Shown here piece by piece: positions 1-56,121 of a stretch of DNA of 56,121 bases. Source of the DNA: a virus (lineage: Duplodnaviria; Caudoviricetes); IMG/VR virus record IMGVR_UViG_3300046328_000525, positions 1-56,121 of that record. The stretch is one strand, 5' to 3'. The notes under the pieces are model-generated. The model was not told where the DNA came from. It searched no databases and was given only the letters and a program-made list of their open reading frames with translations. How positions within the stretch are numbered: position 1 is the stretch's first letter; each line of letters opens with the position of its first letter. The position numbers were made by a program, and so were the translations under genes.

Positions 1-58
1 CTCCTTCAGGTGGTTCAAGTAGTGGTGCAAATTCAGGTGGTTCAAGGAGGAACGAAAA

Positions 59-226
59 ATGGTAAAACTAATCAAAGATATCCTTGATCAACAATGGACC
101 CTTTTGGGAATGTTTATCGCTTGGGTAGTTTTGGACGGAAGTGCAAAAACTGTTGTTGGTTACGGAATATTGTTTACAACAGTAACATGGATATTAACAT
201 ATCCAATAAGAAATAAGGAGGAATAA
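59..226 (+). CDS. small membrane protein (55 aa)
   Basis: ATG59-TAA226 read by hand; AGGAGG upstream; two hydrophobic segments. Confidence 0.65.
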   Translation: MVKLIKDILDQQWTLLGMFIAWVVLDGSAKTVVGYGILFTTVTWILTYPIRNKEE

Positions 227-227
227 A

Positions 228-524
228 ATGAGCAGAAAAAAGATAGAAGAGCCCACCCATGTTGGTGGAGGAGCAATAGCAAGCCTAAATAATATATTTA
301 TGCGTATTGTTGCAGTATTTGCAGCATCAGGACTTTCGGTAATTGGAGCAGGTGCAGTAGTAGGAATTAGCACAGTCAAGGCAGTTGTCCTAGCTGGCAC
401 ATTGGGAGTCGCTACAGTAGTAGAAAGACTTGCCCGTGGTTTCCTTGATGATGGCAAGCTTACAATTGATGAAATTAATGCTGCATTCTCTTCTGTGGAC
501 AAAAAAGCCACAAAAGCAGAATAA
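228..524 (+). CDS. membrane protein with EF-hand-like C-terminal loop (possible holin)
   Basis: AAGGAGG RBS; two TM segments; DDGKLTIDE. Confidence 0.6.
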   Translation: MSRKKIEEPTHVGGGAIASLNNIFMRIVAVFAASGLSVIGAGAVVGISTVKAVVLAGTLGVATVVERLARGFLDDGKLTIDEINAAFSSVDKKATKAE

Positions 525-541
525 AATGGTATACTAGTACT

Positions 542-685
542 ATGAATACATATAAGGTCAAATTAGATGTAGAAATTGAAGTTAATGCTTTTAATTCTGA
601 TGATGCCGCTGATTATGTACATGACATTTTTAATATAGACGATGAAATTAAAAAGGTCAATATAGTTACTATTAAGGAGAAGTAG
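542..685 (+). CDS. hypothetical protein (47 aa), leaderless
   Basis: TGGTATACT-N6-ATG; open to TAG685. Confidence 0.6.
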   Translation: MNTYKVKLDVEIEVNAFNSDDAADYVHDIFNIDDEIKKVNIVTIKEK

Positions 686-690
686 GAGTT

Positions 691-1152
691 ATGGAAAATA
701 ATATTGAAAAGGCTGTAAAGCCAGAAGTTTCTAAAGAAACCTTACTTGAAGTTGTAAAAGAGCTTCAAGAAATAATTATAGGTATGATCGAAACAGAAGA
801 GCTAGAGCTAGAACAAGAAGATGAAATTGAAGTAACTCCTGCTAATCCAGCACCCATCGGTAATCCAGAAGAAGATAATGTAAATTGGCCAGTCAGCAAG
901 GTAGATGGGCAAACAGATCTAGAGGCAGAGCGTAAGAATGAGACCTACAAGTCAGATTCTCCAGATGAAGACAAATGGGATAACGATATGCAAAAGTGCT
1001 GGACTGGATACAAGCAAGTTGGAATGAAAGATAAAGGCGGAAAGATGGTTCCTAATTGCGTACCAATAGAAAAATCTGATGTTCCTGAAGTTAAAAAGTC
1101 ATCTTGGAGCAATATGTTTGATCCAAATAAGTTTAATAAAAGAACATTCTAA
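691..1152 (+). CDS. acidic hypothetical protein with CWxGY...VPNCVP motif
   Basis: AGGAG RBS; short two-Cys motif near C-terminus. Confidence 0.7.
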   Translation: MENNIEKAVKPEVSKETLLEVVKELQEIIIGMIETEELELEQEDEIEVTPANPAPIGNPEEDNVNWPVSKVDGQTDLEAERKNETYKSDSPDEDKWDNDMQKCWTGYKQVGMKDKGGKMVPNCVPIEKSDVPEVKKSSWSNMFDPNKFNKRTF

Positions 1153-1157
1153 AAGTA

Positions 1158-1187
1158 TTGACACAGCTGCAGTAATTCATGTATAAT
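1158..1187 (+). promoter_or_regulatory. sigma70-type promoter for tRNA pair
   Basis: TTGACA-N18-TATAAT upstream of tRNA-Asn. Confidence 0.75.
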
Positions 1188-1218
1188 TATACAAGATGCT
1201 GCAGTTTGTGCATCTTGA

Positions 1219-1291
1219 TGGTCCATAGCTCAGATGGTAGAGCGCCGAACTGTTAATTCGGATGTCCCAGGATCGAGACCTGGTGGACCAG
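1219..1291 (+). tRNA. tRNA-Asn(GUU)
   Basis: acceptor TGGTCCA/TGGACCA; anticodon arm CCGAA-CTGTTAA-TTCGG; T-loop ATCGAGA. Confidence 0.9.
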
Positions 1292-1296
1292 CGTAT

Positions 1297-1378
1297 GCCC
1301 GAATGGTGGAATAGGTATACACGGCAGACTTAAAATTTGCTGCTTCACAGCATGTCGGTTCAAGTCCGACTTCGGGTA
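1297..1378 (+). tRNA. tRNA-Leu(UAA)
   Basis: acceptor GCCCGAA/TTCGGGT; GCAGA-CTTAAAA-TTTGC; long variable arm; TTCAAGT. Confidence 0.92.
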
Positions 1379-1396
1379 CAGAGAAAGTATGGAGAG

Positions 1397-1630
1397 ATGC
1401 TACATTTAACGCTTAAAGGTGTTGAGGTATTTATAGATAGATGCAAGCAAAAAAAGCAAGACTCGTTTTGGAATAACTATGATTTAGTTATCTGGAACAA
1501 AGATAGTGGCGGTTATACAGATGTAAAAGGCATGTATCGCAACGATGCATGGGGTAAGGCAGAGAAGATATCTGCTGACGATAAAGGAATCTGGAAGCTG
1601 CCAAAGAAGTATGTCAAATATTTTAGATAA
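1397..1630 (+). CDS. hypothetical protein
   Basis: GGAGAG then ATG1397; the longer ORF call overlaps tRNA-Leu. Confidence 0.65.
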   Translation: MLHLTLKGVEVFIDRCKQKKQDSFWNNYDLVIWNKDSGGYTDVKGMYRNDAWGKAEKISADDKGIWKLPKKYVKYFR

Positions 1631-1922
1631 TTTAGGTGTAGATCAAAGCAACCTTAGTTGGTGGCATTTGTCTGCATGCAGAGGAATGGATACCAATCTT
1701 TTCTATGATACCTACGAGACAAATCAAAACATAGCAAAAAATATTGATCAGGCATGCTTATCTTGCCCAGTAACAAAGATATGCTATGAGGCAGGTGTCG
1801 ATAATGATGAGTATGGGGTTTGGGGCGGAGTCTTCTTGTCTTCTGGCTCGATTGATAAAACAAAGAATCTTCACAAAAATCAAGAAATATGGAAGGCATT
1901 AAGGAAAAAGCATGTATATTGA
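1611..1922 (+). CDS. whiB: WhiB-family Fe-S transcription factor
   Basis: AC...CxxC-x5-C and GVWGG turn. Confidence 0.9.
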   Translation: MSNILDNLGVDQSNLSWWHLSACRGMDTNLFYDTYETNQNIAKNIDQACLSCPVTKICYEAGVDNDEYGVWGGVFLSSGSIDKTKNLHKNQEIWKALRKKHVY

Positions 1923-2229
1923 TAAAAATAAAAATCATTTTAAACACGGAATAAATCAATGGACGGGTGAGCCTAATAAGCCAGTATTTTATACAGATGA
2001 AATGAAAAAAAGAGTCCGTGAAGTTAAAAAGCCAGTGCCAGATCTGATGATGGATATCGTAATGTATCCAGAATTTTTATCTATCAGGCTTTACGAAGAT
2101 AACTTTATACAGTATCATGGAGTAAAAAAAGAAATGGTTATTGATTATGTAATGAAGGTAAAATTATTAATTGAGTCTTATGGTGTTAGATGCGAACTGG
2201 AGGGTGCGCCAAGTGAAAGAGTACTATGA
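1912..2229 (+). CDS. hypothetical protein
   Basis: ORF overlapping whiB stop, operon-like. Confidence 0.7.
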   Translation: MYIDKNKNHFKHGINQWTGEPNKPVFYTDEMKKRVREVKKPVPDLMMDIVMYPEFLSIRLYEDNFIQYHGVKKEMVIDYVMKVKLLIESYGVRCELEGAPSERVL

Positions 2230-2404
2230 CAGAATTGCTATTGTTATTATATACGATGAGCAATGCTACGGCACAGTAGAAAAGCTCGGTGCATTTGCAT
2301 CTATAGTTAAGTATGTTAAGAATGGGGTAGAGATAGAAGAGACTATGGACAACTCCGACTTTGGTATAGTTAATGAGATTGTATTTGAACACACGGAGGA
2401 ATGA
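2213..2404 (+). CDS. hypothetical protein
   Basis: probable GTG start; coupled to neighbours. Confidence 0.55.
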   Translation: MKEYYDRIAIVIIYDEQCYGTVEKLGAFASIVKYVKNGVEIEETMDNSDFGIVNEIVFEHTEE

Positions 2405-2859
2405 TGAGCGAGTCTTTAAATATGGGAAATGAAGCAAGAGTATCTGATTACTTAAATAATGCCTCATTAAATAATTATTCTTTTATGCTTACAATTGCTC
2501 GTGATGGGGAGTACCCAGAAAGATCCATATATTACTTTAATGATGCTATAACTGCTTCAGAGGCTTATGGAAGATATAAGGACTGGGGTTTTGCAAAAGA
2601 CTATTTAACTGTAAGGCTATACGAGCCTAATGGGAAAATAAATGAAAAGGTATTGAGACGACCACCTGCTGGAGAATGTACATTTGTTAAAGCAGACTAT
2701 ATAAAAGCAGAGTCCATATTGCTTTCATTTATGGATAAGATGGATTTTTTAGTTTACCAAGATTTAGTTAATGAATTTGCTAAATTATTTTCGCAAGACA
2801 ATATTAGATTCGATCATGTTCGTTTCTTTAAAGCAACAAAATGCCAAGAGGTGAAATAA
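2401..2859 (+). CDS. two-domain hypothetical protein; fused equivalent of 28567..28773 and 28382..28567
   Basis: shares DWGxAxxYxTVxLYxPxGK and FAxxFxxDNxRFDxxRF motifs. Confidence 0.8.
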   Translation: MMSESLNMGNEARVSDYLNNASLNNYSFMLTIARDGEYPERSIYYFNDAITASEAYGRYKDWGFAKDYLTVRLYEPNGKINEKVLRRPPAGECTFVKADYIKAESILLSFMDKMDFLVYQDLVNEFAKLFSQDNIRFDHVRFFKATKCQEVK

Positions 2860-2861
2860 TA

Positions 2862-3098
2862 ATGGAAAAAATTTTATGCTACTCATGCAATAAAACAAAG
2901 AATAAGCTTGATGTTAAAAAGTCATCTTTACTTGATATTAACTTATTTATGTGTGAAACCTGTGTTAATTCAAAGTTTGAGCCAAGATGGGTTATTATCC
3001 TGGCTGGAAGACAGCATGGAGCCGAATTGGTTAGAGACTTTGTAATAAAGAAAAGATATGTTGGAGAATCAATTACAGCTGAAGAGCTATTAGTTTAA
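2862..3098 (+). CDS. CxxC...CxxC zinc-binding protein
   Basis: CYSC and CETC. Confidence 0.7.
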   Translation: MEKILCYSCNKTKNKLDVKKSSLLDINLFMCETCVNSKFEPRWVIILAGRQHGAELVRDFVIKKRYVGESITAEELLV

Positions 3099-3131
3099 TT
3101 ATATATATAATTACGGTATAATTGCTACATA

Positions 3132-3431
3132 ATGAGTAATTATTCAGTAGTAATATTAACGCTTATTTCTGCTTTTATTAGCGGTATGGGGGTTTCTATT
3201 GTTGCAGCTGTATTTGATCGTAAAAAAGAAAAAATAAGGTCTTCTGAGCGGGAGCATGATTTATTAATGCTAGAGCTAAAAGATCTTCAAATTAAGCTAT
3301 ATCAGTTAGAAAAAGACTTGGCTGAGTGGAAAGATAAATATTATGTCACAATCCAAGAATTAATATCTGTCAGATCTGAGCTTGAAGAGACTTTAATTCA
3401 ATTATCTTTAATTAATTACAAAATAAAGTAG
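3132..3431 (+). CDS. membrane-anchored coiled-coil protein
   Basis: N-terminal TM then heptads. Confidence 0.7.
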   Translation: MSNYSVVILTLISAFISGMGVSIVAAVFDRKKEKIRSSEREHDLLMLELKDLQIKLYQLEKDLAEWKDKYYVTIQELISVRSELEETLIQLSLINYKIK

Positions 3432-3469
3432 TGCTAGCCCTTCGAATTTAAAAATAGTATACTGGTAAC

Positions 3470-4024
3470 ATGACATGTATAGTAGCTATTGCCCAAAATG
3501 GTACAGTTTATATGGGATCCGACCATGCCGCATCTGATGATAAGTCTGGCTGGATCATATCAAGAAAAGAACCAAAGGTCTTTAAAGTCGGACAATACGG
3601 AATAGGTTTTACTGATTCTTTTAGAATGGGTCAGATACTTCAGTATAACTGGACACCACCAAAGTACACTCCAACAAAAACAAACTCTGGTTTAGATAAA
3701 TTTATGAGAACTAAGTTTATTGATTCAATTAAAGATGCATTTTCTCAACATGGTTTTGGTAGTCATTCCCCAGGACAAGATGCGGAAGGCGGAATTTTTA
3801 TTGTAGGGGTAGAAGGTAGAGTCTTTACTGTAGATGAAGACTTCCATGTTGGAGAAGCCGTAGTTAATTATATGGCAGAAGGCTCTGGGGCAATGTTTGC
3901 TCTAGGTGCATTATATGCAACAAAGAATCAAAAGAACCCTAAAATGCGTATGAAGGTGGCTTTAGAAGCTGCAACAGAGTTTTCTATGAGTGTAGCTCCA
4001 CCCTTTACATACATTCAAGTCTAG
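3470..4024 (+). CDS. HslV/proteasome beta-like Ntn protease
   Basis: N-terminal MTCIVAI (Thr1), GSD, PKVF, GSGxxFAxGAL. Confidence 0.85.
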   Translation: MTCIVAIAQNGTVYMGSDHAASDDKSGWIISRKEPKVFKVGQYGIGFTDSFRMGQILQYNWTPPKYTPTKTNSGLDKFMRTKFIDSIKDAFSQHGFGSHSPGQDAEGGIFIVGVEGRVFTVDEDFHVGEAVVNYMAEGSGAMFALGALYATKNQKNPKMRMKVALEAATEFSMSVAPPFTYIQV

Positions 4025-4038
4025 AGTATAATAGATTC

Positions 4039-4347
4039 ATGAGAGAACTATTTTTGCTTATTGCGGCTTATGTATCTTATAGAATATACAAGGCGATTAA
4101 ACTATTTTTTAGAGACTATGAGCTTTTAGTTTTCAGTAAAGATGATCTTGAAGAGCTTAGGGTTGGACAAGATCAAATGGACTTACGGGGTACGCCAACA
4201 CATATGTGTGTATGCGGCTCAGAAGTTTTTGATGTAAAAGTCGTTTTTGATAACTATGAAATATCAACTTATTTCTTAGACATGGAATGCGCTAATTGTG
4301 GTAATCTAGCAACAGCGCCAACCCCACTAGACAGAGAGAGTATGTAA
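4039..4347 (+). CDS. membrane-anchored zinc-ribbon protein
   Basis: CVCGS and CANCG. Confidence 0.7.
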   Translation: MRELFLLIAAYVSYRIYKAIKLFFRDYELLVFSKDDLEELRVGQDQMDLRGTPTHMCVCGSEVFDVKVVFDNYEISTYFLDMECANCGNLATAPTPLDRESM

Positions 4348-4508
4348 TGAGAAAATCAGAAAGAATGCGAATCCTTGAGCTTCAGATGGTACGCATGGAG
4401 ATGCAAATTGAAATTTTAAATGCTGCATTTAATTCAGTTATTGAAAGCTCCAATACACCAATGCCAGATCTTGATGCACAAAAATGGTACAAAAGAGAGT
4501 CAGAATAA
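4347..4508 (+). CDS. hypothetical protein (53 aa)
   Basis: TAATG coupling; open to TAA4508. Confidence 0.6.
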   Translation: MRKSERMRILELQMVRMEMQIEILNAAFNSVIESSNTPMPDLDAQKWYKRESE

Positions 4509-4547
4509 CCTATTGACAGATTCTGCTTTAATTAGTAGAATTCGTAT

Positions 4548-5492
4548 ATGAACAAAAAACTACTATCGGCATTTATCGCCGTACTTATTACTGCAACAAC
4601 AAATGCAAACGCTGCAATCAAAAACAATACAGTAGAAGAAAAGCTACCAACACTTGCTGTTATTGATACCGCTTTGGATACCAACCTAAACATTCTTCCA
4701 GGTAAGATTGTGTATGAGGTATGTATGCTAGACTGGAATACATGTCCAAATGGCAAAAGCTACATGGAAGGCCCTGGTGCTGCATTGCTTTCTTATAATA
4801 TCATTAATAAGAATGGCTTTGACCATGGGACCCAGATGACTTCTGTGGCAGTAAAGACAAATCCAAATATGCAAATTGTATTTATTAGAATTATTGGTGC
4901 TACACCAACTGGAGTTAGACAACTAACTTCTGAAAAAACAGTATACAATGCATTGCAATGGGTAATCGACAATAAGGAAAAGTTTAATATTCAAGCGGTG
5001 TCTATGTCACAGGGTCGACATGATTTTCCAGTTAGTTTGGGAGCAAACTATTGTCCTAACACGCCAGTAACAAAATCAAAGATTCAAACACTTGTTGGTA
5101 TGAATGTCCCAACATTTTTCCCAGCAGGTAACGGTAGAGATTATAGTCGTATTGACTGGCCAGCATGCATTGATGAGTCTATTGCAATTGGTGCTACTGA
5201 TCAATATGATGAGATTGCAATCTACAGTAATTACGATCCTGTAAAGATTGATTTCTATGCACTAGGTGCCACTAAAGTTGTTTTGCCAGGAAGTGTGGAA
5301 GCAAACGCTGCAGGAACATCTGTTGCAGTTCAGGTTGCTGCAGCACAATGGATTCAAATTAAGCAGTCTCATAAAGACTATTCTTATCAGCAAATTGTTG
5401 ATTTAATTTCAAGAACTTCAAAGAACACATTTAGCTCAAAGATTAAATCTGCAAAGCTAATTAACTTACAGGGGGCAGTCAATGGAAAGTAA
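4548..5492 (+). CDS. secreted subtilisin-like (S8) serine protease
   Basis: signal peptide; VIDT, HGT, AGN, GTS catalytic motifs. Confidence 0.9.
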   Translation: MNKKLLSAFIAVLITATTNANAAIKNNTVEEKLPTLAVIDTALDTNLNILPGKIVYEVCMLDWNTCPNGKSYMEGPGAALLSYNIINKNGFDHGTQMTSVAVKTNPNMQIVFIRIIGATPTGVRQLTSEKTVYNALQWVIDNKEKFNIQAVSMSQGRHDFPVSLGANYCPNTPVTKSKIQTLVGMNVPTFFPAGNGRDYSRIDWPACIDESIAIGATDQYDEIAIYSNYDPVKIDFYALGATKVVLPGSVEANAAGTSVAVQVAAAQWIQIKQSHKDYSYQQIVDLISRTSKNTFSSKIKSAKLINLQGAVNGK

Positions 5493-5694
5493 TAAGTTAA
5501 CAGTATTAGAAGGAATTATCAAGGATATAGGTGTAGAACTTTATCAGAAATGGTATAACGCACTTGCAATTGAAGAGCGAACCGAAGAGGTATCTGCAGC
5601 ACTAGGACAAAATGCTAACGAGACTGCAATTTGGGTTGTGCAAACATTTATGAATAAGTTCAATGCAGCAGCAGATGAGCTAAAGGACCAGTAA
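5482..5694 (+). CDS. hypothetical protein
   Basis: coupled ORF. Confidence 0.65.
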   Translation: MESNKLTVLEGIIKDIGVELYQKWYNALAIEERTEEVSAALGQNANETAIWVVQTFMNKFNAAADELKDQ

Positions 5695-5999
5695 TGCTTA
5701 CATTAACAGATAGCACGTTTGACCAAGCCCTGGAGAACAATGATACGATTCTTGTTGACTTCTGGGCAGAATGGTGCGGTCCATGCAAAAAGATGCTTCC
5801 GATCCTAGAGGAAATTGATTCAGAGGGGCTAGTACTCATTGGTAAGTTAAATGTTGATGAGAATCCAGTGAAATCTAATCTTTTTGCTATATCTTCCATC
5901 CCAAGCATGGTATTATTTAAGGGCGGAAAACAAGTTCATACTGTTATTGGTGCAAAGCCAAAGCACGTTATTCTTAAGGAGATTCAGGAATGGATCTAA
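5694..5999 (+). CDS. trxA: thioredoxin
   Basis: DFWAEWCGPC; SIP. Confidence 0.95.
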   Translation: MLTLTDSTFDQALENNDTILVDFWAEWCGPCKKMLPILEEIDSEGLVLIGKLNVDENPVKSNLFAISSIPSMVLFKGGKQVHTVIGAKPKHVILKEIQEWI

Positions 6000-6160
6000 C
6001 TTTTGTAGAGTGGCTAGAGTATGGTCAAAAAAAAGATTGGGTATCTCATGTATTTTGCGATACGCATGAAGGTCCTCCATTAACAGAGGAAGAAGATTTA
6101 GAATGGTCAGAGGGTGGAGACCCATGCTCTTTCCATGTAAAGATAAATGAATACAATTAG
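5990..6160 (+). CDS. hypothetical protein (56 aa)
   Basis: AAGGAG RBS; CDTHEG...GGDPC. Confidence 0.6.
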   Translation: MDLTFVEWLEYGQKKDWVSHVFCDTHEGPPLTEEEDLEWSEGGDPCSFHVKINEYN

Positions 6161-6206
6161 AATTCTGTGCTCAAAAAGAGGCAGATTGAAAAGGAGAATA
6201 AATTAA

Positions 6207-7196
6207 ATGAAGTCATTTAAGAAAATCGCAGTTGGCGTAGTTGCAGCTATGTCTATTGCAACAATCGTCGCTACACCTGCTAGTGCAGCAACAACAACTC
6301 TCACGGTAGGCGGATCATCAGTTTCAACTGGTACCGTTGCATCTAATCCAGTTGTTTTGCCAGTACCAGCAGACAACTCAGTTGATTCAGCAGATGCTCT
6401 CAAGATCGCAGTAACAGGTCTTGACACAGGCACAGTTGTTTCAGCAACAGCAAACGGAGCATCAATTGTTCCAGCACTTGCAACAGTATCAACACCAGTA
6501 ACTGCATCAGCAGGTACTTCAACACTTTCTATTAATACAGGAACAGGCACAACTGCCGATTTCTATGTATTTACAAAGTCAGTTTCTGCAGCAACAGTAG
6601 TAGTAACTGTTGGCGGAAATACAACAACCTATTATGTTAAGGGTTCTGCAGGGGCAGCATACAATCTTTCAGTAGTTGGTGCAGACTCAGCAGCAGTTTC
6701 AACAGTCAACAAGGTATATGCAAAGACAACAGATATTTTTGGAAACCCAGTTGTTACAACTGTTCCAATAGTTTCAGCAATCAATGCAACCGTAGGTGCA
6801 GTATCCGTGTCTGACACAGCAACAGGAACATTTGTTTTTGACCTTACAGCACCAGCTGCAGTTGGTACTGTAGCGCTTGCAGTCAATATCACAGCAACAG
6901 ATGTTGCAGGTCTTGCACCAGCAGCTAAGTCTGTTTCAAAGTTTGCGATTGTTACAAATCCAGCAGACGTTCTTGCATCTGTTAAGGCAGAGCTAGCAGC
7001 AGCACAGTCTGCTCTTGCAGCAGAAAAGGCAGCACATGCAGTAACTAAGGCAGCAGTTGACAAGGCTGCAGCAGATGCGGTTACAGCAAAGGCAGCAGCG
7101 GAACTCGCAGCAGCAGCTTACAAGGCAGAGTATAATGCTCTTGCTAAGAAGTGGAATGCTAAGAATCCAAAGGCTAAGGTTGCTCTTAAGAAGTAA
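6207..7196 (+). CDS. secreted Ala/Thr/Val-rich surface-type protein with C-terminal coiled coil
   Basis: signal peptide ending PASA; strong RBS; strong codon bias. Confidence 0.8.
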   Translation: MKSFKKIAVGVVAAMSIATIVATPASAATTTLTVGGSSVSTGTVASNPVVLPVPADNSVDSADALKIAVTGLDTGTVVSATANGASIVPALATVSTPVTASAGTSTLSINTGTGTTADFYVFTKSVSAATVVVTVGGNTTTYYVKGSAGAAYNLSVVGADSAAVSTVNKVYAKTTDIFGNPVVTTVPIVSAINATVGAVSVSDTATGTFVFDLTAPAAVGTVALAVNITATDVAGLAPAAKSVSKFAIVTNPADVLASVKAELAAAQSALAAEKAAHAVTKAAVDKAAADAVTAKAAAELAAAAYKAEYNALAKKWNAKNPKAKVALKK

Positions 7197-7206
7197 TTAA
7201 CTTCAA

Positions 7207-7242
7207 TTAAAGGGGCAGGATCTTCGGATCTTGCCCCTTTAA
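7207..7242 (+). terminator. intrinsic terminator-like hairpin
   Basis: TTAAAGGGGCAGGATC-TTCG-GATCTTGCCCCTTTAA. Confidence 0.85.
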
Positions 7243-7265
7243 TATTTAAATGATAGAATAGAGAC

Positions 7266-7484
7266 ATGGAATCAAATAAGAGAAGTTTTTATAAATCAAT
7301 CACATGGCCAGCAATACATATAGGATTTGTTGGAACCCTTGTATATTTTTTTGAAAAAGCTATTACAGGAGAGGCACACTGGGAATATGCTGGATCATTT
7401 GCAATAATTTACACAACATGCGAAATGATAGGATACTTTTTACATGAAAGAGTATGGGCAAAATTTGGAAATAAGGTTAAGTAA
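7266..7484 (+). CDS. DUF2061-like membrane protein
   Basis: RSxxKSITW...YFLHERVW. Confidence 0.8.
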   Translation: MESNKRSFYKSITWPAIHIGFVGTLVYFFEKAITGEAHWEYAGSFAIIYTTCEMIGYFLHERVWAKFGNKVK

Positions 7485-7624
7485 TGGGAAAGCACTTAGA
7501 TAAATTACAAAGAGCTTTGGCTCAAAGACAAGCTGGAACCTATGCAAGCGGACAGAAGAAACCAGGATCAATGAACATTAAAAAGACTGGCTATAGAGGC
7601 CAAAAGGCACAGGGAAGTAAGTAG
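7484..7624 (+). CDS. small basic protein (46 aa)
   Basis: TAATG coupling; KKPGS. Confidence 0.55.
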   Translation: MGKHLDKLQRALAQRQAGTYASGQKKPGSMNIKKTGYRGQKAQGSK

Positions 7625-7824
7625 TGAATTTTGAAGACATTTGTGGCGTTAAGGGATGTAGTAGTCCAGCTAAAAAGCTAGGAGCTAATGATACTGGCAA
7701 TATTATTGAAATGTGCAATAATTGCTGGGATAAGAAGTATAGATCTTAATCAACTAAATGCTATAATAGATTCATAGATGGCATTCTAGACCCATCTAAA
7801 TTAATAACCTATAGGAGAAATAAA

Positions 7825-7989
7825 ATGACAACAGCAAACGGTATCGCAGGCGGTGGCTTTGAAGCTGCTAAGCCAGCAGGTAAAAACAACGTAGCTCCAC
7901 AGCAATATGCAGCAGCACCTAACAAGAACTTTTCACCAACAGATAAGTCTTCACAGGATGGTGCAGGCCTTAATAACGGCGGTAAGTAA
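7825..7989 (+). CDS. small low-complexity protein (54 aa)
   Basis: AGGAG RBS; open to TAA7989. Confidence 0.65.
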   Translation: MTTANGIAGGGFEAAKPAGKNNVAPQQYAAAPNKNFSPTDKSSQDGAGLNNGGK

Positions 7990-7991
7990 TA

Positions 7992-8198
7992 ATGTGCGCC
8001 ATGTGTGGATGCGGCAAAGAAGCCTTTATGGGCGAAGCAATGCCAAATCAAAATGTCTATGACGTTGGTCCAGGACAAATGAGTAGCCCAATGATGTTTG
8101 GAACTGATTCAATGAATACTCTCGGAGCAGAAGTTGAAGAAGGATCGATGCATGAAATGGCAGAGCCTAAGGGCCCTAACGGAATGGATATGGATTAA
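7992..8198 (+). CDS. Met-rich protein with N-terminal CxxCxC
   Basis: MCAMCGC. Confidence 0.6.
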   Translation: MCAMCGCGKEAFMGEAMPNQNVYDVGPGQMSSPMMFGTDSMNTLGAEVEEGSMHEMAEPKGPNGMDMD

Positions 8199-8398
8199 TG
8201 TCGATGGATGGAACAGGTATGGTGCCAGCACCAAACTCTTCACCAGCGGGTGCAGTAACCAGCAATGATGCTACCAGAAAAAACCCTAAGCAGGGATTTA
8301 AGTCTGGAATTAAAATAGATCAAAATAAGCATGGTATACGCAGAGAGACTAGTACAGCTCCAAAGCCACCTAAAAAAACTGGTAGAAAAAAAGTATAA
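8198..8398 (+). CDS. small basic protein
   Basis: coupled ORF. Confidence 0.55.
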   Translation: MSMDGTGMVPAPNSSPAGAVTSNDATRKNPKQGFKSGIKIDQNKHGIRRETSTAPKPPKKTGRKKV

Positions 8399-8472
8399 TA
8401 AGCATTGCCTATCTGCCCTATATATAGTATAATCTATATATAGGGTATTTAGTTTTAACAGAAAGAGAATAA

Positions 8473-9228
8473 ATGATTATTCAGATTATAGGCCTGCCAG
8501 GGTCAGGAAAAACAACTTTAGCAAAAGAATTAGCTGACAGAATTAATGCAATACATCTTAACGCAGATGAAGTAAGAGCAGAGCTAAATAAAGATTTAGG
8601 CTTTGCTCCAGAGGATCGTATTGAGCAAGCTAGACGTATGGGCGCATTGTCACGACTTCTATCTAAGCAGGGATACCTTGTAGTTGTGGATTTTGTTAAT
8701 CCCACAGAAGAAACAAGAGCAGCATTTGGTAAGCCAGACAAAGTGATCTGGATGAATCGCAAGCCAGTTCGTGACTTTCCAGATACGACAGCAATGTGGG
8801 AAACACCAACTTACCCAGATTTAACATTTGATGATTTAACAGAATATGAGCTTGCTGCCAGAATAGCAACAGTTGATTTTGGCCTACACGATTGGCGTGA
8901 GCCAACTACTCTTATGCTAGGCAGATATCAACCATGGCATGAGGGTCACCATGCTTTGTATGAAGAGGCGGGCAAAAAAACCAAGCAAGTTCTTCTTGGA
9001 GTACGTAATACTTATCATACAAGTAAAAAAGATCCATTGTTATTTAATGAGGTAAAAGAATATATTGCAAAGGATCCAGTGATGGATGACGCATTAGTCC
9101 TTAAACTTCCTAATATCACTAACATTGTTTATGGTCGTGATGTCGGATATAAGATTGAGCAGGTCAAGTTAGGAGATGAAATTGAAGCTATTAGTGCTAC
9201 TCAAAAGCGTAAAGAATTGGGTATTTGA
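8473..9228 (+). CDS. cysC: adenylyl-sulfate (APS) kinase fused to HxGH nucleotidyltransferase domain
   Basis: GLPGSGKTT, LNADEVR, DLGFxxEDR; C-terminal GRYQPWHEGH. Confidence 0.85.
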   Translation: MIIQIIGLPGSGKTTLAKELADRINAIHLNADEVRAELNKDLGFAPEDRIEQARRMGALSRLLSKQGYLVVVDFVNPTEETRAAFGKPDKVIWMNRKPVRDFPDTTAMWETPTYPDLTFDDLTEYELAARIATVDFGLHDWREPTTLMLGRYQPWHEGHHALYEEAGKKTKQVLLGVRNTYHTSKKDPLLFNEVKEYIAKDPVMDDALVLKLPNITNIVYGRDVGYKIEQVKLGDEIEAISATQKRKELGI

Positions 9229-9275
9229 AAACAATCTAGCAGATGTTGAAGAAAGATTCTACTTTGGTGATAAAA

Positions 9276-9485
9276 ATGAAAGTAACTAAAGCTAGATCAT
9301 TTGTAAAGGCTCTTAGCTATAGAATTTGGGGAACCTTATCCTCATTCGTTGTTGCTTATGTTCTGACTGGAGATGCTACTCTTTCAGGAGCAATCGCATT
9401 TTGGGAAACAGTAGTTAAAGTTTTTATTTATTATTCACACGAACGAGGCTGGAATAATATTCAGTGGGGAAGAATTAGTGAATGA
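9276..9485 (+). CDS. DUF2061-like membrane protein
   Basis: RSxVKALSYR...YYSHERGW. Confidence 0.85.
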   Translation: MKVTKARSFVKALSYRIWGTLSSFVVAYVLTGDATLSGAIAFWETVVKVFIYYSHERGWNNIQWGRISE

Positions 9486-10020
9486 TGTAGTAGTAATAAA
9501 TAATTTTATGAGAGATGGCGATTGTAATCGTTTAGTTTCCCATATAGATCATTTATGGGATAACTTTAACCTTGAGCCTAGAGGACTTTTAAAGCATAGG
9601 CTAATGAGATATGATGACAAAGTTATTAATAATTTAACACAAGAATATGCTCTAGCAGTAAAAGAATTAGTTCAAAGGTATGAAGATCCAGGATATGATC
9701 TATTTACTACAGACTACGGAATATTCGTATCTCATGAAGGGTATGAGATGCAGCCGCATATTGATACAATAAATGATTATGGCTTATTTGATTACTTAAA
9801 ATATGCTGCTGTTGTTTACCTAAATGATTTATATGAAGGCGGGGAAATATATTTCCCTAATATTGGATACTCTTATTCTCCTAAAAAGGGAGACTTGATT
9901 ATGTTCCCAGCTAATAGCGAAGAGTACCTACATGGCGTAAGTAAAGTTTTAAACGGAAACAGGTACACACTGGCATACTGGTATAGTGAAGATGGAGACT
10001 GGACTAAGTATTTTAGCTAG
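9478..10020 (+). CDS. 2OG-Fe(II) oxygenase (P4H-like)
   Basis: HID...YLND.YEGGE...H.V...R. Confidence 0.9.
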   Translation: MNDVVVINNFMRDGDCNRLVSHIDHLWDNFNLEPRGLLKHRLMRYDDKVINNLTQEYALAVKELVQRYEDPGYDLFTTDYGIFVSHEGYEMQPHIDTINDYGLFDYLKYAAVVYLNDLYEGGEIYFPNIGYSYSPKKGDLIMFPANSEEYLHGVSKVLNGNRYTLAYWYSEDGDWTKYFS

Positions 10021-10585
10021 AGAGGATATTAAATTCTGGATCTTCGGTTAGCCAAAAAAGCATGCTATATCTATCTTCAGAAACTTTGTTAACAACATGG
10101 TCGTATATTGGATCTTGAGAGGGCCAGGTTACTAGATCACCCTCGACTGGAGAATAAATGTATCCCAGCTTTTCAAAATCTAAAGTTCCATCCAGAGTCA
10201 TTGTTTTTAGATAAGTGCCGCAGCTATACTTAAACTGCTTATTGTTGCCTTGATCATTATCACCATGAATTGGAATTATTCCGCCAGCTTTTTGTTTTGC
10301 AAGCCAAAATGAATTTACATAAAGCTCAGAGTTGTCGTTATATGTTTCTTTTACATGAGCTATCACTAGATCAAAATACTTATAAACTAAATCTTTAATT
10401 GGATCTACTAGCTTTAAATCAAATCTAGATTCATTGTGATACCCGTCTTTTCCAAATGGTAGGGTGAATAGAAGTCTTTTAGGCCCAGTGCTAAATAAGT
10501 TTATATTAGATTCAATGAAGTTGATTATCTCTTTGCAGTCTGATTCTGATACAAACTTATTTTTAATTAATATTTGATGGTCCAT
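10013..10585 (-). CDS. 2OG-Fe(II) oxygenase
   Basis: HGD...H.V...RY. Confidence 0.85.
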   Translation of the reverse strand: MDHQILIKNKFVSESDCKEIINFIESNINLFSTGPKRLLFTLPFGKDGYHNESRFDLKLVDPIKDLVYKYFDLVIAHVKETYNDNSELYVNSFWLAKQKAGGIIPIHGDNDQGNNKQFKYSCGTYLKTMTLDGTLDFEKLGYIYSPVEGDLVTWPSQDPIYDHVVNKVSEDRYSMLFWLTEDPEFNILSS

Positions 10586-10707
10586 TTTATAAGTATATCA
10601 TTTATGCTATAATAAATAAATAGGCGGGGTGTTGAATAAAAAGTGGACATATGGTACTATAGGACAGTGAAGCTTTATCAGCTGTTTATTATTTAAAGGA
10701 GATAAAA

Positions 10708-11427
10708 ATGGAACTAAAAGAAAAACTACATGAGAATGTATATTACTATACTAATGTTTTGGAAGACCCTGCTGCACTTGTAAATGCATTTGAGGATACA
10801 GAAAATAATCCAGGCATTAATGAAGTAGTTCCTGTTTATAAGAACTGGGAGTCTAGTAGTTCTGACGGAGTAAACTTTGGAAGAAAAAAAGATGTTCGTA
10901 TGGAAAATCTAGATAAGCTTGATCCAGAAAATAGAGAAAAAGCTGAGTACATCATCAATACTGTTCAAGGTGCAATTAAAAAGGTTGCAGAGGCTTTTGT
11001 AAAAGATAAAGGCCTAGACATTGTTCCTAACGTTTCTCCATTTGTCGGTGTTGCAAAGTACCTTACTGGTTGTGAAATGGGTGCACACTTTGATGCACAG
11101 GCTGGAGATGAAACTCTTAGATATTCAATTATCCTTTATTTGAATGATGACTATGAAGGCGGCGAAATCTCATTCATCATCAGAGAGCCTGATCTTAGAC
11201 TTCCAGAAAATGGTAAGTATAGACCATTGTCTGATATCAATGCTCCAGAGAACAAAGACAAGGTTGATTTCTATCTTAAGCCAAAAGCTGGAGAAGCTTT
11301 GATTTTTCCTTCAGTAGCTCCTTACAGACACCAAGTTCATATTATGAAGAGCGGTGCAAAGTATATTATCCCAGGGTTCATCCTTTCAGATGGATATGTT
11401 CCTGAGGGATATGACAAAAGTATGTAG
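10708..11427 (+). CDS. 2OG-Fe(II) oxygenase (P4H-like)
   Basis: HFD, YLNDDYEGGE, FPS..PY.H. Confidence 0.9.
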   Translation: MELKEKLHENVYYYTNVLEDPAALVNAFEDTENNPGINEVVPVYKNWESSSSDGVNFGRKKDVRMENLDKLDPENREKAEYIINTVQGAIKKVAEAFVKDKGLDIVPNVSPFVGVAKYLTGCEMGAHFDAQAGDETLRYSIILYLNDDYEGGEISFIIREPDLRLPENGKYRPLSDINAPENKDKVDFYLKPKAGEALIFPSVAPYRHQVHIMKSGAKYIIPGFILSDGYVPEGYDKSM

Positions 11428-11446
11428 CTCTGATTGGAGACATTTA

Positions 11447-12082
11447 ATGGATTATGAAATTCCACATGAGAATATTGTTTATTTTAAAGGCGTTATAACC
11501 AATATCAAAGAAATAATTGAACTTATTGAGTCTTTAGGAAGCAAAGCAGTTTCTCCTTGGGAAGTGTGGTATGCACATAACGATACCCATGAATACGGAA
11601 GCTTTAAGTCATTGAGAAGAAGTTTGCTTGAGGAAGAATCTGATCTAGACATTAAGAGTAGATCAGCTTATCTTATTCAATCTCTAACTGACTACATGGC
11701 ACAATGTGCATCAAAGTATTCAGAGATATATGGAATTAGCCCAGTTGATTTAGAATATGCAGTTTTTGCATTAAATCATGAGCAAACAAAGTTTGGTATA
11801 AACAAATACTTTGAAAATCGACATATGGGTCCTCACGTCGACTGGAATGAATTTAATAGCGATATTAGATTTACTATAGTTGTTTATTTAAATGATGATT
11901 ACGAAGGTGGAGAGATTTATTTTAACAATCAGGATGTGAAGATCAAGCCACAGGCGGGAAGCATAGTTATGTTCCCATCTAAGCTTCCTTACTTGCACGA
12001 GTCTTTAAATATAACAAAAGGAAGAAAAATGCTGATTACACACCATTGGAAAGGCGAAAAGCATGCACCAAATGAGCAGTAG
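11447..12082 (+). CDS. 2OG-Fe(II) oxygenase (P4H-like)
   Basis: HVD, YLNDDYEGGE, PYLH; GGAG RBS before ATG11447. Confidence 0.9.
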   Translation: MDYEIPHENIVYFKGVITNIKEIIELIESLGSKAVSPWEVWYAHNDTHEYGSFKSLRRSLLEEESDLDIKSRSAYLIQSLTDYMAQCASKYSEIYGISPVDLEYAVFALNHEQTKFGINKYFENRHMGPHVDWNEFNSDIRFTIVVYLNDDYEGGEIYFNNQDVKIKPQAGSIVMFPSKLPYLHESLNITKGRKMLITHHWKGEKHAPNEQ

Positions 12083-12173
12083 TGATTTTGATAGAGAGTT
12101 TGATTTAGAGGCGGTAATTAAATTAATTGCTGTGGAGGATAAAGAGCTGATAGAAAGGCTAAGCAATGAGTAA
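12072..12173 (+). CDS. tiny protein, paralog of 18247..18369
   Basis: FDxEFD...DKELxERL in both. Confidence 0.55.
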   Translation: MSSSDFDREFDLEAVIKLIAVEDKELIERLSNE

Positions 12174-12357
12174 GAGATCTGATAAGATAGTTAAAAGAGC
12201 TAATAAAAAGCGTGAGCACGAGCAGTACTTAAAGCGTTTATTTTATAAGTACGGGCATGGCCTCAAGCTAACTTCAAATCGTGAAGCGGTGGGCAATAAA
12301 TATTTTGATAGAATGACAGCGGACAAGATTGTAAAGGAAGTAGAAGTAAATGATTAA
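12166..12357 (+). CDS. basic hypothetical protein
   Basis: coupled ORF. Confidence 0.6.
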   Translation: MSKRSDKIVKRANKKREHEQYLKRLFYKYGHGLKLTSNREAVGNKYFDRMTADKIVKEVEVND

Positions 12358-12646
12358 GCCACTGGGCAATATGATTTTGATAGAAAAGATTGAAACTGGA
12401 GACAAAACAACGTCTACTGGATTAGTTATTTCAGCATCATTTATGGAGCAGGGTCCCAAGAAGGGAACAATTGTTGCTATGGGTAATGGAGAGCAAAACT
12501 ACCTAGGAGACATTATTCCTATTGCAGAGCTTAAAGTAGGCCACACTGTATTTTACCCAGATCACGCTGGAACAGATATTGAAGATGAGGATGGCAAAAA
12601 GTATTTGCTCATTACTAGCAAAAATATCTTAGCGGTACAGCAGTGA
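12350..12646 (+). CDS. groES: co-chaperonin GroES
   Basis: IKPLG..., TSTGLVI, G.IVA.G.G, KVG.TV.Y, ILAV. Confidence 0.92.
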   Translation: MIKPLGNMILIEKIETGDKTTSTGLVISASFMEQGPKKGTIVAMGNGEQNYLGDIIPIAELKVGHTVFYPDHAGTDIEDEDGKKYLLITSKNILAVQQ

Positions 12647-12790
12647 TTAATAGATTAATTTGTAAGATTAAGGGTCACAAGGAAGAGTTTGCTGGCTCAT
12701 GTTCATATACTGGACAGACATATAATCATTGCACAAGATGTGACGCAATGATCCCTTTACAGTATATTGATTAATTGATATAATCTAAAA

Positions 12791-13003
12791 ATGAGAAAAC
12801 TACTTGACGGAGTATATAGCTTTTTGCCTAGAATGTATCAGGGTGCAGAAGTTGAAGAGTTTGAAAAGGCTGTAGATTTAACTATTCATACTAAAGCTCC
12901 AGGTAAATGGTTGCTTATTGATCTTGAAACAGGGCAAGAGTATATAGGCGCTACAGTTCCAACTAAGTATGGAAGATGGCGTAGAATAAAAGACAAGCAT
13001 TAA
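12791..13003 (+). CDS. hypothetical protein
   Basis: leaderless TGATATAAT-N6-ATG. Confidence 0.7.
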   Translation: MRKLLDGVYSFLPRMYQGAEVEEFEKAVDLTIHTKAPGKWLLIDLETGQEYIGATVPTKYGRWRRIKDKH

Positions 13004-13051
13004 TTTAATTAATTGTATAAAAGTACAATTAATCTTATACAAAGGAAAAAA

Positions 13052-13627
13052 ATGAAGACAGTAGGAGACAAGTTAAGCAACTTTAATGTTGTTGGCGTAA
13101 AGCCAGGTAGACTAGATTCAGCAGATGATGTTTTTGAAGTCATCAATGAGAAGTCATTTCCTGGTAAGTGGAAGGTTATTGTATTTTATCCAAAGGACTT
13201 TACATTTGTATGTCCAACTGAGATCGTTGCGTATGATAAGTTAGTTGAAGACTTCAATGATCGTGATGCAGTTCTTATGACGGGCTCAACAGATAATGAA
13301 TTCTGTAAGGTTGCATGGCGAAATGCTCATCCAGATCTAGCAAAAACAAACTCATGGATGTTTGCAGATCAAGTACGTGGATGGTCATATGATGCAGAAA
13401 CTGATACAGCTGTAAGCGGCTTGGCAGAGCAGCTAGGTATCTTGACTCCACAGGGAGTGGCCCTTCGTGCTACATTTATTGTGGATCCAAATGATGTTAT
13501 CCAGCATGTAACTGTAAATAATTTAGATGTTGGACGTAGCCCAGAGGAGACATTAAGAATTCTTGATGCTCTTCAAACAGGAGAGCTATGTGCATGTAAT
13601 CGTACTGTAGGCGGGGCAACTCTATAA
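13052..13627 (+). CDS. ahpC: peroxiredoxin AhpC
   Basis: FYPKDFTFVCPTE; GELCACN. Confidence 0.95.
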   Translation: MKTVGDKLSNFNVVGVKPGRLDSADDVFEVINEKSFPGKWKVIVFYPKDFTFVCPTEIVAYDKLVEDFNDRDAVLMTGSTDNEFCKVAWRNAHPDLAKTNSWMFADQVRGWSYDAETDTAVSGLAEQLGILTPQGVALRATFIVDPNDVIQHVTVNNLDVGRSPEETLRILDALQTGELCACNRTVGGATL

Positions 13628-14139
13628 TGTCTTGGGTAGATACTCTTAAGGAATCCTTGCCAGAGTACGCCAAGGATATCAAGCTTAATCTTGATGCAGT
13701 AATTAATAGAAGCTCATTTGATCCAGAATATGCCTCAGCACTTGCATTGGCAGCAGCAGTTCAAACAGGAAATGCAAAACTAATTCAGTTTATTGCAGCA
13801 GGTGTATCTGATGAGACTGAAAGAAATGCGGCCCTAACTGCTGGAGCAATCATGGCGCAGAATAATATCTGGTACCCATACCTAGAGATGCTTGGAGATG
13901 CAAATGTTAGCGGGCTCCCAGCTCAGCTAAGAATGAATTCTATTGCTACCCACGGTGGAAGTACCAAGGCAAAGTTTGAATCTTATGCATTGATTGCTTC
14001 CATTATTGGTAAGTGCCACTTCTGCGTGACTGGTCATGCAGATACTCTTCGCAATGAGGGATATGCCTCAGAACAATTAAGGGACCTAGGAAGAATTGCT
14101 GCAACAGTAAATGCTTTAGCAAAAATTCTTAGTGCTTGA
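13627..14139 (+). CDS. ahpD: alkyl hydroperoxide reductase AhpD
   Basis: LPEYAKDIKLNL; MAQNNIWY; CHFC; follows ahpC. Confidence 0.93.
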   Translation: MSWVDTLKESLPEYAKDIKLNLDAVINRSSFDPEYASALALAAAVQTGNAKLIQFIAAGVSDETERNAALTAGAIMAQNNIWYPYLEMLGDANVSGLPAQLRMNSIATHGGSTKAKFESYALIASIIGKCHFCVTGHADTLRNEGYASEQLRDLGRIAATVNALAKILSA

Positions 14140-14215
14140 CACACAGAAATAAATAAGTTATAATAAAACATAACAAGGCCCATACCTCTGCAGTGCAAGT
14201 ATGGGCTATCTGTTT

Positions 14216-14292
14216 GATCTCATAGCTCAATTGGTTAGAGCGCTACCCTGTCACGGTAGAGGTTGCGAGTTCAAGTCTCGTTGGGGTCGCCA
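14216..14292 (+). tRNA. tRNA-Asp(GUC)
   Basis: CTACC-CTGTCAC-GGTAG; encoded CCA. Confidence 0.93.
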
Positions 14293-14293
14293 A

Positions 14294-14367
14294 GCGTCAA
14301 TAGCCCAAATGGTAGAGGCGTCAGTCTTAGGAACTGATGGTTGTAGGTTCGAGTCCTACTTGATGCA
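14294..14367 (+). tRNA. tRNA-Leu(UAG) with short variable loop
   Basis: TCAGT-CTTAGGA-ACTGA; 5-nt variable region; A73. Confidence 0.85.
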
Positions 14368-14377
14368 CGATATTAAG

Positions 14378-14521
14378 GTTGAGTGGCAGGTGTATAGACT
14401 GACTCCCGACGGGGACAACTGGAGGCCAACGAGCTTATGTAAAGCCTCATATATCAGATTAGTAAGTTAGTTTGCTCGTAGACTTATTAATCAGCCCTAC
14501 TGCAACATAGAAGTTGTCCCA
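14378..14521 (+). ncRNA. putative structured RNA in tRNA cluster
   Basis: GGGACAACT/AGTTGTCCC closing stem; GATTAGTAAGTT/GACTTATTAATC; GAGGC/GCCTC. Confidence 0.55.
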
Positions 14522-14558
14522 TTAAATTGGCGTTGAACTTCTTACAGGATAGGGATTT

Positions 14559-14629
14559 AGGGTCTAAGTGTTACGGAAGCACTACCGTCTCCAAAGCGGT
14601 AAGCCTAGGTTCGACTCCTAGAGACTCTG
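14559..14629 (+). tRNA. tRNA-Trp(CCA)
   Basis: AGGGTCT/AGACTCT; ACCGT-CTCCAAA-GCGGT. Confidence 0.88.
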
Positions 14630-14785
14630 CGGGTAACATTTGTATTGCAGACTATAGTTTAACTAGCTATTAAACTGAACGTCGACTGCTTACGCAAATT
14701 GCAGGGGCAACTAGGAGTCTACTGCACGATCTCGTCGGGGGATTCGGTTAATGTCCTTACAGTGTGGAATCTATAAACTGACCCG
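14630..14785 (+). ncRNA. putative multibranch RNA in tRNA cluster
   Basis: CGGGT/ACCCG ends; AGTTTAA/TTAAACT, TGCAG/CTGCA and further hairpins. Confidence 0.5.
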
Positions 14786-14792
14786 ACATAAT

Positions 14793-14875
14793 GGAAGTAT
14801 GGCAGAGTGGTCGAATGCAACGGTTTGCTAAATCGTAGATCGAAAGATCCATAGGTTCGAATCCTATTACTTCCG
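14793..14875 (+). tRNA. tRNA-Ser(GCU)
   Basis: GGAAGTA/TACTTCC; ACGGT-TTGCTAA-ATCGT; long arm; G73. Confidence 0.92.
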
Positions 14876-14879
14876 CTTT

Positions 14880-14959
14880 CCGTCATATGTTCCAAGGTGG
14901 GACAGGGGACTGTAAATCCCCCGCTGATAGCATGCTTGGTTCGATTCCAAGATGACGGA
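14880..14959 (+). tRNA. tRNA-Tyr(GUA) with C1:G72
   Basis: CCGTCAT/ATGACGG-A; GGGGA-CTGTAAA-TCCCC; long variable arm. Confidence 0.85.
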
Positions 14960-14964
14960 CTCGT

Positions 14965-15038
14965 TCTCTCTTCGTCCAACGGTAGGACTCCTGATTTTGG
15001 CTCAGGCAATCTTGGTTCGAATCCAGGGGAGAGAGCCA
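14965..15038 (+). tRNA. tRNA-Gln(UUG)
   Basis: CCTGA-TTTTGGC-TCAGG; encoded CCA. Confidence 0.9.
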
Positions 15039-15814
15039 TATCCTATCTTTTGATAGTATGTGTAGATGTATTCGTTTAGTTTATCTTTTGTGATTGAAGG
15101 AACTTTTAATTGCGGTAAATTAAATTTAATAAAGTTGCTCCATGAATCATAAAAGTCTATTCCATATCTTCCTATATGTGCTGCAATTATTACGTCCCAG
15201 CAACAGCATTCGGTTTCTGGAACTCCCTCGTGTGGTCTCTTAAATATTGTTCCAGCAGCTTTAAGGTGGTGTGTTAAAGGAACTATGCTTTGTGCAAATA
15301 GCTGCTCGATCCCATAAAACCAAACATTAGTGCAGTCAGGTACATTCTGATTAAATGAACGAATAAAAGAGTTGATATAGTCTTTATGTATAAACTGACT
15401 GTTTAAATCATATGCGTTATGATCTAGGTATGCAAAGTCAAAATGGTGGGAGGACTCAAAAGACTTTGGATCATCATGAATGATAGTCATATTATCAGGG
15501 AGGGCATTATTGGATAGAAATAGATTTATTATATCTAGATCAGACTCAACTACAGTTACAGTAGATACATTATCCTTAGACGCTATCCATAATGGCATGT
15601 ATCCTAGACCAAGCTTATTTAATAATACATCTCCGTAAGCTAGATCGTAAGCTGAATATTGTTGCTTTAAAGAATTATTGGTAAAGAAATTTACCCCATC
15701 TATGATTTTATCATTACTGATTAAATCAACCATAAAGTTATTTGTTTTAATTGACGCTGAATTTAATTCAGAATCTGGTATAAATATTGCTGGAACCGTT
15801 GACAAGTTGAACAT
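15002..15814 (-). CDS. class I SAM-dependent methyltransferase-like protein
   Basis: GDVL..LGLG, VTVVE.D.DII, IIHDD, FDFAYLD. Confidence 0.7.
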   Translation of the reverse strand: MFNLSTVPAIFIPDSELNSASIKTNNFMVDLISNDKIIDGVNFFTNNSLKQQYSAYDLAYGDVLLNKLGLGYMPLWIASKDNVSTVTVVESDLDIINLFLSNNALPDNMTIIHDDPKSFESSHHFDFAYLDHNAYDLNSQFIHKDYINSFIRSFNQNVPDCTNVWFYGIEQLFAQSIVPLTHHLKAAGTIFKRPHEGVPETECCCWDVIIAAHIGRYGIDFYDSWSNFIKFNLPQLKVPSITKDKLNEYIYTYYQKIGYGSLPWIRTKIA

Positions 15815-15862
15815 AATATACTATTATATCACTATTGATTGACTAAAAGAAAAGGGTTTAAA

Positions 15863-16564
15863 TTGAAAATTGATGTGCTTGATAAAGGATATGTTAGATT
15901 AGTTGATACTCTAGGTAGCGATTTATCTATTGCCAATGCTGCAAGAGTGTCTTATGATAAAGAGTCAGACGATATGTCTGAAAAGGACGCTAAGTTAATT
16001 AAATTTTTATGGGATGAAAAGCACACCTCCCCATTTAGACATGCAGCAATGACATTTGAAGTTTATGCACCTTTGGTGGTCGCTAGACAGTGGTGGAAGT
16101 ATGCTGTATCTTCTACCCATGTTGATGATCAAAATGGCTGGAATGAGTCTTCTAGGCGCTATATCACAGAGAATGAAGAGTTTTATATCCCAAAGGGATC
16201 AGAATGGCGCTCAAAGCCAGAAAATAGTAAGCAAGGCTCTGGCCCAGTATTAGATTCTGATGTTGGCGGATACTTTACAAATAAGTTGTTTGACACAGTA
16301 GAAGCAGGTAATAAGCTTTACCATGAAGCAATGGAGGCAGGAATCGCACCAGAGCAAGCAAGATTATTCCTTCCAGCATACGGAATGTATGTTCGTTGGC
16401 GGTGGACAGTAAGCCTTCAAGGGGTACTTACATTCTTGGATCAGAGACTAGAACATGATGCTCAAAAAGAAATTCAAGAGTATGCACAAGCGGTAAGAGA
16501 TTTAACTAAACAATCATTCCCCTATACATATAAGGTTGCCTTAGATAAGGATAATAATGATTGA
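15863..16564 (+). CDS. thyX: flavin-dependent thymidylate synthase
   Basis: AARVSY, HTSPFRH, ARQW, NESSRRY, PEQAR, HDAQ.EI. Confidence 0.95.
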   Translation: MKIDVLDKGYVRLVDTLGSDLSIANAARVSYDKESDDMSEKDAKLIKFLWDEKHTSPFRHAAMTFEVYAPLVVARQWWKYAVSSTHVDDQNGWNESSRRYITENEEFYIPKGSEWRSKPENSKQGSGPVLDSDVGGYFTNKLFDTVEAGNKLYHEAMEAGIAPEQARLFLPAYGMYVRWRWTVSLQGVLTFLDQRLEHDAQKEIQEYAQAVRDLTKQSFPYTYKVALDKDNND

Positions 16565-17003
16565 TAATGAGCCTAGCCTTAAAGAAAGTATTTTATCTTT
16601 ATACGCAGAAGGTAAGTCGTACAGAGAAATTGTCGACATTTTAGGATGTTCTAAATCTACTGTATCTTATTATTGTGGTAAGGGCCAAAAAGAAAAAACA
16701 AAGAATCGGCAAAAGCAATCAAGACATCGTAATATTGCATTTATACGTGAATATAAGCAAGGTAAGCGTTGTACAGATTGTAGAGAAGATTACCCTTACT
16801 GGATGTTAGAGTTTGATCACTTGCCTGGATATGAAAAGCTATTTACAATTGGCGGGAGAAGGCCAAGAGATTTTACTATAGAGCAGATTACTGAAGAGAT
16901 ATCTAAATGTGAAATAGTATGCTCTAATTGTCATAGGAATCGTACATACTGGAGACAAAATAAAAATGGCGAGTATGCAGACACAGAAAACTATTATGAA
17001 TAA
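16557..17003 (+). CDS. HTH plus HNH endonuclease
   Basis: SYREI...GCSKSTV; CTDC...EFDH...KC.IVC.NCH. Confidence 0.85.
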   Translation: MIDNEPSLKESILSLYAEGKSYREIVDILGCSKSTVSYYCGKGQKEKTKNRQKQSRHRNIAFIREYKQGKRCTDCREDYPYWMLEFDHLPGYEKLFTIGGRRPRDFTIEQITEEISKCEIVCSNCHRNRTYWRQNKNGEYADTENYYE

Positions 17004-18873
17004 TGAATATAACCATGAATGAACTTATTATGATCAAGCAGGCTGTATCTACAGTAGCACTTGAAAATGAATGGGATGATGCAAAACAGCAAGAATTATT
17101 TAATGGGGCAGTCTCTGAAATAATTAAATCTAGAACTAGAGTAAGTAAAAAGAAAAGGCATAGGCAATGATTCATTGGATCTCAGGATTTGTAGGCGGAG
17201 TACTATTTGTGGCGGTAGCCCTATGGTGGATATTAGGTTCAGATGATAATTAAACTATTATGGATTGGCTGCTCGTTAATTGTATTTAAGAATGTATTTA
17301 AATCTTTCATTAAAGAAGAATTAGATACTTGGGATGAATTAGATACCGCTACATTTATTATGCTAGGTGCTGTTTCTCTTCTAATTTCTATGTGGGGTCC
17401 CCTTGTAATTATCGGCTATATTCTATATAATGTATTAGAAGGAATTGTACAGGCTATTAATGAAAGGTATAAGAATGACACACGATGAATTGCTAGCAAA
17501 GATAGATAAGCCATATTTCTTTACTGAAATGATAACTGAATCTAAAATAGAAATAGATAAAAAAATTGCAGCCCTTCGTGCAGTAGTGGAATTGCATAAG
17601 CCTAGAAAAGAATCTATCTCGGGAGATTGTAATGAGTGTTTAAATTACTTTGATTCAGCGGAGTATCCTTGCCCAACTATTCAGGCTATTGAGAAGGAGT
17701 TAGAGTAATGGATAGATCAGATCTTTATACTCCGCCTAAAACACATAATAGTGGAGCGGAAACTTGGTGGGCTCAGGTTGATTTTGTAATTAATTATATA
17801 CAAGAAGATATTGCTAAGAAAATTGACCGTTGGCATATGGCTGGATGTATGGCGGGAACTAAATGCGATCAAGGTCGCTGTGATTGTGAAGAAATGATTA
17901 AGATTGCGAGAGGCAAAGATGAGTAAAGATAGGCGAGATATTATTGGCTATAAGTATAAGGATGATGAGCAAGAACTTCGTGAGAAGATTGCTCAAGAAA
18001 TTCTTGAGTGGGCACAAAAGTATCATGATAATCCAATAGTTGAAAACTGTGTTCGTATTGCGAGGGGACAATGATTGCAATTAATGGACCAATGCAAGGT
18101 AAATTCTATAATACCTCAGATATAACTAAGACAGTTATTGATCATATAAGGACTGAGTATGCTATATTTGAACTTACTTATTACCGTACCCACAATGGAT
18201 GGGCATTTCATTCATGGAAAAATCTGTTTAGTTTGAGGGGGATTTAATGACTAGCGAAGAAAAGTTTGATAAAGAGTTCGACTTTGAAAGATATAAGCAA
18301 TTAAAGAATATTGTGGCGGAACTAGGTAAGCAGGATAAAGAACTATTAGAAAGACTGGCAGATGATTGATTGGTTAGTTAATCGTATATTTAGCTGGAAG
18401 CCATTGTATGAGGCGGTTACAACAGAAGTTCATATGTACGATATGATTAAAGAAAGCCTAAAAGATACTACACCTGGGTCTTTACATTGGAATGATGGTG
18501 ATGGCTGGCGGTCATGGACATATAGTTCAGAGCGGAACAAATATTACTTTAATGATATTCCAACAGAATCCCTAGGAGAAGCAATGAGATATACATTAGA
18601 GTCTCATGGCCCTGAATTTGATATGGATGAAGTCTGGTAATGGCTCGGAATAAATACAAAAGAAGATACAGCCGTAAATCCCTTGAAGAAGAGAAGGCTC
18701 TGGCTATAAAAGAAGCTGATCGAATTAGACGGAAGATAGAGCAGATTAATAATAACTCTACTAATCATATATCTGATGAAGAGTCAGCAAGACAGGCCCA
18801 AGCCTTAAATGATCTTAGGCCATTAAAGTCACATAAAGTATCTACATATAAACGTAAAATTAAACACAAATAG
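17003..18873 (+). CDS. run of small coupled hypothetical genes (17003-17170, 17243-17488, 17475-17708, 17708-17926, 17919-18074, 18247-18369, 18362-18640, 18640-18873)
   Basis: overlapping start/stop codons; no recognised domains. Confidence 0.6.
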
Positions 18874-18937
18874 GTCGCAATTAGTGCGGCAAAAAGTGAA
18901 AAAGTTCGGCGGTAGAGACATCCTGTCAGTACCTGAC

Positions 18938-19516
18938 TTAAATTGTGTAAGTTTGCTCTTCTGCTAATATGTCATGAAATGCTGCTAATATATTAACTCT
19001 TGTACCTTTAGTTACTTTGCGTACTCCATGTCTTGTGCACCATCCTGGGAATAATACTACGCTACCCTTTTTAGGTGTAAATACAACTCCTTGATCTTCA
19101 AAAGCAAATTGCCCACCCTCGTAATCATCATTAAGGAATGCACTCAAGATATAGCTTCTTCTTGTTTGATCATATTCTCCTGCTGAATTTGGATCCTCGT
19201 CAGCATGGTCATGGAGCATGGCTCCTTCAAACATTAGATTAAAGTGTGCTCTATTAAATGTTAGATTACCTACAATATCAAAGTTATCCTTGAAGTAGTG
19301 GAAGGCATGCTTCATAGCCTCAAAGATACGCTGGTCATCAAAGCCGTTATCTCTTGATCGATCAATGAGATCATCAGAGCCTAACGGGTAGAATCCGTAG
19401 AATTCACGGGTATCAGACTGATAGTTATCTAAGGCATACTGGCAAAGAAAGTCTGCTTCCTCTGGCGTAAAGAAATCTTCAATTACTATAAATCCGCTAT
19501 TCTCATGTATGCTCAT
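18938..19516 (-). CDS. 2OG-Fe(II) oxygenase (P4H-like)
   Basis: HAD, FLNDDYEGG, HGV..V..G.R. Confidence 0.9.
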   Translation of the reverse strand: MSIHENSGFIVIEDFFTPEEADFLCQYALDNYQSDTREFYGFYPLGSDDLIDRSRDNGFDDQRIFEAMKHAFHYFKDNFDIVGNLTFNRAHFNLMFEGAMLHDHADEDPNSAGEYDQTRRSYILSAFLNDDYEGGQFAFEDQGVVFTPKKGSVVLFPGWCTRHGVRKVTKGTRVNILAAFHDILAEEQTYTI

Positions 19517-19684
19517 GTCCTTAGTCTACTAAATGTAGTTGCCTAAATCAAATGGCTAATGATATACTTAATCTATGAAAGCATGGGAAGATGGCAATTG
19601 TCAGATAGAGTCAATTAAGAGCATAGATGATGCCATGGATCCCGAAGCGGGAACAATAATGGCAATAGCCTTTGGAAGTAACTA

Positions 19685-19927
19685 ATGGCATATAGTAGAT
19701 TCTGGGATTCTGATATATATATCTATCCTAGCGTACTGGGAGATATCTGTTGCTGTGCATGCTTCCTATATGGCAAATCAATTAATATTGAAGATGACAT
19801 ATCTTTAGCTAATCATATTAAAGAACATATTGATGCATGTCATGATGTGCCTAAAGGTCTACTTGAGACTATTTTATCTGATCCAAATAGATACAGATTT
19901 GAGGCGGGAATGTCAGAAGATGTATAA
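19685..19927 (+). CDS. Cys/His-rich hypothetical protein
   Basis: MAYSRF.DSDIYIY; CCCAC; H...H....H. Confidence 0.65.
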   Translation: MAYSRFWDSDIYIYPSVLGDICCCACFLYGKSINIEDDISLANHIKEHIDACHDVPKGLLETILSDPNRYRFEAGMSEDV

Positions 19928-19975
19928 TAGTCTATGTAGTAACAATTACTACCTAACTAGATAAAGAGATTAATT

Positions 19976-20182
19976 ATGACAATGTGTGATGGATGTTCAA
20001 TATCCAAGAATAGAGATGCCTGGAGTCAATATCCAGATATGTTAGATTTATGCAAGATGTGCCACTCATTCCAAGAATCTATATATAAGACAATAGAAGA
20101 TCAAAAAAAGATTATGGGCTCAGCTTTGGCTAAAGTAGATAGCAAAGCTAAGAAATTAGCCAAGAAGAGAGCTATATCCTAG
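19976..20182 (+). CDS. CxxC...CxxC hypothetical protein
   Basis: CDGC and CKMC. Confidence 0.6.
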   Translation: MTMCDGCSISKNRDAWSQYPDMLDLCKMCHSFQESIYKTIEDQKKIMGSALAKVDSKAKKLAKKRAIS

Positions 20183-20645
20183 TATCCCCCGCCTTTAAAC
20201 ATGTCTCAAATCGTCTCCTATGACCTTATATAGGCATATTTTGCTATGTGCATGCAAAGTAAATACTATTAATTAGCTCTGGATAACTATAGATTTATCG
20301 ACAAATAGCTATATGAGTAATAGAACATGGACATTTAAGCCCTTAATGTCTAACCATTGGGCATATTGATCCATTTTTGTCAATAGAACATTTTCAGGGA
20401 GATTTGTCAAGCCCTCGTAAATGGACAAATTGGCCCACATTTGTCTAAATAATCATATAAAATACTAGACAAAATAGGGCAAAATGTCTACCATATTGAT
20501 CAGAATTGATCATGAAATGAGGTAAAACCATCTATTTCTATATAGATTTGTCGACATTTATATACAATTTGATCTAAAACTTGGGCGAATTTTTAAGCTC
20601 TTCGTAAATAGAAAATTTGGCCCTTACAATTTGATCGTCAAATGC

Positions 20646-20678
20646 AAAAAGATCCACACACCGTGTGGCATGTGGATC
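20646..20678 (-). terminator. terminator ending the minus-strand array
   Basis: GATCCACA/TGTGGATC stem followed by T5 on minus strand. Confidence 0.7.
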
Positions 20679-20743
20679 AATTTGAGGAGTAATACTTAGA
20701 TATGAAATAGATCTTTAGATCATTAATCTAATCTGTTCGTTCC

Positions 20744-21013
20744 TTAGTAATCATATGATTCATTTTGTTCTATTACTTCCGCCAAGACATTTGCTAGAAT
20801 GAGACCAGTTGAGGTAATATCATGTTCCGCCTCCGTTTGGAATCGATTTGCTTGGTATTTGATAATCCAAGTAATTAGTTCCATTAGTTTATCTTGTGTA
20901 TATAGAGGTTGTTCATTTACAATTAGATTAGCAAAGATTCCTGGATGAAACCAATGATTATCTAGAGCCTTCATTAGTGCTTCTACTGCTTTTTGTTCAT
21001 CTGTCTTCTTCAT
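20744..21013 (-). CDS. hypothetical protein
   Basis: TTGACT-N17-TATAAT upstream. Confidence 0.7.
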   Translation of the reverse strand: MKKTDEQKAVEALMKALDNHWFHPGIFANLIVNEQPLYTQDKLMELITWIIKYQANRFQTEAEHDITSTGLILANVLAEVIEQNESYDY

Positions 21014-21101
21014 TCCGCCTCCGCCTGTTAGTCAATCTTGGATTATATCAATAATGTGAGAGGGAGTCAAGACTTCCCGACCTGACCCCCTCCCAACCCT
21101 A

Positions 21102-21251
21102 TTACTTGGCCTTCTTGACTGGAGTTGGATCTGTGAAGGTTACGCCCTTTGTGAGAGCTTCCTGGATAGCTGCCTTAGCAGCTCCTGAGAAACGACCACG
21201 TACTCCAACTGTAATGCCCTGTGCCTTGAGATATTCACGCTTTGTTGTCAT
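21102..21251 (-). CDS. Lsr2 DNA-binding-domain-like mini protein (49 aa)
   Basis: REYLKAQGITVGVRGRFS resembles Lsr2 REWA..NG..V..RGRI; GAAAGG RBS. Confidence 0.7.
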   Translation of the reverse strand: MTTKREYLKAQGITVGVRGRFSGAAKAAIQEALTKGVTFTDPTPVKKAK

Positions 21252-21369
21252 TTGTTTTATCCTTTCGAGATAAGTTATTTGTATATTAATTATATAAGAT
21301 ATTGCCGATTTGGTCAATACCTTTTTCAGGCAATTATTAAGTTTTTGCCGTAAGGGGAAAATTTGGCCC

Positions 21370-22554
21370 TTACGAATCCTCACCCATTCTATCTTTAATT
21401 AATTTAGCGATCATGTTATGTGCCTCGATGTTCTCTGTCTCGGACCCACCCCACAGGAGTTCCTGGGCCTTGCTGAGTACCTCGTTGGTGTATGCGTCTG
21501 TCGTTGTCATTAGTCTTCCTCTCCTATGAACTCGTTTCTAATTAACCAATCGGTTACGTGCTCTGACATTGCTTCTGTACCATATGCCAGGGTCCAGCCT
21601 TCCGTGTCTGCTGTCTCCCAGAATTTATCAAATACGGGAGTTAGATTATCTCCCTCGTACTGTGATTGAATTTGGTCCCATGTCCATAGCCAAACCAGGG
21701 ACGGAAATACTGGCATTAAATCTAATTCTACAATCATAGAATCAAGACTGTCACGCACTGCGTCTTTAAGTATGTTATCAATCATTCTTTGCTCCAATCG
21801 CAAATGATAGTTGGTATGTTAAATCATATAATGAAACTAAGGTATCTAGAATGCCTTCACATCTTGTGCGTTCCATTGAATCCATTGCTTCTTCTGATTC
21901 ATCTTCAATTGCTTGTGCCTCCGCTAATTCTTGCTCAGCAATTAGCATTAGATTCTTTAGTTCTCCATGCATTATATCTAATCCATTAACACCTGCGTCA
22001 ATTAGACGCTGGAGGTGGGGCTCGATATTATAATCTGGACTCATTACAACTCCTCTGTATCATTGATGTGTAATTCATAACCTTTTCTTCCCAATGCTTC
22101 TAGAGCCAAGAATTCGGCTGTTGCCATGTCAATTGCTTCTACTCTGATAGAGCCGTGGATTTCATATGTATTCATTAGTTCCCTTTCGTTTTGAGGAGTA
22201 TATCACGAGCCACTGACAAAAGGTGGCGGGTTGCAGAAAGTTCTCCAGTATTCATAATATCCTCTATCTCCAATTGACGATACTCATCTGAATCAAAGTC
22301 ACCTTCATATGTATTAAAGATATCCTGAAACTTATCTGCATCTTGTAATAGACTAATTTCATGAAGCTCTAAATATGCGATCATTTCTTCCATTATTCTG
22401 CCTCCCAATAAGTTGATATTAAATCCATTGCTTGATGAATATTACAATCACAATCTCCGCCGTTCATATTTTCCATAAAGTCAATATGAGAGAAGTGGTC
22501 ATCATAGATTTTCTGAACTAAAGATTTTACAGTTAAATCGTAGTCTGTCTTCAT
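21370..22554 (-). CDS. run of small acidic early-type genes (21370-21510, 21510-21785, 21778-22044, 22044-22175, 22175-22393, 22393-22554)
   Basis: stop/start-coupled ORFs. Confidence 0.65.
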
Positions 22555-23231
22555 GCTTCTACCTCCGTTGATTTAGATTCTGATTCTACACCATGGGTCT
22601 GACAATTTGCTCTGTCCTCATCTGTTGGCTCTCCATGCCCACACTTAGGACACATATCGAACTCACATGACTCACAGTACGGTGGCTCACCTAATTCTTC
22701 ATAACTGCATTCCCAGCACTTCCAGTTATATTCAGATGAAGATAACTCTTTGCCATTAGCAAACTCTGTTGAACCGCCCCAACCTGTTTCTTCCATATAT
22801 TCATTTGTAATCAAGACGGAAGGGAACTGACGGGACAACTCAATGAATACTGGATTAGGAGTACCCCATGCTGTATCAAAGTTATATACAAGAACATGGT
22901 TCTCAGCATTTGGCTCATCATGAACTAATTCAGGACTATTAGCATCCCACTTAACACCCCAATTACGATTATTCCAAGAATACCAGTCATTACCTGAATA
23001 TGGTGAATCTGATTTGTAATCAGGTTGCTTCGGATATGCTTCCATATCTGTTGGTTTAATTACATTCCAAAAAGAAAACGGGGAATCAACAGGAACATCC
23101 TTAACAGTATAAGCCAAATCACCATTAGATTGAACAGGCATAACATATGGCTTAGCGACTAACTCTTTAATTTGATTAACTAATTCAGGCTTACCTTCAA
23201 TAGTAACTGAATTTGATACCCAATTTGGCAT
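22551..23231 (-). CDS. DUF1281/YubB ferredoxin-like protein with C-terminal Cys cluster
   Basis: MPNW..N, WY.W...NWG.KW, FDTAW..P; ACGAAAGG RBS. Confidence 0.8.
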   Translation of the reverse strand: MPNWVSNSVTIEGKPELVNQIKELVAKPYVMPVQSNGDLAYTVKDVPVDSPFSFWNVIKPTDMEAYPKQPDYKSDSPYSGNDWYSWNNRNWGVKWDANSPELVHDEPNAENHVLVYNFDTAWGTPNPVFIELSRQFPSVLITNEYMEETGWGGSTEFANGKELSSSEYNWKCWECSYEELGEPPYCESCEFDMCPKCGHGEPTDEDRANCQTHGVESESKSTEVEA

Positions 23232-23520
23232 TTCATATCCTTTCGTTGATATAAGAGAATTATACATTGGACCACCGACAAATGGAATAGTTTGGTCCTG
23301 TGATTCGGACCACACCATTCAGAATTGATCAAAACTTCAGGCGATTTGCTATTGACAACGTAAAAGAAATACTATACCCTCAGTCTTTTGGGGGCATTTT
23401 ATGATCATTGTCAAGTCCTATTAATAAGGCTGCTAGAGTATCACCAACGAAAGTAAAAGAACTCTGCTTTATTTAACCCCTGGCCCAATGGACTGAGTAG
23501 AGGCACCTTTTTATTTTAAA

Positions 23521-23916
23521 TTAACTTAACACTTTGGAATACTTATTTACAAATTCCTTTAGTGTCATTGTGAAGACTGGTTCGTCCAACATTCCACGGA
23601 CCTTTGTGTCTTCATCCCACGAGCCTTCTTCATGAAGAGACATGGTGCCTGTCCGCCAATCAATAACAGGAATCTTGTGCTCGTTATCTAGGATTGTATT
23701 AACTGAAAGGCCCCAACCTGTTAGGCTGGTCCATTCATCTCCAATTAAATTAGAGATAACAATACGTGTAGCATATGACTCATCTGTCCAACGTGGCTCT
23801 GCAAGTTCTACAGCTTGTGCAAGCTTTGACAACATCTCAAAACCAGCCCAGTGCCCGTACAAAACAATTGTATCGCCATTGCTTTGCTTGAATCCGAAGT
23901 TTGCTCTGTCTCCCAT
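23521..23916 (-). CDS. hypothetical protein
   Basis: MGDRAN..., LYGHWAG, RW.D.SY..RI. Confidence 0.75.
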   Translation of the reverse strand: MGDRANFGFKQSNGDTIVLYGHWAGFEMLSKLAQAVELAEPRWTDESYATRIVISNLIGDEWTSLTGWGLSVNTILDNEHKIPVIDWRTGTMSLHEEGSWDEDTKVRGMLDEPVFTMTLKEFVNKYSKVLS

Positions 23917-24495
23917 TAGATATCCGCCTCTACTAGTTGTTCTTCTTTTGCTGGGTGCAATTCTACCACTTCATAGGCAACCTTGGCAAGCGCCTCGGCA
24001 TATTTATTTTTATGGTGTCCGCAGAAAAATAGTTCTCCATTAATTAATTTAATCTGCCATAAAGCTTGAGCGGAGTCACCGCATTTATCGCAGGCGATCC
24101 ATTTTGTTAGGTCTTCACTCACGAATAGAAGTTCCTCTCTCAATCTTATCTGCAATTTCATCCATGATTTGTGCTTCTGATACTTCTTCTACTTCTGATG
24201 CCCATTCACGAATATTTTCAATGATGACTTCTCGTGCAAACGTTACGCCATCTTCAAAGCCTGATTTATAGTCTGACATTATTCCTCCTTCCTAGTAACC
24301 TGTCGGCTCAAACTCTGATGTATAAGATTCAATTAAATTAAACTTATCACGTAGGTTTGATACTTTCTCAATGCTACCAGTTCCAATGTTGAAAGTCAAT
24401 GGTCCAATCATTTCTGGGTCAAGACCAATTGTTGATGCCTCCCAGATAGCCCCTTTCAGGGCCATCTGAGACGGAGCGGTGAGTTCAAAGTACAT
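23916..24495 (-). CDS. three small genes (23916-24122 CxxC...FCGHH zinc-binding; 24115-24279; 24292-24495)
   Basis: coupled ORFs; AGGAGG before 24279. Confidence 0.65.
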
Positions 24496-25055
24496 TAGTA
24501 TGGCTCCTCAACTGAATAGAGTTCATAGTTGTCGATACAAACATTGCCGTTGTTAATATCTACATAGACATCTTCAAGAGCCTGGGTTAAATCAAAGTCT
24601 GCAACCTCGCTTCGTGGAATATCCATTGAACCAGAGAAATGGATTACACCTTCAAACTGAATAGTCTTAACTGGGTTGTAATCAATAATCTCACAAACCG
24701 CTTCAAGAATATCTGATGCCTCTGATTCGTTCTCATAAGCATCATTAATCAAACTAATTAACTGAGAACCGATGCGACCATTTTCTGCCTTCCAGTAATC
24801 GCAATTCTGATGCTTCTTTAGCTCTTCCATTAGTTCTGTAATCTTTGACTGCATGAACTGTGCTGTTGTGTCCATTGTTTCCTCTTTCGTTGTTGGAGTA
24901 GGTATTGTAGCATCGACCACTGACAAAAGTGTCATTGTATTAAAACAAGATGGGCAAAGCTTTTGGTCAATTGTTCTAGTTGATAGGATAGTCATTTCAA
25001 ATAGACCATCGCATGTGTTGCATACATATGTGTGCTTGTTCCAGTTCGTTGTCAT
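24495..25055 (-). CDS. zinc-ribbon plus acidic domain protein, with internal restart at 24875
   Basis: CNTC and CPSC; internal promoter and RBS before MDTT. Confidence 0.7.
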   Translation of the reverse strand: MTTNWNKHTYVCNTCDGLFEMTILSTRTIDQKLCPSCFNTMTLLSVVDATIPTPTTKEETMDTTAQFMQSKITELMEELKKHQNCDYWKAENGRIGSQLISLINDAYENESEASDILEAVCEIIDYNPVKTIQFEGVIHFSGSMDIPRSEVADFDLTQALEDVYVDINNGNVCIDNYELYSVEEPY

Positions 25056-25223
25056 GTGGCATATTATAGCGGACCCCACCGACAAATGGTGAAATTTCGG
25101 GCGATTTTAAATGTGATACGTAACACATATTTTTATCCCTCAATATATGGGGGCTCTGATCAATTTTGTCAAGTCGACACGCCGTAGCGTGAGCAGTTTC
25201 ACATCATGCTCAGGATGATTTAT

Positions 25224-26237
25224 TTAGCCCGCCAGAGCCATTACCTGCTTTACGATTTTATTCTTCTCAGCGGTAACAACAGGGTCGAATCCTGATGCAC
25301 CCGCCATGAGTGTTTCACCATTGCCACGAGCAGAGCGGAAATAATCAATGCGTTCAGTAAGAGCATTAACTACACCCCAAGCGGTACCCTTGATGTTGGT
25401 CTGAGTTGGTGAGTTGAAATAAATGTCATCAATTAAGGTGACTTTATTTTCCCACTTTGTGAGAGCCTGCTTTGACTTATCTTCTTCAGGCTTTGGATAC
25501 ATTGCACGAATAATTTCGTGGAACTTCTTATCTGAAACTTCAGTTTCAAATAGTGCCTTAGCCTGCTTTTCAAACTCATCAAAGTAACCAAGAGTAAGCC
25601 CAAGAGTCTCACGAGCAATTTGAATTTTACCCTCAGCGGTCTGAGTGTGACGGATTTTAAAAGATTGCTTTGCATTACGCATTGCAAGATTTAAAGTGTT
25701 TTGGCATACAACACGAACAGGTGTAACAGCAGCCTGCACCGCAACAGAACCGTCGTGTGATGTCCATACGATTAGATAGAGTTTTGTCTCATCGTTTGCA
25801 CCCTGAGGGTCTAGAACCATTGTGCGAGGAATTTCAACAGTACCGAACACAACTTTGCCATTACGCAAAGAGCCAGCGGATTCCCAGCGACATGCAGGGT
25901 CTGCATCGTGAATTGCATCGGCAAATTGAAATAGTTCCTCATTCTGAACTACCTTATAACGCTTACCGACATTGGCAAGAACATCAGTTCCACCATTGAA
26001 AGGGTTGGTACGCAATACGAGATGAGAATTTGAAACATCATTCCAAGATTCATCTACGTGATCGGTTAGCGGCGAGAGTCGAACATTCCAATTCGAGAGT
26101 TTAGCTTCATCGAGCATGAGTTGAGTTGAAACTTCCTCATCTTGTGAGAAGATGCGGTTTGCAAGATTATGCCATGCAGGTGCGCCACGCAATGCAAATG
26201 CAACTTCGCCATTAACAGTTTCGAGATTATGAGCCAT
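25224..26237 (-). CDS. DUF932-family (phage/plasmid TIGR03299-like) protein
   Basis: MAHN..., PAWH.L, Y.VVQN, ESAGSL..G, SHDGS, TPVRVVCQNTL, IRHT, GTAWG..NA.TE. Confidence 0.9.
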   Translation of the reverse strand: MAHNLETVNGEVAFALRGAPAWHNLANRIFSQDEEVSTQLMLDEAKLSNWNVRLSPLTDHVDESWNDVSNSHLVLRTNPFNGGTDVLANVGKRYKVVQNEELFQFADAIHDADPACRWESAGSLRNGKVVFGTVEIPRTMVLDPQGANDETKLYLIVWTSHDGSVAVQAAVTPVRVVCQNTLNLAMRNAKQSFKIRHTQTAEGKIQIARETLGLTLGYFDEFEKQAKALFETEVSDKKFHEIIRAMYPKPEEDKSKQALTKWENKVTLIDDIYFNSPTQTNIKGTAWGVVNALTERIDYFRSARGNGETLMAGASGFDPVVTAEKNKIVKQVMALAG

Positions 26238-26457
26238 GATTTTCCTCTTTCGTTTGATTGATTAGGCAATTATAACAGGCGGGTCTGACAAATGATAGTC
26301 TAATTTGATTCCATCTCATAGACTGAGATGTGTGCAACATCACAATTTTCAGGGTGTTTTGGTGCTTGACTTAAATGGATCGAGGCCCCCGCAGTATTTG
26401 GGGGCATTTTTTAAAATTGTCAAGCGGGAAGTTTAAAGAGATTCCCAGCTCTTGCTA

Positions 26458-26709
26458 TTACGATAAGATTAACTGATTACCGATTTTAGCTTTGACATTC
26501 TGTACTGTTTCCATTGGGATAAACATTGCGGTTGTCTTCTTCTTTTTTAGCGAATCAAAAACATACGCATGAACGGTTGAGCTGAACTTACTGATGTTGC
26601 TGAATACATATTCGGTGAGCAGTTCTTTGTCTACACCTTGATCCGAATACATGGTGACATCATTTGATTTGATGTCATCATAAATTTCAATGCGATAACG
26701 ATTACGCAT
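26458..26709 (-). CDS. hypothetical protein
   Basis: AAAGGA RBS. Confidence 0.7.
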   Translation of the reverse strand: MRNRYRIEIYDDIKSNDVTMYSDQGVDKELLTEYVFSNISKFSSTVHAYVFDSLKKKKTTAMFIPMETVQNVKAKIGNQLILS

Positions 26710-26778
26710 TTTGTTTCCTTTGTTAGTAGGGACACCCGAAGGTGTGAGCAGTTTGGCGACTTACTCAGGTCGTTGGAT

Positions 26779-27177
26779 TTATAGGTACTGTGCGATTGAC
26801 TTGAAAGTTGAAGTTGAAACGAAATCCTCATCTGTCATCTTCAAGATGCGAATACCATTTTCAATCTCTTGGATTTCGTACTGACCCAATTCGTTTTCTA
26901 GTCGCTCAATCTCTGGCTCATCAGGAAGTTTAACTCCGTTTGCAATCTCATAATTTACTGAGAGAGAGTTACGCCATGAGTGCTTGCTGATTGAGTCAAT
27001 AGTCAATGAGTCCTTGAACTCCTTGAGAATTGTCTTAAAATACTTATCTTGTGCTACCTTGTAAGCATCACGCTTCTTTTCGTTTGATGCTGCAACCTTT
27101 ACATTATTAGTAATCTTATCTTCAAGAGCCTTGATTACTTTAACTGTTGCTACCTTAACTGTTACTGCTCTAGCCAT
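26779..27177 (-). CDS. hypothetical protein
   Basis: promoter plus ACGAAAGAGG RBS. Confidence 0.75.
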   Translation of the reverse strand: MARAVTVKVATVKVIKALEDKITNNVKVAASNEKKRDAYKVAQDKYFKTILKEFKDSLTIDSISKHSWRNSLSVNYEIANGVKLPDEPEIERLENELGQYEIQEIENGIRILKMTDEDFVSTSTFKSIAQYL

Positions 27178-27255
27178 TTTTTCCTCTTTCGTTGGTTGGT
27201 TTATTTGGTTAGTTGTATTATAGTGGAGGGGTCTGACAAACCCCTCCGCCCCATA

Positions 27256-30200
27256 CTATGAAAGTGATTCTGCTGAAACTGTTGTCCAGCGTTCTCCCTT
27301 TGGTGTATCTAATTTAACACGCACCGAGCCAGATGCGTTCTTTACAATTTCAGTAATTGTCCCTGTAACTCCAGATGAAAGAGTTGTGAATAGGTCGCCT
27401 ACTTCGTATGTCTTCTGATTTACTGTCATTTTGCTTCCGTTCTATTAGTTGTTGTTGTTACTGGAGTATTATAGCAGGGGGGTCTGACAAGTGACAAGCC
27501 CCCCTGCATAATTATTTATTCAGCGAGAGAAACAAACGCCCAGCCTCCGCCGTCGTTGGCTTGCTTTACGAACTCAAGAGTTTTGAGTGCGTGAATTGTT
27601 GTTTCCTGAACCATGGCTGTGAGTTGCTCCTCTGTAAGAGAAATAAGAGCAGGCAGAAGATTTGCAGGCAACTTGTCAATGTTGATTTCTGCAAGGAAAG
27701 TAACTGTGTGTGGAACTGTGATGATGTTTGACATGTCATGCCTTTCGTTGTTGGTATGAGAGTATTATAGCTTATAGGTCTGACACAAACCTATAAAACC
27801 TCGGCGTGTCGGAATTATTTTATGTGATAAAGCTCACAAATTCCAGGCGTATTTTTGACTTGACGTAATTGATCTTATGCCCCCGCACCTAGGTACGGGA
27901 CCTGCCGCCTTTTGTCAAGGCGACACGCCGTCTAACTGGATTTTATCCATAAATAAATTGAGAATCCTATCGGTGAGACTAGGGCAAAAATTAGCCCTAG
28001 CCCCAACACGGCCCCTATAAAGTCATACATTAATCTAACACGCTCCAATACTCCATGCCTAGTTCATCGGCAACATATCGAGGGACATCGCTCCACACTG
28101 TTTCGTTGTAGAAATATTTAGGGCGGGCACCCGTGAGGGTTACTTTAAAAAATATGTCATCGTTTTGATCTTGATGAATAGTTACCTTTTCATCAGTGAA
28201 GACATTAAACCATTTAGCCGAACTTACTGGAGGATGCTTAGCCATTATTCATTCACCCATTCTAAATCAGACATGCCATCAACGCATGCACACGGATTAA
28301 TTTCTAGCCAGCCGTCATTATCAAACACGAACGCAACATCTCCGCAATCGTTGCAGAGGCTTGCTATTACATCCTTTAGCATTATTTAACCGCCTTCATA
28401 TTGTAGTTGCTTGCTTCATGGAATCGGGTTACATCAAATCGAGGATTATCTTTTGCAAACATCTCCGCAAAATCTGTTACAACTTTTGTAAATAATGCGG
28501 GATGAGTTTTGTTGCTCATATAATTAAGAATTTCTGCAGTTGCTACATAATCTTTTCGAGTCATCATTATTTAATTACTACCCTTCCATCTCTGTAAAAT
28601 ACTTTTGTGTAACACTTTCCTGTTGGTGTGTAAAGATTAACTGTTGAGTATTCATTAGCTAATCCCCAATCCTTGAACATAAAGAAATTTTCCCATGCCG
28701 CATATTCCATTTCGTACGTGGCTGACCAATGAGGACTTTCCTCATAGTCATATTGGCAAGTTAGTTTGTACATAGTTTTCCTTTCGTTGTTTGAATAATT
28801 GTATTATAGCGGAGCCCACCGACAATTAGTCGGAGGACACGCAGACGGTTGCCCAGAAATCTTCATGAAGAAATTTTCCGTCATATGTAGGGCGGACACG
28901 GATACGATAAGCCTCAGAGCCTACATAGAATAAATCAGGGGCATGGTTAGCCTCTTGAATAATGCCCGCAAGATTACGGGACTTTGAAGAATAGAACTTG
29001 CCAACTAGTAGTTGGTCAATAGAGTAATTTAGTGCTGACATGGTGTCTGCCTTTCGTTTGTTTGTATATGGATATTATAGCGTAGGGGACTGACATTTAT
29101 GACATTACTAGCCAGTAAATCCAAATAATGAGACGCTCAGCCTATGTGATATAGACCACAAAAAATGTCCAAATTGTCTGTCAAATCGACACGCCGCATT
29201 TTCAGGGAATTTTATGGTCATACTTAAATATGACTGGTCCCCCATGCTTTTTGTGGGCGGATCGACTTTTGTCAAGGCGACACGCCGTTAGGCTAGTGTG
29301 ATTCTTGCCACATCTCCCGCATATCTGCGATTACCTCACGCCCTACTATGCGCCCCATATATAGGGCGGGGATAGCGATAGACATCTGCACAATAGTAGT
29401 TAGGAATCTAGTCATTTACTTTACTCTCTTTCGTTTGATTACTTTATAGATTATAGCGGACACTACCGACAAGGCGAGTAGTTCCCATGAGATAGCGATA
29501 TAGCATAGGGCTGTATCTAACATGAACCCATACGATCCTATTTCTAGTGTAAAGAATCCCTCGCTCATGCGTTTATCTCCATTTCTGTTTTGTGTGCGTA
29601 TCCATTGCTCGCACATTCGTAGCAATACTTTTCGGTTGGTAGTCCTAAGAGGAAAGCATCTACGCCACTATATACCAATTCGGTAGAGTCGCATATATCT
29701 ACATTACATTTCATAGAAAGAAATACCCCGCTATCGCTACTAGTACCAATACAATCGCATTAACATCTGAGGTGCTCATTAGTTATCTCCAAACATTGCT
29801 AGAACCATATCAACTTGCTCATCTGATAGGTGTTCGATTTCAATAGCATCTGCAAAACCGAATGGGTCTGCATCTTCTGACTCTACATCTTCAATGTATG
29901 CATCTTGCACATCATCTTGAATAGTAGCGTACTTATCGAATGTGTTTGAATCGAATCCGTATGTGTATGTCATTTTGTTTCTTCTTTCGTTAGTAGTTCA
30001 ATAAGATAAAGGTAGCGGATAGGTCTGACAATTGCAAGCCCATAGGGTGTGGTGTTGGTCACACCTAGTACATCTGTGTAGTTAGTACTATGCGACGCTC
30101 ATTGCGTGTCGCTATGTTTTTCTTAGCGATAGGGAAAGGTAGTTTATAGAGCGATACATGTGTATCGGTTTCGATAGTTACTACACCCTCAAGAAACTTA

Positions 30201-30417
30201 CCATTCTTCATGGTGATTTCTGTCCAATTCTTGCTAGTCATTATTTGACCTCCTTAGCATTGAGAGCCTTTTGAATCTCACGAACATTTTGTAACCATGG
30301 TGTATTGGCTACGATAGCCTCATGGCGTAGGCGGTTACGCTCTTGCTGTGCTTGAGCGAAAGCCTTGAAATATTCATGAGTGTTGCGGTCTCTATCCGCT
30401 TGTGTTAGTTGAGTCAT
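27256..30417 (-). CDS. array of small early-type genes (27256-27429, 27516-27734, 28030-28245, 28245-28382, 28382-28567, 28567-28773, 28826-29041, 29416-29568, 29779-29973, 30065-30241, 30241-30417)
   Basis: many are preceded by the repeated promoter and an ACGAAAG-type leader. Confidence 0.7.
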
Positions 30418-30682
30418 TTTGTGACCCCTTTCTTTTGTTTGTTTAACTTTATATATAAAGCTTAACACGGGGGTCTGACAAATATCAAGTCGCAAAACGG
30501 ACATTAGAGACATTTCCAAAAGAAAGTGTGTGATATAGGTAACATTGACCAGTCATATGGGCGGACTATCGGACAAAACGGACATTGTTATATGTGTGTA
30601 TCATACAAATAAAAATCCTATTAACATTTTGTCAAAATCGAAATAGCAGTCGACTAGAATATATAGGCGGTATACTTAGAAT

Positions 30683-31495
30683 ATGAATACCAAGCCAATA
30701 GAGTACTTTAATATGCAGGACCTGGAAACAAACATCAAATACTTTGGAGATAAGTTCAAAGAGGACGGAATCCTAGTTTTCAGAAATGCTAATTTAAACG
30801 AAGCAGATCAAAGGCGGGTACAAGAAATTTTCGGGGACTACTTTGGAATCTTTCCAAATAGCCAAGAGAGCTTTGATCAACTATACATAGAAAACCATAC
30901 TGCACTACTGGAAAATAACGTATCTGGTGATCAATTGATGCTCGGTTGGCATATGGAACATTTGTATATGTCTAATCCAATAGTGGTTGGTTTCTGGAAC
31001 ATGTACAAATTTTTGGCGGATTCAAATACTGGTAAAACATTCTTTTACGATTCTAGGACGCTATATAAGCTAATTCCAGATGACTGGAAAGACTTCTTGG
31101 CGTCATGTGTAATCGATGCTTCTCTAAATGTAAATGTCTTGGACGATACTAATCACACTTCAGCAATTTCCAGACATTGGCTGACAAATGACTATATGAT
31201 ACGTATTCCTCTACATGACATAGGTGATGATCCTAATCCTTTAGTTTACTTTGCGGGACTTCCCGCCTCTAATGAACAGAAGGATCAATATGAAGAAATT
31301 ACAAAAGGAATTAAGGAGCTTCTACTCGGCGACACTTTTCGCACTTTTGAGCATAAGTGGAAACAGGGCGATTTAGTAATAGTTGATATACATTCTATGC
31401 TACATGCTGTATCAGGAGGATTTGATCCAGCTGATAGAGAATTTAGAGGAATGTGGTCTTACGCAGAAAAATTCATAAAGCCTATAGGAGTATAA
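30683..31495 (+). CDS. TauD/TfdA-family dioxygenase
   Basis: GILVFR, WHME, G.T.F.D, H.W..GD.VI.D....H. Confidence 0.85.
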   Translation: MNTKPIEYFNMQDLETNIKYFGDKFKEDGILVFRNANLNEADQRRVQEIFGDYFGIFPNSQESFDQLYIENHTALLENNVSGDQLMLGWHMEHLYMSNPIVVGFWNMYKFLADSNTGKTFFYDSRTLYKLIPDDWKDFLASCVIDASLNVNVLDDTNHTSAISRHWLTNDYMIRIPLHDIGDDPNPLVYFAGLPASNEQKDQYEEITKGIKELLLGDTFRTFEHKWKQGDLVIVDIHSMLHAVSGGFDPADREFRGMWSYAEKFIKPIGV

Positions 31496-31502
31496 TTATA
31501 CT

Positions 31503-32309
31503 ATGATAAATACAGAGCCGATAGAATTTACAAGCATTGAAGAGATTGCAGCAAATTCCAATTTTTACTTTGATAGGTTTAAAAAGGACGGCATTCTAGT
31601 TTTTAGAAATGCCAATCTTACAATAGAGCAGCAAGAAGAGCTGCAGCTAAAAATGGCTGATGCCTTTAACTACTATCCCAACATACACGATCTAACTGGG
31701 CATTATGTGGAAGACCATTCAATGTCAATACCAAAAAATGCGGGTCCAGATGAGATAATGTTGGATTGGCATATTGAGCATGTATATCTAGAGAATCCAA
31801 TCGTTCTAGGAATATGGAACATGCATGTGTTTAACACAGACCCTGAAAATGGCAAAACATATTTTTATGATTCTAGAATATTATATGACAAACTTCCAGT
31901 TGAGTGGAAAGAGTTTTTGTCTTCATGCATTATTGACGGAGCTACAAATAGCGATCCACTAGGTAGCGTTAAATATACAAAGCCTATAATGCCACATTGG
32001 TTAGATAAAAGACCAACCATAAGAATTGCTGTAGGAAAACAAGAAAGCAGTATCGATATACTTAAACGAGTAAATGATCGTCCACCTACAACTAAAGATC
32101 ATAGAATGTATTCTGAGATTACAGCTAAAATTAAAGAAATCTTAGATAACGATACTGATAACAGAATTGTTCACAGATGGCAAGTAGGGGATATAGTAAT
32201 TCCAGATATGTTTACTATGGTTCATTCTGTTACAGGTGGATTTAAAAAAGAAGATCGTGTATTTACTGGTATGTGGTCTTTCCCAGATAAATATATTCCA
32301 CGGTCTTGA
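31503..32309 (+). CDS. TauD/TfdA-family dioxygenase (tandem paralog)
   Basis: same motifs; WHIE. Confidence 0.85.
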   Translation: MINTEPIEFTSIEEIAANSNFYFDRFKKDGILVFRNANLTIEQQEELQLKMADAFNYYPNIHDLTGHYVEDHSMSIPKNAGPDEIMLDWHIEHVYLENPIVLGIWNMHVFNTDPENGKTYFYDSRILYDKLPVEWKEFLSSCIIDGATNSDPLGSVKYTKPIMPHWLDKRPTIRIAVGKQESSIDILKRVNDRPPTTKDHRMYSEITAKIKEILDNDTDNRIVHRWQVGDIVIPDMFTMVHSVTGGFKKEDRVFTGMWSFPDKYIPRS

Positions 32310-32340
32310 CCTATTAAAATTCTTAATGTTATACTAAAGA

Positions 32341-32520
32341 CCTTGGACAGTTTTCGGAGATAATATCAAGGGGTTAAACTCCAAGTGCGATGATGACGGA
32401 AGTGTGTAAATACACTATCAAAGAGTAACATTACTTTCAGATTTTAGCTATGGCCACTATGGTTCAACCGATGAATTGCGATCTTATAAATTGACAATTT
32501 CGGGGTTCTTTTCAGTTTTT
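32341..32520 (+). ncRNA. putative stand-alone structured RNA
   Basis: TTGACC-N18-TATACT upstream; end-to-end pairing; T-rich end; no long ORF. Confidence 0.5.
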
Positions 32521-32746
32521 TATCTTTAAAAAACTTGAAGGGGTATAGGGGTTGTATGCTCTAAATCTGGAAGTATGTTATAAAAGATAAAAGAGTAAAT
32601 ACAAAAATAAAATTACATTAACATTATAAAAGATCTAAAAAGCAGTCAACTAGAATAATAGGAGATATTATGAAGACAATAATTTGGGTGGGAGTCGTAG
32701 CAATCCTAGTACATATATGTGGCATAGCCATTTATATACTAAACTA

Positions 32747-32821
32747 GGACCTATAGCTTAATCTGGTTAAAGCGCTTGTCTTATATACAAGTGAATCTCG
32801 GTTCAAATCCGAGTGGGTCTA
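32747..32821 (+). tRNA. tRNA-Ile(UAU)
   Basis: GGACCTA/TGGGTCT-A; CTTGT-CTTATAT-ACAAG; TTCAAAT. Confidence 0.88.
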
Positions 32822-33394
32822 CAATTTAAAATCATCTACATCTGAAAGTCTTAAATCAGAAAAAGACGGGAACTGTGAAATTAAATTCTCTCTTACGCAA
32901 TAGGCATTAAAATCACTAGAGAATTTAATCAATCCTCGATCAATATGCCAAGCGTAATCTGAGAGCATATCTGCAAAATACCGCATCTTCTCTGGATTAA
33001 TACTATATGCTTGAGTTCCTGAGCCATTAACATATCTGGACCAATATGAATTTATATCTTCTAGCTTTGGTGATAATGATCCTAAATAGAAGATATCAGC
33101 GTTTTCTGGTAATTCCCGCATCTTATCTCCAAATTTTTCACTAAACCCGTCGACAAATAGAGCATCATCTTCTAATATAAGTATATTTTGTCCTATATGT
33201 CCGTTTATTACGGCTAAATGACTTTTTAGACATGCCATATATGGCTCAATATGGAGCTCTTTAGCGTCGAATGCACTAAAGCGCTCATATTTTATATCTA
33301 ACTGCTTAAGTTGTGCATCTAATCGAGACATTCTATCTTGTCTCCGATCTAGATTTATGACTATAACTTTATCGAAGTACTCATTCACATGCAT
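32819..33394 (-). CDS. GT25-family glycosyltransferase
   Basis: VINLDRR.DR, RFSA.D, C..SH, ILEDDA. Confidence 0.9.
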   Translation of the reverse strand: MHVNEYFDKVIVINLDRRQDRMSRLDAQLKQLDIKYERFSAFDAKELHIEPYMACLKSHLAVINGHIGQNILILEDDALFVDGFSEKFGDKMRELPENADIFYLGSLSPKLEDINSYWSRYVNGSGTQAYSINPEKMRYFADMLSDYAWHIDRGLIKFSSDFNAYCVRENLISQFPSFSDLRLSDVDDFKL

Positions 33395-33597
33395 TTGGTA
33401 TCTGCCAATCTTTTTAGAATATGCCTTTAAGGGCCTTCTGAGCCGTTTTAACGGACTTTTAGCCTTGCTTTGACAACCATAGTCGTCTGATGGCTCTAAA
33501 TGGCCTCATAAATATTTTTTCAACTCTTTTTTCAATTTTGTATGCGCCCATTTCTTGTCTGCTGCGCTTTACAAAATCTGGGGTAAACATTAATTCT

Positions 33598-33801
33598 TTA
33601 AAGTGATGTCTTGTCATCTCTCTCCTGTGATCTTACAAGGTGCAAATCGTCTAAAATACGCTCTAGAAATTCCTGCCCTTGTTCCTGTGTAAGAAGAAGG
33701 GCATATTCATTATTTAACCAATGTGCAGTCTCAGCTCTATCCTCAGAATATCGAAGCTCATTTGCTCTCATAAATATTTCATCTCTTAGTGTGTAATCCA
33801 T
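33598..33801 (-). CDS. hypothetical protein
   Basis: leaderless TGATATAAT-N6-ATG. Confidence 0.6.
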   Translation of the reverse strand: MDYTLRDEIFMRANELRYSEDRAETAHWLNNEYALLLTQEQGQEFLERILDDLHLVRSQERDDKTSL

Positions 33802-33890
33802 TTATCTATTATATCAAAATTGTTCTTCTACCGTCGGCGCACTTGCACTTCGTTTTCGCACCATATTAGTCAAAATGTTATAATTAAAAT

Positions 33891-34382
33891 ATGTTATATC
33901 TAGAGCCATTTACTATTATGAATTTCCTTTCTACCGACGAACTTGAATATTTTGATGACGTAATAGCAGAACCAAATAAATACGGGTATGCATGGAAAGA
34001 CGGATCTTTAGTAGCAAAAAATGACCCTACTATAAAAAGCATACAAGAAAGACTTTATGATCTTTTTAAAGTTACAAACGGGTATGTTGATACTGGCTGG
34101 ATGATTCAAAAGGCAGCTGTTGGAGAAGGACTTATTTATCATTATGATGCGTATAGCCCTAAAGGTGCAGACATTCCTTCAACAACTTATGGAGTTGCAA
34201 TATATTTAAATGATAATTTTACTGGCGGGGAATTACATTATAAATTTACAGATGTAAAGATTAGACCAGTTCGTGGAATGCTTGCAGCACACCCTGGAAC
34301 AAAAGAATACACTCATGGCGTTTTAGATGTAACGCTTGGGAATAGATATGCAATAACAGCATTTATTCATAATTTAGATTAG
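33891..34382 (+). CDS. 2OG-Fe(II) oxygenase (P4H-like)
   Basis: HYD, YLND.F.GGE, HGV..V..G.RY. Confidence 0.9.
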   Translation: MLYLEPFTIMNFLSTDELEYFDDVIAEPNKYGYAWKDGSLVAKNDPTIKSIQERLYDLFKVTNGYVDTGWMIQKAAVGEGLIYHYDAYSPKGADIPSTTYGVAIYLNDNFTGGELHYKFTDVKIRPVRGMLAAHPGTKEYTHGVLDVTLGNRYAITAFIHNLD

Positions 34383-36214
34383 TTTACAGGAAATGAAATA
34401 GATGACAGCCATGCAGATGATGCATTAGGCACAACATTTCCATCATTTCCAACTGATGTGTAATTTATATTTGCAGTTCCATATTGTTGTGTAGGTATAA
34501 CAACTTCTATAGCAGAAGGCCTGAACCCTTCTGGCAATACAAAAGCTCCAGATCCAGCAGTTCCACCGCTTACTCTACCTCTCAAATAAACAACTCCATT
34601 GATCCTTCTATAGGCTACGCTTCCTCCAGAAAAATTATTGTTAAATGATGTTACAGATATCCATCCAGTATCACCAATATAGGCTCCATTATATGTTCCG
34701 CTAGCATTAATATTTCCAGAATCGGTTACTTGAAATATTGTTGCTGAATATGCATTGTTAATTATTTCAAATGAGCCTTGATTATTCATACGAATATATT
34801 TTTTACTATTAGTTGCACCACTAGCAGTATTTTCAAAAGTTATAAGACCAGCATATCCAGATCCACCGTGTCCATTTCCAGTAGAAATTGTAACTGGGTC
34901 TACAGAAGAATTTGCAGATGCAAAGCTAGCCATAGTTATTATTGGAGACAGCATATCTGCTTTAAAATTAAGCTGTCCTTGTATACCGCTTGTAACTCCA
35001 TCTAGATATCCGATCTCAGTGCTTGAAACATTTCCAACCACATCTTGCTTTGTATTTAGTTGGCTTTGTATAGAAGAAGATACGCCATCTAGATAGCCTA
35101 TCTCAGTATCAGTTACTCCAGATACTCGTATCTGTATTCCTAGCTGAGAAAATGTTTTATTTTTCCATAACCCGCTTGAAGACTCATATGCAAGTAGATC
35201 TTTATCAGTTGGTGTTGATCCATATCCAGATCCAATTAATACATCGTGAATCTCATTAAGCTCAAATCCGTTTTGAGGACGAATAAATATCTCGCCATTA
35301 TTCTGGTTGGCTCTAGTCACAATTCCTATAAAAACTAAATGAGCTGGAGCAACTGGCTTATTTGCTAATCCGTATACAAGATTTCCATTTGTACCAAGCC
35401 ATACTGGGTCTCCAGCGTTTGCAGTAGATGTATTTAGGCCAGATAAAATTCCTTCGGTAACTACTGTCCCTTGCCCATTTGTGCTAAGCGTCGAGGATAT
35501 TAGCCCCATTGTTTTAGATGAGGTTTGCTCTGTAGCATTAGAAGCTTTTGAAACAATAATATTAGTACCATCAGCGCTTGATGCATATACAGCCTGCCCT
35601 TTTGTCAGGGATTCTCCAGCCTTTACGCTATGCTGCAAAACAGAAGCATATGTTATTCCAGCATCAAGCAGGTTGTCCACATCTTCTAATTGATTTATGT
35701 CAGTAGGTATAGCTGGTTTGTTTAAAATTTCTGATAACCCACTGGTTGAGTTCCAGTCCGAATTAACCTGTGGAACAGCAGCAGTTGTTTGTGTTGTATC
35801 ATCAGCAAAAGTTAAATTAGTAACTAAAATATTTTCTAGCTGCGCCTGAGCAATTCCGTTAATAAATAGAATACCATTGTCAACAGTGATTGTCGCATCT
35901 GTATCTAATGTTTGGTCCGTTATATTAATTTTTCCAGGACCAATGTATATGTCTTTCCATCTTTTTTCAGTAGTTCCTAGTGTGTGCGTATTATCAGCAT
36001 CTGGAATTATATTGCTTGGGACATTAAGAAAGTCTAATGGATCTCCGTCAGCGCCATCTCCACCTGGGGGTCCAACTAAAGAGTCTAACCAATCTTGTTC
36101 TGTTCCCGAGAATCCGTTGTTTAATGCAACTTGATATGCAGATGCTCCAGGTTCACCTGAAAGTCCTTCCTCAGATCCACCAATACTAGTAATTCTTATT
36201 CTTGGCTGGCTCAT
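34379..36214 (-). CDS. tail-fibre-like virion protein
   Basis: G.SAYQVA..NGF.GTEQ.WL.SL; TEIGYLDGV.S.IQ.QL repeats shared with 45080 gene; C-terminal YRRING.VYLRG module. Confidence 0.75.
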   Translation of the reverse strand: MSQPRIRITSIGGSEEGLSGEPGASAYQVALNNGFSGTEQDWLDSLVGPPGGDGADGDPLDFLNVPSNIIPDADNTHTLGTTEKRWKDIYIGPGKINITDQTLDTDATITVDNGILFINGIAQAQLENILVTNLTFADDTTQTTAAVPQVNSDWNSTSGLSEILNKPAIPTDINQLEDVDNLLDAGITYASVLQHSVKAGESLTKGQAVYASSADGTNIIVSKASNATEQTSSKTMGLISSTLSTNGQGTVVTEGILSGLNTSTANAGDPVWLGTNGNLVYGLANKPVAPAHLVFIGIVTRANQNNGEIFIRPQNGFELNEIHDVLIGSGYGSTPTDKDLLAYESSSGLWKNKTFSQLGIQIRVSGVTDTEIGYLDGVSSSIQSQLNTKQDVVGNVSSTEIGYLDGVTSGIQGQLNFKADMLSPIITMASFASANSSVDPVTISTGNGHGGSGYAGLITFENTASGATNSKKYIRMNNQGSFEIINNAYSATIFQVTDSGNINASGTYNGAYIGDTGWISVTSFNNNFSGGSVAYRRINGVVYLRGRVSGGTAGSGAFVLPEGFRPSAIEVVIPTQQYGTANINYTSVGNDGNVVPNASSAWLSSISFPVN

Positions 36215-36480
36215 CCTATGTCCAATATAAATTTAGCAATAGAGACTCCAGAATCTCCTACAACAAAAAGTTTGTCATTTGGAGCGAGTTCAATTGTAAA
36301 AGATTGTCCAGGATAAAGTTTATGACCATATATTGATGTGGAAACATCTTCGTTTCCAAGATATGCATATCCAGAAGATGATACATTTTGAACTGATAAA
36401 ACTGTCAATGGGTCAATTACTCCAGATACAGATAAGTTAACTGGGGTTGAGTTTAAGGGTATAATTTCCTGCCTAATCAT
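36211..36480 (-). CDS. small beta-rich protein (possible virion component)
   Basis: leaderless start MIRQE; SVQN...YLG...G..L.PG.S. Confidence 0.65.
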   Translation of the reverse strand: MIRQEIIPLNSTPVNLSVSGVIDPLTVLSVQNVSSSGYAYLGNEDVSTSIYGHKLYPGQSFTIELAPNDKLFVVGDSGVSIAKFILDIG

Positions 36481-36503
36481 AAATACATTATACCCGTAAT
36501 ATA

Positions 36504-36586
36504 ACACAAAACCCAATTGGAGGCGGATTCCAATTGGGTCGTGCTGTGCCTGAGCACAAACGGGGAACAAGTATGCTCAACCCGAA
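36504..36586 (-). ncRNA. putative pseudoknotted small RNA with own promoter and terminator
   Basis: TTGACT-N17-TATACT; CGGG/CCCG and TGAGCATA/TGTGCTCA; 11-bp terminator stem. Confidence 0.6.
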
Positions 36587-36622
36587 TCTAAAGTATAAGA
36601 TATTATATTTTTAAAGTCAAGA

Positions 36623-37122
36623 CTATTCTTCAACTACATAAGACGGGTTAGGTCCAAGAATATGCCCTTCTTCATGATAGCTAACCATTTTAGAAACTTC
36701 TTCAGGGGTAGCTATTTTTGATGCAATAAGGGTGAGTATGTCGTAAATTCTTGCCAGCATAATATAATTTACCATAGGAAGATTATCTTCTAGGTTTGAT
36801 TGTTGATCATTCTCCATTAGGCCTACCTAAGTCCTCCCAAAATATTTCTCTTCCAGCGTTATCTGTTTCTGGAATAGGTGTGCTTTCAAATTCAAAGTTA
36901 TTCTTTTTCGACATTATTTGTATCAACTAATTTTTTTAATTGGCTATAAAATTCTAGCCCTAAATATTTTTTGTATTTACATTCTAGGCAGTATAAAAAT
37001 ATGCTATCCGATAGATCCTGATTAACAAAAAGAGAGCCTTGATCCACTGGACAAGCCAAACGTGGTACAAGGCCCTCTTCTGAAAGAGCTATATATTTAG
37101 ATACGTATTGTATCTGCATCAT
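36623..37122 (-). CDS. two small hypothetical genes (36623-36817; 36898-37122 with CP...CxxC)
   Basis: ORF track; coupling with neighbours. Confidence 0.6.
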
Positions 37123-37127
37123 TCCTC

Positions 37128-37685
37128 TTATGCTAACTTAGTCGGGAATAGCTTAAGCCATTCCTTAGCCTTTGGGTTTAACCCCTTCCAGCTTGACCAA
37201 TCCTTGCCGCCATTAGTCATATAGTACGTTATCTCTGCGTTTGTTACTGGGTTGAATAACTCAGTTTTAGTTTTCATGTTGAATTTCTCATTAAATAATT
37301 CAAGACGATCTTTTCCAAGACCACCAATCATATTAATTTGAAATACTCCATAGGAACTATCTCCAGTCTTTCTGTTTCCGTTATATGCAAGTGGTCGTCC
37401 ATTAGATTCCCTCTTTGCTATGGCCCAAGCTGTTTTAAGACCTGTACCTTCAAATCCTACTGCCTTTAAAAGGCCTATAAGATCTTTATCTGTGAGTTGC
37501 TGCTTAGCCGTGTACTTTGCAGTACTTAGTCTATGCAACGTCGCTTGCTTTAATTGGTATTCAGTTTTTACTGTTGGTGCAGTTAAAGCTTCTGCGGGCT
37601 GGACTGGGAATAAAAATAATGTTACCATTATGATTGCTACCCAGTTATGCACTACATCGCTTAACTGCTGTTTTATATTCTCCAT
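37128..37685 (-). CDS. secreted lysozyme-like/lytic transglycosylase
   Basis: signal/TM segment; AIAKRES, SYGVFQIN, LFNP.TNA, W..W; AAGGAGG RBS. Confidence 0.88.
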   Translation of the reverse strand: MENIKQQLSDVVHNWVAIIMVTLFLFPVQPAEALTAPTVKTEYQLKQATLHRLSTAKYTAKQQLTDKDLIGLLKAVGFEGTGLKTAWAIAKRESNGRPLAYNGNRKTGDSSYGVFQINMIGGLGKDRLELFNEKFNMKTKTELFNPVTNAEITYYMTNGGKDWSSWKGLNPKAKEWLKLFPTKLA

Positions 37686-37771
37686 TGGCATTTCCTCCTT
37701 TAGAGATAACGAACTATAATAATAGCATTGATGCTTAAGTCGTGTCAAGCCAGTCAACTAGAAAGAAAACT

Positions 37772-38761
37772 ATGCAAATATCATTTTTTACACCAACAAT
37801 GAACCTAAAAAACTCTAATGGGTATGGTTATGCTGGGTTAAACATAGTAGAGTCACTAAAAGAGCTAGGTCATGAAGTTCCTTACTCTTATCCAAAAGCT
37901 CCAGTACAATTAAATTTTTCACAGCCAGAATATTTTAAAATGCATAGAGATCAATATCAAATTGGATACACTCCATGGGAATCTACAAAAGCTCCAGATA
38001 GATGGAGACCTATGATGGAAAGCTGCGATGAGCTATGGACAACCTCAGACTGGTGTGCAAACATTTTTGAAGATAATGGCTTTAAGAATATTAAAGTGTA
38101 CCCTCATGGAATTTCTTCTGCGTGGATACCTAAGAAAAGAAAAAACACGGGCGTAATAAAGTTTTTGCATATAGGAGAGCCAGCACCAAGAAAAGCTGGA
38201 CAAATGACAGTTGATGCTTTTGTTTCTTTATTTGCAAATAATCCAAACTATTCTTTAACCATAAAGGCTTACAAAAATAATACAACTAGAGTCTATAATA
38301 ATTTTATAGACAGAAATATTATTGGGCTACCTGAAGACATATACAGCAACATTAAAGTGATAACTGAAGAGCTTTCAGAAGAAGAGCTTGTAAAGCTTTA
38401 TCATGATCACGATGTTCTTATATATCCAAGTTATGGAGAAGGGTTTGGCTTTATTCCATTGCAAGCTTTAGCAACAGGAATGCCAACAATTTGTACATCA
38501 GAGTGGGCTCATTACAAAAACTTTATAGGGCCATTGTCATTGAAGTCAGAGTACATTGATTCACCTTGGCCGTTCCCTCATGAAGGACAAGTTTTAGAGC
38601 CAAACTATAAACATTTACTTGAGCTTATGAAAGATGTAGCCAATAACTTTAATGCTTATGCTGGTTATTATTTTGCTCAGTCAACTAAAATTCATGCAGA
38701 ATATAATTGGTTGCAGTTGACCAATAATTCGTTTGATCATATATTTAAAAAGTTTTCATAA
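37772..38761 (+). CDS. GT4-family glycosyltransferase
   Basis: RK, D..IYPSYGEGFG..PLQALA.GMP.I. Confidence 0.9.
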   Translation: MQISFFTPTMNLKNSNGYGYAGLNIVESLKELGHEVPYSYPKAPVQLNFSQPEYFKMHRDQYQIGYTPWESTKAPDRWRPMMESCDELWTTSDWCANIFEDNGFKNIKVYPHGISSAWIPKKRKNTGVIKFLHIGEPAPRKAGQMTVDAFVSLFANNPNYSLTIKAYKNNTTRVYNNFIDRNIIGLPEDIYSNIKVITEELSEEELVKLYHDHDVLIYPSYGEGFGFIPLQALATGMPTICTSEWAHYKNFIGPLSLKSEYIDSPWPFPHEGQVLEPNYKHLLELMKDVANNFNAYAGYYFAQSTKIHAEYNWLQLTNNSFDHIFKKFS

Positions 38762-38851
38762 AGACTTCCCTCTATAATTCTTTTTTGATACACTTAGACT
38801 TCATTCAAAAAATAATCAATCCGTAAGGCGGAAGAAAAGGTGTCACTAAAA

Positions 38852-40783
38852 ATGTCAAGAACTATTGAAAACCCATATGAGAACTTTATTGCTCTCTCAA
38901 GATATGCAAGATGGATTCCAGAAGAAAACCGTCGTGAAGTATGGGGTGAAACAGTAGATCGTTATTTTGACTTTATGTTAAATCACCTTAAAACAATGGA
39001 TTATGTTCCAGATGCAAAGGTTGTTGAAGAAGTAAAATTAGCAGTTTTTAATCGTAATGTTATGCCATCAATGCGTTCGGTTATGACGGCTGGACCAGCA
39101 TTAGACAGAGACCATGTTGCAGGATATAACTGCTCATTTGTTCCAGTAGATTCACCTCGTTCATTTGATGAGACAATGTATATTCTTATGTGCGGAACAG
39201 GTGTAGGATTTTCTGTTGAATATAAGTATGTTAATAAACTTCCTTCCGTCCCAGACTCTTTTGATAAGTCTACAACAATAATTACAGTTGAAGATTCAAA
39301 GCAGGGGTGGGCAAAGGCGTACCGTGAGTTACTTGCATTACTTTGGTCTGGTCAAGTTCCAGCAATTGATGTAAGCAAGCTTCGTCCAGCAGGCGCACGT
39401 CTTAAGACAATGGGCGGAAGATCATCTGGTCCACAGCCACTAATTAATCTTTTTGATTTTACTATTGCTAAGTTTAAGTCAGCAGCTGGTCGTCAGTTAA
39501 AGCCAATTGAGGCACACGACATTATGTGTAAGATTGGTGAGATTGTTGTAGTTGGAGGAGTTCGTCGCTCTGCAATGATTTCTCTTTCAAATATTAACGA
39601 TATTGAAATGGCTCAAGCTAAAGCAGGAAACTGGTGGGAAAATAATTCTCAACGTGCATTATCAAACAACTCTGTTGCATATTCACGCAAACCAGACATG
39701 GAGCAATTTATTGCAGAATGGAAATCTCTTTATGACTCAAAGTCTGGGGAACGTGGAATCTATAATGTTGCAGCAGCGCAGGCACAAGCAGCAAAGTATG
39801 GTCGTAGAAGCTCTGAAGTCCATTATGGAACAAACCCATGCTCAGAAATTATTCTTCGTCCTTACCAGTTTTGTAATCTTTCAGAAGTCGTACTACGTGA
39901 AGAGGATACAGTTGCGGATGTTTCGAATAAAGTACGTCTTGCAACAATTCTTGGCACATGGCAATCGACACTAACAGATTTCAAGTACCTTCGTAAAATT
40001 TGGAAAGACAATACAGAAGAAGAAAGACTTCTTGGAGTTTCACTTACAGGTCAGTTTGGCCACAAATTCTTTTCTGGCAAGGAAGATCTTGCAAAGCTGG
40101 AAGAAGTTCTTACTGGTCTTCGTGAGTATGCAAGAACAATTAACTTAGAAGAGGCAGGGAAAATTGGGATTCCCGAGTCTGCAGCTATTACATGTGTAAA
40201 GCCTTCTGGAACAGTATCTCAATTGGTCGGGGTTAGCTCAGGAATGCATGCATGGCATTCTGATTATTACATTAGAACAGTTCGTGGAGACAAAAAGGAT
40301 CCAATTACAACATTTTTAACTGAAGTTGGAATTCCAGTCGAAGACGATGTTATGAAGCCAAACGACACATCTGTATTTTCATTTCCAGTAAAAGCTCCCG
40401 AAGGAGCAATTACAAGAAATGATTTAACAGCAATTGATCATTTAAATATTTGGCTAGTTTACCAACGTGCATGGTGTGAGCATAAGCCATCAATTACAGT
40501 TTCTGTTAAAGAAGACGAATGGATGGAAGTTGGAGCTTGGGTGTATAAGCATTTTGATGAGGTTTCTGGAATTTCATTCCTTCCTCATTCAGATCACAGC
40601 TACAAGCAAGCGCCTTATCAAGAGGTTTCAAAAGAAGAGTACGAAGCTCTTGTAGCAAAAATGCCAGCTAGTATTAGATGGGAAGATTTGTCTTTCTATG
40701 AAACAGAAGATGGCACAAGCGGAACTCAAACACTTGCTTGTACTTCAGATGGAAACTGTGAGATAGTAGACATAAGCTCTTGA
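38852..40783 (+). CDS. nrdJ: class II (B12-dependent) ribonucleotide reductase
   Basis: GYNC, GTGVGF, GGVRRSA, TNPCSEI, CNL, CVKPSGT; C-terminal CxxxxxC; no beta subunit nearby. Confidence 0.95.
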   Translation: MSRTIENPYENFIALSRYARWIPEENRREVWGETVDRYFDFMLNHLKTMDYVPDAKVVEEVKLAVFNRNVMPSMRSVMTAGPALDRDHVAGYNCSFVPVDSPRSFDETMYILMCGTGVGFSVEYKYVNKLPSVPDSFDKSTTIITVEDSKQGWAKAYRELLALLWSGQVPAIDVSKLRPAGARLKTMGGRSSGPQPLINLFDFTIAKFKSAAGRQLKPIEAHDIMCKIGEIVVVGGVRRSAMISLSNINDIEMAQAKAGNWWENNSQRALSNNSVAYSRKPDMEQFIAEWKSLYDSKSGERGIYNVAAAQAQAAKYGRRSSEVHYGTNPCSEIILRPYQFCNLSEVVLREEDTVADVSNKVRLATILGTWQSTLTDFKYLRKIWKDNTEEERLLGVSLTGQFGHKFFSGKEDLAKLEEVLTGLREYARTINLEEAGKIGIPESAAITCVKPSGTVSQLVGVSSGMHAWHSDYYIRTVRGDKKDPITTFLTEVGIPVEDDVMKPNDTSVFSFPVKAPEGAITRNDLTAIDHLNIWLVYQRAWCEHKPSITVSVKEDEWMEVGAWVYKHFDEVSGISFLPHSDHSYKQAPYQEVSKEEYEALVAKMPASIRWEDLSFYETEDGTSGTQTLACTSDGNCEIVDISS

Positions 40784-40851
40784 TGATACAATAGTCTTTG
40801 GGGTAAAACCCAAATTCTCATGGCACTCCGCCATGATAGGAGATGATATAT

Positions 40852-41094
40852 ATGGCCACAAAGAAATTTGATAAGGCTGATTTAAACAAAGATGGGAAAG
40901 TAACAATGCAAGAACAAATTTTATCTGCATTAGGCACATACGGTAGAGCATTTTTATCGGCTGCCATGGCACTTTACATGACTGGAAATACAGATCCAAA
41001 GGATTTGATTGCAGCAGGCGTAGCAGCAGTTGCCCCAGTAATTTTGAAGGCCCTAAATCCAAACGACAAGAGCTTTGGGTTTCAGAACAAGTAG
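40852..41094 (+). CDS. holin-like membrane protein with N-terminal EF-hand-like loop
   Basis: DLNKDGKVTMQE; two TM segments; ALNP.D..FG. Confidence 0.65.
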   Translation: MATKKFDKADLNKDGKVTMQEQILSALGTYGRAFLSAAMALYMTGNTDPKDLIAAGVAAVAPVILKALNPNDKSFGFQNK

Positions 41095-41108
41095 TTTATA
41101 GATTAGAA

Positions 41109-41142
41109 ATACTCCTGTGCTAAAATTGGTACAGGAGTATTC
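41109..41142. terminator. hairpin terminator
   Basis: AATACTCCTGTGC/GTACAGGAGTATT. Confidence 0.65.
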
Positions 41143-41163
41143 CTATTTAGGAGACTATGGCAT

Positions 41164-41514
41164 ATGGCAGCAAAAAAGAATTTTGAAGCAGATCAAAATA
41201 CTACATTCGGTTTCGAAGTGCAGTACATGGATGAAAATGAAATTAATCCTATTGATCTGACAGGTGCATCCGTAAAAATGCAGGTGAGAGATATGGCTGG
41301 CGGATCAAAGCTAGCATTTACATTAACATCTCCATCAGGCGGAATTACAGTAAATGGTCCAGAAGGAACACTTACTGTAAAAGCTACACCGACACAAACA
41401 AGCAAACTCTTTTATCCAAAATCAGCATATGACATTATGGTTATCGATTCTAACGGGAACAAAATAAAACTCCTTGAAGGTTTTATTACACTCAGTAGAT
41501 CGGTGACTATTTAA
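41164..41514 (+). CDS. virion/baseplate adaptor-like protein
   Basis: DQ.TTF, PIDLTG...KMQVR, YDI, LLEG. Confidence 0.75.
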   Translation: MAAKKNFEADQNTTFGFEVQYMDENEINPIDLTGASVKMQVRDMAGGSKLAFTLTSPSGGITVNGPEGTLTVKATPTQTSKLFYPKSAYDIMVIDSNGNKIKLLEGFITLSRSVTI

Positions 41515-41807
41515 TGAATGAAAAAGTAATAGTTAGAGAACAAGTAAATCAAGTTATTGTTTCAGCTCAAGGATCTCAAGGTCCAAGAGGAAATACCATA
41601 CTTAATGGATCTGGAGCACCAGCAAATAATCTTGGATTACAAAATGATTTTTATCTTGATATTACAACATCAAGATTTTATGGTCCAAAGTTATCAGATG
41701 CAACATGGTCGGGAGCAAATTCATTTTTACTTGCGGCCTCTGCTTCTGTTCAAGATCATAGACATACTTATGATGGCGAAATAGATCAAACTTATGATCC
41801 AAATTAA
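41514..41807 (+). CDS. short collagen-like virion protein
   Basis: G.QGPRG..IL.G.GAP...LG...DFY.D. Confidence 0.7.
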   Translation: MNEKVIVREQVNQVIVSAQGSQGPRGNTILNGSGAPANNLGLQNDFYLDITTSRFYGPKLSDATWSGANSFLLAASASVQDHRHTYDGEIDQTYDPN

Positions 41808-41855
41808 AATACTCTGATATAATATAAAATATGCTTTAACGTGTGAGGTTTTACA

Positions 41856-42473
41856 ATGGCAACAAATTTCCCAGAAGATTTAGACAATTTATTAAATCCA
41901 GCATCTACTGATTCAATGACAGGTCATGCTGCACAACATGCAAATGCAAATGATGCAATAGAAGCCCTTCAAACAAAAGTTGGCATTGACAACTCAGAAG
42001 ATCCAAATTCTTTAGATTACAGAATAGCGGCAGTTGAATCAGGTCTTGAAAATGCAACAGGCGATTTTATTCCAGTTTCAGATGTTGGCGTTGCTGGAGG
42101 TGTAGCCTCATTAAATTCTGCGGCCAAAGTTCCAGTAGAACAAATTCCAGCGTTAGGCCTTGAAGGAAACAATGATGTAACTATTTATGGAATAGAGAAT
42201 AAAACAGAAATAGACTCATTTTCTAAATCCTTGTATGGGACAGTTAGATATGTAATGCAGGTTATAAAAGGTTCTGAAATTATATCTACAGCAATAGATA
42301 TAGTTAATGATCAGTCTAATCTTTATGTTCAAGAAGTAGAAGTTTCTTCAAATACAACAAATGAGCTTGCAACACATGTATTGGAAGAAAATGCAGGTAT
42401 AATTAGTTTATCAGTAACACCAATATCAGGATCCGTTTCAGTAAGATATTACAGGACCGCCCTAAAAATATAG
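41856..42473 (+). CDS. virion structural protein
   Basis: MATNFP..LD, HANANDAIEALQ.KVG, GVASL...KVP..Q. Confidence 0.7.
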   Translation: MATNFPEDLDNLLNPASTDSMTGHAAQHANANDAIEALQTKVGIDNSEDPNSLDYRIAAVESGLENATGDFIPVSDVGVAGGVASLNSAAKVPVEQIPALGLEGNNDVTIYGIENKTEIDSFSKSLYGTVRYVMQVIKGSEIISTAIDIVNDQSNLYVQEVEVSSNTTNELATHVLEENAGIISLSVTPISGSVSVRYYRTALKI

Positions 42474-42493
42474 CAGGACAAGGAGTAAATTAA

Positions 42494-44596
42494 ATGGCAA
42501 CAGTAAATAAAAATTTTAGAATTAAACATGGCCTAGTTGTTGAAGGCACTACAGGTACAATCAATGGTCAAAATATACTTACAGAAACAGGTTCCGATAC
42601 CTATATCCTCAATTTAATTGGTGGAGAAACTCTTGTAAAGAGTGTAGCAGGAAATCTTGCAGTCGACGGTGCTGGCGAACTTACAATTAACGAGACTGGT
42701 CTTGCAGCTAGTCTTACAGAAAACTCCAATTACCTTTACGACGATGGAGCAGGAGATATCAATGTTGATGTTGAAGGTCTTGTAGTTGACGGACTTGTTG
42801 ATACAAGCTCATCACAAACTCTTACAAATAAAACAATTGGAGATGTTCTTACATTTAATGATGGTTCAAATAATAGCACAATTGATGTAACTGGCAATGA
42901 TCTTACCATTAATGCAAATAGCGACCTTACGCTTTCAACTGGTAATGGAGATATTGTTCTTAATCCAGATGGCAGTGCTTACATTGGAAGCTCAAGCTCA
43001 TCAAACAACTTAATTGCGACACGTGGATATGCAGATGGATTAGCTTCTAATTACGATGCAGCAGGAGCAGCATCGACAGCAGAGACAAATGCAAATAGCT
43101 ACACAGATACTGCATTGGGGTCATATACACCTACATCATCACTTGATACAACAGTTGATGGATACGGCTATCTTAAATCAGATGACCTTTCAGGATACGC
43201 TACAGAGTCATATGTTACAAGCCAGGGATACGCAAAAGTGCCTGATGGAAGCGGTTTTACTCTAGATGCTTATGGATATAGCCAATTAAACATTGATATT
43301 AATAACGGAATTAAGCTAGATCCTACTTCAATCGGACTTTCAATTGATCGCACAACTGTGGATTCCTGGTATGATCCAGCAGGAGCAGCAAGCGGAGCAC
43401 TAGAAGATGCTAATTCGTATACAGATAGCGAAATTACTACAGCATTAACAACTGCTCAGGGATATGCAGATCAAGCCCTTTCAGATGCTAATGCATATAC
43501 AGATAATGCAGTTTCAGGTCTTGCTTGGAAATCAGCAGTAAATCTTAAATCAGATTCAAATATTGCTGTAGCAGATAGTGTTGCAGGCCTAGTAATTGAT
43601 GGACACTCAGCACTTACAAATGCTGAGGCTGGATATCGTTTGCTTCTTACAGGACAAACTACATCATCTCAAAATGGTATTTGGGAAGTATTTGTTGATG
43701 GAGGACTTTATATTCGTCGTGCTCCAGATGGAGATACTAATGACGAACTTATTGGCGCAGCGGTATATGTTCAAGAAGGAACTCAGTATGGCTCTACATC
43801 ATGGGTACAGTCTAACCATTATATTGCAGCATTTGCAGGACAAAACTGGACACAGTTCTCAGGTCAAGGTTCTGTAACAGCTGGTTCAGGTATTACAGTA
43901 GATGGCCTTGAAGTTTCTATAAACCGCACAACTGTTGATTCTTGGTATGACGCAGCAGGAGATGCAGCAGATGCTCAAGCAGCAGCAGAAACATATGCAG
44001 ATAGTCTCGCATCTAATTATGATCCGTCAGGATCTGCACAAGGCGCATATGATAATGCAGTTATTTATGCAGATGGCTTAGCTTCAAATTACGATGCAGC
44101 AGGCTCTGCTTCAGCAGCACAGACTGCAGCACAGAGCTACGCAGATGGTCTTGCATCTAACTACGATGCAGCAGGTGCTGCAAGCACAGCAGAATCAAAT
44201 GCAAACACATATGCAGATGCTCGTGTTGCAGATCTTACAAATGGAACAAATAGCTTCCAGAATCTTAACATTGAAGATGTAATTGCTCAAAGAGCAGCTT
44301 CTACAACAGCTATGGGAACAACAGAAGCTACAGTATTTTCGTGGGATGGTGCAGATTACAGAAGCGCAAAGGTTCTTGTAAAGGTTGCCAACGGTGTACA
44401 TACACAGATCTCGGAGCTCATGGTTACACTTGATACCGCAAACAATGTAGGTATTTCAGAATATGGAATTACTTACTCAAACGGAACAGAACTTGCAGCA
44501 ATTTCCGCAAGTTATGTAGCGGGAATGATAAATATTCTTGCAACTCCAGCAAATACAAATACAGACGTAGTAGTATTTGCAACACTTGTAATATAA
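42494..44596 (+). CDS. tail fibre protein with YADGLASNYDAAG repeats
   Basis: about 5 internal repeats; R.LL..QT..SQNGI module. Confidence 0.8.
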   Translation: MATVNKNFRIKHGLVVEGTTGTINGQNILTETGSDTYILNLIGGETLVKSVAGNLAVDGAGELTINETGLAASLTENSNYLYDDGAGDINVDVEGLVVDGLVDTSSSQTLTNKTIGDVLTFNDGSNNSTIDVTGNDLTINANSDLTLSTGNGDIVLNPDGSAYIGSSSSSNNLIATRGYADGLASNYDAAGAASTAETNANSYTDTALGSYTPTSSLDTTVDGYGYLKSDDLSGYATESYVTSQGYAKVPDGSGFTLDAYGYSQLNIDINNGIKLDPTSIGLSIDRTTVDSWYDPAGAASGALEDANSYTDSEITTALTTAQGYADQALSDANAYTDNAVSGLAWKSAVNLKSDSNIAVADSVAGLVIDGHSALTNAEAGYRLLLTGQTTSSQNGIWEVFVDGGLYIRRAPDGDTNDELIGAAVYVQEGTQYGSTSWVQSNHYIAAFAGQNWTQFSGQGSVTAGSGITVDGLEVSINRTTVDSWYDAAGDAADAQAAAETYADSLASNYDPSGSAQGAYDNAVIYADGLASNYDAAGSASAAQTAAQSYADGLASNYDAAGAASTAESNANTYADARVADLTNGTNSFQNLNIEDVIAQRAASTTAMGTTEATVFSWDGADYRSAKVLVKVANGVHTQISELMVTLDTANNVGISEYGITYSNGTELAAISASYVAGMINILATPANTNTDVVVFATLVI

Positions 44597-44660
44597 TTAA
44601 ATAAAAGGTACGGGGTCCTTTCAAAACCCCACCAAACACTTAGGGGATATGTGAACTTAA

Positions 44661-45026
44661 ATGACTTCATCAGTAACAACAAATAAAAATTTTAAAGTTA
44701 AAAATGGATTAGATGTAGCTGGAACAGCTACAATATCAGACATTGTGCTAGGCACAGCCCCTATAGCTTTTGATACAGAAACTGGAAGACTTAAGATCCA
44801 AATAAATGGAACTTGGTCTCCTGTTGCATTTATGGGTGATATTCCAGATGCAACAAACACGCTAAATTTTATGGATATTGGACTTTCTATTGATTATAAT
44901 GGACAGCCAACCTATATTATTCAGGCAAATGGAGTTACTCCATCAGGGACAAGTAAATTCTTAGACGGATCAAATGCATCCATAACAAGCTGGGATTTTG
45001 TTTTTGATTCAGGCGTAATCGGATAG
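44661..45026 (+). CDS. tail-associated protein
   Basis: NKNFKVKNGL.V.G shared with the 42494 N-terminus. Confidence 0.7.
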   Translation: MTSSVTTNKNFKVKNGLDVAGTATISDIVLGTAPIAFDTETGRLKIQINGTWSPVAFMGDIPDATNTLNFMDIGLSIDYNGQPTYIIQANGVTPSGTSKFLDGSNASITSWDFVFDSGVIG

Positions 45027-45079
45027 TTTAAAGCAAAAACTGCTATAATAGGCAAATACAATAAATTAGGGGTGGCAAA

Positions 45080-46936
45080 ATGTCAACAGTAAGAATTCAA
45101 ATACGTAGAGGTTTAGCATCGGAGTGGACCTCCGTTGATCCAGTTTTAGCGGCGGGAGAACTTGGACTTGAGTCAGACACTAATTTAATGAAATTTGGTA
45201 ATGGCACAGATAATTGGTCAGATTTAGCTTATGCAAACGTTACTCAGTCATCTTTTTCAAATACAATTGCAGATTATGTTCCTCTTACAGATGTAGGTCA
45301 GCCAAATGGTGTCGCATCATTAGACTCAGCTGGAAAAATTCCAGCAGGACAACTTAATATTACAGAGCTTGCTCAAGATGCATTAAGCTCAGCTTTAGTT
45401 GCTGGAACAAATGTTGATATTGCCTATGATGATCCTGCGGGACAAATAACAATTGGCGTAACAGACTCAGTAGTTCTTTCTGGAGCACTAGATGTAACTG
45501 GAACATCGACACTAGAAGATTTAATTGTAAACGGCGATCTTACTGTAAACGGAACAACAACAACAGTAAATACAGCAAATTTTACAACATCAGATCCTCT
45601 TCTCTATATTGGAGAAGACAATCCAGCAAACTCAGTAGATTTAGGTATAGTTGCATCATTTAATGATGGAACATACCAACATGCAGGTCTTGTAAGAGAT
45701 GCTTCAGATGGAGTATGGAAGTTGTTCTCTGGTGTAGTTAGCGAGCCAGGAGCAACAGTAGACTTTACAACTCATACAAAAGATTCACTAGAAATAGGAT
45801 CATTATCTGCTACAAATGCTTCAATTGGAAATGTAAATAATACAGAAATTCAATATCTTAACGGAGTTACAAGCGGAATTCAAAGTCAATTTGATGGTAA
45901 GCAAGATAAAGTATCAGGGGTAACAGATTCAGATATTGGACAGCTAACAGGTGTAACTGGAAATATTCAAACACAAATTAATAATAAACTATCAAGCGCT
46001 ACAGCTTCTAGTACATATGCTCCATTAAATTCTCCTAACTTTTCAGGAACTGTAGTTGGAGTAACAAAAGCAATGGTTGGATTAGGAAATGTTGATAATA
46101 CAGCAGATGCTGATAAACCAGTTTCTACTGATGTTCAAAACGAATTAGATTTAAAGGCAAATCTTTCTTCTCCAACTTTTGACGGAACAGTAGTTTTGCC
46201 AGCAACAACTTCAATAGGAACAGTTACATCAACAGAATTAGGATATCTTGATGGAGTTACATCAGGAATTCAGACACAAATTGGAACTGTAACAACAAAT
46301 CTTACAAATCACTCAAACGCAACAACATCAGTACATGGGATTGCAGATACATCACAACTTGCACTTAAATCAGAAATTTCAGCACTTACAAAATCTTCAG
46401 TAGGTCTTGGAAATGTTGATAATACTTCAGATGCAAATAAGCCAGTTTCTACAGCACAGGCAACTGCAATTGCAACAGCTAAATCAGAGGCAATTGCTGA
46501 AGTAACAGCAGTTATTGATGGTGCGCCATCTGCACTTAATACATTAAATGAATTAGCAGCAGCATTAGGAGATGATGCAAACTTTGCCTCAACAGTAACA
46601 ACATCCCTTGCTAGCAAAGTCCCATCTATAACACCAATTATTTCAAAAACAGCATCATATACTTTATCTGATCTTGCTGAAAGAGACTCTATGATTGAAG
46701 TTAATTCTTCATCAGCAACAACAATAACTATTCCAACAAATGCTTCTGTAGCATTCCCAGTCGGTGCTTCAATTGATATCTCTCAAATATCAACAGGACA
46801 GGTAACAATTGCTGGAGCTGGAGGAGTTACAGTTAATGCAACACCAGGATTAAAGCTTAGAACTCAATGGTCTACAGTTACATTATTTAAGCGTGGAACA
46901 GATTCATGGATCGTCTACGGCGACTTAACAGCTTAA
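45080..46936 (+). CDS. tail fibre with Mtd-N-like N-terminus
   Basis: RIQIRRG...EW...P.LA.GE.G.E.DT; VGLGNVDNT.D..KPVS repeats; AP..LNTL.ELAAAL. Confidence 0.85.
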   Translation: MSTVRIQIRRGLASEWTSVDPVLAAGELGLESDTNLMKFGNGTDNWSDLAYANVTQSSFSNTIADYVPLTDVGQPNGVASLDSAGKIPAGQLNITELAQDALSSALVAGTNVDIAYDDPAGQITIGVTDSVVLSGALDVTGTSTLEDLIVNGDLTVNGTTTTVNTANFTTSDPLLYIGEDNPANSVDLGIVASFNDGTYQHAGLVRDASDGVWKLFSGVVSEPGATVDFTTHTKDSLEIGSLSATNASIGNVNNTEIQYLNGVTSGIQSQFDGKQDKVSGVTDSDIGQLTGVTGNIQTQINNKLSSATASSTYAPLNSPNFSGTVVGVTKAMVGLGNVDNTADADKPVSTDVQNELDLKANLSSPTFDGTVVLPATTSIGTVTSTELGYLDGVTSGIQTQIGTVTTNLTNHSNATTSVHGIADTSQLALKSEISALTKSSVGLGNVDNTSDANKPVSTAQATAIATAKSEAIAEVTAVIDGAPSALNTLNELAAALGDDANFASTVTTSLASKVPSITPIISKTASYTLSDLAERDSMIEVNSSSATTITIPTNASVAFPVGASIDISQISTGQVTIAGAGGVTVNATPGLKLRTQWSTVTLFKRGTDSWIVYGDLTA

Positions 46937-46961
46937 TAAATAGAAATAGGAGTATATAAAA

Positions 46962-48251
46962 ATGAGTAAAAGAGCAGGTAGACATTCATCAAAATCTAAT
47001 GATTTTCTTCAACCACAATCAGTTACAGGATTAACTGCAACAAATGTTGGAACAAATAGACCATATTTAGCAACAGCAAATACCACATCAGCAGCATCTG
47101 CTGCTGGAACAGGAGGCGCTGTATTGCTAAGCTGGGATCTTCCAGCAGGATCTCCAAATGCAACATCATACACAATTACATCTACTCCATCAACATATAC
47201 AGTTAATACTGGAAATTCAGATAAAACTTATACGTTTCAAGGATTAGCATCAGAAGTTTCTTATACATTTTCCGTTATTGCAACAAATGCAGTTGGAAAT
47301 TCTGAAGCAGCAAGCTCTTCATCAGTTTCAGTATCCACAGTCCCTCAAGCACCTCAATCAGCCTCTGCAGTATCTACTACCGCAAACCAAGATACAGTAA
47401 CATGGTCTGCTGGAGCAACTGGAGGGTCTTTAATAACTAGTTATACAATAACTTCTTCTGATGGTCCAGTTTATACAAATGCCGTTTCACCACAATCAAT
47501 TTCAGAAACAGGTGGTACATCTCAGACATATACCATAGTTGCAATAAACGTAAATGGATCATCTTTAGCGGCAACAACATCAAGTGTTACAACTCTTGCA
47601 CCGTTCTTCCCACCGTTCTTCCCACCGTTCTTCCCACCGTTCTTCCCACCGTTCTTCCCACCGTTCTTCCCACCGTTCTTCCCACCGTTCTTCCCACCGT
47701 TCTTCCCACCGTTCTTCCCACCTTACTTCTTGCCACCTTCATTTGCAAGATGTATTGATGAAGATACTCCAATTATGACTGTTGGAGAAGATAATTCAAT
47801 TGAATTCAAGGCAGCAAAATTTGTTTCAATCGGAGATGAAATTTGGGCAGCAACATGGTCTGAATTAGTTGATGAAAAACAAATGGATCCTTATACATGG
47901 ACAAGCAAATCAATCACAGATTTGCAATTAACTAAGACAAAAATTGTAAATATTATTCCATCTGTAAAAGATGTAACAATTACAATTAATGGCGATGCTA
48001 CAAAGAGATTCTCTTTAGAGCAGACAGTCTTAGTAAGAAGAGGAGATGTTTACTTCTTCGGCTCAACTGGAACACTTGAAATTAACGATGTATTAATTGA
48101 AAGAAAAACCAGCGGAGATTTTGTAGAAATTAAAATCTCATCAATTGAAGTTATCGATGAGCAGAGAACAGTTTATGAGTTTGATGCAGATCCAGTAGAT
48201 ATCCTTCTTGCAGGAGGACTCCTGGTTCACAACCTAAAGCGATTCGCATAA
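46962..48251 (+). CDS. FN3-domain virion protein with (PFFP)10 tract and C-terminal Hint domain
   Basis: FN3 motifs; tandem repeat; CIDEDTPI...VYEF...LLVHN. Confidence 0.85.
   Translation: MSKRAGRHSSKSNDFLQPQSVTGLTATNVGTNRPYLATANTTSAASAAGTGGAVLLSWDLPAGSPNATSYTITSTPSTYTVNTGNSDKTYTFQGLASEVSYTFSVIATNAVGNSEAASSSSVSVSTVPQAPQSASAVSTTANQDTVTWSAGATGGSLITSYTITSSDGPVYTNAVSPQSISETGGTSQTYTIVAINVNGSSLAATTSSVTTLAPFFPPFFPPFFPPFFPPFFPPFFPPFFPPFFPPFFPPFFPPYFLPPSFARCIDEDTPIMTVGEDNSIEFKAAKFVSIGDEIWAATWSELVDEKQMDPYTWTSKSITDLQLTKTKIVNIIPSVKDVTITINGDATKRFSLEQTVLVRRGDVYFFGSTGTLEINDVLIERKTSGDFVEIKISSIEVIDEQRTVYEFDADPVDILLAGGLLVHNLKRFA
47601..47720 (+). repeat. 10 perfect copies of CCGTTCTTCCCA
   Basis: counted directly; in-frame PFFP. 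Confidence 0.98.
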
Positions 48252-48252
48252 A

Positions 48253-48957
48253 GTGTCTGTATATCATTTACATATACCTAGAACCGCAGGAATATATCTA
48301 AGTAATAATGTTCTTCCCCACCTGATATCAGGTGGGGTTGAGCATTTTTCTTCCAATAGAAGTATAATTGATCCAGAAAAAATAAAGGCAAGTAGGTATG
48401 TTGCAGGACATTTTGGACTAATGCCACTTGATTTTATGGATCAGCCAGAAGTATTTACCGTTGTAAGAAACCCAGTGGATAGATTTATAAGCTATTTTAA
48501 TTACACTACTGGACTAATAAGAACAAAATCGGAAGCCCACCAAAAACTTGACAGTTGGTTATATGGAAGTCAACAGCAAATCCAATCAAACTTACAGGCT
48601 AAGTTCTTAACTGGATATATGGATTATGAAAAGTTTAATAACGGAGTAAATGAATTTCAAAATGCAGTTAATAACGCCTGGTTTATAAAGAATTATTCTT
48701 TAGACTTTAATGATGTTAAGGCCAATATTGATACTTTTAATTGCTACACTCTTGATAACCATGAGGCTTTTAAGCGGGACCTTAATAAGGTTTTTGAAAA
48801 GGATTTTGGATTTACCACATTTAAGTATTCTGATAAGGCAAATAGATCTAATAATCTAGGTATAGAGATGACAAAATCTCAATTAAAAAGAATTGAAGAA
48901 ATCAATGCTTTAGATATGGAGGTTTACGAGTATGTACAAAAGAATCAAAAAAGATAG
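48253..48957 (+). CDS. sulfotransferase-family protein
   Basis: HLHIPRTAG (5'-PSB), GHF, RNPVDRFIS (3'-PB), N.LDM.VY. Confidence 0.85.
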   Translation: MSVYHLHIPRTAGIYLSNNVLPHLISGGVEHFSSNRSIIDPEKIKASRYVAGHFGLMPLDFMDQPEVFTVVRNPVDRFISYFNYTTGLIRTKSEAHQKLDSWLYGSQQQIQSNLQAKFLTGYMDYEKFNNGVNEFQNAVNNAWFIKNYSLDFNDVKANIDTFNCYTLDNHEAFKRDLNKVFEKDFGFTTFKYSDKANRSNNLGIEMTKSQLKRIEEINALDMEVYEYVQKNQKR

Positions 48958-49528
48958 TAAATGGTCAATTATTGATCAAGGCCAATTTAAAATTGATGGC
49001 ATTTTAAATGAGATTCTAGGTTATACAGATGAGTGGTTTCTAGATCTATCAAGACAGGCATTGGGTGCAGTTCATACACAGACTCAAATGTATAGAATAT
49101 GCGAAACCGACTATGCTTGGGCACCAGGAACGCCAATTGAAACTTTTTATAGAAATGATTTAAAAACACATACCGCTCAAGAAGAACTAAGCAATATATT
49201 TAAATACTTAGAAGATTTTTATAGTGGAACTGTAATTCGGTGCGAAATTATTAAGCTTTTGCCAAACTCAGAAGTTTTAAAGCACACTGACGGAGGAGCA
49301 CTTCTTCATTATTCTAGAAGGGTTCATATACCAATTCTAACAAATAAAAAAATTACATTTACGGTCATGAATAATACTGTACATATGGAAAAGGGCAGGT
49401 GGTATGAAATAAATAATCAAATGCCTCACTCCGTTAGTAATCCAACAGATCAAGAAAGAATACATATAATCATTGACATACTACCAGATGAAATGTTACA
49501 ATTAACACATAAGGAGCAACAACTATGA
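48932..49528 (+). CDS. aspartyl/asparaginyl beta-hydroxylase-like dioxygenase
   Basis: L.P...V..HTD, R.HIPI.TN, EINN...H.V.N....RIH.I.D. Confidence 0.85.
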   Translation: MYKRIKKDSKWSIIDQGQFKIDGILNEILGYTDEWFLDLSRQALGAVHTQTQMYRICETDYAWAPGTPIETFYRNDLKTHTAQEELSNIFKYLEDFYSGTVIRCEIIKLLPNSEVLKHTDGGALLHYSRRVHIPILTNKKITFTVMNNTVHMEKGRWYEINNQMPHSVSNPTDQERIHIIIDILPDEMLQLTHKEQQL

Positions 49529-50184
49529 CAACAAAAAACTTTAATTTTTCTTCTAAGGAAGAGCTTTTCCCAGGCATTTGGGTTTATAGAGATGTGATCA
49601 AGCCAGAATTTGATATTCCTAACAGACTAGAAAAATCAATAGCAGATAGCAATGGTGCATATGAGTGGCAAGAAGCAACTGTTGGTTATAGGCAAAAAAT
49701 GCCAGAATATCGTGACTGTGTTGACTTTAAGATTAAAAAGTTTGACTACCCAAACAAAGACAAACATCAATTAGAATTTGATGCTATTTGGCAGGATGTC
49801 TACGATGCACAGATTGTTGCCGTAAATGATTATTGTGCCAAGTATAGTATTAAGCTAGATTATTGGGAAGCAATGAATTTTATTCGTTATGGCGAAGGAC
49901 AGCACTTCCAGGAGCATGCCGATCATGGATGGTCTTATATAGCCACAGTTTCCGCTGTAGCGTATCCAAATGACGATTACGAAGGTGGAGGCCTCAGCTT
50001 CGGTAAACTGGGCTTAGAGGTCAAGCCAAAGGCTGGAGACCTGTATCTTTTCCCTTCAACATATCTGTTCTCACACAGAGCATTGCCAGTCACTTCTGGA
50101 ATTAAATATTCTATTGTTACCATGATGGATTATAACGACAAAGCTCACACAGTAGCATATAATAACGCAACATACGAGGTTTAA
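49525..50184 (+). CDS. 2OG-Fe(II) oxygenase (P4H-like)
   Basis: HAD, NDDYEGG, FPS.Y...H..PV.SG.KY. Confidence 0.9.
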   Translation: MTTKNFNFSSKEELFPGIWVYRDVIKPEFDIPNRLEKSIADSNGAYEWQEATVGYRQKMPEYRDCVDFKIKKFDYPNKDKHQLEFDAIWQDVYDAQIVAVNDYCAKYSIKLDYWEAMNFIRYGEGQHFQEHADHGWSYIATVSAVAYPNDDYEGGGLSFGKLGLEVKPKAGDLYLFPSTYLFSHRALPVTSGIKYSIVTMMDYNDKAHTVAYNNATYEV

Positions 50185-50186
50185 TT

Positions 50187-50900
50187 ATGTTTGAGCTTGA
50201 TGTCTATAAGGTACGTAAAGATACTGCTTTAATAGAACCATTATCTGTAAAAAGAGACTGGATGGATGAGACTTTTGATGCTCATGCTTATAAGTGTTTT
50301 CCAGTAAGTTTAACAAATGGACTTGGCTGGGGGCTTTCTTTTCCAGAAGACATCACTTTTATCTGGGATGGCATATCAGACTCAACACCAGACCATGTTA
50401 AGATATTGCAAGGTGAAAAGTATGCTTATACAACAAGGGCAAATGCGACTGTCAGCTTTAATACAGGCTTAATGATAAGAACAAAAGAAAATGTAAGTAC
50501 TTTGCAAATGCCAGTTCCTAATTATTTACGTGATGGAGTACAGCCATTTACTACAATAATAAGCACCTCATTTTTTAAGGGCGAGCTACCATGTGCTTGG
50601 AGAATTACGAGACCAAACACTGAAATAACAATTAAAGCGGGAACTCCAATTATTTCTATTCTTCCAATATCACTTACTGATCTTAATAATTCTGAAGCAA
50701 TAATGAAAGATATGTCAGATTTGTCACCTAATTTTTTCCCAACAGAAGAGTATTCTAAAATAGTATACGAAATAAACAAAAGCGGGAAGTGGTCTAATTT
50801 TTATAGAGATGCTGTTGATCATTTAGGGAAAAGCATAGGTAGCCATGAAGTTAAGGCTTTAAGATTAAAAGTTATTGATAGGATTAAAAATGCCAAATAA
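50187..50900 (+). CDS. DUF6065-like protein
   Basis: RDWMD.T...HAY.C.P....N..GW. Confidence 0.75.
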   Translation: MFELDVYKVRKDTALIEPLSVKRDWMDETFDAHAYKCFPVSLTNGLGWGLSFPEDITFIWDGISDSTPDHVKILQGEKYAYTTRANATVSFNTGLMIRTKENVSTLQMPVPNYLRDGVQPFTTIISTSFFKGELPCAWRITRPNTEITIKAGTPIISILPISLTDLNNSEAIMKDMSDLSPNFFPTEEYSKIVYEINKSGKWSNFYRDAVDHLGKSIGSHEVKALRLKVIDRIKNAK

Positions 50901-51615
50901 AATTACATTTCATTCAAACAGAGTTTACAATACACCAAATAGTAATAATTTTCCAGAACCAACTTCTAAGGTAATTCCACAGTGGTATCACGAAGTAGAT
51001 CAATTTTTTAAAGACCCATCTACTGGAAATGATTTTGTAGATCAAGCGGGAAATAAGTATCCGACATTTAAAGCATGCCCTGCAGTTTTAGACTTATTTA
51101 CAACGGGCTATGTTTTAAAAACTCCATGCGATATTGAATTTTATATGCAAGATGGAATTAAAAAAGTTAAAACTTCTTCTGGCTATGAAGAGTTTTGTGG
51201 AGAAAGACCACCAATGCCTGGCTTCCCAACTCCGCATGGCTATTCAGAAAATCATTTCCATTGGTGGCCAAATTGGGCACCAGGTTTGCCAGAAGGATAT
51301 AGCGCACTGTATATCAATCCAATGAATCATTTTGACTTACCTTTTATTACAGTGGCTGGTATAATAGACAACGACAAGATAAATTCTTCAGGGATGATGC
51401 CATTCTTTTTAAAGGAAGATTTTGTCGGAGTAATTAAAGCTGGTACACCATTTGTTCAAGTAATACCTTTTAAAAGAGAAGACTGGGAAATGGATCTGAA
51501 ATTTTATAGTCCCAAAGAACTGCACGACAATTATACTCAAACATATAAAACATTTAGAAAGCCAGAAGGTGGAGTTTACAAAAAGCTCTTTTGGTCAAGA
51601 AGAAAATACAAATAG
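50890..51615 (+). CDS. conserved hypothetical protein often found with oxygenases
   Basis: P.WY, T.K.CP...D....GY, GIID.D, I.AGTP..Q.IPFKRE.W. Confidence 0.75.
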   Translation: MPNKITFHSNRVYNTPNSNNFPEPTSKVIPQWYHEVDQFFKDPSTGNDFVDQAGNKYPTFKACPAVLDLFTTGYVLKTPCDIEFYMQDGIKKVKTSSGYEEFCGERPPMPGFPTPHGYSENHFHWWPNWAPGLPEGYSALYINPMNHFDLPFITVAGIIDNDKINSSGMMPFFLKEDFVGVIKAGTPFVQVIPFKREDWEMDLKFYSPKELHDNYTQTYKTFRKPEGGVYKKLFWSRRKYK

Positions 51616-51623
51616 GAGATAAC

Positions 51624-52313
51624 ATGCAAAGAGAAATTTCTAATAAAAAGCATAACCACGATGGAATTGAATCAATAATTCCTTCGGGATATTTTGGCAG
51701 TTCAAAAGATAACATTGTAGAGTTAGAAAACTTTTTAACCCAAGAAGAAATTGAAAAGCTAGGTAATTTTGCAAGAAATAACACAATCTGGGATTATACA
51801 GAGACTCATGTAAATGAAAATGGCACTGTTATATATGATGCCAATTTATGGGCAGATAGAGTGGCAACACAGCTTTCTTTGAATAAAGCGGATCCAACAG
51901 TTATTACTACTATTGATAATATGATTGAAAGACTTAAGCAGTCTATTGAAGAGTTCTTCAATGTTGTTGTTTCCCCTACTGGACCAGCAATTGTAAGATG
52001 GCCAGTTGGAACAAGACAAGAGCCTCATGCAGATAAAGAGTTACATGAGGGTCCAGATGCTGGAATGCCAAATGATTTTCCACATTATGATATTGCCTCA
52101 ATATTTTATTTAAATGATGATTATGAAGGCGGAGAGCTATACTTCCCGCTTCAAGACATACAATTTAAGCCAAAAACAGGAGGAGCATACTTCTTTCCAG
52201 GAGACAAGAACTACATCCATGGAGTTAAAGAAGTAACTGCAGGATGCAGATATACATCTCCATTTTTTTGGACCGTAATGGAGCATAAGGATAAGTCTAA
52301 TGAACTTAAATAA
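51624..52313 (+). CDS. 2OG-Fe(II) oxygenase (P4H-like)
   Basis: HAD, YLNDDYEGGE, HGV..V..G.RY. Confidence 0.9.
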   Translation: MQREISNKKHNHDGIESIIPSGYFGSSKDNIVELENFLTQEEIEKLGNFARNNTIWDYTETHVNENGTVIYDANLWADRVATQLSLNKADPTVITTIDNMIERLKQSIEEFFNVVVSPTGPAIVRWPVGTRQEPHADKELHEGPDAGMPNDFPHYDIASIFYLNDDYEGGELYFPLQDIQFKPKTGGAYFFPGDKNYIHGVKEVTAGCRYTSPFFWTVMEHKDKSNELK

Positions 52314-52995
52314 TATGGTTCATCTAAAAGATGATATTGTAATATTTGAAAACTTTTTAACGCCAGAGCAATGCAAGTCAATAATTGACTACTGGGATCA
52401 TTCTGTAAATAAAGGCACTTTGCCATGGGACCCAATTTCTTTTTATGAGTCTTATGCGTCTAACTTGCCAAATAATGAAGACGTTTTAAAGTTTAATCTA
52501 CCGTTAGATTTTTTTGAAGAGCTTGAGAATAACATTAAGCTTGGTGTTGAAAAAGCTAGAGGTGGTGGAATGACTAAAGTTAGCTACCACGCACAAAAGT
52601 GGATTACTGGAGGCTTTGCAAGATTCCATTCAGATAATAGTACAGACGGAGAGTATAATGCTTTTGAAAGAAGCAAGTGGGCTACGTTTGTTTATTTAAA
52701 TGACGATTTTGATGGCGGAGAGCTTGCATTTAAAGATAGCGATATAGTCATGAAGCCTAAGGTTGGAATGCTTGCTGCATTTAACGGTGGGGCACACAAT
52801 GAACACGAAGTTAGGCTTATAAAGTCTGGGACAAGATATACTATTGGTTCATTTTGGGATTATGCTGAGTCTGAATATAGCGATGAAAAAAAAGCTCAAT
52901 GGGAAGAAGAGATTCGATCTGTAAGAGAGCAACAGGCACAAATGTTTAAAGAGTGGGAAGAGGCAAGACAGTCTGGGCTAACCCCTAACGCATAA
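52300..52995 (+). CDS. 2OG-Fe(II) oxygenase (P4H-like)
   Basis: HSD, YLNDDF.GGE, HEV....G.RY. Confidence 0.9.
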   Translation: MNLNNMVHLKDDIVIFENFLTPEQCKSIIDYWDHSVNKGTLPWDPISFYESYASNLPNNEDVLKFNLPLDFFEELENNIKLGVEKARGGGMTKVSYHAQKWITGGFARFHSDNSTDGEYNAFERSKWATFVYLNDDFDGGELAFKDSDIVMKPKVGMLAAFNGGAHNEHEVRLIKSGTRYTIGSFWDYAESEYSDEKKAQWEEEIRSVREQQAQMFKEWEEARQSGLTPNA

Positions 52996-53030
52996 TTTGT
53001 ATATAATGAATATAACGGTATAATGTAAGC

Positions 53031-54911
53031 ATGTCCTATAAACTTGATGTACTAAAAGACAACCCAGTAGGCCTATGGCTATTGGATGAAACTAGCGGAT
53101 CTGTATTTTATGATTCCTCACAGTACTCAAATAATGGTGTATATTATGGAACGCTAGACTTTGATTTTTTGCCTATTGTGTCAAACGGGGTAAGCAGTAA
53201 GTTAATTAATAGCGAAACCCATATAGAATATGATGTTAGAACGAATTACTTTGGCGACTTAGACTCTCCAGGATTTGCAACAAAAGATACTTCTGATAAT
53301 GATTTTTCTATAGAAGTTTGGATCTATCCTACTATAGGAGTGTCTCCTGCATATACGCCAATATTTGCTGATAAAATAAGGCAGGTAGGCATATTTTGGC
53401 AATACGGTAATATTGTTTTTAAATTAGAAGATAAGATTTTATCTTATGCAATGCCAAATGTAAATCAAGCGTTTCAAGTTGTAGCAGTTTATTCTGTAGG
53501 AGCAATGTTTATATATGTAAATGGAGAACTTGTTACTTCAAGTTATTTTGAAGAATTTTCTTTTTCAAATACAGCAATACAATTTAAAAGTGGTCCTTCA
53601 TCAAGACCTGAAGATAAATTTTTAATAGATTGTGCTTCTGTTTATAGATATGCTTTAAATTCAGTTCAGGTAAAAAATCATTATATTTCTGCACAAGGGA
53701 TTGCGCCAATTCAAATAGCATCTCCAGATAGCGGACAAATTTTTCAGATATATGATAACGGAATATCTAGGCAATACCAGTATGTTTATCCATTAAACAA
53801 AAGTTGGTCTATGTTTGACAATGCATTATTGCAATATAGTAACACAGAGCAAAGCTTGTACCTGGCTGGAGACGGAACAGAGAATTTAATAGAAACATCA
53901 ATATCTGATGTCATTTCAGTACCTTTGGGATTTGATTTAAACTCTTCAAAAATAGAATGGAAGGCAACAGATGGCGTAGAAGTATATGCAAGCATAGATA
54001 ACGTTTCCTTTTTTAAATGCAAAAATGGATTTTCAATTCCAAAATATAGATACAGTAATTCTGACTTTAATGAATTAAGAAAAGTTTATTTGTCTATAAG
54101 ATTTTCTTCTCAAAACACAATTCATTTTAATCCAAGAATCTATGATCTAATAATCTCATTTTATAATGATAAATCCATATACCCGTTAAATGGTGGTGCA
54201 AAAATATCCCACCTGCTTGATAGCGGCTTTAACTCAAACATCACATTTGGAAACTATCTGTCTCCAGTTCTTATGAGAAACTCAAAAAATGGTCTTATTT
54301 GTAGCCAAGGATCTGGGTTCAATTTAAATACCAAAAAGAATATAAATACAATAGAATTTTTTTATACCCCAAGTTCAACTTATTTAATAGATCCAGCTCT
54401 AATGATTGATATAGTTGCAAGCGGCTTGTTGGTTGATGATGCCGAATCAGCTTCAGCAAGTCAGCCATCAGGACAGGTTTATGCCGATGTTTCGGAAATT
54501 TTGGCAGACAGAGGAAATCTTGTATTTAATGAGGGCTCTTCAACAGAATATTCTTGGGGCATTGATGGTGTAATTACCTCAACCAACATAGCTGCAATAT
54601 ATGTTAATAGGCAAAACAAAACTTCAGAGACCAACATACATGATGTATTTAAAGAAGATAGGCTACATCACGTTGTTATATTCTTTGAAGATCCAGTCAC
54701 AGACGACATAAAGTTTAATTACTCAGTATCTGGATGCCCTGAAGCTGTTTATCAAAATATTGCAATATATGAGCTTGCTGGAACACAGGCATTTGCTGAG
54801 ATGCACTACGACCTCTGGACTGGCAGATATGTGGTATCGGCAGCAGATTCGTCAATGTCCATGACAGAAAATTCCGCAAACGCTTACTCTAATGACTGGG
54901 TTTCTGTATAA
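53031..54911 (+). CDS. LamG/concanavalin-like domain virion protein
   Basis: D.P.G.W.LDE.SG, FSIEVW.YP, IYVNG, YRYAL...QV..HY. Confidence 0.8.
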   Translation: MSYKLDVLKDNPVGLWLLDETSGSVFYDSSQYSNNGVYYGTLDFDFLPIVSNGVSSKLINSETHIEYDVRTNYFGDLDSPGFATKDTSDNDFSIEVWIYPTIGVSPAYTPIFADKIRQVGIFWQYGNIVFKLEDKILSYAMPNVNQAFQVVAVYSVGAMFIYVNGELVTSSYFEEFSFSNTAIQFKSGPSSRPEDKFLIDCASVYRYALNSVQVKNHYISAQGIAPIQIASPDSGQIFQIYDNGISRQYQYVYPLNKSWSMFDNALLQYSNTEQSLYLAGDGTENLIETSISDVISVPLGFDLNSSKIEWKATDGVEVYASIDNVSFFKCKNGFSIPKYRYSNSDFNELRKVYLSIRFSSQNTIHFNPRIYDLIISFYNDKSIYPLNGGAKISHLLDSGFNSNITFGNYLSPVLMRNSKNGLICSQGSGFNLNTKKNINTIEFFYTPSSTYLIDPALMIDIVASGLLVDDAESASASQPSGQVYADVSEILADRGNLVFNEGSSTEYSWGIDGVITSTNIAAIYVNRQNKTSETNIHDVFKEDRLHHVVIFFEDPVTDDIKFNYSVSGCPEAVYQNIAIYELAGTQAFAEMHYDLWTGRYVVSAADSSMSMTENSANAYSNDWVSV

Positions 54912-54980
54912 TTAACAAAAATGTACCTGGGCTTGACAAAAGCTGGACTTATACAACAACTAGTGGTAAAATAAAACACT

Positions 54981-55325
54981 ATGGATATTAAAAAAATAAA
55001 CTCAGCAATTCTAGATGAAGAGACTACACTAGGTCTTTATGTCTGGGAGATGCCAGACGGAAGGTGGATCGGTGATGATGATGGAAACTTTCTTTCGGTT
55101 GCGTCGCAAAAAGGCAACAAGTCAAAGATCGATGCTCTGGCTAGAGAGGTTAGCTCTTATGGCATATATGAGGGGCGCCCATTATTTTTATCAGGACGGC
55201 GCAAAATTGACGATGAAGAATTTGAATACCAGCAAAAAAGATTAGAGTGGGGTATGGTTCCAGATCCACTAGATATTGGAAACTATAAAGACGAAATGAA
55301 GAAGCTTCAGCTTCCAGGGAGATAA
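54981..55325 (+). CDS. hypothetical protein upstream of portal
   Basis: TTGACA promoter; clean ORF. Confidence 0.75.
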   Translation: MDIKKINSAILDEETTLGLYVWEMPDGRWIGDDDGNFLSVASQKGNKSKIDALAREVSSYGIYEGRPLFLSGRRKIDDEEFEYQQKRLEWGMVPDPLDIGNYKDEMKKLQLPGR

Positions 55326-55327
55326 AA

Positions 55328-56121
55328 ATGGAATTTACAGAAGATAAATTTGAAATGCCAGAAGAAGTTCAAATTAAAAATGTCGGAGATATGTTTAGCA
55401 TTTCTAAATCAAAATCTACTGAAGATGATCCGTTTAATGTAGGCGCAGAAGACATAAAAAAATTTACAGGTTTGAGCCCAGCATTTAGAAGAAAAGTCTC
55501 TAGAGAGTTTACAAAATCTTTTACGGGCCAAGATGGTACAGGTACTCAGCAGAATCTGTTGCAGCAGGCAGTAACTGGATATGCCCTATTTGACTTGGTT
55601 CAGCCAGTATATAACCTAGAGTACCTTTCTCAAATTTATGAAGTTTCTACTTATAACTATTCTGCAATAAATGCAAAAGTGGCAAACATTGTAGGGCTAG
55701 GATATGATTTTCTTGAGACTAAAAAAACTAACGATGCTTTTGACTCCATAACAGATGACAAGCAATTAGAAAAGGCACGAAGAAAATTAAACAAGCTTAG
55801 GCAAGACCTTCAGGTGTGGCTAGACTCATGCAATGATGAAGACACATTTACAGAAACTTTAATAAAGGCTTACACCGACCTCGAAGCAACTGGAAACGGA
55901 TACCTAGAAATAGGAAGAACTGCAACAGGAAATATTGGATACATTGGGCATATCCCAGCAAAGACTATGAGAGTAAGAAGGCTGCGTGATGGATTTATTC
56001 AATTGCTTTATGGCAAGGCAGTATTTTTCAGAAACTTTGGAGATGAAGTAACTGAGAACCCAATAGCCTATACAGAATTTGATAGACCAAATGAAGTTAT
56101 TCATTTAAAGAAATATACACC
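55328..56121 (+). CDS. portal protein (5' part, runs off window)
   Basis: AI.AK..NIVGLGY, D.EATGNGYLEI.R, HIPAKTMRVR, NE.IH.K.Y.P. Confidence 0.75.
   Translation, partial: MEFTEDKFEMPEEVQIKNVGDMFSISKSKSTEDDPFNVGAEDIKKFTGLSPAFRRKVSREFTKSFTGQDGTGTQQNLLQQAVTGYALFDLVQPVYNLEYLSQIYEVSTYNYSAINAKVANIVGLGYDFLETKKTNDAFDSITDDKQLEKARRKLNKLRQDLQVWLDSCNDEDTFTETLIKAYTDLEATGNGYLEIGRTATGNIGYIGHIPAKTMRVRRLRDGFIQLLYGKAVFFRNFGDEVTENPIAYTEFDRPNEVIHLKKYT

Follow-up and report, generated by a model that had tools for sequence, protein, structure and literature searches.

PafBC-type promoter sequences in the leftward small-gene module of a freshwater actinophage

Results and discussion

The phage DNA analysed here, a stretch of 56121 bases referred to as the window, carries 14 promoter-like sequences of the form TGTCRG-N10-TAnnnT in a single leftward module of small genes. 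As judged from the sequence, the best reading is that these promoters depend on the host activator PafBC, and we consider this somewhat probable. Their construction, which is that of host PafBC promoters, suggests that the phage borrows a host alarm to start infection. To date, PafBC and its sigma adaptation have been known solely from the DNA-damage response of cells, and literature searches found no earlier description of PafBC-type promoters in a phage, in agreement with the first-pass annotation of this DNA.

Motif counts and geometry

A pattern scan of both strands of the whole window found 16 matches to TGTCRG-N10-TAnnnT, whereas 100 dinucleotide shuffles averaged 1.08 (sd 1.05, maximum 4) and none of them reached 16. 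The reversed pattern gave 0 matches forward and 3 in reverse. Fourteen of the 16 matches are minus-strand sites within 22197-30480, each close 5' of a small gene (Table 1). The remaining two (plus strand; 11043 and 50713) are both within ORFs, have poor -10 hexamers and are what chance predicts. Hence, the first-pass annotation was right in substance in reporting none outside 8.3 kb, its count of about 13 minus-strand promoters becomes 14, and its two examples (25063-25084 and 26269-26290) are exact.

The invariant spacer and the lack of a canonical -35, both noted in the first-pass annotation, were also found. The spacer is exactly 10 nt in 14/14 minus-strand sites, and when 9 or 11 nt was allowed only one extra, chance-like match appeared in the region. 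A GTC-containing upstream element (tGTCgg type) is present in all 14 window sites, 13 of which end 22-42 nt 5' of an ATG having a AACGAAAGG-type ribosome site. A frequency matrix built from the 805 unique sites of the window plus relatives has ~0 information at the -35 positions. It shows that positions outside the search pattern are conserved as well, with T/A, S and S following the element and A/T preceding it. The element is followed by TGG in 343 and by ACC in 204 of the 805 sites. The motif is a real, conserved promoter-like class. One site, promoter 7 (27468), incidentally has a second TTGTCA at 18 nt.

Table 1. Features of the leftward module and a context gene in the window.
Feature	Position	Strand	Sequence	Remarks
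Leftward module	20651..30481	-		~34 small genes; 14 PafBC-type promoters, two canonical promoters near far end, closing terminator (ORF map, motif sites, promoter/terminator scan)
Promoter 1	30459..30480	-	TGTCAGACCCCCGTGTTAAGCT	First of the module; gene start 30417
Promoter 2	30009..30030	-	TGTCAGACCTATCCGCTACCTT	Gene start 29973
Promoter 3	29450..29471	-	TGTCGGTAGTGTCCGCTATAAT	Gene start 29415
Promoter 4	29074..29095	-	TGTCAGTCCCCTACGCTATAAT	Gene start 29041
Promoter 5	28803..28824	-	TGTCGGTGGGCTCCGCTATAAT	Gene start 28773, then four abutting small ORFs
Promoter 6	27764..27785	-	TGTCAGACCTATAAGCTATAAT	Gene start 27734; TGTCAG spanned by 8-bp inverted repeat
Promoter 7	27468..27489	-	TGTCAGACCCCCCTGCTATAAT	Upstream of conserved 57-aa ORF 27256-27429
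Promoter 8	27217..27238	-	TGTCAGACCCCTCCACTATAAT	Gene start 27177 (132 aa)
Promoter 9	26269..26290	-	TGTCAGACCCGCCTGTTATAAT	Upstream of DUF932 gene 25224-26237
Promoter 10	25063..25084	-	TGTCGGTGGGGTCCGCTATAAT	In-frame ATG 25055, 8 nt past -10; leaderless start there possible
Promoter 11	24904..24925	-	TGTCAGTGGTCGATGCTACAAT	Within ORF starting 25055; SD-preceded in-frame ATG at 24875
Promoter 12	23259..23280	-	TGTCGGTGGTCCAATGTATAAT	Upstream of DUF1281_C/Api92-like gene 22551-23231
Promoter 13	22583..22604	-	TGTCAGACCCATGGTGTAGAAT	Gene start 22554
Promoter 14	22197..22218	-	TGTCAGTGGCTCGTGATATACT	Gene start 22175
Canonical sigma-70-type promoter	21289..21317	-	TTGACC-17-TATAAT	5' of ORF 21102-21251
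Canonical sigma-70-type promoter	21042..21070	-	TTGACT-17-TATAAT with TG	5' of ORF 20744-21013
Intrinsic-terminator-like hairpin	20651..20678	-		12-bp stem and T run; end of module
DUF932 protein	25224..26237	-		337 aa; 52% identity to gene 5 of Streptomyces phage Jay2Jay and kin
DUF7455 small protein	23916..24161	-		
57-aa protein	27256..27429	-		No family assigned; kept even in most divergent motif-bearing relatives
WhiB-like gene	1611..1922	+		Context only; marker of phages of actinobacteria

Relatives carrying the motif

A total of 264 relatives were matched in IMG/VR, and motif counts were made in the 80 that were fetched. All 80 were positive, with 6-19 copies in each, and the 1145 sites on the gene strand are set against 3 on the opposite strand. 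The spacing is equally strict: N10 accounts for 1145 sites, and no other spacer length between N6 and N14 exceeds 54. Five near-complete relatives have the motif in a single 10-12 kb module and nowhere else. The very divergent relatives G408-G411 have few module proteins in common but retain 10-16 copies each, and this persistence of the cluster fits a conserved host reader.

The sites have the ribosome-site leader in common as well as the promoter, as they would if one promoter cassette had been duplicated within the module and its likeness to PafBC sites were accidental. This origin was already disfavoured and is highly improbable, given that the TGTCRG element and the -10 are kept despite spacer sequences that vary from site to site, that the class is conserved across relatives of 36 to 46% GC with diverged genes, and that the strand bias is so pronounced.

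Identity of the phage and its cultured relatives

The window has a GC content of 38%, and the sequence was found in freshwater metagenomes, with no RNA run among the datasets listed as containing the locus. Streptomyces phages Jay2Jay and Annadreamy gave tblastn matches to 36 and 39, respectively, of 80 conserved ORFs (at least 100 aa), and identity to Streptomyces phages is 60% for TerL, 56% for DNA polymerase and 65% for RNR. Core genes and synteny are common to this phage, Jay2Jay and Annadreamy, which makes it Stanwilliamsviridae-like by gene sharing rather than by formal taxonomy. Together with whiB, the 36-39 shared ORFs identify an actinophage. The phage is a ~110 kb freshwater relative of the Streptomyces Stanwilliamsviridae and not a mycobacteriophage, and the mycobacterial setting implied in the first-pass annotation is therefore abandoned on the grounds of GC content, source and kinship. 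No WYL-domain gene and no sigma70_r2 domain was found in the window or the five near-complete relatives (0/6 records for each).

The motif is absent from seven cultured Streptomyces relatives, which have 0-2 chance-level matches each, and the small-gene upstream regions of Jay2Jay, the one cultured relative inspected in this way, have canonical TTGnnn-N17-TAGACT promoters. Hence, the family does not need the motif design. The left-arm module of Jay2Jay is otherwise similar to that described here, with many small genes opposite to the genome bulk, closely spaced promoters, a syntenic DUF932 gene, and glycosyltransferase and RNR genes beyond. A block of small genes opposite to the genome bulk with many closely spaced promoters is also characteristic of the SPO1-type host-takeover module. 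The leftward module is considered early from its gene content and synteny only.

PafBC promoters and similar sites in cellular genomes

The published PafBC consensus is tGTCgg(N10)tA(N3)T; its 5' element spans -23 to -28, and a -35 is lacking (PMC8635444). The phage sites have the same architecture (invariant GTC, N10, TAnnnT, no -35), as the first-pass annotation had noted. The likeness to PafBC-dependent (RecA-NDp) promoters extends to the position of TGTCRG at -28 to -23 and the SigA-type -10. However, RecA-NDp promoters drive DNA-repair genes, whereas the phage sites precede phage genes without assigned function, are packed as 14-18 copies in 10 kb, have mostly A at position 5 of the element, and commonly include an extended -10 TG. 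SiwR of M. smegmatis, a host WYL activator dependent on the -26 region (PMC10693628), uses a GGA triplet in a palindrome at a single operon, in contrast to the PafBC-type GTC of the phage element.

In a cellular actinobacterial genome with WhiB and two WYL matches (G306), 13 pattern matches were found as compared with 0 for the control. These include four copies of TGTCGGTGG and four of TGTCAGACC, and the TGG and ACC sub-variants are thus common to the phage sites and this genome. The sites precede recA and genes for SSB, DnaN, a ComM-like ChlI/Lon_C protein, UPF0102 and a LysM protein. In several cases the distance to the start codon is 6-9 nt. Among the genomes examined, TGTC-N12-TAnnnT is found close 5' of recA in 6/18 that are WYL-positive and 0/14 that are WYL-negative. 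As proxies for PafBC in the host, 343 of the 401 genomes sampled in the phylum have WYL genes, at least two WYL matches occur in 10 of the 11 small genomes whose WhiB matches are strong, and tandem PafBC-like ORFs match chains of 7p5x and 9fnd (E ~1e-13). The WYL-positive genomes G192, G375, G011 and G400 showed no TGTCRG excess over the control, G010 (also WYL-positive) showed only a slight one (6 as compared with 3), and three low-GC genomes have TGTCRC in place of TGTCRG. The detail of the motif therefore varies by lineage, which counts against the PafBC reading.

Proposed reading of the promoters

The 14 sites would be promoters of the host-takeover or early module, of the actinobacterial class that combines a -26 element with a -10. 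The TAnnnT -10, often extended by TGn, would be read by the housekeeping (SigA) RNA polymerase of the host. The host WYL-domain heterodimer PafBC would stand in for the missing -35 contact by binding TGTCRG (-28 to -23) and bridging it to sigma region 4, as in sigma adaptation. As a constitutively present protein, PafBC is activated by ssDNA, so the module would fire once ssDNA appears in the cell. We infer that this ssDNA forms at or soon after DNA entry via end processing or nicks, or that the cells are already DNA-damaged; DNA entry as the trigger is purely conjectural. Of the PafBC interpretation offered in the first-pass annotation, the motif class and the architecture are retained, with the mycobacterial setting removed, and the absence of a WYL gene from the phage records supports it. 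Tentatively, a widespread freshwater actinophage family without an early transcription factor of its own may have its entire host-takeover module under host ssDNA-activated PafBC, such that infection ssDNA or prior UV damage in surface-water cells licenses the early genes, and the array may also draw PafBC from the host damage response.

The lack of the motif in the cultured Streptomyces relatives counts against the PafBC reading, as Streptomyces is a genus with PafBC-type recA promoters. So does the frequency of G at -14 (77%) and T at -15 (61%) in the 805-site matrix, an extended -10 being able to work without an upstream activator. Placing all early expression on an inducible activator also looks risky for a lytic phage.

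Those -10 features, with TGn 5' of the -10 in most sites and the TGTCRG element at 364 of 533 gene-strand TGnTA[TC]AAT sites, would suit self-sufficient extended -10 promoters. TGTCRG would then have a different role, either as the operator of a repressor that acts later to silence the module or as part of a decoy array that soaks up PafBC to blunt the host damage response. The 14-18 copies per genome, multiplied by replication, would favour such a role. Cluster A mycobacteriophage repressors have comparable orientation-specific intergenic sites. We regard this as distinctly improbable, since a pure operator need not hold a 10-nt phase to the -10 over 1145 sites, no integrase or lysogeny module was found (0/7 and 0/5 records), and cellular damage genes have promoters with this same element and spacing. 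Cluster A stoperators themselves, which are asymmetric sites located genome-wide in temperate phages with a repressor and unphased to a -10, were ruled out given the absence of an integrase in those records, the restriction of the phage sites to one module and their strict phasing to the -10.

T4 middle promoters consist of an A/T-rich stretch, a box near -30 and a sigma-70 -10 without a -35, and the phage class is similarly laid out, with an upstream box replacing the -35 and the host primary sigma used. A phage-encoded or virion-delivered adaptor might therefore read TGTCRG and recruit host RNA polymerase as MotA/AsiA do in T4, in which case the module would be 'middle' and switched on by an injected protein or by the product of a few canonically promoted genes. 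Two canonical promoters with good ribosome sites do lie in the same module (21317 and 21070), and the absence of the motif from cultured relatives means that it could have come together with a phage gene. Motif-bearing genomes contain thirteen ORFs that two Streptomyces phages lack, the 57-aa ORF and other small proteins of no known function among them. However, none of the nine such ORFs scanned had a DNA-binding family above threshold (a sub-threshold Zn_ribbon_8 was the only hint, the MotA and AsiA families being outside the scan), and the 57-aa ORF is likewise without one. WYL and sigma genes were not found in the six records, convergence of a phage factor on the host PafBC motif would have had to extend to the spacing and both sub-variants, and the first promoter of the module already bears the motif. 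We thus consider an adaptor unlikely, though less so than an operator or decoy. T4 has MotA/AsiA, whereas no activator of its own was found for this phage and the box equals the motif of a host regulon. PafBC is compared with AsiA/MotA in PMC8635444, according to which it does not remodel sigma region 4, in contrast to T4 sigma appropriation.

If host PafBC is indeed the reader, viruses would have a way in through the host damage alarm itself, PafBC should become active on phage infection, and loss or change of pafBC would be a route to phage resistance. The phage would also provide a natural contrast to T4, which must bring its own MotA and AsiA. A 2025 paper reportedly linked pafBC to mycobacteriophage resistance. 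Given such short, portable promoters and an existing transcription assay with purified PafBC (PMC11804915), the idea is directly testable. The motif-bearing phages are common in lake metagenomes, as seen from the number of IMG/VR relatives matched.

Promoter-like sites of the window

The window contains 16 matches to TGTCRG-N10-TAnnnT, compared with a shuffle mean of 1.08; none of 100 dinucleotide shuffles reached 16, and the reversed-pattern control gave 0 forward and 3 reverse matches. Fourteen of these, all with a spacer of exactly 10 nt, are minus-strand matches within 22197-30480. The pattern search recovered the sites of the first-pass annotation at the coordinates it gave, its two examples included, so that the cluster on this strand stands, while its count of about 13 is revised to 14. 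The two plus-strand matches, at 11043 and 50713, are within ORFs, have weak -10 hexamers and are what chance predicts.

Thirteen of the sites end 22-42 nt 5' of an ATG that is preceded by a AACGAAAGG-like ribosome site. At site 25063, an in-frame ATG (25055) is found 8 nt past the end of the site, which would fit a leaderless transcript. The ORF starting at 25055 (24495-25084, minus strand) contains another of the 14 sites, at 24904, and an SD-preceded in-frame ATG follows downstream at 24875. The locus may thus encode two nested products, of about 186 and 126 aa, with the mRNA from the upstream promoter being leaderless.

Conservation among related phages

When IMG/VR was scanned with the DUF932 protein, 264 relatives gave a match, and the motif was present in all 80 that were retrieved, at 6-19 copies each. 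In these 80 relatives (1.33 Mb), the gene strand has 1145 copies and the other strand 3, the reversed control gave 9, and spacings from N6 to N14 other than N10 gave at most 54 copies each. The five relatives rated 96-100% complete carry 14-18 copies in one stretch of 10-12 kb, with 0-2 strays outside it. The motif feature is real, family-wide and confined to one module.

The matrix built from 805 unique sites reads www-TGTC-A(85%)-G-(T/A)-S-S ... T(61%)G(77%)n-TAtaaT, and the -35 positions show no conservation, as the remark that no -35 is evident had implied. The element is followed by TGG in 343 of the 805 sites and by ACC in 204. A hairpin was rejected as a general feature: inverted repeats of 8-9 bp surround TGTCAG in three window sites, and just 28 of the 805 unique sites have a stem of 8 bp or more (re-paired controls, ~5).

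A second scan, with TGTCGGTGG-N7-TAGAAT as the query, led to contigs that have diverged much further (G408-G411; 39-92 kb, loci up to 46% GC). These have 10-16 clustered copies each but few small proteins in common with the window. In two of them (G410:C1:15244-15524 and G411:C1:5069-5564), a single motif copy at the upstream cluster edge has the reverse orientation, which suggests a divergent PafBC-type promoter pair. No match for the motif region was found among phage records by megablast.

The leftward small-gene module

The sites are spread along a series of about 34 small, leftward-read genes (20.3-30.5 kb), the products of which include DUF932, DUF7455, a DUF1281_C/Api92-like protein and many without a family. 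A 57-aa protein (27256-27429, minus strand) is kept in motif-bearing relatives down to the most divergent ones, and gave sub-threshold hints only, to small beta-barrel families (DUF7258 and ProQ_C). In G003, a complete relative of 110 kb, the module is the sole long stretch read opposite to the rest of the genome, and it matches in position the left-arm small-gene block of Jay2Jay, a cultured Streptomyces phage (Stanwilliamsviridae). Because of this orientation and this position, the module is likely to be an early or host-takeover block. No paper tying DUF932 to plasmid leading regions was found in a literature search.

Features of the window with their coordinates
Feature	Coordinates	Strand	Remark
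WhiB-family gene	1611-1922		
Nine tRNA genes	1219-1379, 14216-15038, 32747-32822		
Five 2OG-Fe(II) oxygenase paralogues and two adjacent TauD-family dioxygenases	9478-12082, 18938-19516, 30683-32309, 33891-34382		
AhpC/peroxiredoxin gene beside CMD (AhpD-like) gene	13013-14139	+	
148-aa protein, N-terminal HTH and C-terminal HNH-like motif	16557-17003	+	directly after thyX
Strong terminator	20678-20651		module end
Two canonical TTGACN-17-TATAAT promoters	21317, 21070		near far end of module
Seven abutting ORFs, 198-246 aa	48253-52995	+	

Comparison with cellular PafBC promoters

In published work on PafBC, the host WYL-domain damage sensor, the in vivo consensus is given as tGTCgg(N10)tA(N3)T without a -35; the 5' part is at -23 to -28, its GTC is strictly conserved and read by PafB, and PafBC goes in between SigA region 4 and the DNA (PMC8635444). 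The activator is ssDNA held by the WYL domains (PMC11804915), and SiwR shows that -26-dependent activation is a broader actinobacterial design (PMC10693628). Set against the published PafBC promoters, the phage sites satisfy every sequence criterion.

The most telling result on this likeness came from G306, a cellular actinobacterial genome in which WhiB is strongly matched and WYL matched twice. G306 gave 13 pattern matches, compared with 0 for the control, and these share both phage sub-variants (four TGTCGGTGG and four TGTCAGACC). The G306 sites are upstream of recA, SSB, DnaN, a ComM-like ChlI/Lon_C protein, UPF0102 and a LysM protein, with further sites upstream of a Crp-like regulator, ribosomal protein S6 and a VWA protein, and at four of them the start codon is 6-9 nt away. 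In mycobacteria, the PafBC regulon classically includes recA and a LysM-domain division inhibitor. Two back-to-back TGTCAGACC sites on opposite strands (G306:C168:6287-6330) look like a divergent promoter pair.

Among the genomes examined, TGTC-N12-TAnnnT was found just 5' of recA in 6 of 18 that are WYL-positive and 0 of 14 that are WYL-negative. In one low-GC genome, two tandem WYL ORFs of 332 and 337 aa are similar to the M. smegmatis chains in 7p5x and 9fnd (E ~1e-13). Three genomes that are small, low in GC and equipped with tandem WYL genes (G355, G333 and G027; recA loci L182-L184) have TGTCG[GC]-N10-TATwAT 5' of recA. They also have orthologous TGTC[AG]C sites in common at other loci, suggesting that this lineage has its own variant of the -26 element. 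TGTCRG showed no excess in four WYL-positive genomes and a slight one in a fifth (G010, 6 vs 3), and genome-wide motif counts in five low-GC genomes were not above control. Motif detail thus appears to differ between lineages. None of G306, G355, G333, G027, G010 and G011 is flagged as unpublished.

The predicted phage promoters have the exact architecture and the sub-variants of cellular PafBC promoters, and we consider it somewhat probable that they depend on the PafBC of the host. Counting against such dependence are the 0-2 motif hits in the seven cultured relatives, the canonical promoters of the Jay2Jay small genes, the use of TGTCRC by three low-GC genomes, and the extended -10 of most phage sites. 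The last of these might make the sites independent of an activator, and it favours an alternative in which TGTCRG is an operator or decoy on self-sufficient extended -10 promoters, a reading that we regard as quite improbable.

Search for a phage-encoded regulator

A phage-borne adaptor working on the same promoter design would also account for the sites. The search for a phage WYL gene that the first-pass annotation had proposed gave no match at E values up to 1 in the window and five near-complete relatives. Sigma70 region 2 was not found in the window or the near-complete relatives either, and the sole region-4-like match was an HTH-HNH endonuclease. Thirteen ORFs of G003 are present in two other motif-bearing genomes and missing from Jay2Jay and Annadreamy, another cultured Streptomyces phage; nine of these ORFs were scanned, and had no DNA-binding family above threshold and a zinc ribbon only below it. 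Since small fast-evolving proteins can slip through this comparison of three genomes against two, an adaptor is retained as an unlikely but sizeable alternative to dependence on host PafBC.

An integrase was not found (0 of 7 and 0 of 5 records), and prophage induction was rejected for that reason. A virion RNA polymerase was likewise discarded, the 2953-aa ORF of G003 matching the Jay2Jay tape measure instead.

Literature on PafBC, RecA-NDp and sigma adaptation in combination with phage was searched, and none of the papers listed describes such promoters in a phage, in line with the initial remark that the author knew of no such case. A 2025 study is said to concern pafBC and mycobacteriophage resistance.

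Identity of the phage and its host

The window spans an entire IMG/VR record, with an estimated coverage of 52% of a genome. The mycobacterial setting first assumed has to be abandoned, as this is not a mycobacteriophage: its kinship is to Streptomyces phages, and its sequence is present in freshwater metagenomes; no RNA dataset was among those listed as containing the locus. Gene 5 of Jay2Jay and its kin shows 52% identity to the DUF932 protein, and a 626-aa protein has matches to Streptomyces phages only. Of 80 conserved G003 ORFs that are 100 aa or longer, 36-39 are shared with Jay2Jay and Annadreamy, including terminase, DNA polymerase III, RNR and tape measure. A supposed terminal repeat of G003 is just a 105-bp assembly overlap and no marker of physical genome ends. 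The isolated 'Ca. Planktophila' phages, compared by description, did not look like kin, because they are 39 kb long and carry a sigma-70 factor (PMC10202952).

GC content is 34-41% along the window and 38% for the phage, compared with 49.5% for Jay2Jay and 47.6% for Annadreamy, and Streptomyces is at about 72%. Because the phage family is far below its hosts in GC, the value of 38% tells little of the host. Nine tRNA genes in half a genome fit a phage base composition far from that of the host; an Rfam search returned tRNAs only.

A DNA search of positions 1-20000 against the 401 sampled genomes gave tRNA and thioredoxin similarity only, and the phage WhiB protein matched nothing at E 1e-9 in 42 genomes. 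WYL genes are present in 343 of the 401 genomes of the phylum, a tally that takes in 13 unpublished genomes, and a strong WhiB hit was found in 1 of the 52 WYL-negative genomes tested. At least two WYL hits occur in 10 of 11 small genomes with strong WhiB hits, including the unpublished G339 (WYL-positive) and G387 (WYL-negative), or in 9 of 9 when both are left out. The host of a whiB-carrying phage is most likely WhiB-bearing itself, and WhiB-bearing hosts usually have a PafBC-like pair. A literature search gave nothing joining 'Nanopelagic' with 'pupylation'.

Other genes of the window

The AhpC-like gene was tried as a host signal and set aside, the scan of genome contigs returning proteobacterial homologues and short phage-like contigs of 37% GC binned into a MAG of 70% GC. 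The closest cellular homologues of the AhpC/CMD genes are proteobacterial, and copies with 78-81% identity are on short contigs of 32-37% GC in unrelated MAGs, one of 70% GC; such contigs are probably phage DNA that was mis-binned.

At 5690-6000 (plus strand) lies a thioredoxin-like gene encoding a WCGPC motif; its DNA has 86-91% identity, along a stretch of about 45 nt, with many genomes of actinobacteria. The 148-aa HTH/HNH-like protein is probably a homing endonuclease. The oxygenase gene set is unusually large for half a phage genome. Three of the seven abutting ORFs (49525-50184, 51591-52313 and 52300-52995) are paralogues with 31-36% identity.

Follow-up and report, generated by a model that had tools for sequence, protein, structure and literature searches.

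A 28-nt H-type pseudoknot following stop codons in phage genomes, a possible 3' boundary element of the upstream cistron

Small H-type pseudoknots accompanied by UUCG mini-hairpins were described under the name STAXI (RF01728) near antirestriction, Ssb and DNA-handling genes of mobile elements (PMC2864571). STAXI is reported from Enterobacteriales, its function is given as unknown, and the question is raised whether it acts as RNA or as single-stranded DNA (PMC2864571). STAXI is the closest described motif to the phage pseudoknot reported here, with which it shares the small H-type fold, the UUCG hairpins and, at a few copies, DNA-handling neighbours. STAXI consists of two to three tandem units of ~45 nt, whereas the phage motif occurs as single 28-nt units with whole genes between the copies; it also spans many phyla, whereas STAXI was reported from Enterobacteriales. 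The STAXI consensus runs from a 5' partner strand through the stem to a UGAGA loop, which contains the 3' partner as well as a UUCG hairpin; in the phage motif, by contrast, the partner strand is found 3' of P1, and a UNCG hairpin, if present, stands outside the fold. Identity of the two motifs was rejected: RF01728 yielded no match at E-values up to 10 (gathering cut-off, 40.5 bits) in the window, by which we mean the whole 56,121-nt stretch of phage DNA analysed. In the positive control, E. coli O157 Sakai, the same model reached 134.3 bits, and the covariance model of the phage motif scored at most 6.6 bits at that true STAXI locus. The leading region of F (NC_002483) contained DUF932 and neither motif, RF01728 was absent from the 151 gammaproteobacterial genomes sampled and from CFT073, and a published STAXI primer matched two unrelated MAG contigs.

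Luteovirus-type frameshift pseudoknots (BWYV, PEMV and ScYLV) are ~28 nt long, with a short L1 beginning with C, a 1-nt junction, an A-rich L3 that crosses the minor groove of a 4–5-bp stem, and a spacer of 5–9 nt from the A site. The phage motif is similar in size, L1, junction, L3 and spacer, whereas its P2 has 5–6 bp compared to 3 bp in the luteovirus type. Programmed −1 frameshifting or readthrough was rejected as an assignment; the spacer of 4–11 nt fits, but neither a slippery heptamer nor a continuing or overlapping frame is present. The preQ1-I aptamer and the pistol ribozyme, both of which occur in phages, are likewise H-type pseudoknots of small size that contain an A-rich linker, and they resemble the phage motif in size class and in having a hairpin loop that pairs 3' of that linker. 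The phage motif differs from preQ1-I in its one-base L2, in lacking a ligand-pairing C loop and in standing after a stop codon instead of in a 5' leader that overlaps the Shine-Dalgarno region, and it has neither the P2/P3 helices nor the conserved GU site of pistol. A pistol-like layout was discarded, since only this phage lineage has a UNCG hairpin behind the pseudoknot.

The 3'-end module of MALAT1 and MEN-beta, which is eukaryotic and nuclear, has a triple helix that clamps an A-rich tract and, after it, an RNase P site resembling a tRNA. Phage copies followed by a tRNA have the same layout of a structured cap, a few bases and a tRNA-shaped RNase P substrate; the differences are that a real tRNA follows the phage motif, that most copies are without one, and that cleavage and protection are only presumed here. 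PeSL cassettes of T4-type phages, which act at the DNA level, carry an early promoter and an ordinary stem-loop between shuffled small genes. They are comparable to the phage motif as conserved intergenic cassettes between small early genes, and in this lineage a TTGACA hexamer comes after the pseudoknot and mini-hairpin; however, the phage motif covaries as a pseudoknot, and a promoter scan called no full promoter. Intrinsic terminators and 3' stabilizing stem-loops share with it the position after the stop codon, the slots occupied in relatives and, in a subset of copies, a U-rich tail, whereas the phage motif is a pseudoknot with conserved loops and 9–11 bp in total, mostly without a U tract and at low copy number.

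Three copies of the pseudoknot were present on the minus strand of the window, at 25190–25217 (copy 1), 26425–26453 (copy 2) and 26745–26772 (copy 3). An independent descriptor scan of the window returned exactly these three and none on the plus strand, and an IUPAC pattern matched three times in reverse, with no match forward or in the backwards control. The covariance model scored copies 3, 1 and 2 at 46.1, 45.4 and 30.0 bits, respectively, followed by a next match of 10.4 bits; the building of such a model had been proposed in an earlier note on this DNA. First-order Markov copies of the window contained 0.33 descriptor matches per 56 kb, with three or more in 1 of 100. Judged against this chance rate, the window by itself is suggestive only, and the pseudoknot was accepted as real because the comparative data from related loci and unrelated contigs settle the question. 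The three minus-strand stretches quoted in the earlier note all read as quoted, and its statement that each copy begins within ~7 nt of a stop codon agrees with measured gaps from stop codon end to P1 of 6, 4 and 6 nt for copies 1, 2 and 3. The copies are given as ending at 25190, 26425 and 26745 because P2 can reach 6 bp, its outermost pair being U-A or U.G.

Copy 3 begins 6 nt after the TAA stop (26779–26781, minus strand) of a 132-aa ORF (26779–27177), and its core recurs in related loci. P1 pairs CGAC (26769–26772) with GUCG (26757–26760), L1 is C (26768), P2 pairs UGAGUA (26762–26767) with UGCUCA (26745–26750) including one U.G pair, the junction is A (26761), and L3 is CCAAAC (26751–26756). 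Immediately 3' of it stands the minus-strand mini-hairpin CACC-UUCG-GGUG (26733–26744), followed by the leader CUACUAACAAAGGAAAC and then the ATG of an 83-aa ORF at 26709, 35 nt past the pseudoknot. Relatives keep this succession of pseudoknot, UNCG hairpin and leader as one block. Copy 2 follows the 83-aa ORF (26458–26709), which closes with the tandem stops TAA TAG (26455–26460, minus strand), the TAA ending 4 nt before the pseudoknot. Its P1 pairs AAGAG (26449–26453) with CUCUU (26436–26440), L1 is C (26448), P2 pairs UGGGAA (26442–26447) with UUCCCG (26425–26430), the junction is U (26441), and L3 is UAAAC (26431–26435); in the homologue at locus L004, P2 is changed to GGGGA/UCCCC. Downstream on the minus strand is a GC-rich hairpin, GCCCCC-loop-GGGGGC (26385–26405), which the terminator scan scored on the plus strand and whose version in relatives has a gene-strand U run. 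A separate terminator hairpin lies within a few bases downstream of copy 2 and its homologues.

Copy 1 begins 6 nt after the TAA stop (25224–25226, minus strand) of the DUF932 gene (25224–26237). Here P1 pairs CAUC (25214–25217) with GAUG (25202–25205), L1 is C (25213), P2 pairs UGAGCA (25207–25212) with UGCUCA (25190–25195), the junction is U (25206), and L3 is UGAAAC (25196–25201). The earlier note had placed a pseudoknot at 25190–25219 with a P1 of AUCAU/AUGAU; the pseudoknot stands, and this P1 does not, as it shares an A with P2, whereas CAUC/GAUG fits the family. The minus-strand mini-hairpin CGC-UACG-GCG (25180–25189), immediately 3' of copy 1, has a possible longer form, CACGC/GCGUG, that reaches into the end of P2. 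Beyond it, on the same strand, lies the TTGACA hexamer (25167–25172), at which a sigma-70 scan called no complete promoter.

The three window copies follow a common register of P1 (4–5 bp), C, UGRGNA, U/A, P1', NNAAAC and UKCYCA. In the motif generally, P2 has 5–6 bp, the junction is 1 nt, L1 is 1–2 nt with C always first, and L3 is A-rich and ends in AAAC; the constancy of CUG and AAAC, first seen in the three window copies, holds in the extended copy sets. In 48 distinct copies obtained from 80 loci of related phages, 92.0% of the cells pair, and both partners vary at 8 of 11 pairs (5/5 in P1 and 3/6 in P2). Unrelated phage and MAG contigs gave 145 distinct copies among the matches listed, with 89.6% pairing and 9/11 pairs changing on both sides, in 225 cells. 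The covariation score was reached by 0/500 shuffles in either set, and slid controls paired at 24–44%, and at 26–38% with the 48 copies. G.U pairs occurred solely in the gene-strand reading (34 U.G at one P2 pair in the 145-copy set). The covariation of P1 and P2 previously proposed from three copies is thus borne out over hundreds, and an H-type pseudoknot with both helices backed by compensatory changes is strongly supported. The helices taken alone had energies of −1.5 to −2.9 kcal/mol (P1) and −3.6 to −5.4 kcal/mol (P2); neither is stable alone, and therefore the fold forms a unit. About 16 of the 28 bases are nearly invariant across phages of actinobacteria, cyanobacteria, alphaproteobacteria, Firmicutes and Bacteroidota.

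The search of Rfam 15, likewise proposed beforehand, returned no family overlapping the pseudoknot, either at the gathering threshold over the whole window or at E-values up to 10 over 25100–26900, where weak snoRNA and miRNA matches were dismissed as chance matches in coding sequence. No overlap was found at E-values up to 10 at three cultured-phage loci, with preQ1-I, pistol, hammerhead and twister included. A hammerhead core (CUGANGA ... GAAA) was rejected, since the G8-equivalent position is C or U and the bases are paired in P2. A tRNA-acceptor mimic with an ACCA tail was also rejected, since A follows P2 in just 47–71% of copies and the next bases are not conserved.

Genomes of 105–117 kb carried one to six copies, and one copy each was detected in Mycobacterium phage Labelle, cyanophage S-RIM4 and Paracoccus phage ParMal1. 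The Labelle copy is at 56438–56472 of ON108649, and the host of this phage is the laboratory strain M. smegmatis mc2 155. When 25100–26900 was compared with a phage collection by a distant DNA search for the nearest cultured relatives, the matches were weak only, none bearing on the pseudoknot; these were DUF945/DUF932-type genes of Streptomyces phages with 64–72% identity over at most 21% of the query. Of 12 tetraloop hairpins found after the pseudoknot among the matches listed, 10 belonged to group A, and the UNCG hairpin was confined to this phage lineage.

The relation of the motif to gene ends was determined from mechanically called ORFs, and the stop-distance, downstream-start, strand and layout counts include spurious antisense frames. 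The distance from stop codon to P1 peaked at 4–11 nt, in 42 of 73 viral copies with an upstream ORF and in 16 of 30 MAG copies (matches listed). The nearest upstream ORF was on the same strand in 71/72, 123/136 and 48/60 copies of the three copy sets, and the layout with the upstream ORF on the same strand and the downstream ORF on the opposite one was found 58 times compared to 7 times for the reverse (matches listed). Tandem stops or stops in several frames precede many copies, as with TAATAG in the window and TAATAAATAA in relatives. Among the matches listed, a downstream ORF within 400 nt began 20–40 nt past the pseudoknot in 35 of 76 viral copies. Some copies have a downstream start fixed at 33–35 nt with an upstream stop distance of 9–49 nt, and the copy at 3495 of L066 lies 87 nt past the previous stop and 28 nt ahead of the next start. 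No protein family was common to the neighbours, 103 upstream and 114 downstream ORFs in the matches listed: DUF932 accounted for 15 of the 103 and any other upstream family for at most 5, and every downstream family for at most 3 of the 114. The varied neighbours, of early and anti-restriction type, included DUF932, ArdA, ArdC_N, ssDNA-binding protein, DUF3768, DUF2958 and DUF4192; ArdA, ArdC_N, ssDNA-binding protein and a topoisomerase zinc ribbon were each found in only 1–2 of the 103 or 114 ORFs (matches listed). A RAGATH-1 hammerhead was observed one ORF upstream of a pseudoknot copy in L241.

Ordinary hairpins occupy the same positions in relatives. Between the DUF932 stop and tRNA-Asp, 71 of 80 related loci carried the pseudoknot and a U-rich spacer of 9–12 nt, whereas the other 9 carried a GC hairpin of 9–10 bp and UUUUUAUUU; in the slot after the 83-aa gene, too, the pseudoknot alternated with a long GC hairpin. 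The 9 nt that follow P2 contained at least five U in 20/72, 39/136 and 19/62 copies of the three sets, against 1, 6 and 9 in the upstream control; over all 270 distinct copies the totals were 78 and 16, respectively (matches listed). All three window copies were without this U tract, and the terminator scan called none of them. A tRNA began 4–14 nt downstream in 66/169, 15/140 and 1/67 copies, 82/376 in all (matches listed); upstream tRNAs within 200 nt numbered 0, 1 and 1 across those three copy sets.

From these positions we infer that the pseudoknot may serve in cis as a compact 3' boundary element of the upstream cistron, blocking exonucleases and, in some copies, aiding termination, a reading to which we assign a probability of roughly 45%. 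The pseudoknot would fold just beyond the footprint of the ribosome terminating at the stop codon, and the upstream message would gain a structured 3' end that 3'-to-5' exonucleases pass with difficulty. Three routes to this end are conceivable: termination at the copy itself, ~30% of copies having a U-rich tract right behind them; a separate terminator slightly farther along; or endonuclease cleavage close by on the downstream side, which RNase P would probably carry out at copies with a tRNA starting 4–14 nt after the pseudoknot. The conserved loop bases may form triplex contacts as in luteovirus-type pseudoknots. The functions named in the earlier note, an exonuclease block, processing or termination, would match the contexts seen in the sequence, namely the position after the stop, the replacement by hairpins and the downstream tRNAs. 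Against the boundary role, the copy number is low, whereas a generic stabilizer or terminator should be commoner, and the near-invariant bases across host phyla exceed the needs of a merely stable structure. In some copies the distance is fixed to the downstream start and variable to the upstream stop, ~70% of copies are without a U tract, and at copy 2 extra protection looks redundant because a separate terminator hairpin stands within a few bases. A specific partner, such as the protein whose binding was also suggested earlier, may also exist, given the low copy number (1–6) and the near-identical loops across host phyla. A more far-reaching form of the boundary reading, which we consider doubtful, is a host-independent 3' cap in which the triplex-braced 28-nt pseudoknot would halt 3'-to-5' exonucleases by its fold alone, in a MALAT1-like manner at the tRNA-linked copies.

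A purely intrinsic terminator, with P2 braced by P1 as the terminator stem, is improbable. The U-rich tract right after P2 in ~30% of copies (for example of the CTGCTC-TTTTATT type, in several MAG contigs) and the canonical terminators that hold the same slot in 9/80 relatives would suit it, but the tract is missing from ~70% of copies, the window's three included, and a separate terminator adjoins the copy 2 homologues; moreover, full termination would silence the tRNA that follows 4–14 nt on in the 82/376 copies (matches listed), where there is no room for a promoter. Action on the ribosome also appears unlikely. The pseudoknot would then stand at the mRNA entry channel with the stop codon in the A site and alter pausing, release, recycling, re-initiation or rescue, resembling frameshift and readthrough pseudoknots or REP elements close to stops. 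The 4–11-nt spacer equals the spacing of frameshift and readthrough stimulators, the C of L1, the 1-nt junction and the A-rich L3 resemble luteovirus frameshift pseudoknots, a downstream ORF follows at 20–40 nt in 35/76 viral copies (matches listed), and the ribosome, being common to all host phyla, would explain near-identical sequence in distant phages. On the other hand, an extended reading frame is absent, and readthrough or frameshift products are unlikely because of the tandem or multi-frame stops before many copies; copies that run into a tRNA, terminator or convergent gene offer no cistron for re-initiation, some homologous copies keep the element with a spacer of up to 28–49 nt, and plain GC hairpins take its place in relatives.

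Substitution by plain hairpins likewise argues against a recognition or catalytic RNA, that is, a protein or ligand site, an RNase P substrate mimic, or a very small self-cleaving ribozyme separating cistrons, which we regard as rather unlikely. Invariant loops with freely covarying stems over many host phyla are the pattern of aptamers and small ribozymes, and the low copy number and varied early and anti-restriction neighbours describe a niche also held by self-cleaving ribozymes and STAXI; the RAGATH-1 hammerhead near the L241 copy and the pseudoknots set tight against tRNAs, which are RNase P sites, point the same way. However, the neighbours have no common protein family, an expression platform is absent with no overlap between the Shine-Dalgarno region and P2, L2, with its single base, probably offers no obvious ligand pocket like that of preQ1-I, A follows P2 in only 47–71% of copies without a conserved ACCA tail, and Rfam ribozyme and riboswitch models gave no match at E-values up to 10. 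Folding in single-stranded DNA during replication, repair or entry, instead of in RNA, is very improbable. The DNA-handling and anti-restriction genes among the neighbours would favour it, and a parallel argument was made for STAXI (PMC2864571), but the pseudoknot always shares the sense orientation of the flanking genes, shortly after stops, and is present in phages that differ widely in replication and entry modes. Furthermore, the UUCG and UACG loops of the following mini-hairpins stabilize RNA and not DNA, an argument made in the STAXI report (PMC2864571).

No description of the motif was found in the literature searched or in Rfam; supplementary catalogues of candidate RNAs could list it under a code name, for example that of PMC10690425, which reports 8,495 candidate RNAs from IMG/VR. 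Structured RNAs that recur near-unchanged over such host phyla are rare, and the known cases are mostly ribozymes, tRNAs and riboswitches. The 28-nt size and the presence in three cultured phages make the motif directly testable. Should the motif prove to bind a partner or to be catalytic, and not to define or protect 3' ends, it would represent a new class of small functional RNA. Should the 3'-cap reading be true, phages and bacteria would for the first time have an equivalent of the eukaryotic and viral RNA structures that resist nucleases, the near-identity of the motif across host phyla would reflect what a minimal fold requires to be mechanically resistant in any cell and to pass among phages as a portable part, and at the tRNA-linked copies an RNase P cut 4–14 nt on would leave a message ending in the pseudoknot. 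Protection of 3' ends, if true, would also explain how the upstream message stays intact when a tRNA is cut from the same transcript, and a motif that defines or protects mRNA 3' ends would be a portable, host-independent part for the control of message stability.

The window spans 56,121 bases at 37.5% G+C and is a complete virus record of IMG/VR, which by estimate covers about half of a genome. Besides eight tRNA genes, it encodes a ribonucleotide reductase and tail proteins. On the minus strand, consecutive ORFs of 132 aa and 83 aa precede the gene of a DUF932 protein (337 aa), and all three close with a TAA stop. The earlier note had placed three small pseudoknots just after three stop codons; the spacing from the TAA stops was 6, 4 and 6 nt, and the copies read as quoted there except at 25190, where the P1 given was shifted in register by one base. 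Copy 1 (25190-25217, minus strand) has P1 CAUC/GAUG, L1 C, P2 UGAGCA/UGCUCA, junction U and L3 UGAAAC; copy 2 (26425-26453, minus strand) has P1 AAGAG/CUCUU, L1 C, P2 UGGGAA/UUCCCG, junction U and L3 UAAAC; and copy 3 (26745-26772, minus strand) has P1 CGAC/GUCG, L1 C, P2 UGAGUA/UGCUCA, junction A and L3 CCAAAC. A descriptor scan of the window returned the same three copies and no others, an IUPAC pattern matched 0 times forward, 3 times reverse and 0 times in the backwards control, and a covariance model scored the three copies at 46.1, 45.4 and 30.0 bits, the next match reaching 10.4. Random sequence of the window's dinucleotide make-up gave 0.33 descriptor matches per 56 kb, and of 100 simulations only 1 produced three or more. 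On its own, the window suggests a pseudoknot without being conclusive.

In IMG/VR, the DUF932 protein had 264 relatives, and 80 of the loci were compared. A regular expression without a pairing requirement matched these loci 163 times on the gene strand versus 12 on the other, the matches falling in homologous intergenic slots. A generic pseudoknot scan gave 403 matches; L3 ended in AAC in 148 gene-strand matches and in 5 from the opposite strand. In a first alignment of 48 distinct copies picked with a pairing filter, standard pairs filled 92.0% of cells, compared with 76.6% after shuffling and 26-38% when partners were slid by 1-3 columns. Both sides had changed at 8 of 11 pairs (81 cells), and none of 500 shuffles reached the covariation score. 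The three inner P1 pairs varied among A-U, U-A, G-C and C-G, and P2 occurred as GAGCA/UGCUC, GAGUA/UACUC, GGGGA/UCCCC, GGGAA/UUCCC and AGGCA/UGCCU. Because these copies had come through a pairing filter, the count was repeated on 145 distinct covariance-model matches from other contigs. Here 89.6% of cells paired, in an alignment fitted to P1, so that P1 percentages lean towards structure, with P2 outside the model; both-side changes were seen at 9 of 11 pairs (225 cells), and the covariation score was again reached by 0 of 500 shuffles. The covariation of P1 and P2 first noticed in the window was borne out in both counts.

The geometry was tight across 281 distinct copies (P1 of 4 bp in 186, L3 of 6 nt in 158), and L1 began with CU in 389 of 423 raw matches. 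The C of L1, the next U, one G-C and one A-U pair in P2, and AAAC were invariant. The helices are unstable singly (P1, -1.5 to -2.9 kcal/mol; P2, -3.6 to -5.4 kcal/mol), and the architecture may be likened to that of luteovirus frameshift pseudoknots. G.U pairs are present as read on the gene strand, which is therefore the folding strand. A role as a single-stranded DNA structure is highly improbable.

The most telling result was slot replacement. In 71 of the 80 related loci, the slot between the DUF932 stop and tRNA-Asp held the pseudoknot and a 9-12 nt U-rich spacer; the other nine held a 9-10 bp GC-rich hairpin and UUUUUAUUU. After the 83-aa gene, the pseudoknot was found in the window and in two related loci (L004 and L010), a variant pseudoknot in a third (L049), and, no more than about 10 nt from the stop, a long GC hairpin in at least 10 of 21 loci inspected. 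A plain stable stem-loop can therefore replace the pseudoknot, and mainly for this reason we read it as a structural 3′ boundary, either stabiliser or terminator. The most likely mechanism, with a probability of roughly 45%, would be a compact cap at the 3′ boundary of the upstream message. Among the matches listed, the stop-to-P1 distance of pattern-found copies peaked at 4-11 nt, and the next start lay 20-40 nt downstream in 35 of 76 viral and 12 of 38 genome copies having a downstream ORF within 400 nt. The nearest upstream ORF was on the same strand for 71 of 72 distinct copies in the DUF932 lineage (set A), 123 of 136 in other viral contigs (set B) and 48 of 60 in genome contigs (set C), and an upstream gene on the same strand with a downstream gene on the opposite strand occurred 58 times, the reverse layout 7 times, on mechanically called ORFs that include some spurious frames. 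The sequence 3′ of P2 was poor in G and rich in U: among its first 9 nt, five or more were U in 28-31% of copies versus 1-15% in an upstream control. That the pseudoknot is purely a terminator seems improbable.

Several points stand against the 3′ boundary reading. Copies are few for a generic element, conservation of the loop sequence across host phyla goes far beyond the needs of stability, and copy 2 already has an adjoining terminator hairpin. In some relatives the next start lies a fixed 33-35 nt away while an insertion sets the pseudoknot 28-49 nt from the previous stop, and one copy follows a stop by 87 nt and precedes a start by 28 nt. A specific partner or a catalytic role for the pseudoknot is conceivable but doubtful, and a ribosome-directed role at termination is rather unlikely. 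The pseudoknot is most safely described as an intercistronic boundary module with a bias towards the 3′ ends of genes.

Insertions of 25-40 nt separating the pseudoknot from the preceding stop of the 132-aa-type gene (e.g., TTTGGGGGGCAGAACTAAAGTCCTGAACCCAAA) were seen at about 3440-3500 in relatives L013, L018, L048, L067, L070 and others, and can fold as a hairpin. Between the 83-aa gene and DUF932, relatives (L007, L019 and others, about 3830-3990) carry long inverted repeats, GGTTATCCACAGG...CCTGTGGATAAC and TGTGAGATTACTCACA, and the matching place in the window (26300-26360, minus strand) has a TGTG...CACA palindrome; these repeats ahead of the DUF932 gene look like operator sites. A GC-rich hairpin at 26385-26405 in the window scored as a plus-strand terminator, with its U run on that side, whereas homologues in relatives have theirs on the gene strand; the hairpin may terminate transcription in both directions between copy 2 and the promoter region of DUF932. 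Directly 3′ of the pseudoknot, members of this phage lineage often have a mini-hairpin with a UUCG or UACG loop, as in window copies 3 and 1.

A tRNA began 4-14 nt downstream of 66 of 169 copies in set A, many of them homologous and not independent, 15 of 140 in set B and 1 of 67 in set C, the types being Asp, Arg, Ser, Asn and Gly; only 0, 1 and 1 copies, respectively, had a tRNA upstream within 200 nt. This order of element and tRNA might be compared with the layout of the MALAT1 3′-end module. The eight tRNA genes of the window (1219-1378, 14216-15035 and 32747-32821) are all on the plus strand, opposite the pseudoknot region, and none adjoins a pseudoknot; in relatives, tRNA-Asp comes right after the DUF932 copy.

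No single protein family was common to the upstream and downstream ORFs compared. Many neighbours were of early or anti-restriction type: DUF932 and HSP20, with 15 and 5 of 103 upstream ORFs, and also ArdA, ArdC_N, an ssDNA-binding protein, DUF3768, DUF2958 and DUF4192. The leading region of F plasmid (NC_002483, 64438-65259) has a gene for a DUF932 protein next to those for antirestriction, Ssb and PsiB, and thus the DUF932 gene of the window belongs to a family typical of mobile-element early-entry regions; neither the pseudoknot nor STAXI was found in that leading region. A small P-loop kinase (AAA_33, polynucleotide-kinase-like) lay just 3′ of the pseudoknot in two unrelated contexts, Paracoccus phage ParMal1 (L370:752-1210) and contigs L095 and L096; a link to RNA repair or tRNA metabolism may be worth checking. 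On an Alistipes finegoldii contig, a RAGATH-1 hammerhead ribozyme (72.2 bits; L241:1272-1348, minus strand) was located one small ORF upstream of a pseudoknot copy, so that this ORF has the ribozyme and the pseudoknot on its two sides.

In each of five near-complete relatives (105-117 kb) there were between one and six copies, and some of these were distant from the DUF932 region. A pattern specifying 17 bases, with P1 not required, had at least 120 matches in IMG/VR and at least 118 in contigs of bacterial and archaeal genomes. Among the matches listed, 83 of 105 viral and 43 of 82 genome matches had a P1 of at least 4 bp, against a chance expectation that we estimate at about 5%. Genome contigs among the matches listed were labelled, as MAGs or isolates, Lachnospiraceae, Saccharibacteria, Aminicenantes, Anaerolineae, Calothrix, Lacticaseibacillus, Clostridium, Polynucleobacter, Alistipes, Flavobacteriaceae, Omnitrophica and one Methanobrevibacter MAG; several may represent prophages or phage contigs that were binned. 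Exactly one copy is present in each of three cultured phages: Mycobacterium phage Labelle (47.8 bits, P1 6 nt from the stop, tRNA-Gln about 180 nt on), Cyanophage S-RIM4 (41.4 bits, 10 nt from the stop, next start 29 nt after P2) and the T7-like ParMal1 (43.8 bits, 6 nt from the stop, next start 25 nt after P2).

As the earlier note had pointed out, a known Rfam family would have removed novelty; no family in Rfam 15 overlapped the element, whether the gathering threshold or an E value of up to 10 was applied. The closest described motif is STAXI, in which small pseudoknots with UUCG loops are arranged in tandem, in the neighbourhood of genes for Ssb, topoisomerase, antirestriction and integrase (PMC2864571). 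Its model RF01728 found nothing in the window, with a positive control of 134.3 bits in E. coli O157 Sakai, and the covariance model of the pseudoknot did not recognise a STAXI locus (best score, 6.6 bits). The STAXI unit differs in having the partner strand 5′ of the stem and a UUCG hairpin inside the loop. No description of the motif was found in the literature as far as the sources were accessible, and it may appear under a code name among the 8,495 candidate RNAs catalogued from IMG/VR (PMC10690425). The H-type pseudoknot is a real and widespread family of phages and mobile elements, apparently undescribed, and because the motif is short and present in three cultured phages, the readings of its function are separable by ordinary experiments.
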